Shown: positions 1 to 64,000 of the stretch, in pieces | Numbering within the stretch: the stretch's first letter is position 1 | Layout of the letters: the number at the start of each line of letters is the position of its first letter | Origin: Acidobacteriota bacterium | GTDB taxonomy: Bacteria; Acidobacteriota; Vicinamibacteria; Vicinamibacterales; SCN-69-37 | Direction of reading: 5' to 3' | Length of the DNA: 64,000 nucleotides | Assembly (NCBI GenBank): GCA_947467605.1 | Contig: CANIII010000017.1 | Coordinates: 28,052 to 92,051 of the forward strand | Notes under the pieces: model-generated | The model's database searches: none | What the model was told of the DNA's origin: nothing | The model's input: the letters and a program-made list of their open reading frames with translations, nothing else | Position numbers and translations under genes: made by a program

Positions 1-1
1 C

Positions 2-148
2 CTGGACGCGGTCGGTAACCAGAGCACCTACAAAATGTTCGGCACGGGCGGTGATGCGAAGGGGCAGCCGACGCAGACGCAGAACATCTCGCACGGTGCA
101 CCGGCATGCCGCATCAAGAAAATCATGTTGGGCGGCGCGTTCCAATAG
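2..148 (+). CDS. TldD/PmbA-family metallopeptidase, C-terminal fragment (5' end outside window)
   Basis: The frame from nt 2 reads ..GTGGDAKGQPTQTQNISHGAPACRIKKIMLGGAFQ* (TAG 146-148). It aligns position for position with the C-termini of the two downstream TldD-like ORFs (GDAKGQPxQxQxxSHGAxxCxIxKxMxGGAYQ*). Confidence 0.6.
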   Translation: MDAVGNQSTYKMFGTGGDAKGQPTQTQNISHGAPACRIKKIMLGGAFQ

Positions 149-162
149 AAGGGCACAGACAC

Positions 163-1854
163 ATGGCGACGACGAGACGCACCTTTGTAAAGCAGGCCGG
201 CGCGGCGGGCATTTTGCTCGCCACGTCGGACCGCATTGGCGAACTACTCGCTCAGTCGGCGCCGGGCGAGGTCATGAAGTCGAAATTCAAGGGCCTCGCT
301 GACATCGCCCTCGCGGAAGCGAAGCGGGGCGGCTGCTCGTATGCCGACATTCGCTTCACGCGGAACATCAACTACGCTGGCGTGACGGCCACGGCGTCCA
401 ACGGTGCCCCGGCCGCCGACCCGGCTGCGGGCTTTGGTGGCCGCGGTGGTGGCGGACGCGCCGGCGGCGGTGGTGGCCGTGGTGGCGGCGGACGTGGCGG
501 TGGTGGATTCGGCGGCGGCGACACGATCAGCGGTGATGGATCACCGAACGCCGCAGGATTCGGCGTCCGCGTCGTCCACAGCGGCGTCTTCGGCTTTGCC
601 AGCAGCCCGATCGTGACGGAAGATGAGATCCGGCGCATCTCGCGTCTGGCCACAGAAGTGGCGCGCGCGTCGGCCATTGCGAAAAAGCGTGACTTGATTC
701 TCGCGCCCGTGCCGGCGTACCAGGTCAATTGGTCCACGGAAATGACGCAGGATCCGCGCAAGATGTCTGACGCCGACAAACAGCGCGGCCTTCAGGCTGT
801 CGTTGATGCGGCGATCAAACACAAGGACGTCACGAGCGCCACCGCATCGGCAAATTTCAGCGGCGAGTGGAAATACTTCGCATCGTCAGAAGGCTCGTAC
901 ATCGAACAGGAACTGTTCTCGACGATGCCGAATTTCAGCGTCACCGCGAAGCGCGGCGACCAGACTCGCACGCGCCAGTACGCGATGCCGGGCGGCATGG
1001 GCGGATGGGAACTCGTCGAAATCGACGGCATGATGGCCAACGTCGATCAGACGGTCGATGAAGCGATCGAACTCGGCACGGCGACGCCGCTCGTGCCGGG
1101 CGTGAAGGACTTGATCCTGGCGCCGTCCCATCTGGCGCTCACGATTCACGAGATCATCGCGCACGCCACCGAGCTCGATCGCATCATGGGCTACGAGGCC
1201 AACTACGCGGGCACGAGCTTCGTGAAGCTCGACAGCATCAACAAGCTGAAGTACGGCACGAAGCTCCTCAACGTCACCGGCGACAAAGTGCGACCGGGCG
1301 GTCGCGCGACGATCGGGTACGACGACGACGGCGTCAAGACCACGAAGTTCGACATCATCAAGGACGGCATCCTCGTGGGTGTCTCGTCGAACCGTGAGAC
1401 CGCTCATTACATTGGCGACAAGGCCAGCCGTGGCTGCACGCAGGCGAGCGGGTGGGCACAGTACCCGTTCCTTCGGATGCCGAACGTGCATCTCGAAGCC
1501 GACCCGAAGGGGCCGACGCCAGAAGAGATGATCGCGAACGTCAAGGACGGCATCCTGATCGAGGGTTCTGGTTCGTTCTCGATCGACCAGCAGCGCTACA
1601 ACGGCCAGTTCGGCGGCAGCGCGTTCTGGGAGATCAAGAACGGCAAGAAGGGCAAGGCGCTCACCAACGTCACCTACAACGCGATCACGACCGACTTCTG
1701 GGGCAACCTGCAGGCTGTCGCCGGTCCGAAGTACTGGCGACAGTTCGGCGTGGGCGGCGATGCCAAAGGGCAGCCGACTCAGGGCCAGGCCGTCTCGCAC
1801 GGCGCCTCGTGGTGCCACATCTCAAAGATCATGTGCGGCGGCGCATACCAGTAG
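163..1854 (+). CDS. TAT-exported TldD-type zinc metallopeptidase (paralog 2 of 3)
   Basis: ORF track 106..1854. The ATG at 163 gives MATTRRTFVKQAGAAGILLATS, a twin-arginine signal. It has the HExxxH motif HEIIAH and TldD/PmbA-like blocks (GYEANYAGTSFV, FSIDQQRYNGQFGG). Confidence 0.8.
   Translation: MATTRRTFVKQAGAAGILLATSDRIGELLAQSAPGEVMKSKFKGLADIALAEAKRGGCSYADIRFTRNINYAGVTATASNGAPAADPAAGFGGRGGGGRAGGGGGRGGGGRGGGGFGGGDTISGDGSPNAAGFGVRVVHSGVFGFASSPIVTEDEIRRISRLATEVARASAIAKKRDLILAPVPAYQVNWSTEMTQDPRKMSDADKQRGLQAVVDAAIKHKDVTSATASANFSGEWKYFASSEGSYIEQELFSTMPNFSVTAKRGDQTRTRQYAMPGGMGGWELVEIDGMMANVDQTVDEAIELGTATPLVPGVKDLILAPSHLALTIHEIIAHATELDRIMGYEANYAGTSFVKLDSINKLKYGTKLLNVTGDKVRPGGRATIGYDDDGVKTTKFDIIKDGILVGVSSNRETAHYIGDKASRGCTQASGWAQYPFLRMPNVHLEADPKGPTPEEMIANVKDGILIEGSGSFSIDQQRYNGQFGGSAFWEIKNGKKGKALTNVTYNAITTDFWGNLQAVAGPKYWRQFGVGGDAKGQPTQGQAVSHGASWCHISKIMCGGAYQ
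430..519 (+). repeat. Coding Gly/Arg-rich low-complexity insertion (GFGGRGGGGRAGGGGGRGGGGRGGGGFGGG)
   Basis: Read directly from the translation of 163..1854. The DNA is (GGY/CGY)n-like: ggtggccgcggtggtggcggacgcgccggcggcggtggtggccgtggtggcggcggacgtggcggtggtgga. Confidence 0.9.
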
Positions 1855-1863
1855 AAAACACAA

Positions 1864-1971
1864 GGGGTCAGAGCCCTTTTCCACAGGTTTCAACAGTTTA
1901 GGGACAGAGCTCCACTTTTTAGGACCTCTGTCCCTTTTCTGTTGAAACCTGTGGAAAAGGGCTCTGACCCC
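1864..1971. repeat. 108-nt nested perfect palindrome (REP/MITE-like) between two TldD paralogs
   Basis: The outer arms 1864-1896 (ggggtcagagcccttttccacaggtttcaacag) and 1939-1971 are exact reverse complements (33/33). An inner 10-bp inverted repeat pairs agggacagag (1900-1909) with ctctgtccct (1926-1935). The downstream RBS ggagaa and ATG 1988 follow immediately. Confidence 0.9.
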
Positions 1972-1987
1972 CTCTTCCGGAGAACCC

Positions 1988-3688
1988 ATGTCACAGACAC
2001 GACGAAGGTTTCTGCAGGCGACCGGCGTAGCCGGCCTGGCGATGGCTGCATCTGACCGTATTGGCGAACTGCTGGCGATGTCGCCGCAGGGCGCGGTGAT
2101 GCAGTCGAGCTTCAAGGGCATGGCGGACCTCGCGCTCGGTGATGCCAAGCGGCAGGGGACGACCTACGCGGACATTCGATTCACGCGCACGGTCTCGATC
2201 GGCAACTACATGGCGACGGCCGCAAACGGCACGGCCGACGCGTCCTTGTTTGCCGGCACGCCGGCCAACTCGGTGGCGATCGGCGGCGCGGCAGGTCGTG
2301 CGGGTGGCGCAGGCGGGCGAGCCGGTGGTGGCGGAGGTCGTGGCGGTGGATTCGGATTTGGCCCGGGCGATCCGCCAACGGGCGCAGGCGGCTTCGGTGT
2401 GCGCGTCATTCACTCGGGCGTCTGGGGTTTTGCCAGCAGCCCTATCGTCACCGAAGATGAGATTCGCCGCATCACGCGTCTCGCAGTTGAGATCGCCAAG
2501 GCGAGCGCGATCGCCAAGAAGGTTGATGTGCGACTCGCCCCCGTGGAGGCCTATCAGGTCAATTGGTCCACGCCGCTCGGGAGAGACCCGCGCACGATGT
2601 CTGACGTCGACAAGAACGCCACCGTGCAGGCCGTCGTCGATCGCGTGATGAAGAACAAAGACGTCCTCAACGTGACCGCATCGGTCGGCATCACCCACGA
2701 GTGGAAGTACCTCGCATCGTCGGAAGGCTCCTATATCGAGCAGGAAATCATGACGACCAATCCGTCGGTGAGCGTCTCGGCGCGCAAAGGCGACGTGGTC
2801 CGCACGCGCACGCTCGAAGGCCCTATGGGCACTGGCGGCTGGGAACTGGTTGATCAGGCGGGGATGCTGGATCAGGCGGAGCAATTGGCGGTCGATGCCG
2901 TCGAGTTTGCGGGCGCGCCCGCGATCACGCCAGGCGTTCGTGATCTGATTCTGGCGCCGTCGCACTTGTCGCTCACGCTGCACGAGATCGTCTCGCATCC
3001 GACCGAGCTTGATCGCGTGATGGGCTACGAGGCGAACTATGCGGGTACGAGCTTCGTGAAGCTCGGTGATGTCGGCAAGCTGAAATACGGATCGAAGCTC
3101 TTCAATATCACGGCCGACAAGACGCGGCGCCACGGTAATGCGACGATTGGCTACGACGACGACGGCGTGAAGACGACGGAGTTTCCGATCGTGCGCGATG
3201 GCATTCTCGTGGGGTTGCAGAGCAATCGCGAGACCGCGCACTACATTGGTGACAAGGCGAGCCGCGGCTGCACGCAAGCCACGACGTGGCGCGACTACCC
3301 ATTCCTGCGGATGTGCAATCTCCACCTCGACGCGGATCCAAAGGGACCAACGCCCGAAGAGATGATCGCCGACACGAAGGACGGCGTGCTGATTGAAGGC
3401 ACGGGCAGTTTCTCGATCGACCAGCAGCGCTACAACGGGCAGTTCGGTGGCAACGCGTTCTGGGAGATCAAGAACGGCAAGAAGACGCGGATGGTGACCA
3501 ACGTCACGTACAACGCCATCACGACCGACTTCTGGGGCAACCTCGACGCCGTCTCAGGCCCTGCCAGCTGGCGGATGTTCGGTCTGACGGGCGACGCGAA
3601 GGGGCAGCCGGTGCAGAGCCAGCGCGTGTCGCACGGAGCCTCCTATTGCCGCATCCGCAAAATGATGGTCGGCGGCGCGTACCAGTAA
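1988..3688 (+). CDS. TAT-exported TldD-type zinc metallopeptidase (paralog 3 of 3)
   Basis: MSQTRRRFLQATGVAGLAMAAS is a twin-arginine signal, and HEIVSH is an HExxxH motif. By eye it is about two-thirds identical to 163..1854 along its whole length. Confidence 0.8.
   Translation: MSQTRRRFLQATGVAGLAMAASDRIGELLAMSPQGAVMQSSFKGMADLALGDAKRQGTTYADIRFTRTVSIGNYMATAANGTADASLFAGTPANSVAIGGAAGRAGGAGGRAGGGGGRGGGFGFGPGDPPTGAGGFGVRVIHSGVWGFASSPIVTEDEIRRITRLAVEIAKASAIAKKVDVRLAPVEAYQVNWSTPLGRDPRTMSDVDKNATVQAVVDRVMKNKDVLNVTASVGITHEWKYLASSEGSYIEQEIMTTNPSVSVSARKGDVVRTRTLEGPMGTGGWELVDQAGMLDQAEQLAVDAVEFAGAPAITPGVRDLILAPSHLSLTLHEIVSHPTELDRVMGYEANYAGTSFVKLGDVGKLKYGSKLFNITADKTRRHGNATIGYDDDGVKTTEFPIVRDGILVGLQSNRETAHYIGDKASRGCTQATTWRDYPFLRMCNLHLDADPKGPTPEEMIADTKDGVLIEGTGSFSIDQQRYNGQFGGNAFWEIKNGKKTRMVTNVTYNAITTDFWGNLDAVSGPASWRMFGLTGDAKGQPVQSQRVSHGASYCRIRKMMVGGAYQ
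2282..2368 (+). repeat. Coding Gly/Arg/Ala-rich low-complexity insertion ([29 protein letters not shown])
   Basis: It sits at the same relative position as the tract in the upstream paralog, just before the conserved GFGVRV(I/V)HSG block. Confidence 0.9.
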
Positions 3689-3696
3689 GAAAAAAT

Positions 3697-3747
3697 GAGA
3701 CAAAAAGCCGGGAGTTAATTAGCAATTAACTCCCGGCTTTTTGTCTC
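3697..3747. terminator. Bidirectional hairpin terminator between convergent genes; copy 1 of a repeated palindromic element
   Basis: gagacaaaaagccgggagttaatt-agc-aattaactcccggctttttgtctc has 24-bp perfect arms and a 3-nt loop, with A/T runs on both sides. It lies between the TldD stop (3688) and the MBOAT stop (3752). The core aaagccgggagttaatt/aattaactcccggcttt recurs at 51487-51523. Confidence 0.7.
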
Positions 3748-3751
3748 TGGT

Positions 3752-5185
3752 TTAGAACTTGAAGTAAATGAAGTCCAGGCTCTGCTGGCTGTGGAAGACG
3801 AGCAGCAGTGCGAAGAGGATGCCCGCGATCACGGTTTGGCTGACGAGCCAGGGGCGTGAGCTGATGGCGCCTGTGGCGTCGCGCAGTGCGAGGCGCGGGC
3901 TGATGTGGCACTCCCAGATGCTGTTGATCCAGAGCGGCAGCGAATAAATGAACGCGAACAGGAAGAGGTAGAGGCCCGCGGTGCGATCGAAGGCGTTGTG
4001 GATGTCGGGCGCGGTTGTGAGCTCGCGCCACAGGTAGTTCGCGTCGGTCTCGCGGAACAGCAGCCAGCCGATGTTGGTCAGCACCAACATGCCGATGATG
4101 CGCAGGGGCGTGAGCGCGGCCATCCACCGTGGGTGTGTGCCCTCGCGACTCGGCGACACGGCGCGCGACACGACGAGTAACGCGCCGTGGTACGCGCCCC
4201 ACAGCACGTAGTTCCAGTTCGCGCCATGCCAGAAACCGCTCAAGAGGAACGTCGCGAAGATGTTGCGATACTCGAGCAGGCGGCCGGCGCGTGAGCCACC
4301 GAGCGGGATGTAGACGTAGTCGCGGAACCAGCTCGAGAGCGAGATGTGCCAGCGTCGCCAGAAATCTGCGGGACCCGTTGCGAGATACGGATGCCTGAAG
4401 TTCCGCATCAGGTCGAACCCGAGCCAGCGCGCCACGCCGCGTGCGATGTCGGAGTAGGCGGAGAAGTCGGCGTAGATCTGGATGCCGAATGCGAAGACGC
4501 CGGCCCACAACATGAAGAAGCCGGGCGACTTCAGCGCGAAGACTTTGTTGGCGATCACGCCGGCGTTGTCAGCCACCACCAGTTTCTGAAAGTAGCCCCA
4601 CAGAATCAGAAACATCGCATCGCGCGCCAGCGGCCACGAGAAGGTGCGCGGCTGTTCCACCTGCGGCAAGAGGTGAGCGGCCCGTTCAATCGGTCCGGCG
4701 ACCAGTTGCGGGAAGAAACAGACGAACGTCGCAAAGTTGAGAAAGTCGCGCCGGGCGTCGAGGCGACCCTTGTAGACCTCGAGCGTGTAGCTCAGTTCCT
4801 GGAACGTGTAGAACGAGATGCCGACCGGCAGCACGACCTGCAGCGCCGGCAGCGGCACCGAGAAATGCACCGCGGCCAGTGCGGCGTGCACGTTCACAGC
4901 GAAGAAGTTGTAGTACTTGAAGAATCCCAGCATGCCGAGGTTGACGAGCAGACTCAGACCGAGGAACCGGCGCTTGTTCGACGGGTGGTCGGCCATCTGG
5001 CGGCCAGCCCAGAAATCGACGGCTGTCGACGCGAAGATCAGTGCGAGAAACCACGGATGCACCCAGCCGTAGAAGACGTAGCTCGACACGAGCAGCAGCA
5101 CGTTCTGGGCGCGATGCGGCAGCCGCCAGTAGACGGTGACGACCACGAGGAAGAACGCCACGAAGGTGAGGCTATGGAAGATCAT
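3752..5185 (-). CDS. MBOAT-family membrane O-acyltransferase (AlgI/DltB-like)
   Basis: A polytopic membrane protein starting MIFHSLTFVAFFLVVVTVYW. It carries the MBOAT His block FWRRWHISLSSWFRDYVYIPLGGSR. Confidence 0.85.
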   Translation of the reverse strand: MIFHSLTFVAFFLVVVTVYWRLPHRAQNVLLLVSSYVFYGWVHPWFLALIFASTAVDFWAGRQMADHPSNKRRFLGLSLLVNLGMLGFFKYYNFFAVNVHAALAAVHFSVPLPALQVVLPVGISFYTFQELSYTLEVYKGRLDARRDFLNFATFVCFFPQLVAGPIERAAHLLPQVEQPRTFSWPLARDAMFLILWGYFQKLVVADNAGVIANKVFALKSPGFFMLWAGVFAFGIQIYADFSAYSDIARGVARWLGFDLMRNFRHPYLATGPADFWRRWHISLSSWFRDYVYIPLGGSRAGRLLEYRNIFATFLLSGFWHGANWNYVLWGAYHGALLVVSRAVSPSREGTHPRWMAALTPLRIIGMLVLTNIGWLLFRETDANYLWRELTTAPDIHNAFDRTAGLYLFLFAFIYSLPLWINSIWECHISPRLALRDATGAISSRPWLVSQTVIAGILFALLLVFHSQQSLDFIYFKF

Positions 5186-6234
5186 TTACGGATCTTCTGC
5201 ATCTGCGCCCACAGCAGTTCCGCATACGGCGTCATGGCGGCGCCGTCGACGTGATCGCCGTCGGCGTACGGCAGTTTCGCCATCTCGGGATTGTCGCGAT
5301 CGTCGAAGAACACCATCCCCCTGGCTTCGAGCCAGGCACGCAGGTCCTTTGTGTACTGCCGCAGCGCCGGTGACTCCGCGGCGGGATGCCCGTCGGCAGT
5401 GGGGCGGCGAAGGATCTTGATGAAGCAGATGCGGAGGTGATTGGCCTCGGCCAGCTCGACCCACTTTGGCAGCAGCGACCGGTTGATGTTGGCGGCGAAG
5501 TCGGCGTCCTGATCATCAACGGCCGCAAGATCGGCCTGCGCCATCGGTCGCAGGTGTTCGAGGCCAAACGCGGCGTTCAGCCCATCGAGCAGTTGCTGTC
5601 GTTTACGAATCCCGGTAGAGACGCGCGCCAGCCAGGGGGCTAGCTGCGGCTCAAGCCACGTGCGGACGCGATCGGTCCGGTAGACCCGCTGGGCTGCGTC
5701 GTGCACGCGATACCACGGGCCCTGCATCCGCTGACCAACAACGTCGTTGAGCTCGGGTTCGAACTCGTGCGCGACCCAGTCAAGCTTCACGCGGTATGGC
5801 TCGAGCAGACGGAACATCGGGTCGGTGAGGTTGGTGTCGCGCATGAAGACGAACACCCACTTCGGATGCACGCCGCTCGCGACGACGTAGTTCTTGAAGG
5901 CGAGATACCACCAACCGGAGCCCGTGGCCGGCGCGACGAGCGTGGCGACGGGACGATTGTCGATGAGTTCGCCGAGGCGCACCGGGTCGACGCGCCCGGC
6001 CATCGAGTCGCCGATGATGACGGCGCCCGGATCGGTCGTCTTCAACTCCTGGAGAGGTTTGGCGTCGAACGGTTCGCGCTCTCGACGGGCTTCAGCCGCG
6101 GGGAGGTAGCTCGGTGGTGCCGTGCTTTCGGGAGGTCCCCAAGCGGCGAGCGCGCCACGCCACGCCAGTGGCGCCGCGATGATGGCGAGGAGAACAGCGG
6201 CGAACGGCAGAGCCGCCGCAGCGCGTGAAGACAT
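5182..6234 (-). CDS. SGNH/GDSL-like periplasmic partner of the MBOAT acyltransferase (AlgJ/AlgX/DltD-type role)
   Basis: The ATG at 6234 gives MSSRAAAALPFAAVLLAIIAAPLAW, a signal anchor. It has GDS block I (AVIIGDSMAGR) and a C-terminal DxxH-type block (YADGDHVD). Its stop overlaps the MBOAT start (ATGA at 5182-5185). Confidence 0.55.
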   Translation of the reverse strand: MSSRAAAALPFAAVLLAIIAAPLAWRGALAAWGPPESTAPPSYLPAAEARREREPFDAKPLQELKTTDPGAVIIGDSMAGRVDPVRLGELIDNRPVATLVAPATGSGWWYLAFKNYVVASGVHPKWVFVFMRDTNLTDPMFRLLEPYRVKLDWVAHEFEPELNDVVGQRMQGPWYRVHDAAQRVYRTDRVRTWLEPQLAPWLARVSTGIRKRQQLLDGLNAAFGLEHLRPMAQADLAAVDDQDADFAANINRSLLPKWVELAEANHLRICFIKILRRPTADGHPAAESPALRQYTKDLRAWLEARGMVFFDDRDNPEMAKLPYADGDHVDGAAMTPYAELLWAQMQKIRK

Positions 6235-6260
6235 CCGGCGAGATTTTATTACGAAAAAAC

Positions 6261-7034
6261 CTATGTCATCACATAGACGGCGACGTTGACCGCGAATTTC
6301 GTGTTGTCTTCCGTTCGAAAACGCTTGTTCCGCCAGTCGTAGTCCCACTCGCAGCCGTAGTCTTTGTTCGAGTAGAGCACGCCGAGCCGATCGCGTTGCA
6401 CGTCGCCCCCGCGCGCGACGATGCCACGCACGTACTCGTGCACGATGTCGTCTCCCCAGCCATTCAGCTCATGCGACGTCTGGGGCGGACCCTCGGGGAA
6501 CTTGAAGAACGAACGAAAGATCGGATGGGAGTTCGGGATCTTCTCGAGTGTCTTGGGACCCGGAAACGCGCGACGCATCTCCGCTTCAAATGATTTGGCG
6601 TAGAGACCGTTGATGTCGTGATTGCAGTCGTCGGAGAAGAGCAGCCCGCCGTTGTCGACAAAGTCGACCAGGTTCTGCCGCTCGGCCGCGTTGAAGCGCA
6701 CCAGGGTGTGGCCGGTCATGAACACGAATGGAAATGACAGCAACTCTTCCGAGTCGGGCGTAATGACGATCTCTTCGGGATACACGGGAATCGTCGTGTA
6801 CTGCACGATCGCGTCGAGTACGTTGGCCGCGACCTTGGAGTTGTAGTCCCAGTCGCCCGAGTTGTAGCGCAAGCGCGCAAACACAAATTCATGGCTGCGC
6901 GGGGCACCGGCTCTGCGTGTCTGCGGTGCCGCCGGACTTGTCTGTTGGGCGCTGAGCGTGGCCGTGCTGGCGCCGACCCCTGCACCAAGCATTGCCGCGC
7001 CGATGCCTTCCAGGAACACGCGACGAGTAAGCAT
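6261..7034 (-). CDS. DUF4159-like exported protein
   Basis: It has a TAT-like N-terminus (MLTRRVFLEGIGAAMLGAG). The blocks FVFARLRYNSGDWDY, FPFVFMTGH and VDNGGLLFSDDC match my memory of the DUF4159 family. It lies 26 nt upstream of the SGNH gene on the same strand. Confidence 0.5.
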   Translation of the reverse strand: MLTRRVFLEGIGAAMLGAGVGASTATLSAQQTSPAAPQTRRAGAPRSHEFVFARLRYNSGDWDYNSKVAANVLDAIVQYTTIPVYPEEIVITPDSEELLSFPFVFMTGHTLVRFNAAERQNLVDFVDNGGLLFSDDCNHDINGLYAKSFEAEMRRAFPGPKTLEKIPNSHPIFRSFFKFPEGPPQTSHELNGWGDDIVHEYVRGIVARGGDVQRDRLGVLYSNKDYGCEWDYDWRNKRFRTEDNTKFAVNVAVYVMT

Positions 7035-7127
7035 CCATCGAAACTTTATCAGACGACGCGTCGGTGGCCCTCCGGACCGTTAACCTCCGGCTCGGATCTC
7101 CGTATTACCGGGCAGAGGAAACTGCTG

Positions 7128-8057
7128 ATGAACCTGTTTCGAGCCCTTGCCCCATTCGCCGCCACGACGGCCTTGACAACCAGCCTGCTGGCCGCCCCGG
7201 CCATCGCTCGCGCCCAGGCCCCGCGTCTCCCGTCTGCGCCGTCTCCGGCGAGCGCCCCGGCAGTCCCCGCAGGCCTGACGGTGATCGAATCTCGAAACGC
7301 CGATGAGACCCGTGACGCACTCATGGAGGCGCTCAAGCGCTATCCGCCCTCAGTGGGACGCGTGCTCAAGACGGACCCAAGCCTGATGAGCAACGCGTCC
7401 TACATGTCGGCCTATCCGGTGCTGACGCAGTTTCTCCAGCAGCATCCGGATGTGGTGCGAAACCCGACCTACTACTTCGGCGAGCTCGACGGTTTGAACT
7501 ACTCGACCAGCCGCGAGACCCCAACCCAGCAAGCGATCAACGCCTGGCGAAACATCATCGAAGGCTTCACGTTCCTCCTCGGCTTCCTGAGCGTTGTGGC
7601 CGGCATCACCTGGATCATCCGCTCCGTCATCGAGCATCGTCGCTGGTCTCGGCTGTCGCGCGTGCAAGCCGAGGTCCACAACAAGCTGATCGACCGGCTC
7701 GCATCGAACGACGAGATGCTGGCCTACATTCAATCTCCGGCCGGTGCAGGCTTCCTGAAGGCCGGCCCGATCGATGTCGGCACGGGTTCGAAGTCGATGC
7801 ACGCGCCCTTCGGTAAGATCCTGTGGTCAGTGCAAGCTGGCGTGGTCGTGCTCGCACTGGGTCTCGGCCTCCGCTGGGTCACTGTTAGCGCCCCGAACGA
7901 AGTTGTCGAGATGCTCCACTTCTTCGGCATCATCGCGCAGGCGCTGGGTGTCGGATTCATTGTCTCTGGCGGACTCACGTATCTGCTGTCGCGCCGGATG
8001 GGTCTGATCGACCCATCCGCCACGACGACGGAACGCGGGACCCCGTCACGCTCGTAA
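7128..8057 (+). CDS. Hypothetical exported/membrane protein (signal peptide plus about 3 C-terminal TM helices)
   Basis: The ATG at 7128 is preceded by gaggaa. It has the signal peptide MNLFRALAPFAATTALTTSLLAAPAIARAQ and hydrophobic helices such as FTFLLGFLSVVAGITWII. It ends 21 nt upstream of the ECF sigma gene. Confidence 0.5.
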   Translation: MNLFRALAPFAATTALTTSLLAAPAIARAQAPRLPSAPSPASAPAVPAGLTVIESRNADETRDALMEALKRYPPSVGRVLKTDPSLMSNASYMSAYPVLTQFLQQHPDVVRNPTYYFGELDGLNYSTSRETPTQQAINAWRNIIEGFTFLLGFLSVVAGITWIIRSVIEHRRWSRLSRVQAEVHNKLIDRLASNDEMLAYIQSPAGAGFLKAGPIDVGTGSKSMHAPFGKILWSVQAGVVVLALGLGLRWVTVSAPNEVVEMLHFFGIIAQALGVGFIVSGGLTYLLSRRMGLIDPSATTTERGTPSRS

Positions 8058-8078
8058 GGTGTGTCAGCATGAGGCTGT

Positions 8079-8657
8079 ATGACCTGGCGTGATCTCACTC
8101 TGACTGATGCCCAGCAGATGGCGCTCGCTGCCACCGCGACGGCCGAGCGTCATATGGCGTTCGCGATGACCGAGGATGAGTTTCGGTTGTTTTACGACCG
8201 GAACGCGCGTCCGCTGTGGGCCTACCTCTCGCGGATCACGGGCGACCGTCAAGCCGCTGACGATCTGCTGCAGGAGAGCTTCTACCGGTACCTCCGCGCA
8301 AACGCGACGCTCGACAGCGATGCGCATCGCAAGCACTATCTCTACCGCATCGCCACCAATCTTGTGCGCGATGGCTACCGCCAGTCGAAGACGCGACCGA
8401 ACACGACGGAACACGATGTCGAGTTGCTCGAAGCGCGCGTCGATCGCGGTGGTGCCGCCGCTGAAACGCGCGTAGATCTGAATCGCGCGATGGCGCAACT
8501 CAAGCCGCGCGAGCGCGCGATGCTGTGGATGGCGTACGCGCAGGGCTCGTCGCACCGGGAGATCGCGGCCGTCGTCGGTGTCAAAGCCGACAGCGTCAAG
8601 CCGCTGCTGTTCCGCGCGCGTCGCAAGCTCGCCGAGTTGCTGGGAGGTTCGCGATGA
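8079..8657 (+). CDS. ECF-family RNA polymerase sigma-70 factor
   Basis: It has region 2 (ADDLLQESFYRYL) and a region 4 HTH (RERAMLWMAYAQGSSHREIAAVVGVKADSVKPLLFRARRKL). Confidence 0.85.
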   Translation: MTWRDLTLTDAQQMALAATATAERHMAFAMTEDEFRLFYDRNARPLWAYLSRITGDRQAADDLLQESFYRYLRANATLDSDAHRKHYLYRIATNLVRDGYRQSKTRPNTTEHDVELLEARVDRGGAAAETRVDLNRAMAQLKPRERAMLWMAYAQGSSHREIAAVVGVKADSVKPLLFRARRKLAELLGGSR

Positions 8658-9193
8658 TTCCCCTGCAGGAATGCGCGCACGAACGCGAAGTACTCGATCT
8701 GGTCATCGCCGAGCGCTGGCCGGATCGCTGCGATCCGGATGTGGTCGCGCACGCGGCCGAGTGCGAGATCTGCCGGGATGTTGTGGCGGTGGCGATGGAA
8801 ATGCGCGAAGACGAGGCCCGTGTCGAAGCCGACATCGTGGCCGCGTCGCCGAGTCATCCCAGTGTCGTGCCAGACGCCACGCTCGTGTGGTGGCGCTCGC
8901 AGCTGCGCGCGCACGAGGACGCCGCGCGCCAGGCCGCGCGGCCGATCGCGATGGTGCAGGGCATTGGCATTGGCTTCGGCCTGGTGGCCGTGTTCTCGGT
9001 GACGCGCTTCGCGTGGCCGTGGATTACGTCGTATGCGTCGGGCGCGCGCGCGGGCGCGAGCGAGATGGTCGCGCGCAGCGTGGCATCGTCTGGTGCCGCG
9101 ATCGAAGCCATGCCCCTCTGGCTGATGCTCAGCATCGTCGCCGCGGTGATAGCGGCACCGATCGCCGTCTACGCCGCACTCGGCCGCGAGTAA
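8654..9193 (+). CDS. Anti-sigma factor (zf-HC2 type, single C-terminal TM region)
   Basis: The ATG at 8654 overlaps the sigma stop (ATGA). The H-x3-C-x2-C motif HAAECEIC is present, and the C-terminus has hydrophobic helices. Confidence 0.65.
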   Translation: MIPLQECAHEREVLDLVIAERWPDRCDPDVVAHAAECEICRDVVAVAMEMREDEARVEADIVAASPSHPSVVPDATLVWWRSQLRAHEDAARQAARPIAMVQGIGIGFGLVAVFSVTRFAWPWITSYASGARAGASEMVARSVASSGAAIEAMPLWLMLSIVAAVIAAPIAVYAALGRE

Positions 9194-9208
9194 CGCACAA
9201 GCACACAG

Positions 9209-9250
9209 AAACGCCGAGGGCGGCCGATGTTCCGGCCGCCCTCGGCGTTT
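9209..9250. terminator. Bidirectional hairpin terminator
   Basis: aaacgccgagggcggccg-atgttc-cggccgccctcggcgttt has 18-bp arms. It lies between the convergent anti-sigma gene and the TonB-type receptor gene. Confidence 0.6.
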
Positions 9251-9269
9251 TGTCGTTCGTGTATGTGAA

Positions 9270-12200
9270 CTACCAGGAAATACGCGTCACCAACTGCACC
9301 GTCCGGCCAGAGATGTTGAAGCCGGTGACTTCGAATCCATCTGCGGTGGAGGAACCGACGCCGCTGATTGTGTTGAAGTTGGTCGTGTCGAACACGTTCA
9401 GTGCATCGATGCGCAGCTCGAGCATGCCGCGGCCGATCAGGCGGATCCGCTTCGTGAGGCTCATGTCGAAGTTGTAAAGCTTCGGCCCTGCCACAATCAG
9501 CGTGCGCACGCCGCAATCGCCGTAGGCCGTCGAGATGGTCTCGATACAGTCAACACCGCTTGCCGGCGCGAAGTACTGACCCGACGGCGCGCCGAGTGAA
9601 CCGTAGCCGGTCACCGACGTCGCGCTCGTGCTGAAGGCCTTGATCGTTTCGGTGATCACGGCTTCCGGCAGCAGGAACACCTTGCCGGTCGCGTCCTTGC
9701 GGACTTTATACATCTTTCGCAGATCGTCCTCGTTGAAGCCGACCATGCGCACGTTGCCGAAGTCGAGCAGTCGGCCGCTCTGGATGCGGATGTTGCCGCT
9801 GAAGTTCCAGCCACCGACGATGCGATCTAGGATCGGACCGGCGTTGGAGAAGAACCGGCGACCCTGACCGAACGGCAGGTCCCACACGTAGTTGGCCTTG
9901 AATGCCTGCTCGATGTCGCCGACAGTGCCCGCTGTCCGTGAGATCTCTCGCGGCACGCGGAACGAGTAGCGATTCGAGCTGTAGGCCCGACCATACGTGT
10001 AGTTGGTCGAAACCTGCAGCCCGTCCGAGAGGCGGCGACGCAGTTCCACCTGCAGCGAGTTGTACTTCGTGTACCCGCCGTAGCCGGTTACGTTGGCTGA
10101 CGCCACATCCGGGTTCGCGCGGAAGAAATTCCGCGGCAAGCCGGCGAGGAGCGCATTCGCGCGACGCGTCGCGTCACCATCGAGGCCGGTCGTGGAGCTG
10201 AGGCCGGCCGGGGTGAACGGATTCGGGTTCACCTTGATGAGCGAGTTCACAAAGTTCGAGCTCGTCCAGTTCGTGGACTTGTCGTAGTTGGCGACCGTGC
10301 CCGCGCCGGCGGCGTTCGTGCCGGTGAAATACGCGAGGTAGATCGGCAGCGGCACTGTGCCGGTGCCTGCGCCGAAGTACTTGAACGAACCTGCGCGCGT
10401 GCCGCCAGCCGCGTTGTTGGCCTGGAGGTTCGCCTGCGCGTTCTTGAACTCCGACAGGAACCCGTTGTCGAGAATGTTCGCCTCGTTGTAGTTGTAGGTC
10501 GTCCACTGGTCGCGGCTGCGCGTGCCGACGTAGCGCACGTCGATCGCCATCTTGCTGCCAAGCGACCGCTGGAAGCCGGCCGTCCACGTGTCGGAGTAGG
10601 GCACCTGCAGGTTCGGATCAAACAGGTTCACGCTGCCGGTGATGACCGGCGTGAGCGGATACACGGGCGTCTCGGCAAAGACTGGTGCGGCGAGCGATGC
10701 CGGGTTGCTGAGCGAGGCATTGCCGATGTTGCCGAGCGTGGCGTTGCGCGACGTATCGAGCGTGATGCCCGCGTTGGCGCCGAACACGTCCGAGTAGTCG
10801 CCGATGCCCTGACGATTGAACGCGCGCGCGAATCCGGCCTTGAACGCCGTGTCGCCCTGATTACCGAGCAGCGTGTGGAGGAAGCCACTCTTGACTGACG
10901 GCGTCCAGTTAATGCCGATGCTCGGTGCGATGTTGTTCCAGTCGGTGTTGAACGCCTGCTGGCCCTTCGAGAGGTTCTGCAGCGACGGTGCCTTGCCCGG
11001 CGTGGTGCCCGCCTTGAACAAGTTGCATGCAGCTGTCGTTGGGTTGCTCGCGTCACAGCCCGCCACATAGCCCGAGATGCCCCACGCATCGTCGAGCGTC
11101 GCCGTCGAGTAGGTGCTGTTGGTCGAGTAGAAGGGCAACTGCAGCGCGTAGCGCACGCCGAGGTTGATCGAGAGGTTCGGACGCGCGCGCCAGTTGTCCT
11201 GGAAGAAGAAGTCGAACTCACGCTGACGGCCACGCGCCGTCGCCGCGCCGTTGTAAACGTATTTGTTGGTCGCCTCGTCGATACGTGACGTCGAGGTGAT
11301 CGCGCTGACGCGGCCCACCATCATCGCGTAGATCTGACGGGCCGACGTGATGTCGGCCGTCGCCGCGCCTGGGAAGTTCGTCGCGTTGAAGAGCGAGAAG
11401 GCCGAGTCGGTCGAGAGGATGTCGAAGCTGATCGCCGGCACCATCGTCTGGTTCTTCAACCAGAGATCCACCTGCGTCATGCCGGCACCGAGGCTGATGC
11501 TGTGTGAGCCCTTCAGCCACGTGAGGGTGTCTTCGAAGACCTTCGTGGATGCCTCGCGTGAGCTGGGCGTTGCCGCCGTGCTGGCGTTCGAGATTCCCCC
11601 GTTGAGGTTGAGCTGGAAGCCCATCTGGTTGGCCAGCGAGCCGTTGTACATCTCCGGTGTGATCCCCGGCGAGAAGTAGGTCGGACCGCCGGTGGCGCCC
11701 ACGCGCAGCTCGTTGACCATGTTGCGGCCGAACGTCGAGCGAACCGATCCGCCGGCCGTGTAGCGGTGCGAGATCTGATCACCGTATTGCGGAAACCCCG
11801 GGAACAGTGGCTGGCGCGAGTTGGTGGCGTCGGGACGGGCGTTGATCTTGTTGTAGTTGAACGACGCGTTCAGCCGGTGGCTGCTCGTCAGGTTGTAGTC
11901 GAGGCGCACCGTCGGATAGTGGTTGATCGAGCTGATCGGCGCCTGCCAAGTGAAGCGCTCCTGGTTCGGGTTGGTCAGGGCCGTGATCGTGCCCGCACCC
12001 GGTGTCGAGTTGCGGATATCGGCGAGCAACTTGGAAATCGTCGGGTTCATCGTCGAGACGAGGCCGCCGAAGTTCAGAAGATTCACCGTGCGTACACCCG
12101 CGCTGGTCGTGTACGAGAACTGCCCCGACTGCGTGGCGGTCGTGAAGATCGTGCGATTCAGCGTGCTCGTGCTCGGTTGACGGAGCTGCTCGTAGTTGAC

Positions 12201-13118
12201 GAAGAAGAAGGCCTTGTTGTGGCCGTCGTAGATCGTCGGGATCACGACCGCACCGCCGAGGCGGCCGCCGAACTGATTCAACGTGATCTTCGGCTTGTCG
12301 AGACCGTCACGCTTGTTGAAATACGTGTTCGTGTTGAACTTGTCGTTCTGGTAGTAGTAGTAGAGGCTGCCCGACTGCTGGTTGCTGCCCGAGCGCGTCG
12401 TGAACTTGATCTGCGTGGCGCCCTGGCCGGACGAATCTGCGCCGTTGCCGGCCGTGGTGACCGTCACTTCTTCGACGGCGTCGAGACGCGGGCTCATGCG
12501 TGCAAAGAAGCCGTCGCTCGACTTGAGATAGTTGTCCTGCACGCTCAAACCGTCGACGGTGATGTTGATCGAACTCTGCGGCAGACCATTGACGATCGAG
12601 TTGCGGTTCGTGCTCGCTGTCTGAATGCCCGGCAGGAACGTGATGAAGTCGAGCGCGTTGCGCGTGGCCAGCGGCAGATTCGAAATCTGTTTCAGGTCCA
12701 CCGTCGATGAGACCGACGAGCTGGTGGTTTGCACCATCGCTGCTGATGCTTCCACAGTGATCGTCTGCTCGAGTCCGCCGACTTCGAGTGTGGCCTTGAC
12801 CGATGCCGGTGCGCCCGCGCTGACGCGCACGCCCGTGGCCACAAACGTCTTGAAGCCGCTCAGCCGAACGGTGATGCTGTAGCTGCCCACGGTGAGTGCC
12901 GGTACGGTGAAGGCGCCGTTGGTGGACGTCACGACTTCTGACGCGATGTTGGTGGCTTCATTCTTGACCGTAACGGTGGCGCCGGGAATGACGCCGCCGG
13001 TGCTGTCGACGACGATGCCGCTGATCGACGACGTGGCCCCGCCCTGAGCGCTGGCGTGGACGATGGATCCGCACACCATCAGCAGGGCGAGTACGAACCT
13101 GACTACGAATCTATTCAT
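9270..13118 (-). CDS. TonB-dependent outer-membrane receptor with N-terminal carboxypeptidase-regulatory-like domain
   Basis: It has a signal peptide (MNRFVVRFVLALLMVCGSIVHASAQ), a CarboxypepD_reg-like block (ISGIVVDSTGGVIPGATVTVKN..TNGAFTVPALTVGSYSITV) and a plug-like region. At 1282 aa it ends in an aromatic residue (..VTRISW), as OMP barrels typically do. Confidence 0.8.
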   Translation of the reverse strand: MNRFVVRFVLALLMVCGSIVHASAQGGATSSISGIVVDSTGGVIPGATVTVKNEATNIASEVVTSTNGAFTVPALTVGSYSITVRLSGFKTFVATGVRVSAGAPASVKATLEVGGLEQTITVEASAAMVQTTSSSVSSTVDLKQISNLPLATRNALDFITFLPGIQTASTNRNSIVNGLPQSSINITVDGLSVQDNYLKSSDGFFARMSPRLDAVEEVTVTTAGNGADSSGQGATQIKFTTRSGSNQQSGSLYYYYQNDKFNTNTYFNKRDGLDKPKITLNQFGGRLGGAVVIPTIYDGHNKAFFFVNYEQLRQPSTSTLNRTIFTTATQSGQFSYTTSAGVRTVNLLNFGGLVSTMNPTISKLLADIRNSTPGAGTITALTNPNQERFTWQAPISSINHYPTVRLDYNLTSSHRLNASFNYNKINARPDATNSRQPLFPGFPQYGDQISHRYTAGGSVRSTFGRNMVNELRVGATGGPTYFSPGITPEMYNGSLANQMGFQLNLNGGISNASTAATPSSREASTKVFEDTLTWLKGSHSISLGAGMTQVDLWLKNQTMVPAISFDILSTDSAFSLFNATNFPGAATADITSARQIYAMMVGRVSAITSTSRIDEATNKYVYNGAATARGRQREFDFFFQDNWRARPNLSINLGVRYALQLPFYSTNSTYSTATLDDAWGISGYVAGCDASNPTTAACNLFKAGTTPGKAPSLQNLSKGQQAFNTDWNNIAPSIGINWTPSVKSGFLHTLLGNQGDTAFKAGFARAFNRQGIGDYSDVFGANAGITLDTSRNATLGNIGNASLSNPASLAAPVFAETPVYPLTPVITGSVNLFDPNLQVPYSDTWTAGFQRSLGSKMAIDVRYVGTRSRDQWTTYNYNEANILDNGFLSEFKNAQANLQANNAAGGTRAGSFKYFGAGTGTVPLPIYLAYFTGTNAAGAGTVANYDKSTNWTSSNFVNSLIKVNPNPFTPAGLSSTTGLDGDATRRANALLAGLPRNFFRANPDVASANVTGYGGYTKYNSLQVELRRRLSDGLQVSTNYTYGRAYSSNRYSFRVPREISRTAGTVGDIEQAFKANYVWDLPFGQGRRFFSNAGPILDRIVGGWNFSGNIRIQSGRLLDFGNVRMVGFNEDDLRKMYKVRKDATGKVFLLPEAVITETIKAFSTSATSVTGYGSLGAPSGQYFAPASGVDCIETISTAYGDCGVRTLIVAGPKLYNFDMSLTKRIRLIGRGMLELRIDALNVFDTTNFNTISGVGSSTADGFEVTGFNISGRTVQLVTRISW

Positions 13119-13246
13119 TGGTGTTCTTCTCCAAGAACAGCAACAGTTGGATGACTGGCCGAGAGATTAATTGTGGTTAATGTGAGAGAAGAGTCAATGG
13201 AAGATCCAAAACCGAACGTCCGTTGTGTATTGAGTGCGTGTGGCGA

Positions 13247-13262
13247 TGGCAGCGGGCTTGCA
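13247..13262 (+). promoter_or_regulatory. Candidate sigma-54 (-24/-12) promoter element
   Basis: TGGCAGCGGGCTTGCA against the consensus TGGCAC-N5-TTGCW. GG and GC are correctly spaced, with one mismatch in the hexamer. It lies only about 18 nt upstream of ATG 13280, which leaves a very short leader, hence the low confidence. Confidence 0.25.
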
Positions 13263-13279
13263 ATTCAAGAGTCAAACTA

Positions 13280-15439
13280 ATGACGACCAGCTTCAAAACA
13301 CTCACTCCGCTTTTCCATCCCCAGTCGATCGCCGTCGTCGGTGTCTCCCAGCACCCGTCGGGCATCGGCCGGCGCGTCTTCAACTGTCTGATCGGTGCGA
13401 AATATCGCGGCGGGATTTTCCCCATCAACCGTGACGGCGGGGCCGTTGACGGTCATCCTGGCTTCAGATCCGTTCGCGACGTGCCCGGGCCGATTGACCT
13501 CGCCGTGATCGCCGTGCCGCGCGCGGCCGTCGCCGGCGTCGTGGACGACTGCGCCGCCGCCGGTGTGAAGGCGCTCGTGGTCATCACGGCCGGCTACGCG
13601 GAGGCCGGCGTCGAGGGGCTGGCGCTGCAGGATGCACTCGTTGCGAAGGTGCGTGCGGCCGGTATGCGCATGGTCGGCCCCAACTGTATGGGCGTGCTCA
13701 ACGCTGAAGCCGACGCGCCGATGAACGCGTCGTTCTCGCCAATCTTTCCGCCACCCGGCGGTCTGGCGCTGTCGTCACAGAGCGGCGCCCTTGGCATGGT
13801 GATTCTGTCGTTGGCGACGCGCCGTCACGTCGGTCTGTCGAGCTTTGTGAGTGTGGGCAATAAGGCCGACGTCTCGAGCAACGACCTGCTCGAGTATTGG
13901 GAGGCGGACGACGCCACAAAGGTCATCGCGCTCTATCTCGAGTCGTTCGGCAATCCGCGACGCTTCGCGAGCCTGGCGCGCCGCATCAGCCGCAGCAAGC
14001 CGATCATCGCGGTTAAGGCAGGTCGCACGCGCGCGGGCTCACGCGCGGCCGGGAGCCACACTGCGGCGCTCGCGGCGAATGACACCACGGTGCAGGCCCT
14101 CTTTCATCAGGCCGGTGTGATTCGTGCCGACACGATCGACGAGATGTTTGATCTGGCCGCGTGCCTCTCGGCGCAGCCGCTGCCGCGCGGTGGCCGCGTC
14201 GCGATTGTGACGAACGCCGGAGGCCCTGGCATTCTCGCGGCTGACGCGTGCGAGGCCGCCGGCCTCTCGGTTGTGCGCTTCAGCGAGTTCACACGCGCGC
14301 GCTTGCAGGCGGTGTTGCCTGCGGTGCCGTCGGTCGCCAATCCCGTGGACATGATCGCGTCGGCCGGGCCCGACGAATACGAGCGCACGATCGACACCGT
14401 GCTGCGCGCCGGTGAGACCGACGCGCTGATCATTCTCTACACGCCTGTGGATCCTTCCGGCGCGGCGGCCGTCATGGACGCGATCGGTCGAGGCATTGTG
14501 TCGGCGCGTGCATCCGGTGCCACGAGCAAGCCTATCCTCGCGTGCCTGATGGCGGGCAACACGGAGGGCCGGCTTGTCTTCAATGGTGAGCAGATCCCGG
14601 TCTACGAGTTTCCCGAGAACGCCGCTCGTGCGCTCGGCAAAGTCGTCTCGTACGCGCATCGGCGGGAGACGCCGCTCGGTGTGCCTCGCGTATTCGCAGA
14701 CGTCAATCCCGCGGCGGCGCGGGCGGTCTGTCAATCCGTGCTGGCCACGCGCGGCGAAGACTGGCTGAAGGACGAAGAGATGCGTCGCGTGCTCGCGGCC
14801 TGTGGCGTGACGATGTCACCGACGGCGTTTGCGAAGACGGCGGCACATGCGGCCGAGGCGGCGACGTCCATGGGATTTCCTGTCGTGGCGAAGCTGGTCT
14901 CGAGCGAGGTCACACACAAGAGCGACCTCGGCGGTGTGCTGCTCAACCTCGATGATCGCGACGCGGTCGTCGCCGCATTCCAGGCGCTCGCCGATGCGGC
15001 CGAGCGGCACCACGTCAGGTTTGATGGCGTGAACATTCAGCCCATGGTCACCAGTCAGCACGGTGGCGTGGAGACAATGATCGGCGTCGTGCACGATCGG
15101 CTGTTCGGCCCGATCATCGGCTTCGGCATGGGCGGCACGGATGTTGAGGTGCTGGGAGACATGCACTTCCGCCTTGCGCCGCTGGCCGGCAACGACGCCG
15201 CTGAACTCATCGCCGAGACGCGGGCGAGCCGATTGCTCGCGGCGCATCGGGGCAAGCCGGCCGCGGATGTGGCGGCGCTCGAGGAGTTGCTCGCACGCAT
15301 CTCGGCATTGGCCCACGCGGTGCCTGAGATTCTGGAACTCGACCTCAACCCGGTGATCGTGAAGGCGGCCGGGCAGGGATGCCACATCGTGGACGCCCGC
15401 ATTCGCGTTTTCCCGGCGCCGACTAAGATAGGAGGATGA
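13280..15439 (+). CDS. ADP-forming acetyl/acyl-CoA synthetase family protein (fused CoA-binding, CoA-ligase and ATP-grasp domains)
   Basis: The ATG at 13280 gives MTTSFKTLTPLFHPQSIAVVGVS, a CoA-binding N-terminus. It also has MVGPNCMG and an ATP-grasp part (GFPVVAKLVSSEVTHKSDLGGV). No C-terminal GNAT is present, so it is not a Pat-type acetyltransferase. Confidence 0.75.
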   Translation: MTTSFKTLTPLFHPQSIAVVGVSQHPSGIGRRVFNCLIGAKYRGGIFPINRDGGAVDGHPGFRSVRDVPGPIDLAVIAVPRAAVAGVVDDCAAAGVKALVVITAGYAEAGVEGLALQDALVAKVRAAGMRMVGPNCMGVLNAEADAPMNASFSPIFPPPGGLALSSQSGALGMVILSLATRRHVGLSSFVSVGNKADVSSNDLLEYWEADDATKVIALYLESFGNPRRFASLARRISRSKPIIAVKAGRTRAGSRAAGSHTAALAANDTTVQALFHQAGVIRADTIDEMFDLAACLSAQPLPRGGRVAIVTNAGGPGILAADACEAAGLSVVRFSEFTRARLQAVLPAVPSVANPVDMIASAGPDEYERTIDTVLRAGETDALIILYTPVDPSGAAAVMDAIGRGIVSARASGATSKPILACLMAGNTEGRLVFNGEQIPVYEFPENAARALGKVVSYAHRRETPLGVPRVFADVNPAAARAVCQSVLATRGEDWLKDEEMRRVLAACGVTMSPTAFAKTAAHAAEAATSMGFPVVAKLVSSEVTHKSDLGGVLLNLDDRDAVVAAFQALADAAERHHVRFDGVNIQPMVTSQHGGVETMIGVVHDRLFGPIIGFGMGGTDVEVLGDMHFRLAPLAGNDAAELIAETRASRLLAAHRGKPAADVAALEELLARISALAHAVPEILELDLNPVIVKAAGQGCHIVDARIRVFPAPTKIGG

Positions 15440-16104
15440 TCGACGATCCCGGCAAACTCCTTGGCCTGCTGTTCCGGAGCCATCCCTGGCATGGCGTGCC
15501 GATTGGCGCGCGCGCGCCCGAAGTGGTGACGTGCTTCATCGAGATCGTGCCGACCGACCGCGTGAAATACGAGATCGACAAGGCGACCGGCTACCTCAAG
15601 GTCGATCGGCCCCAGCTCTATTCGAATATTTGTCCGGCGCCCTATGGTTTTCTGCCCCAGACCTACTGCGGTCCGCGCGTCGGCGCGTTGTCGGCCGAAC
15701 GCCTGCACCGCTCGGGTCTCAACGGCGACGGCGATCCGCTCGACGTCTGCGTGCTGACGCAGACCGCGATCACGCACAGCGACTTGCTGCTGCAGGCGCG
15801 GCCCATCGGCGGCATTCGTTTGCTGGATGGCAACGAGGCTGACGACAAGATCATCGCGGTGCTCGAAGGCGACGGCCTGTATGGCGGCTGGACCGACCTC
15901 GACTTTATCCCGAAGGCCGTGATCAATCGACTCGTGCACTACTTCGAAACCTACAAGCTCGCACCCGGTGCCACCACCAAGCCGATCGAGATCACGCATC
16001 TCTTCGGCCGCGACGAAGCCCACACCGTCATTCAAGCCGCGCGCGACGACTACTCCGACAAGTTCGGCCCACTACAAAAACAGCTGGCCGACGCGCTCGC
16101 GTAG
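15436..16104 (+). CDS. ppa: Family I inorganic pyrophosphatase
   Basis: Matching blocks are HPWHG, EIVPTDRVKYEID, YGFLPQT, GDGDPLDVCVL and DDKIIAV. The ATG overlaps the upstream stop (ATGA at 15436-15439), and the SD aggagg lies inside the upstream gene's end. Confidence 0.85.
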   Translation: MIDDPGKLLGLLFRSHPWHGVPIGARAPEVVTCFIEIVPTDRVKYEIDKATGYLKVDRPQLYSNICPAPYGFLPQTYCGPRVGALSAERLHRSGLNGDGDPLDVCVLTQTAITHSDLLLQARPIGGIRLLDGNEADDKIIAVLEGDGLYGGWTDLDFIPKAVINRLVHYFETYKLAPGATTKPIEITHLFGRDEAHTVIQAARDDYSDKFGPLQKQLADALA

Positions 16105-16117
16105 ATTTCCGATGGAG

Positions 16118-16139
16118 CCCCGGACCTTCAGGTCCGGGG
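16118..16139. terminator. Short GC hairpin between convergent ppa and rlmA
   Basis: ccccggacc-ttca-ggtccgggg has 9-bp arms. It overlaps the rlmA stop codon (16128-16130). Confidence 0.45.
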
Positions 16140-16973
16140 TCGAAACACCGTCACGTACGCATCCACCGTCAGCTCGAGCCGCGGCAGTTGCGCGAGCGCA
16201 TCCCGTGTTGCGCGCCCGATGTGCCAGTAGAACGGCGTCATCGCGAGCAAGTGCTGGATCTCTGCCTGTGATTCGAGCGCAATCGGATAGCGCACGCGCG
16301 TGGATGACGCCACGTTGAATAGCGTGTCGTCGGCCATGAGTGCCGGTGTCTTCGGATGTGGCTTCACCGAGCTGTAGATGATGATGCGCAGCGCATCAAG
16401 GTGGTCCGGCCCCGGTGTCACCGTGATCAGCGCGCCATCAGCGCGGACGACGCGCTTGGCGTCAGCGGCGTCGATCGGCGCAAATACCGTGAGCGCGACA
16501 TCGAGTGATTGTGGTTGGAACGGGCTGTTGTGCAGACTCGCCACGACCCAATGGATGTCTCGGCCGTGTGTGGACGCCATCTTGATGCCCGGTCGCGAGA
16601 TGTCGACGCCATAGAACGTGGCGGGCGTCTCGGGCCCTTGCGCACATGCCGCCCGCGCTCGCGCCGTAAAGAAGCCTTCGCCGCAGCCGAGGTCGGCGAC
16701 GTGCGCGTCGTTGCGGCCCGCGACGACGGCGGCCACCGCATCGGAGGCGGCATCGGACATCTGGTCGTAGAAACCGCGCTCGAGGAAGGCGCGTCGACTC
16801 TGCAGCATCGCCGCGCTGTCGCCCGGTTCGGCCGACTGCTTCTTGTTCGAGAGCAACAGATTCAGGTAGCCGCTCCGTGCGCGATCAAAGGCGTGTGAGG
16901 CGGGGCAGGTCGCTGCGGTCGGTTGGAGCGTCAGCGCGGCGCCGCACACGGGGCACGCCAGAACGGTTGTCAT
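16128..16973 (-). CDS. rlmA: 23S rRNA (guanine745-N1)-methyltransferase
   Basis: It has an N-terminal zinc-finger-like CPVCGAAL..CPASHAFD, then GYLNLL and GDSAAMLQSRRAFLERGFY, then the SAM motif DLGCGEGFF. This resembles E. coli RlmA as I remember it. Confidence 0.8.
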   Translation of the reverse strand: MTTVLACPVCGAALTLQPTAATCPASHAFDRARSGYLNLLLSNKKQSAEPGDSAAMLQSRRAFLERGFYDQMSDAASDAVAAVVAGRNDAHVADLGCGEGFFTARARAACAQGPETPATFYGVDISRPGIKMASTHGRDIHWVVASLHNSPFQPQSLDVALTVFAPIDAADAKRVVRADGALITVTPGPDHLDALRIIIYSSVKPHPKTPALMADDTLFNVASSTRVRYPIALESQAEIQHLLAMTPFYWHIGRATRDALAQLPRLELTVDAYVTVFRPRT

Positions 16974-17039
16974 GGACCCAGTGTAGCGCTGTGTAACAAT
17001 CGACGCGATTTGTCAGCAGTTCACCGTGACGTACGGCGC

Positions 17040-18020
17040 GTGTGTCTTCTGGGTACCGGTGTGGCCTCACGACCGGCGATGCTGACCAGTGCTGACATCG
17101 ATCGACGTCTGGGTCTGGCGATCGGCACCGTAGAGCGACGCACCGGCGTCGTGACGCGCCATGAAGAAACCGCGCGCACCGCAGCGGCGCTCGGTGCCGA
17201 TGCGGCGCGCCAGGCGCTCGCTGCGGCCGGGCGTGATCTCAACGACATCGACTGCGTCGTGGCCGCCAATGGCACGCCGGATCAGGCGATGCCGAGTAAT
17301 GCTGCGCTGCTGATGCATGAGCTGGGATGTGGCGAGCGCGCGACGGCGGGCTTCGACGTGAATGCCAGTTGCCTCGGCTTCCTGACGGCCCTCGATACCT
17401 TGTCGTATCTGATCGCCGCCGGCCGCTACCGCCACGTGTTGATCGTGTCGTCCGACATCGCGTCATGCGGTCTCGACTGGAGCCACCTCGATGCCAGCGG
17501 CATCTTCGGTGATGGTGCCGCCGCTGCCGTCGTTGGCGCCGCGAACGGCTCGACCTCCGCGATCCTGTCGTCGTCGTTGCACACCTTCAGCGATGGCGCG
17601 CATTTGTGCGAGATCAAGGGCGGCGGCTCGCGGTTTCATCCGAGCCGCATCAGCGAGCCGTTTGCGCCACTGGCGACATTCCAGATGGACGGCAAGGCGG
17701 TCTTTCGCATGGTCGGCACCCGATTGCCCGGCTTTGTCGACGACCTTGTGACGGCCGCGGGACTGCGCATCGGTGACCTCGCCGTCGTCGTGCCGCATCA
17801 GGCGAGTGCGCATGCGCTCCGATATACGCGCCGCCGGTTGCGGATCAGAACCTCGCAGATGATCGACATCTTCGCGGATCACGGCAATCAAGTGTCCGCG
17901 TCGATGCCGTCGGCGCTGCACGCCGCCATCGCCGACGGCCGACTGCGGCGTGGTGACCATGCGCTCCTCATCGGCAGTGGTGCCGGCGTGAGCCTCGGCG
18001 GCATGGTGCTGTGCTACTGA
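17040..18020 (+). CDS. 3-oxoacyl-ACP synthase III (KAS III / FabH-like condensing enzyme)
   Basis: The GTG at 17040 gives VCLLGTGVASRPAMLTSADIDRRLG, a typical FabH N-terminus, and avoids overlap with rlmA. The Cys/His/Asn contexts are DVNASCLGF, VVPHQASAH and DHGNQVSAS. Confidence 0.75.
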   Translation: MCLLGTGVASRPAMLTSADIDRRLGLAIGTVERRTGVVTRHEETARTAAALGADAARQALAAAGRDLNDIDCVVAANGTPDQAMPSNAALLMHELGCGERATAGFDVNASCLGFLTALDTLSYLIAAGRYRHVLIVSSDIASCGLDWSHLDASGIFGDGAAAAVVGAANGSTSAILSSSLHTFSDGAHLCEIKGGGSRFHPSRISEPFAPLATFQMDGKAVFRMVGTRLPGFVDDLVTAAGLRIGDLAVVVPHQASAHALRYTRRRLRIRTSQMIDIFADHGNQVSASMPSALHAAIADGRLRRGDHALLIGSGAGVSLGGMVLCY

Positions 18021-18883
18021 CGCCACCGCGGGTGGAGGTGCACTGGCTGCGAGTCGGTCACTGCCGCCATCCGGAGTGGGTCACGCTGCGCGGTGGTCGC
18101 TGGCAGCCTGTGGATTTTCCAGCGCATTGCGCGCTCATCATTCATCCGTCCGTTGGGCCCATCCTCTACGACACGGGGTACGCGGACCATTTCGCCGCAG
18201 AGACGCGGACACTGCCGAACGCACTCTATCGATGGGTCACGCCCGTGCAACTGCCGGCGGAGCAGCAGTTGCGATCGCAACTGCGAGCGCGTGGCGTGCG
18301 GATGGAAGACGTCGCTCGCGTGCTGGTGTCACACCTGCACGCAGATCACGTGGCCGGCCTTCGCGATCTGCCGAAGGCACGGTTCACCGCGCTGCGCGCC
18401 GATGTGGTGGAGAACATCGGTCGGCGGGGCATCGGCGCCGTGCGGCGAGGCTTCCTCCCCGGTTTGCTCCCTGACGACTTCGATCGGCGTCTCGACATCG
18501 CCGATGAACGCAACGTCGTGGATCTGGGCCGCTCGTGGTCGCCATTCACACGCGGGTTCGACCTCCTTGGCGACGGCTCCATCATCGGCGTGCCGCTGCC
18601 TGGGCACAGCCCGGCGCAACTCGGCCTCGTGATGTGGAACACGGATGGGCAGCCCGTCATGCTCGTGGCTGACGCGTGCTGGTCCACACGCGCTCTGAAT
18701 GAGAATCGCCTGCCGTCGATCATCGCGCGGCCGATGATGCATAACTGGTCACGGTACCGCACGACGTTGACGGACCTGCATACCCTGCGGCGCGCACAAC
18801 CTGACCTGCAGATGTTGCCGTCTCACTGCACTGAAGCGCACGCCGCCTTTCACGCCCGTCGACACGAGCCGACCCGTGAGTGA
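18011..18883 (+). CDS. MBL-fold metallo-hydrolase
   Basis: It has the HxHxDH motif (VSHLHADHVAG) and a later PLPGHSP His. The GTG start overlaps the KAS III stop by 10 nt. Confidence 0.75.
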   Translation: MLLTPPRVEVHWLRVGHCRHPEWVTLRGGRWQPVDFPAHCALIIHPSVGPILYDTGYADHFAAETRTLPNALYRWVTPVQLPAEQQLRSQLRARGVRMEDVARVLVSHLHADHVAGLRDLPKARFTALRADVVENIGRRGIGAVRRGFLPGLLPDDFDRRLDIADERNVVDLGRSWSPFTRGFDLLGDGSIIGVPLPGHSPAQLGLVMWNTDGQPVMLVADACWSTRALNENRLPSIIARPMMHNWSRYRTTLTDLHTLRRAQPDLQMLPSHCTEAHAAFHARRHEPTRE

Positions 18884-20222
18884 GCGTGCGAGAGTCGTCG
18901 GAGCGTTCGCGGGCGCGCGATGGGGACGCCCGTGTCCGACGCGCGACGACCTGTTGCGCCATCAGCAGGGGCGCATCCGTCGATTCCTTCGGGCCGAGCT
19001 ACCGCTCGCGAAGTTCTATCGTGATCTGCGCGCCAGGCGCCTCGAACAACTGCCCATCGTTGACAAGGCGACCATCGTCGCCGACTTCGCCGGCTTCAAC
19101 AGCCGAGGTATCACCCTCGATGCCGCGATGCGGGTGGCCGTGGCGGCCGAGCGGAGCCGGGACTTCGCGCCGACGATCGATGGCCTGACGGTCGGTCTGT
19201 CGAGCGGTACGTCTGGCACGCGCAGCGTGTTTCTGGTCAGCGCGGATGAGCGCCAGCGCTGGGCTGGCCTCGTACTCGCGCGCTTGCTGTCGTCAGCGTC
19301 GCTGCGTCAGCTCGTGACGCCATGGCAGCGACCGCTGCGGTTGGCGTTCTTCCTGCGCGCCAACAGCAACCTCTACGCAACCGTCGCGAGTCGTCGCATC
19401 GCGTTCGCGTTTCATGACCTCCTCGTGCCGCTGGAACAACACATCGAGCAGCTGAACGCGACGCCTCCCGACATTCTCGTTGCACCACCCACGGTGCTGC
19501 ATCGCCTGGCCCTGGCGGCGATTGACGGCTCCCTGAAGATCGCTCCGCGACAGATCGTCTCCGTTGCTGAAGTCATCGAGCCCGACGATCGCATCGTGAT
19601 CGGCCGCGCGTTCACGGCGTCGATTCAGGAGGTGTATCAGGCTACCGAAGGATTCCTCGCGGCGACATGTGCGGCCGGCCGACTGCACCTCAATGAAGAG
19701 TTCCTGCACATCGAGTCGGAGTGGCTTGACGACTCGATCGACGGCCATCGTCGATTCCGGCCGATCATCACCGACTTCACGCGCACGACCCAGTTGGTCG
19801 TGCGCTATCGGCTCGACGATGTGCTTCGAGAAGCGCAGGGGCCGTGCCCGTGCGGTCGCGTGACACGCAGCCTCGCTGCCGTGGAAGGCCGAGCCGACGA
19901 TGTGCTGTGGTGCCGCGTGGCTGGTGGCGCGACGCTGCGGCCGGTGTTCCCCGACACGATCCGCCGCGCGATGGCTCTGGCAGGGACGTCGCTTGCGGAC
20001 TATCGCATCGAGCAGCGAGGGCGCGCCTGGGATGTGCAGCTCTGCTGCGATGTGTCTGTTGTGGTTGACGTTCAGCAGGCCGTGCGACACGAACTGGCCG
20101 CGCTCGCCGACGGCCTGTCACTACGACGGCCCGATGTGCAATTCGCGTTGTGGACGACGACATCGGCGATCGACAAGCGTCGTCGAATCCGCTGCGTCGA
20201 GCGACCGGTGGAGGGCGCGTGA
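18876..20222 (+). CDS. F390-synthetase-related / PaaK-like adenylate-forming enzyme
   Basis: It has a P-loop-like LSSGTSGTRSVFLVS, and its size and layout fit the phenylacetate-CoA ligase / coenzyme F390 synthetase superfamily. The GTG start overlaps the MBL stop by 8 nt. Confidence 0.6.
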   Translation: MSERARVVGAFAGARWGRPCPTRDDLLRHQQGRIRRFLRAELPLAKFYRDLRARRLEQLPIVDKATIVADFAGFNSRGITLDAAMRVAVAAERSRDFAPTIDGLTVGLSSGTSGTRSVFLVSADERQRWAGLVLARLLSSASLRQLVTPWQRPLRLAFFLRANSNLYATVASRRIAFAFHDLLVPLEQHIEQLNATPPDILVAPPTVLHRLALAAIDGSLKIAPRQIVSVAEVIEPDDRIVIGRAFTASIQEVYQATEGFLAATCAAGRLHLNEEFLHIESEWLDDSIDGHRRFRPIITDFTRTTQLVVRYRLDDVLREAQGPCPCGRVTRSLAAVEGRADDVLWCRVAGGATLRPVFPDTIRRAMALAGTSLADYRIEQRGRAWDVQLCCDVSVVVDVQQAVRHELAALADGLSLRRPDVQFALWTTTSAIDKRRRIRCVERPVEGA

Positions 20223-21172
20223 GGATTCTCGTCACCGGCGCATCGGGATTTGTCGGCGGTCGGCTGAAGGAGCGCGCGCGCCGACGCCCGGCACTCGTGA
20301 TGCACGGTGTCGGTCGACGTCGGCTCAGCATCGAACACTACTCGTCGCGGGATCTGTCGCAACCGTTCGACCTGCCGTTTGTGCCGGACGTCGTGATTCA
20401 CGCCGCCGCACGCGCCACACCGTGGGCGCCATTAGCGGCGTATCAACGAGACAACGTCGAGGCCACGCGACAGGTCATTGCCTTCTGTAAACGGCATGGG
20501 CTGCCCCGGTTGGTCTATGTGTCGTCGAGCTCGGTGTACTACCGGCCCGAGCACCAACTCGGCATGCGCGAGGATTCACCGATCGGTCCCACATTCGCCA
20601 ATGACTATGCCGCGACGAAATATGCCGGTGAGTTGCTGGTGCGCGCCTATCCCGGCGAATCGGTGATCGCCCGTCCGCGCGCGGTGTTTGGTCCGGGCGA
20701 CACGGTGCTGTTTCCGCGGATTCTGGCGGCGGCGAAGGCCGGCCGGCTGCCGCTGTTCACGACGACGGGGCCGCCGCCGATCGGCGACCTGATCTACGTG
20801 GATACGCTGGCGGACTACCTGCTCGAGATTGCGACGAAGACACAGGTTGACGATGCCTACAACCTGACCAACAACGAGCCCGTGGTCATGCAGGACTTTC
20901 TGCTCGACGTCTTCGCGCGTCTCGGTTTGCCGGCGCCGAGGCGTCGTGTGTCGGTGCGCACCGCGATGGCGGTGGCTGGTGCAACAGAAGCCGCCTATCG
21001 CTGGCTGCGCCTCGCCGGTGAGCCGCCGATCACGCGGTTTGGTGTGGGCGTGTTCGCGTGGTCGAAGACGTTCGATGTGTCTCGGGCCCTCGCAGATCTT
21101 GGGCCGCCGTCCGTGTCACTCACGGACGGCGTTGAGGCCTTTGTACGGTGGCAACGGAGCCAGCCCACGTGA
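20219..21172 (+). CDS. NAD(P)-dependent epimerase/dehydratase-family SDR
   Basis: The GTG at 20219 (GTGA overlap) gives VRILVTGASGFVGGRL, a Rossmann fold. The catalytic YxxxK is YAATK. Confidence 0.8.
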   Translation: MRILVTGASGFVGGRLKERARRRPALVMHGVGRRRLSIEHYSSRDLSQPFDLPFVPDVVIHAAARATPWAPLAAYQRDNVEATRQVIAFCKRHGLPRLVYVSSSSVYYRPEHQLGMREDSPIGPTFANDYAATKYAGELLVRAYPGESVIARPRAVFGPGDTVLFPRILAAAKAGRLPLFTTTGPPPIGDLIYVDTLADYLLEIATKTQVDDAYNLTNNEPVVMQDFLLDVFARLGLPAPRRRVSVRTAMAVAGATEAAYRWLRLAGEPPITRFGVGVFAWSKTFDVSRALADLGPPSVSLTDGVEAFVRWQRSQPT

Positions 21173-22308
21173 TGATGGTCTGGCTCGCCGCGATCTACCT
21201 GGGACTGCTCGTGATGAAGGCCTGGCTCGCCGTTCGCGCAGCGCACAGTGAGACACCGCGAGCCACCGCTGATCTCTCGACGGTAGGAATCGTTCAGCCG
21301 ATTCTGTCTGGCGATCCGCGCCTCCGCGACACGCTGGCCGCCAACCTCGCGACCATCCCCACAGCACTCTTTGTGTGGCTGATTGATGACGACGATCCCG
21401 TTGCGCGCGACGTGTGTGAGGCGCTGCGCAGAGCACATCCGCGTGTGCGCATCGAGATCGTGTCGTTGCCTCAGGCGCCTGAAGGTGAGAACCCGAAGCT
21501 CTTCAAACTCGAGCGCGCGCGCGGCATCGTGGGCTCGCACATCTTCATGGTGGTTGACGATGACACTCGGATGCCGGCGTCGAGTGCCGAGGCCATCGTG
21601 AGCAGTCTTGCGCGTGGAGAGGTCACGACGGCGCTACCGGGTTGTCTCGATGATGGTCGCTGGCCTTCGGCACTGCTGGCCGAGTTCGTCAACAACAACG
21701 CGGCACTCACATACCTGCCACTGCTGACCGTGTGCCCGCCGGTCACGATCAACGGCATGGCCTACGCGATGCGATCCGAAACGATCGAACGCATCGGCGG
21801 ATTCGGGCCCATCATGCGATCGATCACTGACGACCTCGCGGTAGCCGAGCAGGTGCTCAAGCGCGGAGGCCGGATCTGCCAGACCGCGGCACCGGTGTGG
21901 GTCGAGACGACCGTCGTAGACGTCGGTCATTACCTCCGACAGATGCACCGCTGGTATCTCTTTGCGCTGTTGCTGTGTCTGCGACAGCCTGTGCGGATGC
22001 AGGCGCTGATCACGGCCCTGAACGTCACGCCGGCATTGCTGTTGTGGAGCATCGCCGTGGCCACAATCCTCGAGCCGTCAACGGCCGCGATCGTTGTGGC
22101 GCTGATGGTGCTCCTGACGCGATCGATCGCGCTGATGTATCTCCAGCGCCGCATCTACGGCCGCGCCATCCACCGCCCGCTGCTCAGCATCGTCAGTGAA
22201 CTCCTGCAGCCGCTGCACCTGCTGCATGCGGCGAGTCAGCGTGCGATCACCTGGCGACGTCGGCGCTATCGCGTCCACGCCGATGGATCATTCGAGGTGC
22301 GCTCGTGA
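21169..22308 (+). CDS. Membrane-bound family-2 glycosyltransferase (ceramide-glucosyltransferase/HpnI-like, GT21-like)
   Basis: It has an N-terminal TM helix (MMVWLAAIYLGLLVM), a VVDDD DxD motif, the (Q/R)xxRW motif RQMHRW, and C-terminal TM helices. The start is GTG 21169 (GTGA overlap) or ATG 21172. Confidence 0.7.
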   Translation: MMMVWLAAIYLGLLVMKAWLAVRAAHSETPRATADLSTVGIVQPILSGDPRLRDTLAANLATIPTALFVWLIDDDDPVARDVCEALRRAHPRVRIEIVSLPQAPEGENPKLFKLERARGIVGSHIFMVVDDDTRMPASSAEAIVSSLARGEVTTALPGCLDDGRWPSALLAEFVNNNAALTYLPLLTVCPPVTINGMAYAMRSETIERIGGFGPIMRSITDDLAVAEQVLKRGGRICQTAAPVWVETTVVDVGHYLRQMHRWYLFALLLCLRQPVRMQALITALNVTPALLLWSIAVATILEPSTAAIVVALMVLLTRSIALMYLQRRIYGRAIHRPLLSIVSELLQPLHLLHAASQRAITWRRRRYRVHADGSFEVRS

Positions 22309-22868
22309 CGCGGCAGGTGGCGTTTCTGACGGGGCAGAGTGATCCAGGGCGATGCGCCCTGAGCCCGGCGCAGTCGGCATTTCTCGACGCGCTGTCCTGG
22401 CCTGACGTGGCGAAGGTGCAGACAAACTTTCCGTACGACGACCGCACGCGGCCGTATCGCAACGTGTCGCTCGCTGCGGCCAGCTGGCACAACACGCGTC
22501 AGTATCTGAGGTCGCGCACGCCGGTGTTTGTCGACCAGCACCGGTCGTCGGTGGTCGAGATGGCGGCGCGCGCCGAGCAGACGCTCCTGCTTGCGGGCAG
22601 CTGCGGTCTTGAGTTGCTCGCGAATGTGGCGCTGCCCGACCACATCCTCCAGCGTCTGCACGTCTTCGCCTACGGCCCGGTCGCGCGTCGTGCGCCGGCC
22701 TGCGACCTGTTCGTGCTCCGCGGCCGCGGCGATTGGATTTCACGCGCGTGGTCCGGTCGCGTCGACCAGGTGGTGGACTGCGGCCACATGGACTATCTGG
22801 CGAATCCGCAAGTGTTGGCGCTCTGTCGCGAGTGGGGTGAACGCGTGATGGCGAGGGAGGTGTCGTGA
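22305..22868 (+). CDS. Hypothetical 187-aa protein, possible minimal alpha/beta-hydrolase
   Basis: LLLAGSCGLE is an AxSxG nucleophile-elbow-like motif. Later residues RGRGDWIS and VVDCGHMDY are candidate Asp/His. It has GTGA overlaps at both ends and no family I can name. Confidence 0.4.
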   Translation: MTRQVAFLTGQSDPGRCALSPAQSAFLDALSWPDVAKVQTNFPYDDRTRPYRNVSLAAASWHNTRQYLRSRTPVFVDQHRSSVVEMAARAEQTLLLAGSCGLELLANVALPDHILQRLHVFAYGPVARRAPACDLFVLRGRGDWISRAWSGRVDQVVDCGHMDYLANPQVLALCREWGERVMAREVS

Positions 22869-24109
22869 CGCGGCGACGCGTCGATCTGGTCGCGCCACCA
22901 ATGAGCGGCCACCTGCATCCCATACTCGGGATCGCCCGGAGGCTCGCAGCGGAAGTCGATGTGCGCGTCATCAGCACCGCCGGTGCGCAAGCAGAAATCG
23001 CTGCGGCTGGGCTGCAAGGGTGCGCACTCATGGCGGGGGCCGACGCGCTGATCGCGTCGATCGTCAACCCACCGAAGCCGGTCCAGAGCAACCCGCTGCG
23101 GTTGCATCGTCAGTTCACGGACAACTTGCGGTTGCTCACGAAATTCCGCGGTGAGTTGCTGGCGTTGTGGCAGGACGACCGTCCGGACCTTGTCATTGCG
23201 GATTTCGTGGTACCTGTAGCGGGAAGTGCCGCGATCGAGCGGGGGATTCCGTGGTGGACGTCTGCGCCATCGCCATGTGCGCTCGAAGCGCCGGACGGCC
23301 CGCCTGGTTATCTTGGCGGCTGGCGACCCAGATCCGGTGCGCTCTGGCGTGCGCGTGATGCCGCGGGTCGCGCGACTATTCGTCTGTTCAAGCGCGCCGT
23401 GCATCGCCGGCATCGCGCGACATTGACGGCGTTGGGCTTTCCGTCGGTGTATCGATCCGATGGATACGAAGCGATCTATTCGCCGGACTGCATTCTCGGG
23501 CTTGGGCTTGAGGCTCTGGAGTTTCCGCGCCGCGTCTCTCCAGCAGTGCGGTGGGTTGGGCCCGTGATGTACACGCCACCGTCTGACGCGCCCTCGCCGC
23601 TCTTTGTGCCGGACCGGACGCATGTGCTGGTGACGATGGGCACGCATCTTCCGTGGCGACGCCAGGCGATGTGGCAGGCGGTGCGGCACGCCGCGCGGGA
23701 GATGCCGACGATCGAGTTTCATGTCAGCGACGGAGATCGGCACAGTGATCGCTGCGAGGTCGACGGCAATGTGCGACGACTGGGCTTTGTGTCGTACGCG
23801 CGAGACCTGCCGAGGTATGCGGCTGTTGTGCACCATGGCGGTGCTGGCGTGATGTATCGGGCTTTGGCCGCCGGCATTCCGGCCGTGGTGGTGCCCGCCG
23901 ACTATGACCAGTTCGACAACGCGGCTCGTCTTGATGTGGCCGGGGTGGCCGTGTGGTCCGACTTGCGGAATCTTTCCCAGTCGATCGGCCGTGCATTAAC
24001 GGATCAGGCGATTCGATCCCAGTGCCGGCGCATGCAGGCACACCTCGTGGGTGTGATCTCAGCGCCCGATCGGGTGGCTGATCTCGTGTCGCGTATTTTT
24101 GAACGCTAG
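22865..24109 (+). CDS. GT1-family (MGT/UDP-glycosyltransferase-like, GT-B) glycosyltransferase
   Basis: The N-terminal acceptor-domain motif is VAPPMSGHLHPILGIARRL. The C-terminal nucleotide-sugar motif is VVHHGGAGVMYRALAAGIPAVVVPADYDQFDNA. Confidence 0.75.
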   Translation: MTRRRVDLVAPPMSGHLHPILGIARRLAAEVDVRVISTAGAQAEIAAAGLQGCALMAGADALIASIVNPPKPVQSNPLRLHRQFTDNLRLLTKFRGELLALWQDDRPDLVIADFVVPVAGSAAIERGIPWWTSAPSPCALEAPDGPPGYLGGWRPRSGALWRARDAAGRATIRLFKRAVHRRHRATLTALGFPSVYRSDGYEAIYSPDCILGLGLEALEFPRRVSPAVRWVGPVMYTPPSDAPSPLFVPDRTHVLVTMGTHLPWRRQAMWQAVRHAAREMPTIEFHVSDGDRHSDRCEVDGNVRRLGFVSYARDLPRYAAVVHHGGAGVMYRALAAGIPAVVVPADYDQFDNAARLDVAGVAVWSDLRNLSQSIGRALTDQAIRSQCRRMQAHLVGVISAPDRVADLVSRIFER

Positions 24110-24139
24110 AGTGCGTTGTTGTGCTCTAGAATCATTGAC

Positions 24140-24520
24140 ATGAAAATCCGATTGATCAAAGCCGCCCTCGCCACGGCCGCTCTTGCGGTGGTCATTCTTG
24201 GCTCCGTGAGTCTGCAGGCGGCCCAGAACCGCAAGCTCGACTTCACGCTCGTGAACAAGACCGGCTTCACGATTGCCGAAGTCTACGTCTCGCCGAGCAA
24301 AGACGACTCGTGGGGCGAAGACGTGATGGGCAAGGACGTGCTCCCGAATAACAAGAGCGTCGACATCGAATTCTCGCGCAGCGAGAAGTCGTGCAAGTGG
24401 GATCTGAAGGTTGTGGACGAAGACAAGGGCTCGATCGAGTGGACGGATCTCGACCTCTGCACCGCGAACGAGATCACGTTGAAGTACGAAGGCAAGAAGC
24501 CGACCGCTATCATCAAGTAA
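24140..24520 (+). CDS. Small secreted protein (126 aa, two Cys), unknown function
   Basis: The ATG at 24140 gives the signal peptide MKIRLIKAALATAALAVVILGSVSLQAA. The mature part has a beta-rich pattern with C..C (KSCKWDL, LDLCTANE). It lies 30 nt after the GT1 stop and is followed by a strong terminator. Confidence 0.55.
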   Translation: MKIRLIKAALATAALAVVILGSVSLQAAQNRKLDFTLVNKTGFTIAEVYVSPSKDDSWGEDVMGKDVLPNNKSVDIEFSRSEKSCKWDLKVVDEDKGSIEWTDLDLCTANEITLKYEGKKPTAIIK

Positions 24521-24542
24521 CTCATTCCGCATTCAGAACGAC

Positions 24543-24578
24543 AACGGGGCGCCCGATCTCGCGATCGGGCGCCCCGTT
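24543..24578. terminator. Bidirectional hairpin terminator
   Basis: aacggggcgcccgatc-tcgc-gatcgggcgccccgtt has 16-bp arms followed by tttctatt. It lies between convergent genes ending at 24520 and 24602. Confidence 0.65.
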
Positions 24579-24601
24579 TCTATTGTTGCGCGGACGATGC
24601 G

Positions 24602-26518
24602 CTAGTCTTCGACCACCACGATCACGCGGTCGTCGGCGCTGAACGTCACCATCGTGCTCTTGTTCGGGTTGACGCTCACGCCGTAGCTGCTGGACGCGTC
24701 GTTGCTGCCCGACGCGAGTCGATAGCCGATCGTCGCGTGCCCGCGCTGTCGCGCGGCTTCGACTACGTGCCAGAAGCTCATCGGCTGTCCGAGCTTCACG
24801 TAGTCGGCGGCCGGCTTGAGGTAGATCTCTGATCCATCTGCGTCGAAGATGTCGTCGAACAGCGCGCGCAGGTCCTTGTTCTCGGTGACCTGGGCCACGA
24901 GCAAGCTCGTGAGCCGTTCGCTGACGATGAAGTCGTCGGCTTGGGTGATTTCAGCGAGCTCGCGATTGCGCATGTCGAGCATCTCGGTGACGATCGAGTA
25001 GCGATTCGCGCCGCTGAGCGTCTCGATGTCGCGCAGGTGGAGCAGCGTGACGAGCGTGCTCGCGTCGGCCTTCTGCACATCACGATGGTCCGAGTAGGAG
25101 AGCACGATGATGTGCTGATACTGCTCAGGCTGGGTGGCTTCGAGCGTGTCGCGATCGGTCGTGTCGCCCTCGCGGTAGTCGAGCGTGGTGTTCTTCAGCA
25201 ACGCGGTGACCGCGGAGACTTCCCCGGGGATGCCGTCGCCCTCGGCGATGACGGTCAGCGATGAGCCCGGTGCGACGTAGCCGTCGAGTTCGCGCACGAT
25301 GATCTTCGCGCGTGAATTCCAACCGAGCAGCAACGTGCGTTCCGGTAGCGTGGGGGTCGGCTGTCGATGCACCAGCAGCGCGCGATCGAGTGTCGGCGCC
25401 TTGCCGTCGGCGGCGACCGACGCGAGGTCCTTCGCGACGACGATCGCCTTGTCGCCCGGCCCAAAGACTTGTGTCATCGGCGGGTTCAGTTGCACGGCGC
25501 CGTCGGCCGTCTTCATGCCGATCAGGGCGCAGCTCTCGAACGCCATCAGGGCATCGGCGAACGTGAGTCCCTTCAGCGACGACTCTTCCTTGAAGTAGAT
25601 CTCGTCGCCGCCGTAATCGAGCAGCTCCGTGTAGACGGTCGACAGCCCCGTCTGGCGGCAGGTCTGTGCGACCACACGTGCGATCACATCGCCCGTTTCG
25701 ATCAGCTGCGCCTCATCGCGACCCACGAGCCGTGCCGGCGCCATGTTCTTGCGCTCGCGAATTTCAGCGACGATGTGGAATTTCTCGGTGCGCCGCGCCG
25801 GATGGTTGGTCACCGCCAGAATGGACTTGATCACTTCTGCGTCCGGTTCGTCGCCTTCGGGCGAGAGGATCACGATCGCGCGCGCCGCGTTGAAGTTGGC
25901 GATCTTGATGTCACCGAGGTCATTCGGGATCCCGCGCCGCGTCACCACCCTCGTCGTCTTGAAATCCGCAATGCGGTCGCGGATCTCGTCGTCCATCCCG
26001 ACCTTGTCTCGGTCGGCGAGGACGGTGATGCAGTTGCGGCGATGTTCGTTGCCGAGGATCAGCTCGCTGATCACGGCGAAGATTTGCGGGCTCCAGCCGA
26101 GGATCACGATGTGATCACGTTCGGCGACGAGCGATCGGCCCTTGCGCAGTTCGTCGATCTGGTTGCCGACGCCGTTCGAGATGACGCCGATCAGCGTGCC
26201 GACGATGCAGACGCCGCCGACGGTCACGGCGAGCATCATGAAGAGATAGAAGTGCGAACCCTTGTCGCCGCCCATCGTGCCTGAGTCGAGGGTACGCATG
26301 AGGTTGTCCCACATCTGCGAGGCGAACGGCTGCGGGTCGGGGAGTCCCTTGTCGTCAGTCGGCGCTGCGCCCGTGATCGTGACGATGAGCGCAGTGAGTC
26401 CCACGAACGCGGTGGATGCCACCGCCAACCAGCCGATGAGGGCCGGCGTGCCTTTAGAAAGTGTGTTGTCGAAGGCGTAGCGGAGACGTTGACTGAGGGT
26501 AAAAGGCTGGGGAGACAT
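24602..26518 (-). CDS. CASTOR/POLLUX-related ion channel with tandem RCK/TrkA-N-like domains
   Basis: The ATG at 26518 gives MSPQPFTLSQRLRYAFDNTL. It has TM helices flanking a pore-like TLDSGTMGGD, followed by RDHIVILGWSPQ, a Rossmann-like RCK start. Confidence 0.6.
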   Translation of the reverse strand: MSPQPFTLSQRLRYAFDNTLSKGTPALIGWLAVASTAFVGLTALIVTITGAAPTDDKGLPDPQPFASQMWDNLMRTLDSGTMGGDKGSHFYLFMMLAVTVGGVCIVGTLIGVISNGVGNQIDELRKGRSLVAERDHIVILGWSPQIFAVISELILGNEHRRNCITVLADRDKVGMDDEIRDRIADFKTTRVVTRRGIPNDLGDIKIANFNAARAIVILSPEGDEPDAEVIKSILAVTNHPARRTEKFHIVAEIRERKNMAPARLVGRDEAQLIETGDVIARVVAQTCRQTGLSTVYTELLDYGGDEIYFKEESSLKGLTFADALMAFESCALIGMKTADGAVQLNPPMTQVFGPGDKAIVVAKDLASVAADGKAPTLDRALLVHRQPTPTLPERTLLLGWNSRAKIIVRELDGYVAPGSSLTVIAEGDGIPGEVSAVTALLKNTTLDYREGDTTDRDTLEATQPEQYQHIIVLSYSDHRDVQKADASTLVTLLHLRDIETLSGANRYSIVTEMLDMRNRELAEITQADDFIVSERLTSLLVAQVTENKDLRALFDDIFDADGSEIYLKPAADYVKLGQPMSFWHVVEAARQRGHATIGYRLASGSNDASSSYGVSVNPNKSTMVTFSADDRVIVVVED

Positions 26519-26672
26519 GAAGGGGTAACTGTAGCGCAGGGGCGTGACTCTGGCAGCGTGCCGAGCCGTTATGTCGTGTGATGTTATCATTCCAAGATCA
26601 TTCCGAAAGTAGTAACAAGAGTGAATAAATAGGCCTAATTCGCGACTAAATGACAGATATAATCATTCCATT

Positions 26673-27926
26673 GTGAGCGCCGTAGTCGTCGAGCTCAGTC
26701 GTGGCGCCATGGATGCTGGCGAGCTTCGGCGGAGGCTCGGCATTTCGCCCCAGACCATGATGCGGATGGTTCGAGACGCGGGTCCTGCCATCGTCAGGAT
26801 CGGTCGCGCCCGCGCAACGCGATATGGCCTGCGGCAAGCGTGGCCCAATCTGCAGACCGCGAATTTCCCCGTCTTTCGGGTTGATCGGAACGGTGCGGCC
26901 ACGGCGGCTGGCGAACTCATTACGTTGGCGGCTCGTCAGGCGTTTTGGGCAACGGCGGGAGTGGTCTCCGATGGCTTGCCGGTGGAGCTGGCGGATGCGA
27001 GGCCCGCGGGGTTCCTCGGACGGCATTTTGCCGCAACACACGGCGATCTACGATTGCCGCTGCGTTTGGAAGACTGGTCGGATCATCACATTCTGCTGGC
27101 GATGACGCGGCGAGGCGAAGATCTGCCTGGCAATTTGATTGTTGGTGCCGAGTCGTTTGCCCGTTGGCAGGTGCTCGAGAATCGCGTGGGGACGCAGGGT
27201 GATTATCCGGCGATCGCCGAGGCGACGATTGCGGGGCATCCGCCACTGTCGTCTGCGGGCGGTGAGCGGCCCAAATTTGGAGTGATGGTGAATGGTCGCC
27301 ATGTGTTGGTGAAATTCGCCGCGCGTGGAGGCCCCGACGATCGAGCGGCGAGGCGCTGGTGTGATTTGCTCGTGCTCGAAGCACTCGCGTTGAATATCGT
27401 GTCGTCGTACGGGATTTCAGCGGCAACGACCCATCTCGTTGAGGCGTCCTCGCACGTGTTTCTTGAGAGCGAACGATTTGATCGCGCGGGCGCGCGCGGG
27501 CGTGTTGCCGTTCAGAGTCTGGCTGCCGTTCACAACGATCTCGCCGACTCCTGGGCGCAGGCCGCCGTGCAACTGGGGATCACCGGGCGGCTCGCCGAGG
27601 ACGATGCGCGACGTCTGCGGTGGCTCGATGCATTTGGCGCACTCATCGCCAACACGGATCGGCATCACTACAACGTGGTGTTCTTTTCAGAGGGCCCGCG
27701 CCTGCGCCTGGCGCCCGCGTTTGATCAGGTCTCGATGTTCTATGCGCCGGCCGCGGACGGGCAGGTGCCTGTTCGCGTGTTCGCGCGGCCGCATCCGACC
27801 GCGGAGACACTGGACGTGTGGGAAGAGGCGCGGGCCGCGGCGCAAGAGTTCTGGCAGCGAGCGAGCGATGATGCTCGTCTGTCAGACGACATGCGGGCGA
27901 TTGCTGCGGACAACGTCAGGGCGTGA
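26673..27926 (+). CDS. HipA-family Ser/Thr kinase toxin homolog with fused N-terminal HTH (YjjJ/HipH-like architecture)
   Basis: The N-terminus GELRRRLGISPQTMMRMVRDAG looks like an HTH. Kinase-core elements are the GERPKFGV loop, the catalytic loop NTDRHHYN (DxHxxN) and the LAPAFD Mg-binding motif. The start is uncertain: GTG 26673 or ATG 26709. A perfect TATAAT sits at 26658-26663. Confidence 0.7.
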   Translation: MSAVVVELSRGAMDAGELRRRLGISPQTMMRMVRDAGPAIVRIGRARATRYGLRQAWPNLQTANFPVFRVDRNGAATAAGELITLAARQAFWATAGVVSDGLPVELADARPAGFLGRHFAATHGDLRLPLRLEDWSDHHILLAMTRRGEDLPGNLIVGAESFARWQVLENRVGTQGDYPAIAEATIAGHPPLSSAGGERPKFGVMVNGRHVLVKFAARGGPDDRAARRWCDLLVLEALALNIVSSYGISAATTHLVEASSHVFLESERFDRAGARGRVAVQSLAAVHNDLADSWAQAAVQLGITGRLAEDDARRLRWLDAFGALIANTDRHHYNVVFFSEGPRLRLAPAFDQVSMFYAPAADGQVPVRVFARPHPTAETLDVWEEARAAAQEFWQRASDDARLSDDMRAIAADNVRA

Positions 27927-28011
27927 CGAGAGACCATAGACGTGGTGTCGCCGGGGCCGTGCCCTAGTCCAACCTGCACGTCTGGGTGTATTCTCGGCCA
28001 AAGGGTTTGAG

Positions 28012-28289
28012 ATGACACTCACAGATCGCGTCGAGATCAACGCTCGCGTCATGCTCGGCAAGCCGGTGATTCGCGGTACTCGGATTCCTGTCGAGTTGAT
28101 CCTGCGGAAGCTGAGCGAGGGGCCTCCGACTCGGATCTCATGGATGGCTACCCCTCATTGACGCTCGAGGACATTCACGCGGCTATTCGATACGCTGCGG
28201 ATACCTCGCGCACGAAGAAGTCGTCTTCATTGGCAGTGGGCAGCGCGATCCGCGCTAACGGTGCTGTTTCTCGCCGACGAGAGCTGTGA
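28012..28289 (+). pseudogene. DUF433-family antitoxin-like gene, frameshifted
   Basis: Frame 1 reads MTLTDRVEINARVMLGKPVIRGTRIPVELILRKLSEG and then runs into TGA at 28159-28161. The conserved continuation DLMDGYPSLTLEDIHAAIRYAAD is in the +1 frame. Adding one G to the G-run at 28119-28122 restores a single ORF. Confidence 0.6.
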
Positions 28290-28316
28290 CTTTGCGGTCG
28301 TGCGAGCCGTCGTCAA
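28261..28316 (+). pseudogene. DUF5615-like (PIN-like toxin) 5' remnant, truncated
   Basis: The GTG at 28261 gives VLFLADESCDFAVVRAV, which resembles DUF5615 N-termini. Similarity is lost where the sequence runs into the 3' end of the opposite-strand NYN gene (stop at 28317-28319). Confidence 0.35.
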
Positions 28317-28952
28317 TTACCAGGTCGCTGGCTTCGTGATCGTGCCGCCGGCGCCATCGGGAATCACATTGGGGAACTGTGCGAGCGGCAGTAGATTCAG
28401 AGGCAGCAGGCTGGCCTTGGACGCCGCAGCTTTCAGTTCAACATAGCCTCGGGCCGGATCTCTGGACGGCACGTAGACGACGACGCGCTTGCTGCCGAAG
28501 TTCTGGCGTACCGCCTTCACGGCGCCGAGCAGATCCGAGTCTCCCGTGACCAGCACCAGCTGATCGCAGGCGTTCAGATAGGCATCGGTCAGCATCGCGA
28601 CTGCGATGTTCACGTCGGTCTTCTTTTCCTGCTGGATGGCGAAGTACTTTCGCGTGCTCGTGGGCGAGGGGCACCCGTTGTGGGTGCATGCGATCTGTTT
28701 CTGCTTGAACGTCCCCAAGGTGATGTCAACCTTGGGTAGCGTTGCAAGAGCGCGCAGGAAGGCATCTTGGTTCGGTCGCGTCGGCCCGGTGATCTGCGCG
28801 GTGAAATACCGAATCAACACAATGTCGTCGTGGGGCCTGACGAGCTGGAAGAATTTTTCCAGGTTCAGCCACTTGTACGGGGTGCCTCTGACGGCCCCGT
28901 AGTAGAGGTTGAAGCCGTCGACATAGACGATGGTGCGAGGCTTTGCGGCCAT
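28317..28952 (-). CDS. NYN-domain (LabA/DUF88-like) putative ribonuclease
   Basis: The start MAAKPRTIVYVDGFNLYYG is followed by EKKTDVNIAVAML and LVLVTGDSDLLGAVKAV, the acidic NYN/PIN-like residues. GC is visibly lower than in neighbouring genes. Confidence 0.75.
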   Translation of the reverse strand: MAAKPRTIVYVDGFNLYYGAVRGTPYKWLNLEKFFQLVRPHDDIVLIRYFTAQITGPTRPNQDAFLRALATLPKVDITLGTFKQKQIACTHNGCPSPTSTRKYFAIQQEKKTDVNIAVAMLTDAYLNACDQLVLVTGDSDLLGAVKAVRQNFGSKRVVVYVPSRDPARGYVELKAAASKASLLPLNLLPLAQFPNVIPDGAGGTITKPATW

Positions 28953-28978
28953 AAAAAAAGGCGGTCATATAGACCGCC
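28953..28978 (-). terminator. Terminator of tRNA-Thr, abutting the NYN start codon
   Basis: The minus strand reads ggcggtc-tatat-gaccgcc followed by TTTTTTT, then immediately the ATG of the NYN gene (28952). Confidence 0.55.
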
Positions 28979-29058
28979 CAACCGGCTTTGACACCGGGGA
29001 GTTGTAGAAAGATCCTAAGCGCTAAGAACCGTCCAGGTCAAGTTCTTGGCAAGAAAGA

Positions 29059-29134
29059 TGGAGCCGACAACCAGACTTGAACTGGTGACCTGCTGATTAC
29101 GAATCAGCCGCTCTACCAACTGAGCTATGTCGGC
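29059..29134 (-). tRNA. tRNA-Thr (anticodon CGU), CCA encoded
   Basis: The reverse complement is GCCGACATAGCTCAGTTGGTAGAGCGGCTGATTCGTAATCAGCAGGTCACCAGTTCAAGTCTGGTTGTCGGCTCCA (76 nt). It folds as a cloverleaf: 7-bp acceptor, 4-bp D stem, 5-bp anticodon stem with loop TTCGTAA, 5-bp T stem with TTCAAGT. Confidence 0.95.
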
Positions 29135-29185
29135 ACTTGGTGGGACGAACGCCGCAACTAACGAACCCTAAGTCTATCGTTAAAA

Positions 29186-29229
29186 AGGGCAGTGGGGCAA
29201 TCGAGGTGTTGAGACCCCGATTGCCCCAC
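29186..29229 (-). terminator. Rho-independent terminator of the OmpA-like gene
   Basis: The 12-bp arms are gtggggcaatcg (29192-29203) and cgattgccccac (29218-29229). On the minus strand they are followed by tgcccttttta. Confidence 0.6.
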
Positions 29230-29251
29230 CGGTTGTAACGGGCGATTCCGT

Positions 29252-29938
29252 CTAGGCCAGAACCTTGATCACCACGCGGCGGTTCAGGGCGCGGCCGTCG
29301 CGGGTCTTGTTGTCGCCGACCGGGTTCTCCTCACCAAAGCTGATGATGTTCATTCGGAAGAGCGGCACCTGGTGCTGCTTGTAGAGGTACTCGCGCACGG
29401 CGTCTGCACGTGCCTGGCCGAGCTTCTTGTTCAGTTCCGGCGTGCCGGTCGAGTCCGTGTAACCCTCGATCTCAAAGTACGCGTTCTTCGGGTCGGCCTT
29501 CACCTTGGCCATGAGCTCGTCGAGCTTGGCCTTGGCCGCATCCGGCAGCTTCGCGTCGCCCAGCTTGAAGTTGCCCTGGCTCTCATCGAGCACCACGGTG
29601 AACATCAACCGACGGCTGTTCTTCTCCACTTCAGCGGCTTTCGCGGCTGCCGCGCCCGCCGCCGTGTTGGCCGCGTCCGCCTTCGTTCCGGCCGCATTCG
29701 CCGCGGTCTGCGCCGCGCCCGCCGCACCCGCTGCCGCGCCGGCCTTCGAATCCACGCCCGCGATCTTGTCTTCGTTCTGACGCGTGCGCTGCTGGTTCTC
29801 TTCAACGCTCTTCGAGAGACCGTCAACCTTTGTGTTCACGCCGCCCACCTGCTCGGTGACGAACTTCTTGGTCGCGCAGGCGGTGCTGCCGGCGAGAGCA
29901 AACGTGACGAGTACTGCAGTGATCAGTGATTTACGCAT
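29252..29938 (-). CDS. OmpA-family peptidoglycan-binding lipoprotein with Ala-rich coiled N-terminal part
   Basis: It has a lipoprotein-type signal (MRKSLITAVLVTFALAGSTAC). The C-terminal OmpA_C block is FEIEGYTDSTGTPELNKKLGQARADAVREYL..NRRVVIKV. Confidence 0.8.
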   Translation of the reverse strand: MRKSLITAVLVTFALAGSTACATKKFVTEQVGGVNTKVDGLSKSVEENQQRTRQNEDKIAGVDSKAGAAAGAAGAAQTAANAAGTKADAANTAAGAAAAKAAEVEKNSRRLMFTVVLDESQGNFKLGDAKLPDAAKAKLDELMAKVKADPKNAYFEIEGYTDSTGTPELNKKLGQARADAVREYLYKQHQVPLFRMNIISFGEENPVGDNKTRDGRALNRRVVIKVLA

Positions 29939-29977
29939 AGGGCCTCCTTAGGGCTCGTGCTGTGGTGTTGCTGTTCT

Positions 29978-30949
29978 CTATTGGCCCGCTGCGCGCACGC
30001 CAGCGTCATAGCCGGTTCGTGCCCGCACGAGCAGTTTCTGTTGCTTCACGCGCACGTCGAGCGCATGCCATCCCGGCGTGCCGTCCGACGCGAACGCCAT
30101 CAAATACTGATGATGCAAATCCGACGCAATCGCCCGCGTCGCCAGCATCGCCTCGCCAGGCGTGGTGACGATGAACGCTTCGCCACCAGTGCGTCGCGCG
30201 AGTTCCGAAAGATCCGCCGTCCGCGCCGCAGCGTTCGTGCGATCAACGACCGGCGTCGTGATCACGACGTAGACGGGCACATCAATGCCGGCCGCCATCC
30301 GCGACACCGTCATGGCCGTCGCACGGCTATCGGTGTCGAGCCCGTCTGTAATCACAAAGACCGCGCGCCGCGTGCGATGCTCAGTGACTTCATTCGCCGC
30401 CGTGGCCATGGCATCAAGCAACGCCGTCGTCCCGAACGCATCCACGTGCGCGAGCTGCTCAAGAATGTGACCGGGCGCGGCCTCAAACGGCTGGAGCCGC
30501 GACACATCACGATCGAAGCCGAGCAGCGATACCTGATCCACGCCCGCATCGAGCCACCCGAGCAACTGCCGCGTGGCATCGCGCCCGATGTCGATCTTGT
30601 CGCTGAGCCGCATGCTGCCACTGCGATCAAACAACACGACGACCGACGCGGCCGACGGTTCAAACCAGAAGCTGCTGATCGCGCGCGCCTCGCCGTTGTC
30701 GATGATCTCGAAATCATCCCGCTTCAACGTCGTCACCGGCGTGCCGTTCGACTCTCGCACCGCTGCAGTGATGGCCACCTGCGTGGCCGACGACTTGAAC
30801 GACGGCATCGCCGGGCGAACGTCCTGACTCGCGCCGGTTTGAGCGGCGACGGAACCACCGATGGCGGCGGCGACGATCAGGGCGAGGGGAAGGCGAGGCA
30901 CGCCAGTAGATGTATCAAGAGACGTGCCAGTCGTACAAGGGCCGGCCAA
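29978..30949 (-). CDS. VWA-domain protein (VWFA-related acidobacterial-domain type)
   Basis: The N-terminal part reads FKSSATQVAITAAVRESNGTPVTTLKRDDFEIIDNGEARAIS. The MIDAS motif is VVVLFDRSGSM. The start is uncertain: 30949, or GTG 30901. Confidence 0.75.
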   Translation of the reverse strand: MAGPCTTGTSLDTSTGVPRLPLALIVAAAIGGSVAAQTGASQDVRPAMPSFKSSATQVAITAAVRESNGTPVTTLKRDDFEIIDNGEARAISSFWFEPSAASVVVLFDRSGSMRLSDKIDIGRDATRQLLGWLDAGVDQVSLLGFDRDVSRLQPFEAAPGHILEQLAHVDAFGTTALLDAMATAANEVTEHRTRRAVFVITDGLDTDSRATAMTVSRMAAGIDVPVYVVITTPVVDRTNAAARTADLSELARRTGGEAFIVTTPGEAMLATRAIASDLHHQYLMAFASDGTPGWHALDVRVKQQKLLVRARTGYDAGVRAAGQ

Positions 30950-31069
30950 GGGTCGGCACGTGCAGATCTGTGCACCATGGGAGGTCCGGGCTGGTAAGAA
31001 CTACGTGCCGCGCCGATCCGGCGAGCAAGAACGACATGGTTTTGGGCACAGAAAGATTAAAGTGTTTGC

Positions 31070-31882
31070 ATGCTGCGTAGGGCTCTCGTGACCGTCGGAA
31101 TGCTGGCGCTGGGCGCGATCGCGTCTGCCCAGACACCGGCGCAACTGGCCCAGCTCACCAAGGCCCGGCAATCGCTCAACCAGGGCCAATACGATCAGGC
31201 CATTGCCGCCGCTGCGGATGCTCGCAAGGCGCCGATGCTCGCCGCCGCTGCGGACCTCGTGCTCGGCCGCGCATTCGTTGAGCGTTATCACGCGTCATCC
31301 GATAGCACCGACCTCCAGCAGGCGCACACCTTGCTCGCCGCAGTGGATCCGGTGCGCCTCGCGACGACCGATCGACGTGATCTGACCATCGGCCTTGGCC
31401 TCACGGTCTTCTTCGAAGGCCGACCCGGTGCCGCGGCCGAGCTGTTGGAAGTGGCGCTCGCGTCGCACATCGATGCGGCCGGAGGGGATCCCCGCGCGCG
31501 CGAAAGACTCTTCGACTGGTGGGCCACCGCCGTGGACCGCGCGGCTCAACTTGCGCCCGATGCCGGCCGCCACAAGTACTACCAGCGCATCGTGGAACAG
31601 AGCGAAGCGGAGCTCGCCCGAGACGCGTTGTCGTTAACGGCCGGCTACTGGCTGGCCGCCGGCGCGCGCGGCGCGGCCGAACTCGATCGCGCCTGGGACG
31701 CCGCTATCGCCGCCTGGATCCGCGCGAAGGGTCAGGCGAATCAAAGCGCTCGCGCTGATCTCGACGTGCTCGTGATCGCCGCCATCATCCCAGAACGCGC
31801 CCGCGCACTCGACCCGCGCGCCACGCAGGCCCTCATCTCCGCCATGCGCGCGGAGTGGGAACAGATCAAGAGCAGCTGGTAG
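31070..31882 (+). CDS. Hypothetical secreted all-helical protein
   Basis: It has the signal peptide MLRRALVTVGMLALGAIASAQ, Ala/Leu-rich helical composition, and coding-like GC3. Confidence 0.45.
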   Translation: MLRRALVTVGMLALGAIASAQTPAQLAQLTKARQSLNQGQYDQAIAAAADARKAPMLAAAADLVLGRAFVERYHASSDSTDLQQAHTLLAAVDPVRLATTDRRDLTIGLGLTVFFEGRPGAAAELLEVALASHIDAAGGDPRARERLFDWWATAVDRAAQLAPDAGRHKYYQRIVEQSEAELARDALSLTAGYWLAAGARGAAELDRAWDAAIAAWIRAKGQANQSARADLDVLVIAAIIPERARALDPRATQALISAMRAEWEQIKSSW

Positions 31883-31888
31883 GGCTTT

Positions 31889-32440
31889 CTACTTTAACAA
31901 CGTCGCGATGGTGTTCGCCTTGTCGGCGAGCTGCCATGCGTAGACGACGTTCTTGGCTTTCAGCGCATCGTCGGCCTGCTTGAGGAAGCGCTTGGCGGTG
32001 TCGTACTGCGCCTTACCGTCGCCGCTGAGCGACTTGTAGTCGATCTTGTCGAGCGCGCGCTCCGCAGAGTCTCTCAGCGTGCGCGCGTTTTGCTCGAGCT
32101 CGCCTTGCTTGGCTGATGCCTCAAGCGGCGTCGGTGTCGCCGGCGCGGGTGCTGGCGTCACTGGCGCGGGGGCCGGCGTTGCTGCGGGCCGTGACGCCGG
32201 CGGGTCTGTCCGTCCACGCGTCGAGTTGTTGTTGAGAGCCGCGGGCGGCGTCGTCTGGACCTGTGTTTCCACAATTGGCAGCGGCGGCGGTTCTGGTGCA
32301 GCCGGTACCACCACATGCATCGGTGCTGCCGGGATGGCCAGCGGCACCGAGTCGGGCATCAGGACCTGCGCCTTCGCGCCACAGCCTCCGGCCAGCAGCG
32401 CAGCGGCGCCAAGGGCGAGGAGGATGGGCAAACGGCGCAT
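31889..32440 (-). CDS. Hypothetical lipoprotein with Pro/Ala/Thr-rich linker
   Basis: It has the lipobox LLAGGC, the linker PAPAPVTPAPAPATPTP, and a helical C-terminal domain. It is the last gene of the NtrC/kinase operon, 6 nt after the kinase stop. Confidence 0.5.
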   Translation of the reverse strand: MRRLPILLALGAAALLAGGCGAKAQVLMPDSVPLAIPAAPMHVVVPAAPEPPPLPIVETQVQTTPPAALNNNSTRGRTDPPASRPAATPAPAPVTPAPAPATPTPLEASAKQGELEQNARTLRDSAERALDKIDYKSLSGDGKAQYDTAKRFLKQADDALKAKNVVYAWQLADKANTIATLLK

Positions 32441-32446
32441 GCTTGA

Positions 32447-33913
32447 TTATTGCGCGGTTTGCGCAGGTTCAACAGGCAACGTCACGGTGAACGTCGTGCC
32501 TCGTCCCGGTGCCGACTCCACCTTGATATCGCCGTCATGGAGCTGCACCGTGCGGTAGACCATGGCGAGGCCGATGCCCGTGCCGTCTTCTTTGGTCGTG
32601 AAGTAGAGATTGAAAATCTTGTCGAGCTGGTCGGCCGGGATGCCCACACCAGAATCGGCCACGGCCACTGACACACGGCCGCCCGACAAGCGCGCGGCGG
32701 TGATCCGCAATGTGCCGCCGTTCGGCATCGCCTGACATCCATTCAATGCCAGATTCAGCAGGGCATTCTGGAGCGACGACGCGTCGGCGTGCACGTCGGG
32801 CAGATCTGCGGGGCACTCGACGACCACGCGGACGCCGGCGCGTTCGCCTTCGGCTTCGGCGACGTGCTTGATGTCGTTGAGCATGGCCAGCAGTGATGTT
32901 GCGCGCAACGTCAGCTGCTCAGGGCGCGAGAACTTCAGGAAGTTCTGCACAACCTCGTCGAGGCGGCGCAGCTGGCCCATGATCACGGCGAGATGCTCGG
33001 TGGCCTCGCGCGAACCGCCCATCTGCGTGCGCAGGAGCTCAAGGTGAATCGACATCGCGTTGAGCGGATTCTTGATCTCGTGCGCGATGCCGGCTGAGAG
33101 GCGGCTCAGCGCAACCAGACGTTTCGCATCCTTCTGTTGTCCGTCGCCGCCGGCTGCCAATCGAGCCCCGATGGCTTTGATCGATTCACTCACGTCGCGC
33201 AACTCCGCATCGTCAGGCAGATCGACTTCCGCGTCGAACTCGCCACGGCCGAGACGTGCGACGCCGCTGCTGATCACGGAGATGGGGCGCAGGATGACGT
33301 TGGCGAGCAGCATGGCGACAAACACGGTGCCGACGAGGACGCCGAGGATCGGCAGCCGGAGCAGGACCAGCGCCTCATTCATCTGCTTGCGAAGCAGCAG
33401 CGTGGAGACGCCGACATGGATCGCGCCAAATGCGTTGCCGCCGGCGATCAGCAGATCCTTCTTCACGTCGTACGTGCCGCCACCCGGCGTGTAGATCGCG
33501 CGAATCTGGCGAATGGATCCGGCTTCGATCAGCTTCGAGAGCTGACCGCTGACGACGAGCGCTTTGCCGACCAGGGCAGGGTCGGGATCGTTGTGCGCGA
33601 TGATGTTGCCCTGCGCGTCGGTGATCGCGGCAAAGGTGACGCTGCTCGAATACAGCGACGCTTCGAGGATCGACCGCAGGCCCGCGTCGTTGCGGAGCGC
33701 GGCGGGCAGATCGCCCGTAGTGTCTTCGGCCGCCACCGCAAACGCACGCTGGTAAATCATGTTGGCGACCAGATCACCCGGGGCCTGCGTCTGCTTGAGC
33801 CACTCACGCACCATCAGCCCAAGATAGATCGTCGTCAGCGCGCCAATTGCGAGCGTGACGATCAGCGTGACGCCAATGACCTGCTTGGCTTTCAGGCCGA
33901 GCCGGAACGACAT
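32447..33913 (-). CDS. Sensor histidine kinase (2 TM, HAMP, HisKA, HATPase_c)
   Basis: The H-box is LSAGIAHEIKNPLNAM, with the N/G boxes NLALNGCQAM and DSGVGI, GTGIGLAMV. Confidence 0.85.
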   Translation of the reverse strand: MSFRLGLKAKQVIGVTLIVTLAIGALTTIYLGLMVREWLKQTQAPGDLVANMIYQRAFAVAAEDTTGDLPAALRNDAGLRSILEASLYSSSVTFAAITDAQGNIIAHNDPDPALVGKALVVSGQLSKLIEAGSIRQIRAIYTPGGGTYDVKKDLLIAGGNAFGAIHVGVSTLLLRKQMNEALVLLRLPILGVLVGTVFVAMLLANVILRPISVISSGVARLGRGEFDAEVDLPDDAELRDVSESIKAIGARLAAGGDGQQKDAKRLVALSRLSAGIAHEIKNPLNAMSIHLELLRTQMGGSREATEHLAVIMGQLRRLDEVVQNFLKFSRPEQLTLRATSLLAMLNDIKHVAEAEGERAGVRVVVECPADLPDVHADASSLQNALLNLALNGCQAMPNGGTLRITAARLSGGRVSVAVADSGVGIPADQLDKIFNLYFTTKEDGTGIGLAMVYRTVQLHDGDIKVESAPGRGTTFTVTLPVEPAQTAQ

Positions 33914-35292
33914 CAGCCGGCGTTCTCGGCGTCCGCCGCTTCGAGGCCGGCGGCTTTCAATTTGTTGTGCAGGGTCTTCACGCTGATGCCGAGCATGCCG
34001 GCGGCTTTGGTCTTGTTGCCGCCGGTGTGCGCGAGCGTCACGTCGATGAGCTTGCGCTCCAATTCATCCACGGTCATGCCGGCCGCGACCTCGCCTGGCG
34101 AGACGGGTGTGGCTGCGACCGCCACATCGGCGAGACCGGGCAGATCGGCCGGGGTCAGCAGCGGGCCGCGCGCGATGATCACGCCGCGTTCGATGACGTT
34201 GCGCAGTTCGCGCACATTGCCCGGCCAACGATGTCGCATCAGTCGGTCCATCGCCGCGGCATCCGCGCCGCCGACGGACTTGTGGTTGGCTGAGGCAAAT
34301 TCACGGATGAACGCGTCAACCAGCAGCGGGATGTCGTCGGTGCGGTCCCGCAGCGGCGGCAGCTGAATGCCGATCACGTTCAATCGGTAGAAGAGGTCTT
34401 CGCGCAGCTTGCCCTCGTCGATCGCCTTCTTGGTGTTCAAGTTGGTCGCGGCAATCACGCGGATGTCGACGGACTTCTCGTCGGTGCCACCGACGATGCG
34501 GAAGCGGCGTTCTTGAAGCGCGCGCAGGAGCTTGGCTTGCGTGGCCGGCGTCATCTCGGCCACTTCGTCGAGGAAGAGCGTGCCGCGATCGGCGAGTTCA
34601 AAGCAGCCCTGACGTCGCGCGAGTGCGCCGGTGAACGCGCCTTTCTCGTGGCCGAAGAGTTCACTTTCCATCAGCGTGTCGGGAATCGCGGCGCAGTTGA
34701 CGGCCACAAACGGCGCGTTCTTGCGCGGGCTCGCCTGATGGATGGCCTGCGCCACGAGTTCCTTGCCCGTGCCCGATTCGCCGGTGATGAGTACAGATGC
34801 GTTGGTGGGCCCCGCCTGCTCGATGACGCGATAGACCTGCTGCATCTCGGGGCTCTGCCCGATCATGGGGCCCATCTGGCCCTGATCACGGAGACGTCGT
34901 TTCAGCGATTCGACTTCACGCTGTGTGCGGCCGCGATCCAGGATCTGATCGATGACAATCCGCAAACGCTGCGGATCCACCGGCTTCATCAGGTAGTCGT
35001 ACGCGCCGTCTTTGATGGCTTCGATGGCGGTTTCAATCGAACCCTGCGCGGTGAGGATCACGACCACGATGGACGGGTCGTGCTGCTTCACCGACTTCAG
35101 CAGATCGATGCCGCTCATGCGCGGCATCACCATGTCGCTCAAGACGATGGTGGGTGGGCGGAGGACCACTTTCTGGAGGGCCTCTTCGCCGTCGCCTGCG
35201 ACGTCTACGTCGAAGCCCCAGCTGCGGATCAGCTGCTGGAGGCCGACACGTGCGGCGGGGTTGTCTTCCGCGATCAGGATCGAGTCAGGCAT
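33913..35292 (-). CDS. Sigma-54-dependent response regulator (NtrC/Fis family)
   Basis: It has a receiver ([21 protein letters not shown]), an AAA+ domain ([21 protein letters not shown]) and a C-terminal Fis HTH ([21 protein letters not shown]). Its TGA overlaps the kinase ATG by 1 nt. Confidence 0.9.
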
Positions 35293-35334
35293 CGGTGCCC
35301 CAATGGTATCTGGCTTATCGGGCCATTGCTTGCG

Positions 35335-35973
35335 TCAGCGGACCTTCACGTCCATGATCTTGTCGAGTTTCGGGAACAGGCGGTCGATGTAGGCGTTGCC
35401 GCCCTCGAAGAGGGGATCCTGTTTGCCGGCGCGGATGCCGCCGCCGGAGTTGCCGCCGTACTCGGAGTAGAGCGCGTCAGCGACGTCCATGCCGCGGATG
35501 ACACGACCGAAGGGGACGAAGGGTTCTTTATCGTGCGTCGGGGAGTTGTCGCGCAGATTGATAAAGACTTGGGTCGTGAGCGCGGCCGGGTCCTTGAACG
35601 CGAACGCCACGGTGCCGCGGACGTTGGAATGTGCGGGGATGAATGGGTCGTTGCGGAATTCCGCGGTGCGCCACAGTTTGGCAATCGTGGGCACGCCGTT
35701 GATGCCAAACTGCGCCCACTGGCCGGCGTCCACCCGATGGATGCGCATGTCGGTGTAGTAACCGAGGCGCGCGAGGTTGTAGAAGCGGTCGGCGCAGCGG
35801 GGCGCCCAGTCGCGCGTGACTTCGATGTCGATTTCGCCTTTGCTCGTCACGAGCGTGACGACAGAGCGCGGCGGGGCCGGGCGAGTAAATTCGGGATTCT
35901 CTGGATGTTCGAGCCGTGATCCGGTCGCTTGCACAGGTAGGATCACGCACAGCAAGGCAGCGAGTAGTCGCAT
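35335..35973 (-). CDS. Cyclophilin-type peptidyl-prolyl isomerase (exported)
   Basis: It has a signal peptide ([16 protein letters not shown]). Cyclophilin-like blocks are [28 protein letters not shown] and GTVAFAF. Confidence 0.6.
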
Positions 35974-35986
35974 GAGGAGACGTTAT

Positions 35987-38527
35987 ATGAAAAAGACTTT
36001 GATTCTGTCGGTGATCGCTGCGGGTGTTCTGGGGCTCACGGCCTATGTTGGCGCGCAGGTGCCGACGGGTTCGGATGGTGTCGCGGCGGACTACGAGCGC
36101 GCGAGGACGCTGACCACGCGTGTCGCCGGGAAGGTGTACCACCAGGCCGAGGCACCGAACTGGATCGCCGGCTCGCCGAAGCTCTGGTATCGCGTCAGCG
36201 TGAAGGGCGGCAACGAGTTCGTGTTGGTTGATGCGGCTGCGGCGACGAAGGCCCCGGCGTTTGATCATGCGAAGCTGGCGACCGGCATCACGACGTTGCT
36301 TGGCGGCACGGCGACTGCCATCACGCTGCCATTCACGACGTTCACGTTCACCGACAACATGACGGCGATCGAGTTTGCGCAAGGCGGCGGACGCGCAGGT
36401 GGTGCCGCCGCGGCCGCGCCGGCCGCACCTGGGGCCGCGGCGGCCCAGCGCGTGCGCTGCACGCTGACCGATTACGTATGCACGCGCGTGTCGGCAACAG
36501 CCGGTGCCGGTGGACAGGGGCGGGCCGGGGCCGGTGGTGCGGCGGGGCGCGCAGGCGGAGCCGGCGCGCCTGGCAACGATGCCCCTCAATTCAAGACGTC
36601 TCCCGACGGCAAGTCGGAGGCGTTCATCCAGAACTTCAACGTCTTCGTGCGGCCCGTCGGCAAAGCGAATGAGGCGACCGCACTCAGCTGGGAAGGCAGC
36701 GAGGGCAACTACTACACCTACCAGTCGATCCAGTGGGCGCCCGACTCGAAGAAGATCGCGGCGTATCGACGCGTGCCGGGCTACAACCGGCAGGTGAGCT
36801 ACGTGCAATCGTCGCCGGCCGACCAACTGCAGCCAAAGTCGTCATCGCGTTTCTACCGCAAGCCCGGTGACACGGTCGACATCGACACACCGGTCATCTT
36901 CAATCTCGACGCGAAGAAACAGACCATCGTCGAGAACACGCTCTTCCCGAATCCGTACGCGAATCAACGGATCGAGTGGCGCAAAGACAGCCGCGCGTTC
37001 ACGTTTGAATACAACCAGCGCGGGCATCAGGTTTATCGCGTGATCGAAGTGGACGCGGCGACGGGCAAGGCGCGCACGGTGATCGAGGAAACCAGCAACA
37101 CGTTCATCGACTATCGGCGCACCGCGGCCGGACTCACCGATGCGTCACGAATGGAGCGCTTTGACATCGCCGACGGCAAAGAGATCGTCTGGATGTCGGA
37201 ACGCGACGGATGGGCGCACCTGTACCTGTATGACGGCGTCACCGGCAAAGTGAAGAGCCAGATCACGTCTGGGCAGTTCGCCGTGCATCACGTAGAGAAG
37301 GTGGACGAGGCGAAGCGGCAGATCTGGTTCACGGCGAATGGCACGGTCATCCCGTGGCAGGCTGGCAACGATCCGTATTTTCTCAACTGGTACCGCATCA
37401 ACCTCGATGGCACGGGGCTGACGCAGTTCACGTCTGCCAATGCGATGCACAACGTGACGTGGTCGCCCGATCAGCAGTTTTACGTCGACACGTATTCGCG
37501 GGTGGATCTGCCGCCGGTGACCGAGTTGCGTCGCACGAGCGATCAGAAGGTCGTGCTCGAACTCGAGAAGGCGGATACGACCGATCTTCTCGCGACGGGT
37601 TGGAAGGCGCCGGAAGTGTTCGTCTCAAAGGCGCGTGACGGCAAGACCGACATCTGGGGCATCATCATTCGCCCAACCAACTTCGATCCGTCGAAGAAGT
37701 ATCCGGTGATCGAAAACATCTACGCGGGCCCACAGGGTTCCTTCGTGCCGAAAACATTCAGCACGCAGACCGGCATGCAAACCCTCGCTGAACTCGGCTT
37801 CATCGTCGTGCAAGTGGACGGCATGGGCACGGCGAATCGCTCGAAGGCGTTTCACGATGTCGCGTGGAAGGATCTCGGTGACGCGGGGTTCCCCGATCGC
37901 ATCCTGTGGCACAAGGCGATCGCGGCGAAGTACCCGTCGTACGACATCACCCGCGTCGGGATCTACGGCACGTCAGCTGGCGGACAGAACTCCGCAGGCG
38001 GTCTGTTGTTCCATCCGGAGTTCTACAAGGTCGCCGTGTCTAACTCCGGCTGCCACGACAATCGGATGGACAAGATCTGGTGGAACGAGCAGTGGATGGG
38101 CTGGCCGATTGGACCGCAGTACGCCGCATCCTCGAATGTCGACAACGCCGCAAAGCTGCAGGGGCATTTGATGTTGGTCGTTCCCGAGCTCGACACGAAC
38201 GTCGATCCGTCAAGCACCATGCAGGTCGTGAGTGCCCTCGTGAAGGCGTCCAAAGAGTTCGAGCTCGTCGTCATTCCCGGCGCCGATCATGGCGCGGGCA
38301 GCCCGATCACTGTCCGCAAGCGCAACGACTTCTTCGTGCGCTACCTGCGCGGCATTGAGCCGCCGAACTGGAACACCGTGCCGGTCGCGGCGCAGACGCC
38401 GGGCGGATCGTCTCTGGTGTACGACGGCTGGAACGTACTTGATGACGAGGCGATGCCTTGGGTGGCGAGCGAGGATTGGGAGATCAGGACGATCAGCGTT
38501 CGAGGCGGCGCAACACCATCAGCGTGA
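35987..38527 (+). CDS. S9-family serine peptidase, dipeptidyl-peptidase IV-like (beta-propeller plus alpha/beta hydrolase)
   Basis: The ATG at 35987 follows the RBS aggaga and gives the signal peptide [24 protein letters not shown]. The catalytic GTSAGG is followed by later Asp (ELDTNVD) and His (GADHG). Confidence 0.8.
36383..36574 (+). repeat. Two coding Gly/Ala/Arg-rich low-complexity tracts flanking a Cys pair
   Basis: The translation reads [22 protein letters not shown] - [17 protein letters not shown] - [25 protein letters not shown], inside the propeller part of the DPP4-like peptidase. Confidence 0.9.
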
Positions 38528-40061
38528 TGTCGTCGAACTGCGGCGTGGTTCCGGCAAACTCATCGATCGCGTCAAAGACTCGGGCCACGATTTCGGCTGA
38601 GGATTGATACCGGACGTCCTGCAGGATCGCCGTCAGGCGGCTCTCGCCAAATTCCTCGTCAGCTTCGTTCTGCGCATCGGGCACACCGTCTGAACAGAGG
38701 ATCAGGCAGTCTCCCGGTTCGATGGCGACGGCCGTGGTGTCGTACGGCAGCCCGGGCGGCAAGAGCCCGAGGGGGGCGCCCGTTGATCCGAGTGCGATGA
38801 TGTCGCCGCTGTCCTTGACCAGCAAGCTGTTGATGTGGCCCGCACTGACGTAGTGGGCCAGGCCCGTGGCCAGTTCCAGTTCCAGCAGTGCCGCAGTGAC
38901 GTACTTGTTGTCGCCGGTCGATCCATGTAGCAGGTCGTGCGCATGCGCCGTCAATTCCTGCAGCGAGGCGGTGCGCCCGAGCAACGCGCGTAGGGTCGCC
39001 TGCATGTGGCTCATCAGCAACGAGGCCGGCACGCCCTTGCCTGACACATCGGCCACGCACAGCAGCACCGATGCTTCGCCGGCGATCGGAATCGCGTCGT
39101 AGTAGTCGCCACCGCAGCGCTTCGCGGGCCGGTTGCGGGCCGCCAGGTCGTAGCCGGAGAGCTGCGGTAAGGTCGCCGGAAACAAGTTGGCCTGGATGCT
39201 GGCAGCGAGTTCAAGCTCCCGTTCGTAACCGGCGCGAGCCACCTCCGCGGCCTTGTTGAGCGCGAGCAGCCGCTCGCGCTCGTGACCGGCCTGCACGGTC
39301 CTCTCGAACAGCCGCGCGTTCTCAATAGCCGTCGCCGCTTGCAGCGCCAGGGTGTTCAGCAGCTTGAGCTCGCGGGCTTCGTAGGCCATGGGCAACGTGC
39401 TCGCCAGCATCATCACCCCGATCACTTTGTCGCCGACCTTCAACGGTGCGCACACGACCGACCGCACGTCGACCACCGCTTTCATCCGGCGCGGGTCGCC
39501 CATCACGTCGTTGACGATCTCACCAACGCCGGTGGCAGCCACCGTACCGGCGATGCCGGTGCCGCGAGTAAATCCGGAGACCCCGGGCAGCTCGTCGCCG
39601 AACGCCGAGGCGGCCGTCAGCGCGCCGGTCTTGTCATCGAGCAGCAGTATCGCCCCATCAGTGGCGACAATCAGATGCCGCGCTTCCGTCAAGGTCAGGT
39701 GAGCGACGCGCTCGAGGTCGAGCAGCGCTGCCAGTTTTTCCGAGAAGGTGTAAATCAGGTTCACTTCGCGGTAGAGCTGGAGGACTTCCGATCCGAGGGC
39801 CTTCCGCTCGGATTCCTTGTCAGCGAGGAAACCGAGCAACGCCGCCATGGCCTCGGCTCCGTGTGCTCCCGACACCGCACCGAGGTGCTGCCCGTCGTGC
39901 ACCACCGGGAACCGCTCGGATCCGCCGGCTGCACCCAGCAGCACTCCACCAGTCGCGTCCTCGACCACCACGGCGCTGCCGAACGCGCGCTCGAAGGCGG
40001 CGACGGCCGGCCGCAGGCCGCTCTGGGCGCCGACGATCTGCTTGAGAGAAACTCGCGCCAT
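38493..40061 (-). CDS. GAF-domain PP2C (SpoIIE/RsbU-type) Ser/Thr phosphatase
   Basis: The ATG at 40061 gives [11 protein letters not shown]. After a GAF region comes the PP2C motif [26 protein letters not shown], with DGVPDAQNE near the C-terminus. Confidence 0.8.
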
Positions 40062-40069
40062 GAATCGGG

Positions 40070-40453
40070 TCAGATGCCGAGCACGGCGCGCGCCTTCATC
40101 AGCAGCGCATCGGGGTCGAACGGCTTTGTCATGTAGAGGTCGGCGCCGACCTCGATGCCCCTCTGGCGATCGAACTCCTGTCCCTTGGCCGTGAGCAGGA
40201 CGATGTAGACATTGGTGAGGCCGAGGCCGCGCTTGGCGCGCTCGCACACGTCGAAGCCGCTCAGCTTCGGCATCATCACATCGAGCAACACCAGCTCTGG
40301 TTGCATCGACTCGATCGCGGCGATCGCCTCTTCGCCGTTGGTCGCCATGTGTAGTTCGACGCCCTCGTCCTCGAGTTCTTCGAGCGTCTGGTGCAGGAGT
40401 GTGCGCAGGTGCACTTCATCGTCAACGATCAGGATCTTCTTGCTCACGGACAC
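40070..40453 (-). CDS. Single-domain CheY-like response regulator
   Basis: Matching blocks are KILIVDDEVH, the phospho-acceptor context LVLLDVMMPKLSG, and LTAKG..YMTKPF. Confidence 0.85.
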   Translation of the reverse strand: MSVSKKILIVDDEVHLRTLLHQTLEELEDEGVELHMATNGEEAIAAIESMQPELVLLDVMMPKLSGFDVCERAKRGLGLTNVYIVLLTAKGQEFDRQRGIEVGADLYMTKPFDPDALLMKARAVLGI

Positions 40454-40455
40454 TC

Positions 40456-43400
40456 CTACCGGTAGACAAAAAACAGGACGTTTTCGAGGCCCTTCTCGAA
40501 TCGCAGCGTCTGGACGATCTCGGGCGAGGGCGCGCTCGAGCTCAGCATGATGATGTCGGGTTGCAGCATCTTGGCCTTCTCGAACAGGTCGTGGCCGCGC
40601 GCCTCGGTCACGCTGTAACCGCGGGTCTTCAGGACCTCGGTCAGCGTCTTCAAGGCCGTGGCGTCATCATCGACGACCAGTACGCGCTTGTGGGTCTTGC
40701 GCTGATCGAGCAGGGCACCCACCTCGCGGAACAGGACGTCGGTGTTGATCGGCTTGGTCAGGTAGCGATCGACGCCCAGGCGGAAGCCGCGCTCGCGGTC
40801 CTGGACGATGGACAGGATGATGATTGGGATGTCGAGCGTCTGCGGATCGTTACGGAGGACGGCGGCGACATCGAACCCGTTCATCTCGGGCATCATCACA
40901 TCGAGGACGATCAGGTCGGGACGCTGGCGCCGGACTTCGGCGACCGCTTCTCGGCCGTTGGCCGCGGTGACGACAGCGTAGCCGGCCTCGGTGAACTCCT
41001 GTGTCAGCAACTCGCGGATGTTCGCTTCGTCATCGACGACCAAGATGCGCGGCTGGCGCTCGGCTGTCCGCGGCGTCGTCACCACCACCTGATCGCGCAA
41101 TTGGCGCACTACGGTCGCGAGGTCGAGCGGGAGCGAGGGCTGCGCGCCATCGGCGATCGGCAGCGAGAACGAGAACGTGCTGCCGTGACCCAACTCGCTT
41201 TCCACCCACACACGGCCGCCGTGGTGCTCGATGATCTCGCGGCAAATCGGCAGACCCAGGCCGGTACCCTTGGGTTTGTCGGTCAGCGTGTCGCCCACCT
41301 GCTTGAAGCGTTCGAAGACCTTGGGCTGATCCGTACGGGCAATGCCCAGGCCGGTGTCGATGATGCTCACGACCAGCGTGTCGCCCTCGCGCACGGCGCG
41401 GCAGGTGATGGTGCCAGCGTCGGTGAACTTCACGGCATTGGAGACAAGGTTAATCACGACTTGGATCAGGCGATCGCGATCGCCGGTGATCTGAGGTAGC
41501 GTCGCGTCAATATCCTTCATCAGACGCAGGCCTTTCGGCTCGAGCAACGATGCGGTGGCGGCTGTGGCGTGGTCGATGATCTCCTGGACCGACACCGGCC
41601 CCATGTTCCACTCGAGCTTGCCGGCCTCGATCTTCGCCAGATCGAGCACGTCGTCGATCAGTTTGGTGAGGCGTTCGCCCTCGCCGACCACGACCTGCAG
41701 GTTCTCCCGAATCTGTTGCACGGTCTGCAGGACCTTCTTGTCGTCGGTCTTGACGATCGGAAAGATGCGGTCGTCCAGGCGTTTCTTGATGATCTTGGCG
41801 AATCCGAGCACCGACGTCAGCGGCGTGCGCAGTTCGTGGCTGACCGTCGAGAGGAACGCGCTCTTCGCGGCATCGGCTTCCTCGGCCGCGGCCCGCGCGC
41901 GCTGCGCGTCTTCGAACAAGCGACGGTTGTCGTGCTCCTGTTCATTGATCTGCCGGTAGGCGGCGGCGTTGTCGAGCGCGATGGCCGTGAACGCCGCGAG
42001 GTTTTGCATCATGTTCAAGTGATGCTCAGTGTAGGCGTGCTTCTCCAAACTCTGGATGGTCACGATGCCCAGGACTTTGTCCTTTGATACCAGCGGCAGG
42101 TAGATGATCGACTGCGCCGCTTGCGACATGGTGCCGTCTTCAAGTGCGCGGGCGGCCTCGGCGTAGTGCGGGATGTACTTTGTCGATTCCTGCGCGACGT
42201 CGTTGATGAACACCGGTTCGCGGTGTTCGATGCACCAGACCGGCAACTGGCTGCGGTCGGTGGTGCTGCGGGAGTACGGCGCGTAGCGCTTGCCTTTCTC
42301 AATCGCCAACCGGTACTCGATCTCGTTCTTCTCCGGATGGTAGAGACCCACGCCGAACACGTCGACGTCCGCCAGTTCGTTCACACGGCCGTAGAGCTTG
42401 TCGAAAATGGTGTCGAAGTCGAGCGAGGCGGTGATCTCCCGGCCGATGTCGCTGAGCAGTTCGATGCTGCGGTTACGCTCACGCTCTGCGCCCGCCAGGG
42501 CTTCGGCAGACTCGGCCCGCAGCCGCGCTTCCGCGAACTCTGAACGCCGTCGCTCCTGGCCGATCAGTCGCCGGCGCTGGATCCGGTCGATGCCAAATCC
42601 AACGAATCCGAGCAGCAGGATGTAGCCGCCGTAGGCCCACCAGGTGCGATACCACGGCGGCAGAATCGTGAAGGCGTAGGTGGCTTCCTCGCCGGTCGCG
42701 CCCGTGACGCTGCGCGCGCGCACGTGCAGGCGGTAGTCGCCGAACGACAGATTGGTGAAATCGCGCTTGGCCTCACCCGTCCAGTTGCTCCAGTCCGGAT
42801 CGAGTCCATCGAGCTTCGACTGGTATTGGGTCGCCGTCTCGTCGATATAGGTGGGCGCCGCGAACTCGAGGCGCAACGCGTCAGTTGATGCCGGCAGGCG
42901 AGGTGTCGGGATCTCCGCGGCACCGCCGTAGAGGACGCGATCGCCCGCCGTGACCCGGCGCACGAGGGCACGGAATGGGGCGGTTTTGGCCGCTGCCTGC
43001 TTCAGGTCAAACCGGACAAACTGCTGCTTGTAGCCGAACCACGCGACGTCGCCAGGTTCCACGAAGACGAATCCCGTGGGCACTTGTCCGAACCGGCTGA
43101 ACAACGTGTCGTCGATCGTCCAGCTTCCCTTGCCATTCGGTGTGAGCACGCGCGTGCCCTTGCCCGCGTTGGCGAGGATCGTGGCATTCGGACCCTCGGC
43201 GAGGCCGAAACTGCCGCGCAGCTTGTCGCTCGGGAGGCCGCTGATGAGTTCGTCCTTGATGAACTTCTGAGTCTTCGCATCCCACGTGGCGATGGTGTTG
43301 TCGGCCGCCACCGACCACGGTGTGAAGTACACCGTGCCATGAATGCGGCCAACGCCCACGCCACGCTCCGGCAACCCATCCTTCTCGCTGAATCGAGTGA

Positions 43401-44991
43401 TCGTGGGCGTTGGGCGAGGGGCGCCTGGCGCCGGTGGCGTGGCAAACGTCAGCCGCACCACGCCGGTGGCATTGGTCCCGCACCACAAATTGCCATCATC
43501 ATCTTCTGCGACCGAGCGCACCTGTTCGGGGACGCCCGGGACGCGGCCTTCATCAATCCACTTGCCATTGACCCACCGATATGAGGACAGGCCGTCGAAC
43601 AAACCGATCCAGACTCGGCTGGGATCACGCCGCGACAATTCGAGTGCGGCCGCTCGGAATGTACCGTCTCGGGGCGCGTGGACCGGTGCGGCCTGAGTGC
43701 CGCGAATCTCGTAGAGCCCATCGGTTGATGCGACGGCCAGCACCGGAGGGGTCTTTCCGGCTGGATCCGTCATCTCGACAAACGCCCAACTCTGCCCACC
43801 GATGCCCGGAACTTTCTCAAAGCGCGACGGCTCGCTGGTTGTGGAGGGTTTGAGGTAGTTGACGCCGCTCTGCGCGGCCAGATAGAGGCGCCCCTGAAAC
43901 CGCGTCATCCTCCAGCTGCCGCCGTATCCGTCTGATTCGCTGAACGCAGTGGCCGGCGAGGGGAATTCCACACGACCCATCCCACGCTCTCCCGCGGTCC
44001 AGATCGCGCCTTCGCGATCGGTCATCACGTGGTAGACGGCGTTTGACGGCAAACCCTGCGCGCGGTCCAGCACCATCACCCGGCGACCCTGATGATCCAT
44101 CATCAGCAACCCGCTGCCATTCGTGGCCATGACGAACGTGCCGTCCGCCAGCGTAATGCCTTTGTAGAGCGACGCCGTTTTCAGGAGATCATCCATCTCC
44201 GTCGCGAACTTCGTCAGTGCCACGCCGTCATAGAGGAAGAACCCGTTGTAGCGCGTGCCAATCAGGAGCCGCCGCTCGTCATAGCGGTAGATGATCGGGT
44301 ACACCTCGCGTCCCAGGGATTCGGTTCCCGGCAGCGGCTTGAACACATCGCCGTCGAGCACGTTGAGCCCGGATTCCGGCAGCGTCGCATACAGACGACC
44401 GTCGACGAGCGACGAACGATTGAGTCGCGAAGGCGGACGGATCACCGTCATCTTGTCGTTGGCCCATCGGTAGATCGCTTGTTCGGTTTGGAACAACACG
44501 CCCGACTTCGTGGCCCATATCCGCCACACATCCGAAAACCCGCGCGCGTCAGCCGGCACTTTGTCACTGAGCGACTTGTAGATCATCGTGCCGTTCTGGT
44601 CCGGCGTCAGGTAGCCAAAGTCCAACTGCGCGCCGGCATAGATGACGCCAGCCTCATCGATGGCGAGGGAACGGACGGTCGCGAGGGTCTTGGTTTCAAT
44701 CAGCCGCCAGTGCACGCCATCGAACTCGATCACGCCGCTCTGGCTTCCCACGTAGATGACACCCCGCGCGTCCTGAACCATCGCCCAGTTCTGGCCGGCG
44801 GCGTTGACGTCGAGGGGAGCGTAGGTGCGGATGAAGGGGCGGCCTTCTTCAGCCTGCCGGGCGCCTGCGGTAGCAACAGACATACCGACGGGCCGCACGG
44901 CGGAGGGCGTTTGTGCAAGCGGAGTGACCGCCAACAGGCAAATGGCGGCAAGAACGGCTGGAAGTCGCATTCGAATGCCCCTCGTGAGCAA
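40456..44991 (-). CDS. Hybrid sensor histidine kinase (periplasmic Reg_prop beta-propeller / Y_Y_Y, TM, GAF, HisKA, HATPase_c, receiver, pseudo-receiver)
   Basis: It has a signal sequence, a propeller of about 750 aa, a TM helix (WWAYGGYILLLGFVGFGI) and a GAF domain. The H-box is STVSHELRTPLTSV, with GTGLGLPICREII. REC1 (LIVLDVMMPEMNG) has the acceptor Asp. In REC2 (PDIIMLSSSAP) a Ser sits at the acceptor position. Confidence 0.85.
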   Translation of the reverse strand: MLTRGIRMRLPAVLAAICLLAVTPLAQTPSAVRPVGMSVATAGARQAEEGRPFIRTYAPLDVNAAGQNWAMVQDARGVIYVGSQSGVIEFDGVHWRLIETKTLATVRSLAIDEAGVIYAGAQLDFGYLTPDQNGTMIYKSLSDKVPADARGFSDVWRIWATKSGVLFQTEQAIYRWANDKMTVIRPPSRLNRSSLVDGRLYATLPESGLNVLDGDVFKPLPGTESLGREVYPIIYRYDERRLLIGTRYNGFFLYDGVALTKFATEMDDLLKTASLYKGITLADGTFVMATNGSGLLMMDHQGRRVMVLDRAQGLPSNAVYHVMTDREGAIWTAGERGMGRVEFPSPATAFSESDGYGGSWRMTRFQGRLYLAAQSGVNYLKPSTTSEPSRFEKVPGIGGQSWAFVEMTDPAGKTPPVLAVASTDGLYEIRGTQAAPVHAPRDGTFRAAALELSRRDPSRVWIGLFDGLSSYRWVNGKWIDEGRVPGVPEQVRSVAEDDDGNLWCGTNATGVVRLTFATPPAPGAPRPTPTITRFSEKDGLPERGVGVGRIHGTVYFTPWSVAADNTIATWDAKTQKFIKDELISGLPSDKLRGSFGLAEGPNATILANAGKGTRVLTPNGKGSWTIDDTLFSRFGQVPTGFVFVEPGDVAWFGYKQQFVRFDLKQAAAKTAPFRALVRRVTAGDRVLYGGAAEIPTPRLPASTDALRLEFAAPTYIDETATQYQSKLDGLDPDWSNWTGEAKRDFTNLSFGDYRLHVRARSVTGATGEEATYAFTILPPWYRTWWAYGGYILLLGFVGFGIDRIQRRRLIGQERRRSEFAEARLRAESAEALAGAERERNRSIELLSDIGREITASLDFDTIFDKLYGRVNELADVDVFGVGLYHPEKNEIEYRLAIEKGKRYAPYSRSTTDRSQLPVWCIEHREPVFINDVAQESTKYIPHYAEAARALEDGTMSQAAQSIIYLPLVSKDKVLGIVTIQSLEKHAYTEHHLNMMQNLAAFTAIALDNAAAYRQINEQEHDNRRLFEDAQRARAAAEEADAAKSAFLSTVSHELRTPLTSVLGFAKIIKKRLDDRIFPIVKTDDKKVLQTVQQIRENLQVVVGEGERLTKLIDDVLDLAKIEAGKLEWNMGPVSVQEIIDHATAATASLLEPKGLRLMKDIDATLPQITGDRDRLIQVVINLVSNAVKFTDAGTITCRAVREGDTLVVSIIDTGLGIARTDQPKVFERFKQVGDTLTDKPKGTGLGLPICREIIEHHGGRVWVESELGHGSTFSFSLPIADGAQPSLPLDLATVVRQLRDQVVVTTPRTAERQPRILVVDDEANIRELLTQEFTEAGYAVVTAANGREAVAEVRRQRPDLIVLDVMMPEMNGFDVAAVLRNDPQTLDIPIIILSIVQDRERGFRLGVDRYLTKPINTDVLFREVGALLDQRKTHKRVLVVDDDATALKTLTEVLKTRGYSVTEARGHDLFEKAKMLQPDIIMLSSSAPSPEIVQTLRFEKGLENVLFFVYR

Positions 44992-45022
44992 GCCAGATTC
45001 TACAGGGGAACCAGCCTATGGG

Positions 45023-46132
45023 CTACGTGCCCGTCTTGCTCGACGCCGGCGCATCGCCCGAGGCTGACTCAGCCATCCAGTCTTCGAGATTCTGAAGCTC
45101 GTCTTTCGCCGCATCTTCCGAGATGCCGTGCGTGATCGAAATGTTGAGACGCTTGTCGAGGAACTCTTCGAAGCGCACCCACTTGCCTTCGTCGAGCACG
45201 CGCTGCGTCCACGCGCAGACGGTGACGAGGTTGTTCTGCAGCGTGCTGAGCGCGTCGAGTGACGTGCGAAGACTCGCGAGCAACTCTTCGCGTTCCTCCT
45301 CGGCCGCGCGCTGTTCTGCTTCGCGTCGCTTGAAGATCAAGCCGATCCACAGCACGAGGCCGATGATGATGACGCTCGTCACGCCGAGGTTCAGCGCGAG
45401 ACCGACCTCGCGGCCGAACCATCCGACTGTCTGACCGTGATTGAGCAGGCCGCCAACCGCCAGGGGAAAGAGCACCGCCGCCGGCAGCAGCACGCGCATG
45501 AGCGTGCCGCCTTCCGTCCGCGCCGCAAACAGCGCGACGAAGCCGTGGTCGGGGAACAACCCCATGATGCCGACGCTGATCACGAGCAGCGCCGCCGCCG
45601 TGACCACCGACATGCCAGTGCTTGGGTCGCCCGGCACGGCGAAGAACATCGGCATCGTCGTGACATAACCGAGGAGTGCCAGCCACGTGATGATCGCGCC
45701 AGTGAGCGCACAGACATTCGCGAGGCGACGACGGAGGCCGTTCGCGCGCACGGACAGGAGCACGCCCACACCGAGCAGCACCATCGCCGAGACGGTGTGC
45801 GGCGAACTCGCGCGCTGCGGTGCGCCGGTGCCGAGGTAGAGACTGCTCAGGAGTCGCAGCGCGAGCGCGCCTGCGGCCGTCAGCGCGACGGCAATGAGCC
45901 AGCGCGATGCGCCGACAAAGAGGCCGGTGCTGATGCGACGCGCGGTGATGAGGCCGAGGCTGAGTGCGAGAAGACACGCGCCGGTGACGGGCCGGATGCC
46001 AGGGCCATGCGCGACGGCCGAGCCGAGCCACCCGAGCTGGCCCGACCAGCCAAGCAGCGCGGCGAGGCCGATGGCGCCGGCGACGAGGCCGCACACGTCC
46101 GATAAAGCATTCGCTGGGGAGCGAGAGTGCAC
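45023..46132 (-). CDS. Polytopic membrane protein with cytoplasmic C-terminal coiled-coil and small conserved tail
   Basis: It has about 8 hydrophobic helices, then REAEQRAAEEEREELLASLR, then the tail VTVCAWTQRVLDEGKWVRFEEFLDKRLNISITHGISEDA. Confidence 0.5.
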   Translation of the reverse strand: MHSRSPANALSDVCGLVAGAIGLAALLGWSGQLGWLGSAVAHGPGIRPVTGACLLALSLGLITARRISTGLFVGASRWLIAVALTAAGALALRLLSSLYLGTGAPQRASSPHTVSAMVLLGVGVLLSVRANGLRRRLANVCALTGAIITWLALLGYVTTMPMFFAVPGDPSTGMSVVTAAALLVISVGIMGLFPDHGFVALFAARTEGGTLMRVLLPAAVLFPLAVGGLLNHGQTVGWFGREVGLALNLGVTSVIIIGLVLWIGLIFKRREAEQRAAEEEREELLASLRTSLDALSTLQNNLVTVCAWTQRVLDEGKWVRFEEFLDKRLNISITHGISEDAAKDELQNLEDWMAESASGDAPASSKTGT

Positions 46133-46141
46133 GAACGGATT

Positions 46142-48466
46142 CTATAGCGTGATGCTGACGGGCGGTCCCTGTACCTTCAGCGGCTTCACCACATCGGTGC
46201 CCGCGAGGCGCACCGCGAATGTTCTGGGCGCCGCGGCGCTGCCGCCGCTCACCGTGAGCCGTTTCGTCGTGTCGTTCCACGCAAACGCAAAGCGCGCGAT
46301 GCCGGTGTTCTTCTGATAGTTCAACGTCGCACCGTCATCTTCGTAGAGTGACGACGTGCCGTTGGCGCCCGGGTACACCACGAGCGTGATCGGGTCGGTC
46401 GTCGGTTCGGCGGTGTACTGCTTGATCGGTCCGACGGGAATGACGGCGCCACCGCGAACATACAACGGCATCGTGGAGAGATCGACCGCGCGAGCGATCT
46501 CGCGTCCGCCGGCCACGGCTTGTTCGGTCCAGAAATCAACCCACGGCCCCTTGGGCAGATACACGGATCGTGACGTCGCGCCTTTCTCGACGACCGGCGC
46601 CACTAGCATGTCGCGTCCCCACATGTACTGATCCCCCCGTGCCGTCGCGATCGCATCGTTGGGATAGTGCAGCCACATGGCGCGGATGATCGGCATGCCG
46701 GTGTCGTGACACTCGCGCACCGCGGTGTAGAGGTACGGCATCAGCCGGTAGCGCAGCTCGAGGAATTTCTTGCAGATCGGTTCAACCGACGGGTTGTGCA
46801 GCTCGCTGACGGGCGGATCCTGCGCGCCGTTCGTGTAGCCCGACACTTCGCTGAAGCCAAGTTCGCCGGTGTTCCATCCCCACGGCAGTCGCAGCTTCCA
46901 CGTGCGGCCATGCGAACGGAAGAGTGGATTGAACGCACCGAATTGGAACCAGCGCACGTAGAGCTCGCCCGTGAAGTCTGCGGTCGGCACGAAGCCGCCG
47001 ATGTCGGTGCCCCAATACGGAATGCCTGAGAGGCTCGTGTTGACGGCGTTGGGGACATGCGTCTTGAGCGTGTCCCACATCGAGTAAACGTCGCCCGACC
47101 AGAGAAACGCCGCGCGACGCGCCATGCCGACGTAGCCGTTGCGATGCAGCGCGTAGGGACGTTCGTTTGGCCGATACATGAGCGAGCCGTCGTAGTACAT
47201 GACGTTGCGGGCCAAGCGCGACGGGCCATCGAGGCCATCGCCTTGATCGGGCCACCAGCCGTCGATGCCAAGATCGAAGAGCGGCTTGTGTGCGGGCCAA
47301 TAGCAGCTGACCTGGCGATCCGGTGGCCACTCGCCGGCTGAGCCCTTGATCGACTCGGGCACGCGGCCCGTTGGCAGTGGCGCCGCCGTGCAGGGATCGG
47401 TGACCTTGCCAGTGAGCGTCTTGCCCTCGAGCACGATGTGCAGCACGACCTTGTAGTGCTGGGCATGCAGGTCGTCGATCATCTTTTTCGGATCGGGGAA
47501 GACATCGGCCTTCCACGCGAACTCGCCGTTGTGCGTGTTCCATCCTGACGGGCAGAAGTCGGTGCCGAGATAGATCAGGGCGTCACACGGCAGCTTCTTC
47601 TCGCGGAACGTCTTGGCGACGCCCAGAATTTCATCCGGGCCCGCGAGTGTGCGATGCGACTGCTGATAGCCGAGCGACCATAGCGGCGGCATTTCTGGAA
47701 AGCCCGTCAGCTGCGAGAACGACTTCATCAGGTCCGCTGGTGTTCCCGCAGCGACGACCATTTCAAAACGATCGAGCACGGCCGGCACTTCCGGCGGACG
47801 ATTCACGAGATTGCCCGTAGCGGCGGTCGCCACCATCGGCGTGAAGACGCCCTCGGTGCCGGTGAGATCAAACGAGCCGAGTGGTTGATGGAGAAAGAGT
47901 CCCCAGCCCGACGTCGTGCCGAGCAACCACTGGATCGGCACGCGTCCACCATGTGTCTGCAGTCGATAGCCGCCCTGACCACTGCGATTGGTATACGTCT
48001 GTCCCTTGCGATCGAACTGCGGCCCGCCTTGGCCGAAGCCGAGCACCGGGCCCGTCGGCAAGAGGAACTTGATCGTCGGCTGCACGGCATCGAACGTCAG
48101 TTGCTGCAGCGGTTTGCCCGCCTTGTCGATGTGGAGCGTGGGCGGATTCTCCGTGAAGCGCACGACGAGCCCGCTCTTCGTCGTCACACGCGCGAGCGAC
48201 GCGGCGGTGGTGCCGCTCCCAACGCGCGCATTCAACGGCGATGCCAGCGCGCCATCATCGGCAATCCATGTTGGTCCGGTGGCCGATGCGCGTCGCGCAC
48301 GGATGTAGACACCCATCGGCGCATCGCCGATCTCAAACTGCATCGGCTGGCCGTTGACGATGATGTTGCCGGCTTGGCCGAAGACGACGACGGGAGCGAG
48401 CATCGCCCCGGCGCCGGCCGCGCCCATGGTCTGCAGAGCCTGACGTCGGGAGACCTTCAGTGACAT
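46142..48466 (-). CDS. GH31-family alpha-glycosidase, TAT-exported
   Basis: The TAT signal is MSLKVSRRQALQTMGAAGAG. The GH31 catalytic region is GIDGWWPDQGD, followed by RRAAFLWSGDV and YWGTDIGGF. Confidence 0.8.
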   Translation of the reverse strand: MSLKVSRRQALQTMGAAGAGAMLAPVVVFGQAGNIIVNGQPMQFEIGDAPMGVYIRARRASATGPTWIADDGALASPLNARVGSGTTAASLARVTTKSGLVVRFTENPPTLHIDKAGKPLQQLTFDAVQPTIKFLLPTGPVLGFGQGGPQFDRKGQTYTNRSGQGGYRLQTHGGRVPIQWLLGTTSGWGLFLHQPLGSFDLTGTEGVFTPMVATAATGNLVNRPPEVPAVLDRFEMVVAAGTPADLMKSFSQLTGFPEMPPLWSLGYQQSHRTLAGPDEILGVAKTFREKKLPCDALIYLGTDFCPSGWNTHNGEFAWKADVFPDPKKMIDDLHAQHYKVVLHIVLEGKTLTGKVTDPCTAAPLPTGRVPESIKGSAGEWPPDRQVSCYWPAHKPLFDLGIDGWWPDQGDGLDGPSRLARNVMYYDGSLMYRPNERPYALHRNGYVGMARRAAFLWSGDVYSMWDTLKTHVPNAVNTSLSGIPYWGTDIGGFVPTADFTGELYVRWFQFGAFNPLFRSHGRTWKLRLPWGWNTGELGFSEVSGYTNGAQDPPVSELHNPSVEPICKKFLELRYRLMPYLYTAVRECHDTGMPIIRAMWLHYPNDAIATARGDQYMWGRDMLVAPVVEKGATSRSVYLPKGPWVDFWTEQAVAGGREIARAVDLSTMPLYVRGGAVIPVGPIKQYTAEPTTDPITLVVYPGANGTSSLYEDDGATLNYQKNTGIARFAFAWNDTTKRLTVSGGSAAAPRTFAVRLAGTDVVKPLKVQGPPVSITL

Positions 48467-48475
48467 GTGCGGACC

Positions 48476-49435
48476 TCAGCGTTTGGCGCGTTTAGGCGCG
48501 AATTGTGCGGGCGCGCCAATCGTGCGCGCGCGGGACGAGGCGTTAGCGGATTCCCAGTTGAAGCTGCGCACGAGCTTGATCAGTTCGGCGGCCGGCTTCG
48601 AGAGGTAGCCGTCTTCGCGGTAGACCATCAACGTGCGACGCGGCATCGCGAGTTCCCGCAGCGGCACGCGCACGAGCGATCCGTCGCGTAGTTCCTGCTT
48701 CACGGTCACGCCCGGCACGATCGCGATGCCGACGCCTTCGTGCACGAAGTTCTTCACGTTCTCAAAGCTCCACAGTTCAGCGACGATGCGGCAGCGCGTG
48801 GCGCGTTGATCGAAGAGCCGCAGGATCATGTCGGCCGTGGCGGTGCAGCCGTGGTGCAGGATGAACGGCTCGTCGGCGAGATCCTTCACGCTGACGTCCG
48901 TGCGCGACACCAACGTGTGCTTTGGCGACGCGACGAGCATCATCTCGTCGGTGTGCACCTCGACGAACTGCAGTTCATGGAACGCCGGCTCGTCTTTGAC
49001 GAAGCCCAGATCGACTTCGCGGTCCATGACCCGGCGCGGAATCTCGGCGAGGCTCGTGCGCTGGATGCCGACCTTGATGTCGGGATACTGCTGGAGATAC
49101 GCGCGGAGGGGCGCGGGCAGCAGATAGACCGCCGCGGATTCGTGCGCGGCCAGCTTCAATGTGCCGGCTTTCATCGCTTTCAGTTCTGACACCTGGCGCA
49201 TGGCCTCGTCGCGCAGATGCACCATCCGCCGTGCATAGTCGGCCAGCACGCGGCCGGCTTCGGTGAGCGTGACCTCGTGCACATCGCGCGCAAACAGCGG
49301 CGCGCCGATTTCGTCTTCGAGCTTCTTGATGCTCTGGCTGACGGCCGGCTGCGTGCGGCTGACGCGCTCGGCGGCGCGGGTAAAGGTGCGCTCTTCGACG
49401 ATGGCCAGAAAGTGTTCGAGCTGGAGCAGATCCAT
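48476..49435 (-). CDS. LysR-family transcriptional regulator
   Basis: The N-terminal HTH is LLQLEHFLAIVEERTFTRAAERVSRTQPAVSQSIKKLEDEIGAPLF. It is divergent from the GH27 gene across a 38-nt spacer. Confidence 0.9.
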   Translation of the reverse strand: MDLLQLEHFLAIVEERTFTRAAERVSRTQPAVSQSIKKLEDEIGAPLFARDVHEVTLTEAGRVLADYARRMVHLRDEAMRQVSELKAMKAGTLKLAAHESAAVYLLPAPLRAYLQQYPDIKVGIQRTSLAEIPRRVMDREVDLGFVKDEPAFHELQFVEVHTDEMMLVASPKHTLVSRTDVSVKDLADEPFILHHGCTATADMILRLFDQRATRCRIVAELWSFENVKNFVHEGVGIAIVPGVTVKQELRDGSLVRVPLRELAMPRRTLMVYREDGYLSKPAAELIKLVRSFNWESANASSRARTIGAPAQFAPKRAKR

Positions 49436-49473
49436 GCGGCGAATAATACGACTATTTCGCTACAATCGGCCCC

Positions 49474-51501
49474 ATGCGATTCCTCCGCGTAGCTCCGGCT
49501 GCGGCCGCTCTGTATGTGATCAGCGCATTGGCTCCAGGCGCAGTGCGTGCCGCCCAGACTCCGCGGCCGCTCGTGATCACCGGTGCCGACGCGCCGCCGA
49601 ATGGCGTGTGGCTCGACGCGCTCGACCTCACAAGGATGGTGCAGCGTCGCGGCACGCCGCGCGTGGGCAAGTCGGGCGCGAGTGGAGGACGCGGTAACCC
49701 GACGCCGCCGCCGCTGAAACTGGGTGGCGTGACCTACGAGCATGGCATCGGCACGCTCTCTATCAATGAGCTCATCATCGATCTCAAAGGTGAGGCGACG
49801 CGATTTGTGTCGATGATGGGTATTGACGACGCCATCACGCGTGAAGGGTCGGTGACGTACGAGATCTGGCTCGACAACAAGAAGAAGCTGATCACCGACG
49901 TTCTGAAGGCCGGCGCGCCGCCGCAGCGTGTCGACATCGACGTGACAGGCGGACATCTGCTCGAGCTCGTGATCAACGACGGCGGTGACACCAGCAACAG
50001 CGACTACGCGGATTGGGCGGGCGCCGTGATCATCATGAAGGCAGGCAGCACCGCGACGCCAGTGACGTGGACATTTCCGTCCGAACCGGCGCCGCCGATC
50101 GTGCCGAGCACGGCGTTTACTGGTTCGCCGCGACTCAACGCGCCGTTCATCACCGGTGCCACGCCGGGTCGGCCGTTTCTCTTCAGGATTCCAGCAAGCG
50201 GCGAAGCGCCGCTGAGTTTCAGCGCGAGCGGTCTGCCCGCCGGGCTCACGCTCGACACCAAGACCGGCATCATCACTGGCGCACTCGCGACGGCCGGCCG
50301 GACGAGCGTCGCGGTGACGGCGACCAACGCCAAGGGCCGCGCCACGCACGCGCTCACGATCGTCGGCGGCACAGACGCGCTCGCGCTTACGCCGCCGCTC
50401 GGATGGAATTCCTGGAACGTGTGGGGCGGATCGGTTGATGACGCGAAGGTACGCGCCGCAGCTGACGCGATGGTGTCGAGTGGCCTGTCGTCGGTGGGAT
50501 TCCAGTACGTGAACATCGACGATGGGTGGGAAGGGAAGCGCGACGCGAACGGCGTGCTGCAGCCGAACGAGAAGTTCCCGGACATGAAAGCGCTCTCGGC
50601 CTACATCCACAGCAAAGGCCTGAAGATGGGCATCTACTCGTCGCCTGGAGCGCGCACGTGTCAGGGACTTCCCGGCAGCTATCGGCACGAAGAGATTGAC
50701 GCGAAGACATGGGCCGAGTGGGGCGTCGATCTCCTCAAGCACGACTGGTGTTCGTACTCCAGCATCGTCAAAGACGACTCGCTGCCCGAGTTGCAGAAGC
50801 CGTACATCGTCATGCGTGATGCGCTGGCGAAGACCGCGCGCGACATTGTGTACAGCCTGTGTCAGTACGGCATGGGGAACGTGTGGGAGTGGGGCGCGAC
50901 GATTGGCGGCAATTACTGGCGCGTGAGCGGTGACCTCACCGACGTGTGGTCGAACATGTCGCCGATTGGTTTTCGGCAAGCCGGCCGCGAGCAATGGACG
51001 AAGCCGGGCCACTACACGGATCCCGACATGCTTGTCGTTGGCAAGGTGGGCTGGGGGCCGAGTGTGCACGACACGCGCCTCACGCCGAACGAGCAGATCA
51101 CGCACATCTCGCTGTGGTCGCTGCAGGCCGCGCCTCTGCTGCTCGGCGCCGACATGTCGCAGTTCGATCCGTTCACGACCAACCTCATGACCAATGACGA
51201 GGTGATTGCCGTCGATCAGGACCAGCTCGTGAAGGCAGCGTGGCGGATCTCGCAGCGCGAGCGCCTCGAAGTGTGGGCGCGCCCGCTGGCCGACGGTACG
51301 ATCGCGGTGGGCCTCTTCAACCGCGGTCTGCAGGCGGCGACGGTCTCTGCGACGTGGGCCGAACTCGGCCTTCGCGGCGCGCAGCCGGTGCGTGACCTGT
51401 GGCTGCACAAAGACCTTCCGGCCTCCAACGGCGAATTCGCCGCCACCGTCCCTGCCCACGGAGCGGTCCTCGTCAAGATCGGCCAGAAAGCCGGGAGTTA
51501 A
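49474..51501 (+). CDS. GH27 alpha-galactosidase with N-terminal NPCBM-like and Ig-like domains
   Basis: It has a signal peptide and an NPCBM-like part (GVTYEHGIGTLSINELIIDL..GSVTYEIWLD). GH27 blocks are PPLGWNSWN, YVNIDDGW and the nucleophile DLLKHDWC, with the acid/base YWRVSGD. Confidence 0.85.
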   Translation: MRFLRVAPAAAALYVISALAPGAVRAAQTPRPLVITGADAPPNGVWLDALDLTRMVQRRGTPRVGKSGASGGRGNPTPPPLKLGGVTYEHGIGTLSINELIIDLKGEATRFVSMMGIDDAITREGSVTYEIWLDNKKKLITDVLKAGAPPQRVDIDVTGGHLLELVINDGGDTSNSDYADWAGAVIIMKAGSTATPVTWTFPSEPAPPIVPSTAFTGSPRLNAPFITGATPGRPFLFRIPASGEAPLSFSASGLPAGLTLDTKTGIITGALATAGRTSVAVTATNAKGRATHALTIVGGTDALALTPPLGWNSWNVWGGSVDDAKVRAAADAMVSSGLSSVGFQYVNIDDGWEGKRDANGVLQPNEKFPDMKALSAYIHSKGLKMGIYSSPGARTCQGLPGSYRHEEIDAKTWAEWGVDLLKHDWCSYSSIVKDDSLPELQKPYIVMRDALAKTARDIVYSLCQYGMGNVWEWGATIGGNYWRVSGDLTDVWSNMSPIGFRQAGREQWTKPGHYTDPDMLVVGKVGWGPSVHDTRLTPNEQITHISLWSLQAAPLLLGADMSQFDPFTTNLMTNDEVIAVDQDQLVKAAWRISQRERLEVWARPLADGTIAVGLFNRGLQAATVSATWAELGLRGAQPVRDLWLHKDLPASNGEFAATVPAHGAVLVKIGQKAGS

Positions 51502-51523
51502 TTGCGAATTAACTCCCGGCTTT
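51487..51523. terminator. Hairpin terminator; copy 2 of the repeated palindromic element
   Basis: aaagccgggagttaatt-gcg-aattaactcccggcttt has arms identical to the core of the 3697-3747 hairpin. The left arm supplies the last codons and the TAA of the GH27 gene (..KAGS*). Confidence 0.65.
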
Positions 51524-51584
51524 ACATCGTCTGCGCTAAAACGCACATCCAAGCCATGCCGGCGCTTGGTACACTGGCGATCGA

Positions 51585-52472
51585 ATGACACTGGTGATCA
51601 TGGCTGCTGGGCTGGCGTCTCGCTATGGCAGCACGAAGCAGCTGGAAGGTGTGGGACCGAACGGCGAGTTGCTGCTCGAGTACTCGATCTGTGACGCCCG
51701 TCGCGCCGGGTTCACGCGCATTGTGTTCATCATTCGGCGGGCGATCGAAGCCGAGATGCGCGAGTTTGCGAAGCGGCTGCCGGCTGATCTGAAAATCGAT
51801 TTTGCCATTCAGGATCTGACCCAGGTGCCGGCCTGGTTCACGATGCCCGAGGGCCGCACCAAGCCGTGGGGCACGGTGCATGCGCTCCTCGCGGCCGAAC
51901 ATCTGATGGATCACGCGTTTGCGGCATTGAACGCGGATGATTTCTACGGCCCCGCCGCCTTCGTTGAGGCGCGAGCGGCGTGCGACGTCGCCGCATCGGT
52001 CGGCACAGCGGCCGCGATCATGTTTCCGCTCAGCGCCACACTCTCTCCGCACGGATCAGTGATTCGTGGTCTCGGCCGCGTCGAACACGGCCAATTGGTG
52101 GAACTCGACGAAGTACGCGACATCGTGCGCGACGAGTCGGGGCTGCACGGCCGGTTTGGCTCGGACGTTCGCGCACTCACTGGCGATGAACTCGCCTCGA
52201 TGAACTTCTGGGTCTTTTCGAAGAAATCCCTGAGCGACCTGCGCGACGTGTTCGAGGCGTTCCTCAAGACGAGCGGGCAGGCGCCCGCCTCTGAATCGAT
52301 TCTCCCCGAAGCAGTCGGCACGTTACTCGCCGACGGTCGAATGACCGTGCGCGCGCTGTCAGCGCCGGGCCCGTGGTTTGGTCTCACGCATCTGGCGGAT
52401 CGCGAAGGCGTGCAGCGCGGCCTCAGAGAACTGACCGCGCAGGGTGTGTATTCGTCGCCGCTGTGGAATTGA
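51585..52472 (+). CDS. Sugar-phosphate nucleotidyltransferase-family protein
   Basis: The N-terminal MTLVIMAAGLASRYG is a GxGxR-type NTP_transferase motif. NADDFYG is also present. Confidence 0.6.
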   Translation: MTLVIMAAGLASRYGSTKQLEGVGPNGELLLEYSICDARRAGFTRIVFIIRRAIEAEMREFAKRLPADLKIDFAIQDLTQVPAWFTMPEGRTKPWGTVHALLAAEHLMDHAFAALNADDFYGPAAFVEARAACDVAASVGTAAAIMFPLSATLSPHGSVIRGLGRVEHGQLVELDEVRDIVRDESGLHGRFGSDVRALTGDELASMNFWVFSKKSLSDLRDVFEAFLKTSGQAPASESILPEAVGTLLADGRMTVRALSAPGPWFGLTHLADREGVQRGLRELTAQGVYSSPLWN

Positions 52473-52473
52473 A

Positions 52474-53748
52474 TCAATCCGCCGGCGGATGCCCCGTGGT
52501 GAGAATCGCCTGAGCGCGCCGAACGTCGAGGGCGCCTTCCCATTTCGAGATCACGAGCGTGGCCACAGCGTTGCCGATCAGGTTGGTGATCGAGCGCGCT
52601 TCAGACATGAAGCGATCGACGCCCACCAGTAGCGTGAGGCCGGCGAGCGGAATCGACGGAAACACCGCGAGCGTGGCCGCCAGCGTGACGAAACCACTGC
52701 CGGTGACGGCCGCTGCGCCCTTCGACGTCAACAACAACACGCCGAGCAACGTGAGCTGCTGACCCAGCGTCAAGTGCACGCCGCTGACCTGCGCCACGAA
52801 AATCGCGGCCATCGTCATGTAGATCGACGTGCCGTCGAGGTTGAACGAGTACCCGGTCGGCACGACCATGCCGACCACCGCGCGAGCGCAGCCGAGATGT
52901 TCCATCTTGTCCATCAGTCGCGGCAGTGCGGATTCGGATGACGACGTGCCAAGCACGATCAGGATTTCCTCGGCGATGTACTTGAGGAACTTGAACATGT
53001 TGAAACCGGCCGCTGCGACGATCGCGGCGAGCACGATGAAGATGAACGCCGCGCAGGTGATGTAGACGCCCGCCATGAGTTTGCCGAGCGTGAGCAGGGC
53101 GCCGATGCCGTATTTGCCGACGGTAAAGGCCATCGCGCCGAATGCGCCGATGGGCGCGAGCTTCATGATCATTGCGACGAGGCCGAAGAGTGCTTTCGAG
53201 ATCGTGTCGATGAGCGCGACGACGGGCCGGCCGACGGTTTCGAGTTTCAGCAACACCAGACCGAAGAGCACCGAGAAGAGCAGCACCTGCAGCACATTGC
53301 CCGCCGCGAATGCGCCGACGACGCTGTCGGGGATGACGTTCATCAGGAAGTCGACGGTCGACAGCTGTTGCGACGCGGATGTGTAGGTGGCGACCGATTT
53401 CATATCGACGCCGGCCGGATCAAAGGCCAGCCCGCTGCCGGGATGGAGTACGTTGACGACGATCAGGCCGATCACGAGCGCGATCGTAGAGACAACTTCA
53501 AAGTAGACGATGGCGCGCAGACCGATGCGGCCGACATCTTTCACCGCGCCGGCCTGCGAGATGCCGACGACGACAGTCGTGAAGACGATTGGGGCGATCA
53601 GCATCTTCACGAGTTTGATGAAGCCGTCGCCCAGTGGCTTCATTGCGGCAGCGTGGGCGGGGTCGAGAAACCCGAACAGCGCGCCGAGCGCGATCGCACA
53701 CAACACCTGAATGTAGAGGCTACCGAACGTCTTCCTGATCCCTGCCAT
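52474..53748 (-). CDS. dctA: Dicarboxylate/amino acid:cation symporter (C4-dicarboxylate transporter DctA-like)
   Basis: Matching DAACS-family blocks are [52 protein letters not shown] and [12 protein letters not shown]. Confidence 0.8.
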
Positions 53749-53824
53749 GCGTTCGAGAGTTGTACACCATGCGGGCCGATTCGTCGTGTATTCTTCGCGG
53801 AGATCGCGGTTCTCGGAGATCCCT

Positions 53825-56311
53825 ATGAAGACCCTGCGTGTATTCCTGTTCGCGGCTGTGGTGATGGGCGCGGTGGTGTTGGTGTCGTGGGCGCCGCCGC
53901 TCGAAGGGCAACTGGAAGCGCAGGGTGCGGCGCAACTGGCGAAGGACTACCCGGTGCAGCCCGTGCCCTTCACCGCCGTGCACCTGGCGGACCAGTTCTG
54001 GGCGCCGAAGATCGAGACGAATCGGAACGTCTCGATCCCGTTCGCGTTTGAACAGTGCGAGATCACCGGGCGCGTCGAGAACTTCATCCGCGCCGCCAAA
54101 GCTATTCAAGGGACGCTCGTCGACAGCGACCGCAAGATCCCGCCGTATCCATTCGACGATACCGACATCTACAAGGTGATCGAAGGCGCGTCGTACGCAC
54201 TGAGCGTGCATCCCGACCCGAAGCTCGACGCCTATGTGGACAGCCTCATCGAGAAGATCGCGGCGGCGCAGGAGCGCGACGGGTATCTCTATCCGGCGCG
54301 CACGATCAACCCGGCGAAGCCGCACGCGTGGGCCGGCACCGAGCGGTGGCAACTTGAGAAGGTCGACAGCCACGAACTCTACGAGTTCGGCCACCTTGCC
54401 GAGTCGTCGGTCGCGCACTATCAGGCCACCGGCAAGAAGACGTTGCTCAACATCGCGACGCGCTTCGCCGACTTGCTCGTCAACACGTTCGGCCCGGGCA
54501 AGCGCGCCATCTGGCCCGGCCATCAGATCACCGAGATGGCGCTGGTGAAGCTCTATCGCGTCACAGGCAAGGAACAGTATCTGGCGCTGTCGAAGTTCAT
54601 GCTCGACGTGCGCGGCCCCGACGGCGATCGTGGTGCGGGTCGTACCTACAACCAGTCGCAGGCCAAAGTGATTGAGCAGACCGAGGCCGTGGGTCACGCA
54701 GTGCGCGCGAGCTACATGTACTCAGGCATGGCCGACGTCGCCGCGATGACCGGTGACCTCAGCTACTTGCACGCCATCGACGCCATCTGGAACGACGTCG
54801 TCGGCAAGAAGCTCTACATCACGGGCGGCATCGGCGCGAGCGGCAGCGGGGAAGCGTTTGGCGCCGCGTACGAGCTGCCGAACATGTCGGCATATTGTGA
54901 GACGTGCGCGGCCATCGGCAACGACTACTGGAATCAGCGATTGTTCCTGCTCCACGCCGACGCGAAGTACATCGACGTGATGGAGCGCACGCTGTACAAC
55001 GGGCTGATCAGCGGCGTGTCGCTTGACGGCAAAGCGTTCTTCTATCCGAATCCGCTTGAGTCGCGCGGCCAGCACGAGCGCAAGCCGTGGTTCGGCGTCG
55101 CGTGCTGCCCGGGTAACATCACGCGCTTCATGGCATCGGTCGGTGGGTATCAGTACGCGAAGCAGGACGCGACGATTTTCGTCAATCTCTACGCGGCCGG
55201 CACGGCGGACATCGCACTCGACAACGGCACAACGGTCAAGATCACGCAAGCGACGCGCTACCCGTGGGACGGGTTGGTGTCGATGACTGTGACACCGGCG
55301 AGGGCGGCAACGTTTGCGCTGAACGTGCGCATCCCCGGATGGGCGCGGGCGCAAGCGGTGCCGAGCGATCTCTACGCGTTCACCTCGGCGAGAGGTGCGG
55401 TGGATGTGAAGATCCCGGAACTGCGCGTCAACGGCGCCGTGATTCCGACGAAAGTGGTGAACGGCTACGTGCGCATCAACCGCGCGTGGAAGACCGGAGA
55501 CGTGGTGTCGTTGAACCTGCCGATGCCGGTCCATCGCGTTGCCGCCAACAACAACGTCGCTGCCGATCGAGACCGCGTCGCGTTTCAGCGCGGGCCCATC
55601 GTCTACGCCTTCGAGTGGCCGGACAATCCGGGGGCGAACCTGCGCAATCTGTTTGTGCCCGACACCGCGGTGCTGACGACCGAGTTCATGCCGGCGCTGC
55701 TGGGCGGCGTGCAGGTCATCAGAACGAAAGGCACATCACTCGCGACAAACGCGGCCGGCGTGACCGAGAAGAAGGAGACGATGCTCACCGCGATTCCGTA
55801 CTACGCGTGGGCGAACCGAGGGAAGGGCGAGATGTCGGTGTGGATGCCGCGCGCTGAGTCCGCCGTGACGCCCAAGCCGTTCCCGACGCTCGCGATGACG
55901 AGCAAGGTGAGCATCTCGCGACCGGCCCATCTGCCAGAGTCGCTGGTCAACGACGGCGAAGAGCCGACGCGGTCGAACCGCAGCGGCGGCAGCAGCTTCG
56001 ACTGGTGGCCGACATTTGGTACCACCGAGTGGCTGCAGTATGACTTTCCGAAGGCGCAGTCGGTGTCTGAGACGCAGGTCTTCTGGTTCGACGACACCGG
56101 CAACGGCGGCGTCAAGGTGCCGGCGCGGTGGCGTCTCCTATATAAGGATGGCGATCAGTGGAAGCCGGTCGAGAACACGGCGCCCTACGGCGTGGCCATC
56201 GACAAGTACAATGTGGTGACGTTCAAGCCGGTCACGACGGCGGCCGTGCGGATCGAAGTGACCGCGCAGGCCGGCGTTTCGTCTGGGGTGATTGAGTGGA
56301 AGATTCGATAG
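53825..56311 (+). CDS. GH127-family beta-L-arabinofuranosidase-like (DUF1680) with C-terminal discoidin-like domain
   Basis: The ATG at 53825 gives a signal peptide. [20 protein letters not shown] is present. Zn/nucleophile-type residues are ETCAAIG (Glu-x-Cys) and GVACCPGN (Cys-Cys), as in HypBA1-type enzymes. The C-terminus has WLQYDFP..VRIEV (F5/8-type-C-like). Confidence 0.8.
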
Positions 56312-56571
56312 GCTCGGGGCCGCAGAAGTATCGCGTCCGCGTCAAGAGAAAGAAGACGCCGCTCCAACGCATCAAGAAGGTGCTGTCGATGCCGCACCTC
56401 AAGCGTCGCGAGCGCAATCAGCGCTTGGCCATCGGTACGGTGGTCCTGATGCTCGGGCTGTATCTGGCCATCGTGCGGCCGATCATCGACTACTTCTTTC
56501 CCTACGTGCCGCCCAAGAAGACGCAGACACTGACACCGCCGACCAAGACCGGGTTGCAGAAGAACCGATAG
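56296..56571 (+). CDS. Possible small Lys/Arg-rich single-TM protein
   Basis: It has coding-like GC3, the TM helix LAIGTVVLMLGLYLAIV, and basic flanks. The start is uncertain (56296 or ATG about 56389). It overlaps the GH127 3' end by 16 nt if the long form is used. Confidence 0.35.
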   Translation: MEDSIGSGPQKYRVRVKRKKTPLQRIKKVLSMPHLKRRERNQRLAIGTVVLMLGLYLAIVRPIIDYFFPYVPPKKTQTLTPPTKTGLQKNR

Positions 56572-56610
56572 ACGCGACGTCGCGCGTCGGCGTGTTATCG
56601 TCGTCTCTCC

Positions 56611-57333
56611 TTGACTGAATCTGCTGCTGAAACGGCCACAACCGTGCCGATGGTACTTGTCGCGCGGAATCTCTCGAAGCACTACACGATGGGCGCGAGC
56701 GTCGTTCGCGCGCTCGATGACGTCTCACTGACGGTCGCCGAGGGCGAGTTCGTCGGATTGCTCGGTACATCAGGATCCGGCAAGTCGACCCTCCTCAATC
56801 TGATTGCCGGGCTCGATCAGGCAACGGCCGGCGAGTTGCTCGTGTTTGGCGACGACCTGGCCAAGATGTCGAGCGAGACGCTCAGCAGGCATCGCCAGAA
56901 GAACGTCGGCATCATCTTCCAGTCGTTCAATCTCATCTCCACCATGACGGCCGCCGAAAATGTGGCGCTGTCGATGATGTTTGCCGGCGTGCCGCGCGCG
57001 GAGCGTGAGCGATCGGCGTCGGATCTGCTGACAGCGGTGGGCCTTGGCGGCCGACAGACGCATCGGCCGAAAGAACTCTCGGGCGGCGAACAACAGCGCG
57101 TCGCCATCGCGCGTGCCCTCTCGAACACACCGCGACTGCTCCTCGCTGACGAACCGACAGGCAACCTCGACAGCCGCACATCGAAAGAGATCATGGCGCT
57201 CCTGAAAGACCTCAACGAGCGTGACGGCAAGACCGTGATCATGGTCACGCACGACGCAGACCTGGCGAAGCGATACGCACACCGAATCATCACGATGCTC
57301 GACGGAAAGGTCTTGAGCGAGGTGACGGCGTGA
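56611..57333 (+). CDS. ABC transporter ATP-binding protein (MacB/LolD/FtsE-like)
   Basis: It has Walker A (GTSGSGKST), the signature LSGGEQQR and Walker B (LLLADEPT). The start is TTG 56611 or ATG 56650. Confidence 0.9.
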   Translation: MTESAAETATTVPMVLVARNLSKHYTMGASVVRALDDVSLTVAEGEFVGLLGTSGSGKSTLLNLIAGLDQATAGELLVFGDDLAKMSSETLSRHRQKNVGIIFQSFNLISTMTAAENVALSMMFAGVPRAERERSASDLLTAVGLGGRQTHRPKELSGGEQQRVAIARALSNTPRLLLADEPTGNLDSRTSKEIMALLKDLNERDGKTVIMVTHDADLAKRYAHRIITMLDGKVLSEVTA

Positions 57334-58769
57334 TCATCAGCGATACGCTCCGTCTCGCGCTCGGCAATGTCCGGCAGTCGAAACTGCGAACGTTCCTGAC
57401 GACGATGGGCGTGTCGATTGGGATTGCGTCGCTGGCCGGCATGGTGTCGCTCGGCGTCGGGCTGCAGGACCAGTTTGTCGGCCGCTTTATGCAGGCCGGC
57501 GTCTTCGACGCCATCACGGTGTCGTCCGGCAACAACGGCGGCCTGCCTGCGCTGCTCGGCGGGCGAGGTCGCGGACGCGGTCGCGCGGGTCGCGGTGGGC
57601 GAGCGGGGAATCCGCCTGTGGAAGGGGCGGCTCCGGAAACTGCGCGCCCTGAACCACCGGCGCTCGACGAAGCGGCGATGACTGCCATCAAAGGGTTGCC
57701 GAACGTAAAGGACGTGTTCCCCAACATCCGCGTCCCGCTGCAAATGCACCTGGGCGAATTCGAAGAACTGGGCACGGCCATGGGCGTGCCGATGTCGGCG
57801 AAAGACGAAGGTGCGTTCCGCACGATGTCGGCCGGCGCCTTTTTTGCGAACGACACGGACGATAGCTGCCTGCTGAGCCTCGACATGGCGAAGCGAATCA
57901 ACGAGACCGATCCCAAGTCGCTCGTGGGCCGAACGCTGACGTTGAGCTACACGGCGTCGACCGCGACGCCAGGCGCTCCCGCGCCGACGCCGATGCCCAC
58001 CATGCCTGGCATGCCGAATCTGGGCGCGCTCTTGCAGATGAAGCGGGTCGATCGCACCTATCGCATCGCGGGTGTTGTGGAGCGTGAGCCGGGCGCGGGT
58101 CTCGGCGGATTCGGCTTTGCGAATGTCATGATCCCGCTCAGCAAAGCGATGGAGATTGACGGGCAGGTGGTGCGGTCGGCGCAGGCGCTCCTGACGGAAG
58201 CACCGACGAAGACGAAGACCTATACGTCGGTGACGGTGAAGGTCACGAAGGCGCAGTTCACCGAAGACGTTGAAGACAAGATCAAGGGCCTCGGTTTTCA
58301 GGCCTTCTCGATCAACGACGCGCTGCAGGGCGCCAAGCGCGCGTTCATCATTCTGGATCTCGTGCTGAGCCTGATCGGCTCGATCGCGCTGGCCGTGTCG
58401 TCACTCGGCATCATGAACACGATGGTGATGTCGATTCTCGAGCGCACGCGCGAGATCGGCGTCATGAAAGCGATTGGCGCCAGCGACAGCGACATCCGCC
58501 GCATCTTCCTCGTGGAAGCCTCGGCCATTGGTGTGCTCGGCGGCGTGGCCGGCATCATCCTCGGTTGGGTCGTGGGTCGCGCCATCAACTTCGGCGCCAA
58601 CATCTACATCGTCCGGCAAGGCGGCGAAGCGGGGAATCTCTTCTCGTTGCCGTGGTGGCTGATCGCTGGCGCGCTCGCATTCTCGTGGCTCGTGAGCCTC
58701 GTGGCCGGCAGCTATCCCGCCAACCGCGCCGCCAAGCTCAACCCGATTCAAGCGCTCCGGCACGACTAG
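57330..58769 (+). CDS. FtsX/MacB-type ABC transporter permease
   Basis: The GTG overlaps the upstream stop (GTGA). The N-terminus RLALGNVRQSKLRTFLTTMGVSIGIASL is followed by a large periplasmic domain and the C-terminal FtsX block (GVMKAIGASDSDIRRIFLVEA). Confidence 0.85.
   Translation: MIISDTLRLALGNVRQSKLRTFLTTMGVSIGIASLAGMVSLGVGLQDQFVGRFMQAGVFDAITVSSGNNGGLPALLGGRGRGRGRAGRGGRAGNPPVEGAAPETARPEPPALDEAAMTAIKGLPNVKDVFPNIRVPLQMHLGEFEELGTAMGVPMSAKDEGAFRTMSAGAFFANDTDDSCLLSLDMAKRINETDPKSLVGRTLTLSYTASTATPGAPAPTPMPTMPGMPNLGALLQMKRVDRTYRIAGVVEREPGAGLGGFGFANVMIPLSKAMEIDGQVVRSAQALLTEAPTKTKTYTSVTVKVTKAQFTEDVEDKIKGLGFQAFSINDALQGAKRAFIILDLVLSLIGSIALAVSSLGIMNTMVMSILERTREIGVMKAIGASDSDIRRIFLVEASAIGVLGGVAGIILGWVVGRAINFGANIYIVRQGGEAGNLFSLPWWLIAGALAFSWLVSLVAGSYPANRAAKLNPIQALRHD
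57558..57608 (+). repeat. Coding Gly/Arg tract (GGRGRGRGRAGRGGRAG) in the periplasmic loop of the permease
   Basis: Read directly from the translation. The DNA is ggcgggcgaggtcgcggacgcggtcgcgcgggtcgcggtgggcgagcgggg. Confidence 0.9.
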
Positions 58770-58821
58770 CGCTGTGTTACCCTTCGCCAGATCCGCACAC
58801 AAGTTTCCTCTGGAGTTGTCT

Positions 58822-61602
58822 ATGAAGAACCGCCAACAGTCCGCTTCCTTTTACGCGCTGCTGCTTCTGGCTGCGATCGCACCGCTGAGCCTCCTCGCCC
58901 AGGCGCCGAAACAGGCCCCGAAGACGCCGGCGCCCGCGATGGCCGCTGCGCCGGCCGGTCCGGCCCCGTTTGTCTCAAAGGAAATGCCGTTCTCCGGCGC
59001 CGGCTGGCAGGACGCCATCATCAAGCAGGAGGGCTATGTGATGCCTCCGAAAGAAATCGCTGATGCTGTGTTGGCCAAGCGCTATCTGAATGTGTCGCTC
59101 ACGAACCTGAGCCCCGACAAGAAGTGGGCGCTCGTGCAGGTGGGTGACGGCCCGGTCGTCATGAAGACGTTCTCGAAGCCCTTCGACGAACTCGGCGGTG
59201 TCTTCATCGACTACAAGGCGAACCGCGTCCGCACGCTGACGATCACCAACGGCGTCGGTATTGATGTGATCTCGACAACCGATGGCACACGCAAGTCGCT
59301 TGCACTGCCCGCCGGCGCGCGCGTGTCAAACGCGACGTGGACGCCGGACGGCAAGAGCATTGCGTTCTTCATGCACGGTGACACCGCGACGCACATCTGG
59401 CTTGCAGATGCGACGACGCTCGCGATCCGGCAGGTGACGAAGACGCCGGTGCTGGCGACGATGATGTCGAGCTTCAGCTTCTCGAACGACGGCAAGCAGG
59501 TGTTTGCGGTGATGCCGCCCGATGGCCGCACCGTCCGTCCCGTTGCGCCCGACATGCCGAGTGGCCCGCAGGTCAAGGTGCTGTCTGGTCAGAAGGAACA
59601 GAACCGGACGTACCCGAGTTTGATGGGCACGCAGGCCGATTTTGAGTTGCTCGAGTGGCACGCGACGGGACAGCTCGTGTCGGTCGATACCACGACCGGT
59701 GTGGCGACGAAGATCGGCACGCCGGCGATGGTCACCGGCGTCAACCCCTCACCCGACGGCCAGTTTGTGCGCGTGACGCGCATGACCAAGCCGTTCTCGT
59801 ATCTGGTGCCGGTGTCGAGCTTCGGCTCGATCGAAGAAGTGTGGGATCGCAAAGGCGCGATGCTGACGCAGTTGAGCGAGCGCAAGATCAACCTTGGCGC
59901 GGCGCCGACAGATGATCCGGCGGCCGATCCGGCTGCGGGTGGTGGCGGTCGCGGTGGCGCGAATCAGACGGGCAAACGCGAAGTGGCGTGGCGCACGGAT
60001 GGCGCGGGCCTCTCGTACATCGAACAGGAACCGGCGCCGGCCGGCGAAGCGGCTCCCGGCCGCACAGGCGGTGGTCGTGGTGCCGCAGGCGCCGCGGGTC
60101 GCGCGGGCGCCGGCAACGGTGCGGCCGCAGCGCCACAGCGCAAGGATCGCCTCTACTCGTGGGCGCCGCCGTTTACGAAAGACAGTGCGAAGGTCATCTA
60201 CGAGAACCCGACGCGCATGACCGGCGTGCGCTACACGCCCGACATGGGCATGATCTTCTGGCGCGAAACGCAGGGCACAAACTCTGTCGACTACGCGGTC
60301 AATCTCGCGAACACCGCCGAGAAGTTCTCGCTCGCAAAGTTCCGCACGGATGATCTCCAGGCCAACCCGGGCACGATCGCGTCGGTGCGCGGCGGCGGTG
60401 GCGGCCGCGCGGGCGGTGGCGGTGGACGCGGTGGCGGTGGTGGCACGGGCGCCGTCTTGCTGTCGGCCGACAAGACCGCGGTCTTCTACGAAGGCACGAT
60501 CTACGACAAGAACCCGGAACAGGTCGCGCCGAAGGCGTTTATCGATCGGTTTGTGATCAAGACGGGTGACAAGACGCGCATCTTCGAAGGCAGCAACGAC
60601 GGCATCTACGAAGCCGTGACGGCGATTCTCGATCCCGACGCGAAGAAGTTCATCATCGCGAAGGAGTCACCGACAATGATCACGCAGAACGTGCTCGTGA
60701 CCGACGGCGGCACGCGCACGCAATTGACGAAGAACGTCGATCCGGCAGAAGACCTCACCGCTGCGGTGCGCCAGCGTTTCTACGTCACGCGTCCGGACGG
60801 ATTCAAATTCAAGATCAGTGTCACGCTGCCGCCAAACTACAAAGAGGGCACGCGACTGCCGGCGATTTTCTGGTTCTACCCGGCGGAGTTCACGACCCAG
60901 GAGGCCTACGATACGCCGGACCGGACGTACAACAAGAACGCATTCAAGGACTTCAACGCGCGCTCGATGGAGTACTTCACTCGCCTCGGCTACGCCGTGG
61001 TGGTGCCAGATACGCCGATCGTGGGTCCGGCCGGACAGATGAACAACAACTACGTGAACGACCTGCGCAACGACCTCGCGACGACCATTGACGAACTCGA
61101 CCGTCGTCAACTCGTCGACCGTCAGCGGCTCGCGATTGGCGGCCACAGCTACGGCGCGTTCTCAACCGTGAATGCCATGGTCAACACGCCGTTCTTCAAG
61201 GCCGGCATCGCGGGTGACGGTAACTACAACCGCACCTTCACGCCGATGGGCTTCCAGAATGAACGACGTCTGCTGTGGGAAGCGCCGAACGTGTACATGG
61301 ACATGTCACCGTTCATGCACGCCAACAACCTGACGGGCGCGCTGTTGATGTACCACAACATGCACGATCAGAACGTCGGCACCGACCCCGACAACTCGAT
61401 CCGCCTGCTGCACGCACTCCAGGGCCTCGGTAAGACGGCCGCGCTCTACATGTATCCGTTCGAAGATCACGGCCAGGTGTCGCGCGAGACGCTGCTCGAC
61501 AACTGGGCCCGCTGGGGCGCGTGGCTCGACAAATACGTGAAGAACCCGGCGCCCGAGAACGCCGCCAAGCCGGCCGGTTCCAAAGGCAGCGGCAGCAGGT
61601 AA
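58822..61602 (+). CDS. S9-family (prolyl oligopeptidase-type) serine peptidase, exported
   Basis: The ATG at 58822 gives the signal peptide MKNRQQSASFYALLLLAAIAPLSLLAQA. A propeller-like N-terminal part with WTPDGKSIAF repeats is followed by the catalytic IGGHSYGAF, with later Asp and His (HDQNV, FEDHG). Confidence 0.8.
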   Translation: MKNRQQSASFYALLLLAAIAPLSLLAQAPKQAPKTPAPAMAAAPAGPAPFVSKEMPFSGAGWQDAIIKQEGYVMPPKEIADAVLAKRYLNVSLTNLSPDKKWALVQVGDGPVVMKTFSKPFDELGGVFIDYKANRVRTLTITNGVGIDVISTTDGTRKSLALPAGARVSNATWTPDGKSIAFFMHGDTATHIWLADATTLAIRQVTKTPVLATMMSSFSFSNDGKQVFAVMPPDGRTVRPVAPDMPSGPQVKVLSGQKEQNRTYPSLMGTQADFELLEWHATGQLVSVDTTTGVATKIGTPAMVTGVNPSPDGQFVRVTRMTKPFSYLVPVSSFGSIEEVWDRKGAMLTQLSERKINLGAAPTDDPAADPAAGGGGRGGANQTGKREVAWRTDGAGLSYIEQEPAPAGEAAPGRTGGGRGAAGAAGRAGAGNGAAAAPQRKDRLYSWAPPFTKDSAKVIYENPTRMTGVRYTPDMGMIFWRETQGTNSVDYAVNLANTAEKFSLAKFRTDDLQANPGTIASVRGGGGGRAGGGGGRGGGGGTGAVLLSADKTAVFYEGTIYDKNPEQVAPKAFIDRFVIKTGDKTRIFEGSNDGIYEAVTAILDPDAKKFIIAKESPTMITQNVLVTDGGTRTQLTKNVDPAEDLTAAVRQRFYVTRPDGFKFKISVTLPPNYKEGTRLPAIFWFYPAEFTTQEAYDTPDRTYNKNAFKDFNARSMEYFTRLGYAVVVPDTPIVGPAGQMNNNYVNDLRNDLATTIDELDRRQLVDRQRLAIGGHSYGAFSTVNAMVNTPFFKAGIAGDGNYNRTFTPMGFQNERRLLWEAPNVYMDMSPFMHANNLTGALLMYHNMHDQNVGTDPDNSIRLLHALQGLGKTAALYMYPFEDHGQVSRETLLDNWARWGAWLDKYVKNPAPENAAKPAGSKGSGSR
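59938..60450 (+). repeat. Three coding Gly/Arg-rich tracts within the S9 peptidase (59938-59958, 60058-60120, 60388-60450)
   Basis: The three tracts translate as GGGGRGG; GRTGGGRGAAGAAGRAGAGNG; and RGGGGGRAGGGGGRGGGGGTG. Confidence 0.9.
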
Positions 61603-61619
61603 CAGAACTCGATTGATGG

Positions 61620-61657
61620 CGCGGCGGCTCTGAAGAGGGCCGCCGCGTTTTTGTTTG
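61620..61657 (+). terminator. Rho-independent terminator after the S9 peptidase gene
   Basis: cgcggcggc-tctgaagagg-gccgccgcg is followed by tttttgtttg. Confidence 0.7.
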
Positions 61658-61675
61658 TGACATCATCGAGCCAGC

Positions 61676-62350
61676 ATGACGATCCGCACGTTTCGCGCCG
61701 GCTCCTCCGTTGAGGACTACTGCCGCGCCTGCAAGACCGACCGCATCCACACCGTGATCGCGGCCGATTCAGACGGCTAGCCCATCAGAACCCAGTGTGG
61801 CTATTGCCGCAGCGAACACAACTATCGTGGTGGCCCCAGAGTGGAAGGGCCCGCGGCTGGGCCCGACAACTCATTGCGTCTGGCCAGAGATGGCCGCTCC
61901 ATCGAGCGCCCGGAGTCTGAGCCCGCGCGTGCCCGCGTGTCCGGCGCGCCCATGCCCATCGTCAGTGATCGAGAGAGAGTGAGTGAGCCCGTCATGGTAA
62001 CGAACGAGTCTGTTGATCTCGAGATGATGATCCGTCGTGTGCTGCGCGAAGAGGGCGGTGTGTCGAACGTCGTGCCGGCCGAGAAATGGCGCAACGGAGT
62101 GATGGTGCTCAAGCCCGGCACCGAAGGCCTCCAGGAGAAGTCGTGGCCCATCGAGACGTTCTTTCACAAGATCGTGATGGTGCGCAATCGGTTGCGCACG
62201 CTCGAGCAGCAAGTCAACGCGTCGGACCTGCCCGAAGACGTGAAGGTGAAGTTGCAGGGATACGTGAGCGGCTGCTACGGATCACTGACGAGCTTCAACG
62301 TCCTGTTTGCGGACGAGACGGATCAGTTCAAGGGCAGTTCAAGTGACTAG
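61676..62350 (+). pseudogene. Zinc-ribbon (CxxC..CxxC) protein gene interrupted by one in-frame TAG (61778-61780)
   Basis: A single frame reads MTIRTFRAGSSVEDYCRACKTDRIHTVIAADSDG*PIRTQCGYCRSEHNYRGG... and continues open to 62350, in the same frame as track ORF 61841..62350. The two CxxC knuckles lie on opposite sides of the stop. Confidence 0.55.
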
Positions 62351-63104
62351 CGCGCGCGTCGCCGTGTGGGGTGCGCTGACCGGCGCTCTCCTGATCGTCA
62401 TGGGCTGTGGTGTGCGACCGCAGCCGTCTCCGGCTGTCGCCGGCAAACATGTGGACCCAGGCACCGCTGGCTCGATCAACGGTCGCATCACGTTTCGCGG
62501 CAAGGCACCCAAGGCGGAAGTGATTCGTATGAGCGCTGACCCGGCGTGTGAGCAGGTCTCGACCGGTCGTGCCACCACGGAAACCGCGCTCGTCGGTGCC
62601 GACGGCGCATTGGCGAATGTCTTCGTGCACATCGAGGATGCGTTTACCGGCTACGAGTTTGACGTGCCGAAAGAAGCAGTGGTGCTCGACCAGCGCGGCT
62701 GCCGCTATGTGCCGCACGTGCTCGGCGTGCGTGTGGGGCAGCCGCTGGAGTTCTTGAACAGCGACGAGACGTTTCACAATGCGCACGCGTCGCCGGCCCA
62801 CAACACGGAGTTCGATCGCGGCGAGCCCACAGCCGGCATGCGGCTGCGCCACACCTTCACGAAGCCCGAAGTGATGGTGCCGATCAAGTGCAACGTGCAC
62901 AACTGGATGAAGTCGTACGTCGGCGTGATGGCGCATCCGTACTTTGCGGTGACCGCGGCGGATGGGGCGTTTGCGATGAACGGACTGCCGCCGGGGACCT
63001 ACCGAATCGATGCCTGGCACGAGTTGTTTGGCGAGCAGTCACAGTCGGTCACGATCACCGAGAAGCAGACGGTGTCCGCGGCCTTCACGTTTCAGTCGAA
63101 ATAG
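62343..63104 (+). CDS. Cupredoxin-like (type-1 copper site-like) lipoprotein
   Basis: The GTG at 62343 gives VTSARVAVWGALTGALLIVMGC, which has a lipobox. Candidate Cu ligands are ETFHNAH and KCNVHNWM (C-x2-H-x2-M). A C-terminal beta-sandwich part reads GTYRIDAWHELFG. Confidence 0.55.
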   Translation: MTSARVAVWGALTGALLIVMGCGVRPQPSPAVAGKHVDPGTAGSINGRITFRGKAPKAEVIRMSADPACEQVSTGRATTETALVGADGALANVFVHIEDAFTGYEFDVPKEAVVLDQRGCRYVPHVLGVRVGQPLEFLNSDETFHNAHASPAHNTEFDRGEPTAGMRLRHTFTKPEVMVPIKCNVHNWMKSYVGVMAHPYFAVTAADGAFAMNGLPPGTYRIDAWHELFGEQSQSVTITEKQTVSAAFTFQSK

Positions 63105-63110
63105 TCGCGG

Positions 63111-64000
63111 CTATCGCTGTCGCTCGTAGATGACGCCCCACGGGCTGCCGCCGGTGGCCACGCGCTGACTCACCGCACCGGTTGCCGCGTCGATGATCGA
63201 GACATCGCCTGAGGGGCCGTTCGCCGTGTAGAGCGTCTTCCCGTCGGCACTCTGCGTAATGCCCCATGGCCGTCCGCCGACATCGTCGATGAATCGCAGG
63301 ATCGTGCGCTTCGCCACATCAATCACGGCAATCGACTTGGCGCGGCCCAGCGAGACAAACGCCTGCAGGCCATCGGATGAGATCGTGATGCCCATCGGTT
63401 TGGCGGGCACCGTGGCGTTTTTGGCCTTCGGCACTTTGATAGTGGAGGCGACCGTGTGCGTCACGGCGTTGATGACGGTGATCGACGCGCCGTTTTCATT
63501 GGTCACGAACGCCGTGGCGCCGTCAGGCGTGAAGGCAATGCCGCGCGGCCGGGGGTCGGTTTTGATCGTAGCGAGGATCTTGCCCGTCGCCGTCTCGATG
63601 ACCGTGACGGTGCCAGATCCCTCGGACGTGACGTACACGTCTTGCCCACCCGGGCGGATGGTGACGCCCTCGGGTTCCTCGCCGACCTTGACGCGTGACC
63701 GTACTTCGCCCGTCGTTGTGTCGACTACAGACATCTCGGCGGTCTCTTCATTCGAGACAAAGATCGATTTGCCGTCCGCGGAGATGTCGAACGTCTCCGG
63801 ATCCTGTCCACTCTTGAGCGTTCTCAGTAGTTTCCCGGTCGCGACATCGACCACACCGATGCCATCCAGCGAGTGATCGGCCGGCGGCAGGGTGGATTCA
63901 TCCACGTTGGGACCGGCGATCGGCGAGCCCGACAGCGCCACAAACAGTAGCGCGCCGTCTGGCGACACGCGCATGCCTCGCGGTCGTTTCCCAACCGGAA
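63111..64000 (-). CDS. YVTN-family beta-propeller repeat protein (N-terminus outside window)
   Basis: It has at least 6 repeats of about 40 aa of the form G..P.G(I/V)..s.DG...yV.n......v.vID. The frame stays open through nt 64000 (..PVGKRPRGMRVSPDG). Confidence 0.65.
   Translation of the reverse strand, partial: PVGKRPRGMRVSPDGALLFVALSGSPIAGPNVDESTLPPADHSLDGIGVVDVATGKLLRTLKSGQDPETFDISADGKSIFVSNEETAEMSVVDTTTGEVRSRVKVGEEPEGVTIRPGGQDVYVTSEGSGTVTVIETATGKILATIKTDPRPRGIAFTPDGATAFVTNENGASITVINAVTHTVASTIKVPKAKNATVPAKPMGITISSDGLQAFVSLGRAKSIAVIDVAKRTILRFIDDVGGRPWGITQSADGKTLYTANGPSGDVSIIDAATGAVSQRVATGGSPWGVIYERQR

Follow-up and report, generated by a model that had tools for sequence, protein, structure and literature searches.

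Seven plus-strand open reading frames (ORFs) occupy positions 17040–24109 of the window, the 64-kb stretch of acidobacterial DNA that was analyzed (Table 1), and neighboring frames overlap at each junction. The first two overlaps measure 10 nt (18011/18020) and 8 nt (18876/18883); the remaining four are GTGA overlaps at 20219, 21169, 22305 and 22865. These values agree with an earlier note on this DNA, which had described a translationally coupled seven-gene operon. Start codons of the operon genes are inferred. One gene caller places the GT21 start at ATG 21172, which still leaves a 1-nt overlap, and the GT1 start at ATG 22901, but at 22865 in a sibling contig. We prefer GTG 22865 because the caller itself picks it in that contig; GGAGG precedes it, and GT1 residues P11 and P12, upstream of ATG 22901, are conserved in homologues.

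Table 1. The operon and neighboring features, by position in the window
Feature	Coordinates	Strand	Characteristics
Divergent intergenic region	16974..17039	.	Between RlmA-like methyltransferase gene (- strand) and first operon gene
KAS III-type condensing enzyme, 326 aa	17040..18020	+	Pfam ACP_syn_III, ACP_syn_III_C; catalytic Cys111-His253-Asn283
Metallo-beta-lactamase-fold (MBL) hydrolase, 290 aa	18011..18883	+	Pfam Lactamase_B; complete two-metal site
F390-synthetase-related adenylate-forming enzyme, 448 aa	18876..20222	+	NCBIfam TIGR02304 member
Extended SDR ('SDRa'), 317 aa	20219..21172	+	Pfam Epimerase, 3Beta_HSD, NAD_binding_4; 3-beta-HSD/OleD/HpnA-like group
Integral-membrane GT2/GT21 glycosyltransferase, 379 aa	21169..22308	+	Pfam Glyco_transf_21 (87 bits); DDD and RxxRW motifs
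Minimal alpha/beta-hydrolase, 187 aa	22305..22868	+	Nucleophile elbow A-G-S99-C-G, Asp143, His161
GT1 (GT-B fold) glycosyltransferase, 414 aa	22865..24109	+	Pfam EryCIII-like_C, UDPGT, Glyco_tran_28_C
Small ORF, 126 aa	24140..24520	+	Signal-peptide-like N-terminal helix, hydrophobic; between GT1 and terminator
Intrinsic terminator hairpin	24543-24578	.	16-bp stem, 12 G-C pairs; also serves convergent Castor/Pollux-like channel gene

The RlmA-like methyltransferase gene has its start codon at 16973, and the intergenic region next to it is presumably the promoter region; a promoter scan covering it found no sigma-70 consensus. Downstream, the terminator to which the earlier note had pointed is the sole strong terminator-like hairpin within 13000–27000, the interval scanned for terminators, and the remaining terminator or promoter matches did not exceed shuffle expectation. 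The 126-aa ORF, absent from the earlier note, was also predicted as a gene on identical metagenome contigs. Its place after GT1 and before the terminator means that it may be co-transcribed. It has no Pfam match and no homologue among 80 related loci, and is outside the conserved cassette. No ACP, phosphopantetheinyl transferase, sugar-nucleotide or transporter gene was found in the operon or its flanks.

Enzyme families

All seven fold assignments made in the earlier note were correct, with families confirmed by Pfam and NCBIfam, and the catalytic motifs that it listed fall at residues at least 95% conserved among 25–74 homologues. For the KAS III this applies to the triad C111, H253 and N283 (63 homologues). 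The enzyme scores 349 bits against NCBIfam PRK07204 (cut-off 402). Its nearest solved relatives are MxnB (4v2p, 1e-56) and CorB (4yuc, 5e-54), with the best FabH behind (4e-44), and by sequence it is closer to these chain-joining ketosynthases than to any FabH. Starting at GTG 17040 retains an N-terminal 'LLGTG' strand that aligns with FabH. OleA and PpyS have a catalytic Glu at the position matching Met84 of this enzyme (PMC4578411).

The MBL hydrolase has metal ligands H108xH110xD112H113, H199, D221 and H272, all at least 95% conserved (74 homologues). Among curated and solved proteins, AHL or pyridoxo-lactonases match it best, with scores far under cut-offs (AttM, 73 against 390; PDB 9khq, E 2e-11). 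The thioesterase PqsE is not among its matches, and the enzyme is nearer to lactonases.

Of the curated models, the adenylating enzyme passes TIGR02304 (389 bits, cut-off 252). It scores only 23–27 bits against PaaK models (cut-offs 646–700) and 24 against F390 synthetase (cut-off 459), and was rejected as either enzyme proper. There is no match to Pfam AMP-binding (PF00501), but the AF2 model (pLDDT 87) matches PaaK-family AMP-ligases (TM about 0.65, E 1e-22). All 18 homologues compared keep SSGTSG, YQxTEG and the C-terminal Lys434 unchanged.

The top NCBIfam matches of the SDR are OleD (156 bits, cut-off 580) and HpnA (74, cut-off 368); GalE (34), RmlD (51) and dTDP-glucose dehydratase (31) score lower. 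G7, G10, G13, S102, Y130 and K134 are at least 95% conserved in homologues.

Both glycosyltransferases are of lipid type and one is embedded in the membrane, as the earlier note had read from the sequence. GT21 has hydrophobic segments at 1–24 and 279–326 and at least 95% conservation of D130–D132 and R261-W262. Human ceramide glucosyltransferase is its sole relative of solved structure (E 1e-8), and it scores 81 against HpnI (cut-off 310). GT1 has the C-terminal donor motif HHGGAG...D346xDQ and an N-terminal G15-H16; G15, H16, H324, D346 and Q349 are at least 95% conserved in homologues. Its PDB relatives are rhamnosyltransferase 9ke1 (top), CalG3, YjiC and sterol 3-beta-glucosyltransferase.

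The ORF between the glycosyltransferases, an orphan that had been called hydrolase-like, has no Pfam or NCBIfam match. It belongs to a family of 651 members, and Ser99, Asp143 and His161 are invariant in 44 sequences. Its AF2 model (pLDDT 92.4) finds LipA of B. subtilis and B. pumilus and a rumen lipase by Foldseek (TM 0.5–0.57), and it is a minimal LipA-like alpha/beta-hydrolase with a Ser-Asp-His triad. GT21 precedes its gene in 45 of 47 loci, and GT1 follows it in all 43 loci with room.

Distribution and modularity

Gene order is conserved in related loci, as a synteny check proposed in the earlier note had anticipated. Of 80 genome loci, 19 keep all seven genes in the identical order; they belong to Acidobacteriota, Gemmatimonadota, Actinomycetota (Nocardioides, Pimelobacter), Pandoraea, Prosthecobacter and Vulcanimicrobiota; a Spirochaetota locus that ends at a contig edge has the first six genes. 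Such an arrangement is well beyond chance, and at least six phyla share its order. The closest homologous clusters come partly from Gemmatimonadota and partly from Acidobacteriota MAGs. The genes on either side differ from locus to locus, so the cassette is self-contained.

Within the cassette, a core of KAS III, MBL and the TIGR02304 enzyme, usually with an OleD-like SDR, recurs in Proteobacteria, Firmicutes and Cyanobacteria. Its partner modules interchange: SDR–GT21–α/β-hydrolase–GT1, ATP-grasp–GNAT–Rieske, or PAP2–fatty-acid hydroxylase–desaturase. The core with the PAP2 module is found in 674 of 5426 complete E. coli genomes (about 12%), and also in Cellvibrio, Herbaspirillum and Chromobacterium. 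It is absent from E. coli K-12. Core, PAP2 module and SDR-GT21-hydrolase-GT1 are all joined in 11-gene operons of Superficieibacter sp. HKU1 and Atlantibacter hermannii, each one overlapping transcription unit with a second, different SDR inside the core; a metagenome contig has the same link.

The glycosyl module, joined to other modules at some loci, is alone at others, with SDR-GT21-hydrolase-GT1 standalone in Chania multitudinisentens and several metagenome contigs. Some sibling operons do not have the F390-like gene, others have neither KAS, MBL nor F390, and the minimal hydrolase is likewise dispensable. The lipid that the glycosyl module modifies may therefore have a source other than the core. 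SDRa is directly 5' of GT21 even at loci without KAS, MBL and F390 and has only 28–33% identity to the core SDR of other cassettes; it is co-inherited with the glycosyl module. Comparative genomics thus separates the modules and points to a modular operon rather than the single linear seven-step pathway that had been proposed.

Proposed function

We give an even chance to the operon making a glycosylated membrane lipid by means of two separable gene modules. What is demonstrated is the gene structure, the folds, the completeness of the catalytic sites, the co-inheritance of modules and, in other genomes, the pairing of the core with membrane enzymes that modify lipids. All the chemistry set out below is by analogy; we infer in this way every substrate, the step order and the sugar identities. 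A membrane lipid is the most likely scaffold, because the di-iron hydroxylases/desaturases, PAP2 and GT21 are integral-membrane enzymes acting on lipids.

Module 1 (KAS III, MBL, F390-like) is read as a cut-down TIGR02304 cassette, a widespread set of four lipid-scaffold genes. The PaaK-fold enzyme would activate a carboxylic acid with ATP, and the MxnB/CorB-like KAS III would carry out a Claisen condensation that yields a beta-keto acyl thioester and may join two chains. The lactonase-like MBL may then free the product by thioester or lactone cleavage, as PqsE does after PqsD. In module 2 (SDR, GT21, minimal alpha/beta-hydrolase, GT1), the OleD/3-beta-HSD-like SDR would reduce a keto group to the hydroxyl, and the ceramide-glucosyltransferase-like GT21 would attach the first sugar to the lipid at the cytoplasmic membrane face. 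GT1 would add a second sugar, and the LipA-like hydrolase may remove or transfer an acyl group. The nearest curated family to the SDR, that of the beta-keto-acid reductase OleD, favors this lipid reading. Against it stand the curated-family scores, far under cut-off except for TIGR02304 and the Pfam fold families, the missing ACP, phosphopantetheinyl transferase, sugar-nucleotide and transporter genes, the sibling operons without the F390-like gene or the whole core, and an MBL closer to lactonases than to PqsE.

It is less probable, though still worth weighing, that the operon has two independent functions. The glycosyl module would glycosylate a common lipid such as diacylglycerol, which bacterial GT21 enzymes, e.g. 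the Agrobacterium processive glycosyltransferase, use; the core would make a separate product, either an acyl or small-molecule substituent or something unrelated. The standalone glycosyl modules fit this division. So does the SDR, whose NAD-epimerase/dehydratase type is usually found alongside glycosyltransferases; it could modify a nucleotide sugar, but it scores higher against OleD and HpnA than against GalE, RmlD and dTDP-glucose dehydratase. Most loci, moreover, fuse the glycosyl module to the core or its PAP2 module with overlapping frames. We give the same odds to a diffusible secondary metabolite or signal in place of a membrane lipid, for example a glycosylated alkyl-pyrone, alkyl-ketone or beta-hydroxy-acid surfactant, made by PqsA/D/E- or rhamnolipid-like logic of adenylation, KAS III condensation, MBL release, sugars from GT1 and GT2 and an alpha/beta-hydrolase acyltransferase. 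PqsA, PqsD and PqsE are an adenylating enzyme/KAS III/MBL trio, and RhlA, RhlB and RhlC an alpha/beta-hydrolase/GT1/GT2 set. The pyrone-forming MxnB and CorB nearest to the KAS, the rhamnosyltransferase as top solved match of GT1, and a patchy spread over phyla that suggests horizontal transfer all point the same way. However, no exporter or regulator is in or beside the cassette, the nearest relatives are not PqsE or PqsD, GT21 is integral to the membrane and its relatives have membrane lipids as substrates, and elsewhere the core is partnered by membrane desaturases, hydroxylases and PAP2.

The known systems with which the operon had been compared fare worse, and no match to a characterised locus was found. 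Membership in the OleABCD, elb, PaaK and F390-synthetase systems was rejected on family scores, folds and gene content. The OleABCD enzyme set holds as an analogy: OleD is the best curated match of the SDR, the KAS is kin to chain-joining ketosynthases, and the operon has an ATP-dependent adenylating enzyme, a lactonase-like hydrolase and an alpha/beta-hydrolase. An olefin/beta-lactone pathway from non-orthologous enzymes (KAS as OleA, SDR as OleD, F390-like as OleC, MBL or alpha/beta-hydrolase as OleB) is nevertheless very unlikely. The SDR is far under the OleD cut-off, Met84 replaces the OleA/PpyS Glu, the adenylating enzyme is PaaK-fold rather than OleC-type, and the hydrolase is LipA-like, unlike OleB. 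An olefin, furthermore, has no hydroxyl for two glycosyltransferases, and some sibling operons do without the F390-like gene, some without the hydrolase. A role as an elb-type ether-lipid/plasmalogen accessory locus, or in acidobacterial membrane-spanning or ether lipids, is more doubtful again. The likeness to elb accessory genes suggested in the earlier note is not supported: that locus encodes NAD-epimerase-like ElbA and ElbE, HAD-like ElbB, ElbC of unknown function and the multidomain ElbD, but no KAS III, MBL or F390-like gene (PMC9131029), and this gene content contradicts the idea. The sole point in favor is that two elb genes are NAD-epimerase-like and the SDR here matches NAD_binding_4, the fatty-acyl reductase family. 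No ElbD-like, AGPS-like or radical-SAM gene was among the scanned ORFs of the window, and many taxa that carry the cassette, E. coli included, are not known for ether lipids. Least probable of all, to the point of being negligible, is a catabolic operon for phenylacetate or aromatic acids in which the adenylating enzyme would act as PaaK. The PaaK fold speaks for it, but family scores and genomic context refute it: TIGR02304 passes where PaaK models fail, no paa genes are nearby, and the conserved partners are KAS III, MBL and glycosyltransferases.

Of the uncharacterised glycolipid pathway proposed in that note, what looks like a lipid-glycosylation operon with conserved gene order remains, while the one linear line and the elb link fall away and OleABCD stays an analogy. 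A limited open-access full-text search found no published work on the cassette. The operon represents one form of a gene kit that is widespread but unstudied.

Operon layout and flanks

The seven plus-strand genes at 17040-24109 form a real and conserved operon whose enzyme families are all of known kinds. What is new is that they represent, within a large and modular family of lipid-type gene clusters without an assigned product, the branch that glycosylates. The gene order is KAS III, MBL hydrolase, F390-related adenylating enzyme (TIGR02304), SDR, GT21, a 187-aa hydrolase and GT1. The overlaps read from the sequence in the earlier note are exact: two neighbours share 10 nt at 18011/18020, the next two share 8 nt at 18876/18883, and the junctions at 20219, 21169, 22305 and 22865 are GTGA. 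The terminator it placed downstream is the sole strong terminator-like hairpin within 13-27 kb and has a 16-bp stem. Weak promoter and terminator matches in the same interval are not more frequent than in shuffled sequence. The coordinates of the surrounding features, and of related operons in other genomes, are collected in the table.

Start codons within the operon are predictions. For KAS III, GTG 17040 retains an N-terminal strand that aligns with FabH. For GT1, one gene caller took ATG 22901. GTG 22865 is favoured because the conserved residues P11 and P12 lie upstream of that ATG, because GGAGG precedes 22865 and because the same caller chose 22865 on a sibling contig. A sibling metagenome contig, ERZ27263780, differs over 6564 bases only by a T>G change at window position 23479, which turns the conserved Tyr205 codon of GT1 into a stop and splits the protein into products of 204 and 180 aa. 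This is either a natural population knock-out variant or a sequencing error.

Between GT1 and the terminator is a lysine-rich ORF that the earlier note overlooked. It is among the genes predicted on identical metagenome contigs, has no Pfam match and has no homologue in any related locus. Neither the operon nor its surroundings contain ACP, transporter or sugar-nucleotide genes, and no PKS genes lie close by. The window comes from an uncultured bacterium and matches a 219-kb ENA metagenome contig (ERZ27263719, k141_1202745) at 100% identity. The operon proteins have relatives of about equal closeness in Gemmatimonadota and in Acidobacteriota metagenome-assembled genomes.

Just upstream of the operon, an NDP-forming acyl-CoA synthetase gene (738 aa; CoA-binding, succinyl-CoA-ligase-like and ATP-grasp_5 domains) overlaps an inorganic pyrophosphatase gene by 4 nt. 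The pairing is odd and is not kept beside related cassettes. HipA-like kinase and NYN-domain genes lie downstream, as does the sole match of the Rfam and tRNA scans, a tRNA-Thr(CGT). A tandem PmbA/TldD-like pair, an MBOAT-family gene and a DUF4159 gene, 12-17 kb upstream, have no evident tie to the operon.

Features flanking the operon in the window, and related operons in other genomes
Feature	Sequence	Position	Strand	Remark
PmbA/TldD-like metallopeptidase pair	window	106-3688	+	tandem
MBOAT-family membrane O-acyltransferase	window	3752-5185	-	
DUF4159 protein	window	6261-7034	-	
NDP-forming acyl-CoA synthetase	window	13223-16104, with the pyrophosphatase gene	+	
RlmA-like methyltransferase gene	window			operon's upstream boundary; divergent
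126-aa lysine-rich ORF	window	24140-24520	+	signal-peptide-like N-terminus
Terminator hairpin	window	24543-24578		
Castor/Pollux-like channel gene	window			operon's downstream boundary; convergent
HipA-like kinase	window	26673-27926	+	
NYN-domain protein	window	28317-28952	-	
tRNA-Thr(CGT)	window	29059-29134	-	
E. coli seven-gene island	L083	6140-13021		
E. coli seven-gene island, Nissle 1917	L085	1501-8382		NZ_CP022686.1 4902074-4908955
Superficieibacter sp. HKU1 11-gene operon	L166	1007-11727		CP119754.1
Atlantibacter hermannii 11-gene operon	L167	1001-11760		

Enzymes of the operon

Scores are given in bits against the curated cut-off. For KAS III, MBL, SDR, GT21 and GT1, alignments of 25-74 homologues show every catalytic residue conserved in at least 95%.

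KAS III has ACP_syn_III N- and C-terminal domains (Pfam, 75 and 83 bits, above cut-offs) and a Cys-His-Asn triad (C111, H253, N283) conserved among homologues. It falls below the FabH-type models (TIGR00747, 198 versus 292; PRK09352, 220 versus 249; PRK07204, 349 versus 402), of which PRK07204 (NCBIfam) is its closest curated model. The nearest solved structures are MxnB (1e-56) and CorB (5e-54), the pyrone-forming, chain-interconnecting ketosynthases of myxopyronin and corallopyronin; FabH matches at 4e-44 or weaker. Identity to MxnB/CorB is about 40% over 314 residues. The triad and the motifs VNASCL and PHQxS are common to all three proteins, and none of them has an acidic residue where OleA and PpyS have Glu. 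MxnB and CorB have Val there, aligned with Met84 of the window enzyme, and this Val replaces the catalytic Glu of PpyS (E105) and Xanthomonas campestris OleA (E117) (PMC4578411). MxnB and CorB reside in trans-AT PKS clusters and accept ACP-bound beta-keto chains, whereas no PKS or ACP gene is found near the operon. The kinship with MxnB/CorB is one of sequence, and the joining of two chains is a possible reaction.

The MBL protein keeps an intact two-metal site. Its best relatives, AHL or pyridoxo-lactonases, score far below cut-off. It is not a quorum-quenching AHL lactonase of the AttM (72.7 versus 390) or AiiA (36.7 versus 375) type.

The adenylating enzyme is a TIGR02304 member (389.4 versus 251.9, E = 2e-116, profile positions 12-425 of 430) with no Pfam match at E < 0.01. 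Its SSGTSG and YxxTEG motifs and C-terminal catalytic Lys are invariant in 18 homologues. The AF2 model (pLDDT 87) has the two-domain PaaK-family AMP-ligase fold of adenylate-forming (ANL/PaaK-type) enzymes and matches PaaK1, BT_0428, AjiA1 and NatL2 at TM of about 0.65. The earlier note had set its proposal against a PaaK in a phenylacetate context; the enzyme reaches only 23.3 versus 646.3 on TIGR02155 and 26.9 versus 700 on NF041878, and no paa genes occur among the 37 annotated ORFs of the window. Nor is it a coenzyme F390 synthetase (FtsA; TIGR03335, 24.1 versus 458.7). A CPCG motif with C324 and C326 lies at about 19845-19853. Among aligned TIGR02304 homologues C326 and G327 are invariant and C324 is at least 90% conserved. 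This motif may form a metal or redox site that PaaK enzymes are not described as having.

The SDR is of the extended type, with OleD (NF042422) as its best curated match. GT21 is a clear family member (PF13506, 87.1 versus 21.7) with D130-D132 and R261-W262. Its hydrophobic segments, 1-24 and 279-326, make it the only operon protein with transmembrane segments, and its only solved relative is human ceramide glucosyltransferase.

The 187-aa hydrolase, an orphan in the earlier note, has a family that numbers at least 651 members. A profile search of PDB sequences with this family returned noise only (E of about 1), so a fold comparison was needed. The AF2 model (pLDDT 92) proved in Foldseek to be a minimal alpha/beta-hydrolase like Bacillus LipA (TM 0.5-0.57), with an invariant A-G-S99-C-G elbow, Asp143 and His161. 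GT1 is of the natural-product/sterol type (EryCIII-like_C, 53.1 versus 31.7; UDPGT, 28.7 versus 19.5) and falls below the MGT subfamily model (58 versus 260). It conserves G15-H16, containing the N-terminal catalytic His, and H324, D346 and Q349 in the C-terminal donor-binding domain.

Related loci and modularity

A scan with the adenylating-enzyme profile over one genome per species yielded 80 loci. The synteny on which the earlier note staked its operon is present: the seven genes recur in this order in 19 of the 80, from Thermoanaerobaculia, Holophagales and other Acidobacteriota, Gemmatimonadota, Nocardioides, Pimelobacter, Pandoraea horticolens, Prosthecobacter and Vulcanimicrobiota. A contig-truncated Spirochaetota locus has the first six genes, and two further loci lack only the hydrolase. 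No transporter, ACP or regulator neighbour is common to the seven-gene loci of the six phyla examined. Since their flanks have nothing in common, the cassette is self-contained and evidently mobile. The core genes are present on some large plasmids or chromids; the search returned no match for the glycosyl module on plasmids.

The remaining loci, about 55 of the 80, have in common only KAS III, MBL, the F390-related enzyme and a different SDR (hereafter the core SDR). The core SDR is about 30% identical to the window SDR (28% for that of E. coli) and more OleD-like, at 251 bits. In a homologous Bacillus cassette KAS passes PRK07204 at 495 bits, and on TIGR02304 its adenylating enzyme reaches 547 bits; the core with this SDR is therefore the canonical TIGR02304 cassette.

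Three sets of genes partner with the core. One is the glycosyl module found here, in which GT21, the alpha/beta-hydrolase and GT1 are preceded by the window-type SDR. Another combines an ATP-grasp protein with a FemAB-like GNAT, to which many loci add a Rieske oxygenase; its hosts are beta- and gamma-Proteobacteria, Bacillus/Paenibacillus, Cyanobacteria and a Paraburkholderia plasmid. The third comprises a PAP2 phosphatase, a fatty-acid-hydroxylase/'sterol desaturase'-family protein and an acyl-CoA desaturase, and occurs in Herbaspirillum, Chromobacterium, E. coli and, together with the ATP-grasp set, Cellvibrio. Three Cellvibrio loci (L026, L045 and L016) hold the core, ATP-grasp/GNAT/Rieske and PAP2/hydroxylase/desaturase genes in a single locus.

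In a metagenome search starting from the 187-aa hydrolase, this gene was preceded by GT21 in 45 of 47 loci and followed by GT1 in all 43 with room for it. Stand-alone window-type SDR-GT21-hydrolase-GT1 modules occur on several contigs and in Chania multitudinisentens. One metagenome contig reads PAP2-hydroxylase-desaturase, then window-type SDR-GT21-hydrolase-GT1. Seven loci (L115, L129, L144, L145, L149, L152 and L165) are six-gene sibling operons that lack the F390-related gene and pass from MBL through about 45 nt to the SDR; the adenylating step is therefore not always in cis.

In E. coli the cassette is a phylogroup-B2-type, seven-gene island between narI and tyrTV/purU with all genes overlapping: KAS III, SDR, MBL, F390-related enzyme, PAP2, 'sterol desaturase'-family protein and acyl-CoA desaturase. 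It is present in 674 of 5426 complete genomes, and its carriers include Nissle 1917 and UPEC strains. No function for the island was found in the open-access literature searched. The narI-purU site is also occupied in Superficieibacter sp. HKU1 and Atlantibacter hermannii, by an overlapping 11-gene operon that is the most complete version of the system seen: KAS, core SDR, MBL, F390-related enzyme, PAP2, hydroxylase, desaturase, window-type SDR, GT21, hydrolase, GT1. All parts are thus within one transcription unit, and since the operon holds both SDRs, these are distinct, co-existing enzymes.

Comparison with known systems

The closest catalogued system is the TIGR02304 cassette, which is annotated but uncharacterised in the open-access literature searched. 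Its E. coli proteins are 40% (KAS III), 36% (MBL) and 42% (adenylating enzyme) identical to those of the window, and both are tight overlapping operons. The canonical cassettes contain KAS III (PRK07204), an OleD-like SDR, MBL and the F390-related enzyme, whereas the window lacks the core SDR and has the order KAS-MBL-F390. The added genes differ as well: SDR-GT21-hydrolase-GT1 in the window, PAP2-hydroxylase-desaturase in E. coli and ATP-grasp-GNAT-Rieske in most other taxa. The Superficieibacter and Atlantibacter operons combine the PAP2 and glycosyl modules. The open-access full-text search found no paper describing the cassette, though a published assignment elsewhere is possible; in that literature 'F390 synthetase' appears only in table listings or methanogen papers. 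One such table lists a transposon mutant of Pseudomonas syringae pv. actinidiae IYO_RS29540, annotated 'Coenzyme F390 synthetase', among reduced-virulence mutants (PMC9823363).

Several characterised pathways resemble the operon in enzyme class. The earlier note had pointed to OleABCD, and a formal parallel does exist: both have a condenser with the thiolase fold, an SDR similar to beta-keto-acid reductases, an adenylating enzyme that uses ATP, and a hydrolase. Membership fails for each component. The SDR scores 156 versus 580 on the OleD model, KAS III has Met84 in place of the catalytic Glu of OleA, and the adenylating enzyme has the PaaK-subfamily fold and no PF00501 match, unlike OleC. OleB is of the haloalkane-dehalogenase type with about 300 aa; the window hydrolase has 187 aa and no Abhydrolase Pfam match. 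An olefin of the OleABCD kind would also offer no acceptor for two glycosyltransferases. In the PqsA/PqsD/PqsE pathway, by which Pseudomonas makes alkylquinolones, an acid is activated with ATP, a KAS III enzyme performs the condensation and an MBL-fold hydrolase releases the beta-keto acid. The window has the same three enzyme classes, but they are not orthologues. PqsD matches the window KAS III at 9e-24, more weakly than FabH and MxnB do; PqsE is not among the MBL matches at E < 0.01; and PqsA is a classical AMP-binding ligase, whereas the window enzyme has the PaaK fold. The Pqs pathway lacks glycosyltransferases and the window lacks PqsBC equivalents.

On the glycosylation side, glucosylceramide synthase and the window GT21 are both membrane GT21 enzymes with DxD and RxxRW motifs. 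HpnI of hopanoid head-group synthesis is weakly related to this GT21, and an HpnA-like SDR adjoins it, but they are not orthologues (HpnI, TIGR03472, 80.8 versus 310; HpnA, TIGR03466, 74.5 versus 367.65). Rhamnolipid synthesis by RhlA/RhlB/RhlC offers a class-level likeness, with an alpha/beta-hydrolase, a GT1 and a GT2; the window hydrolase is the 187-aa LipA-like protein and probably not RhlA-like. No sphingolipid (Spt) or hopanoid (Shc) genes stand alongside the operon, and apparently none of RhlA type. The resemblance to the Myxococcus elb ether-lipid locus, proposed in the earlier note, fails, because the published locus contains no KAS III, MBL or F390-like gene, nor glycosyltransferases (PMC9131029). 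It encodes ElbB (HAD-like), ElbC (unknown), ElbD (ligase-ACP-reductase-acyltransferase) and the epimerase-like ElbA/ElbE (PMC9131029). NAD-epimerase-family genes are the only likeness. Neither the operon and its flanks nor the large ORFs annotated across the window include an ElbD- or ElbB-type gene. A KAS III/MBL/F390 set in the Anabaena hgl (heterocyst-glycolipid) island was not borne out by the literature examined, and ladderane or aryl-polyene-type clusters with a PaaK-like ligase differ in gene set. Judged by these sequence comparisons, the operon is outside the OleABCD, elb, PaaK, F390-synthetase, HpnI/HpnA and AHL lactonase families.

Proposed pathway

Several recurrent partners of the core, namely di-iron hydroxylases, desaturases, PAP2 and the ceramide-glucosyltransferase-like GT21, act on membrane lipids. 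From this we infer that the core makes a hydrophobic, hydroxyl-bearing lipid scaffold, probably carboxyl-derived, which the window operon would glycosylate. The PaaK-fold enzyme would activate an acid with ATP, the MxnB/CorB-like KAS III would perform a Claisen condensation, MBL would cleave a thioester or lactone and the OleD-like SDR would reduce the keto group. GT21 would then attach a first sugar at the membrane and GT1 a second, and the LipA-like hydrolase would trim or transfer an acyl group. This order is modelled by analogy on PqsA/D/E, OleD, glucosylceramide synthase and rhamnolipid synthesis. Its weak points are that no ACP, transporter or sugar-nucleotide gene lies close by, that the glycosyl module exists without the core, that the F390-like gene is dispensable in the sibling operons and that the window SDR could serve sugar chemistry instead of lipid chemistry.

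A broader reading, which we consider possible but rather doubtful, is that the operon belongs, as one branch, to an unrecognised modular pathway that is very widespread and makes bacterial membrane lipids of a new class. The scaffold would be neither glycerol- nor sphingoid-based and would be made by KAS III, MBL, the F390-like enzyme and an OleD-like reductase, with plug-in modules diversifying head group and chains. Glycosylation would be the plug-in here; many Proteobacteria, Firmicutes and Cyanobacteria would use aminoacylation or ATP-grasp ligation, and E. coli B2-type strains and Cellvibrio a phosphatase/hydroxylase/desaturase set. In its condensation, keto-reduction, GT21 glycosylation, hydroxylation and desaturation, such a pathway would have converged on the way ceramides are synthesised and decorated.

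Significance

The distribution is broad and the architecture yields clear predictions. Culturable, tractable hosts (E. coli Nissle, Atlantibacter and Pimelobacter) carry homologous operons, so a knock-out with lipidomics is a direct test. If the broader reading is true, a natural comparison would be at hand between strains that have the core by itself, the core with the PAP2 module, the core with the glycosyl module, and the glycosyl module by itself. The family named in 2004 merely as 'F390 synthetase-related' would gain a function, and the 651-member orphan hydrolase family a role. The operon's genes are carried by abundant soil taxa (Acidobacteriota, Gemmatimonadota, Nocardioides), with sister versions in about 12% of complete E. 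coli genomes, and their product would be a class of lipid or glycolipid that present-day maps of bacterial membranes lack.
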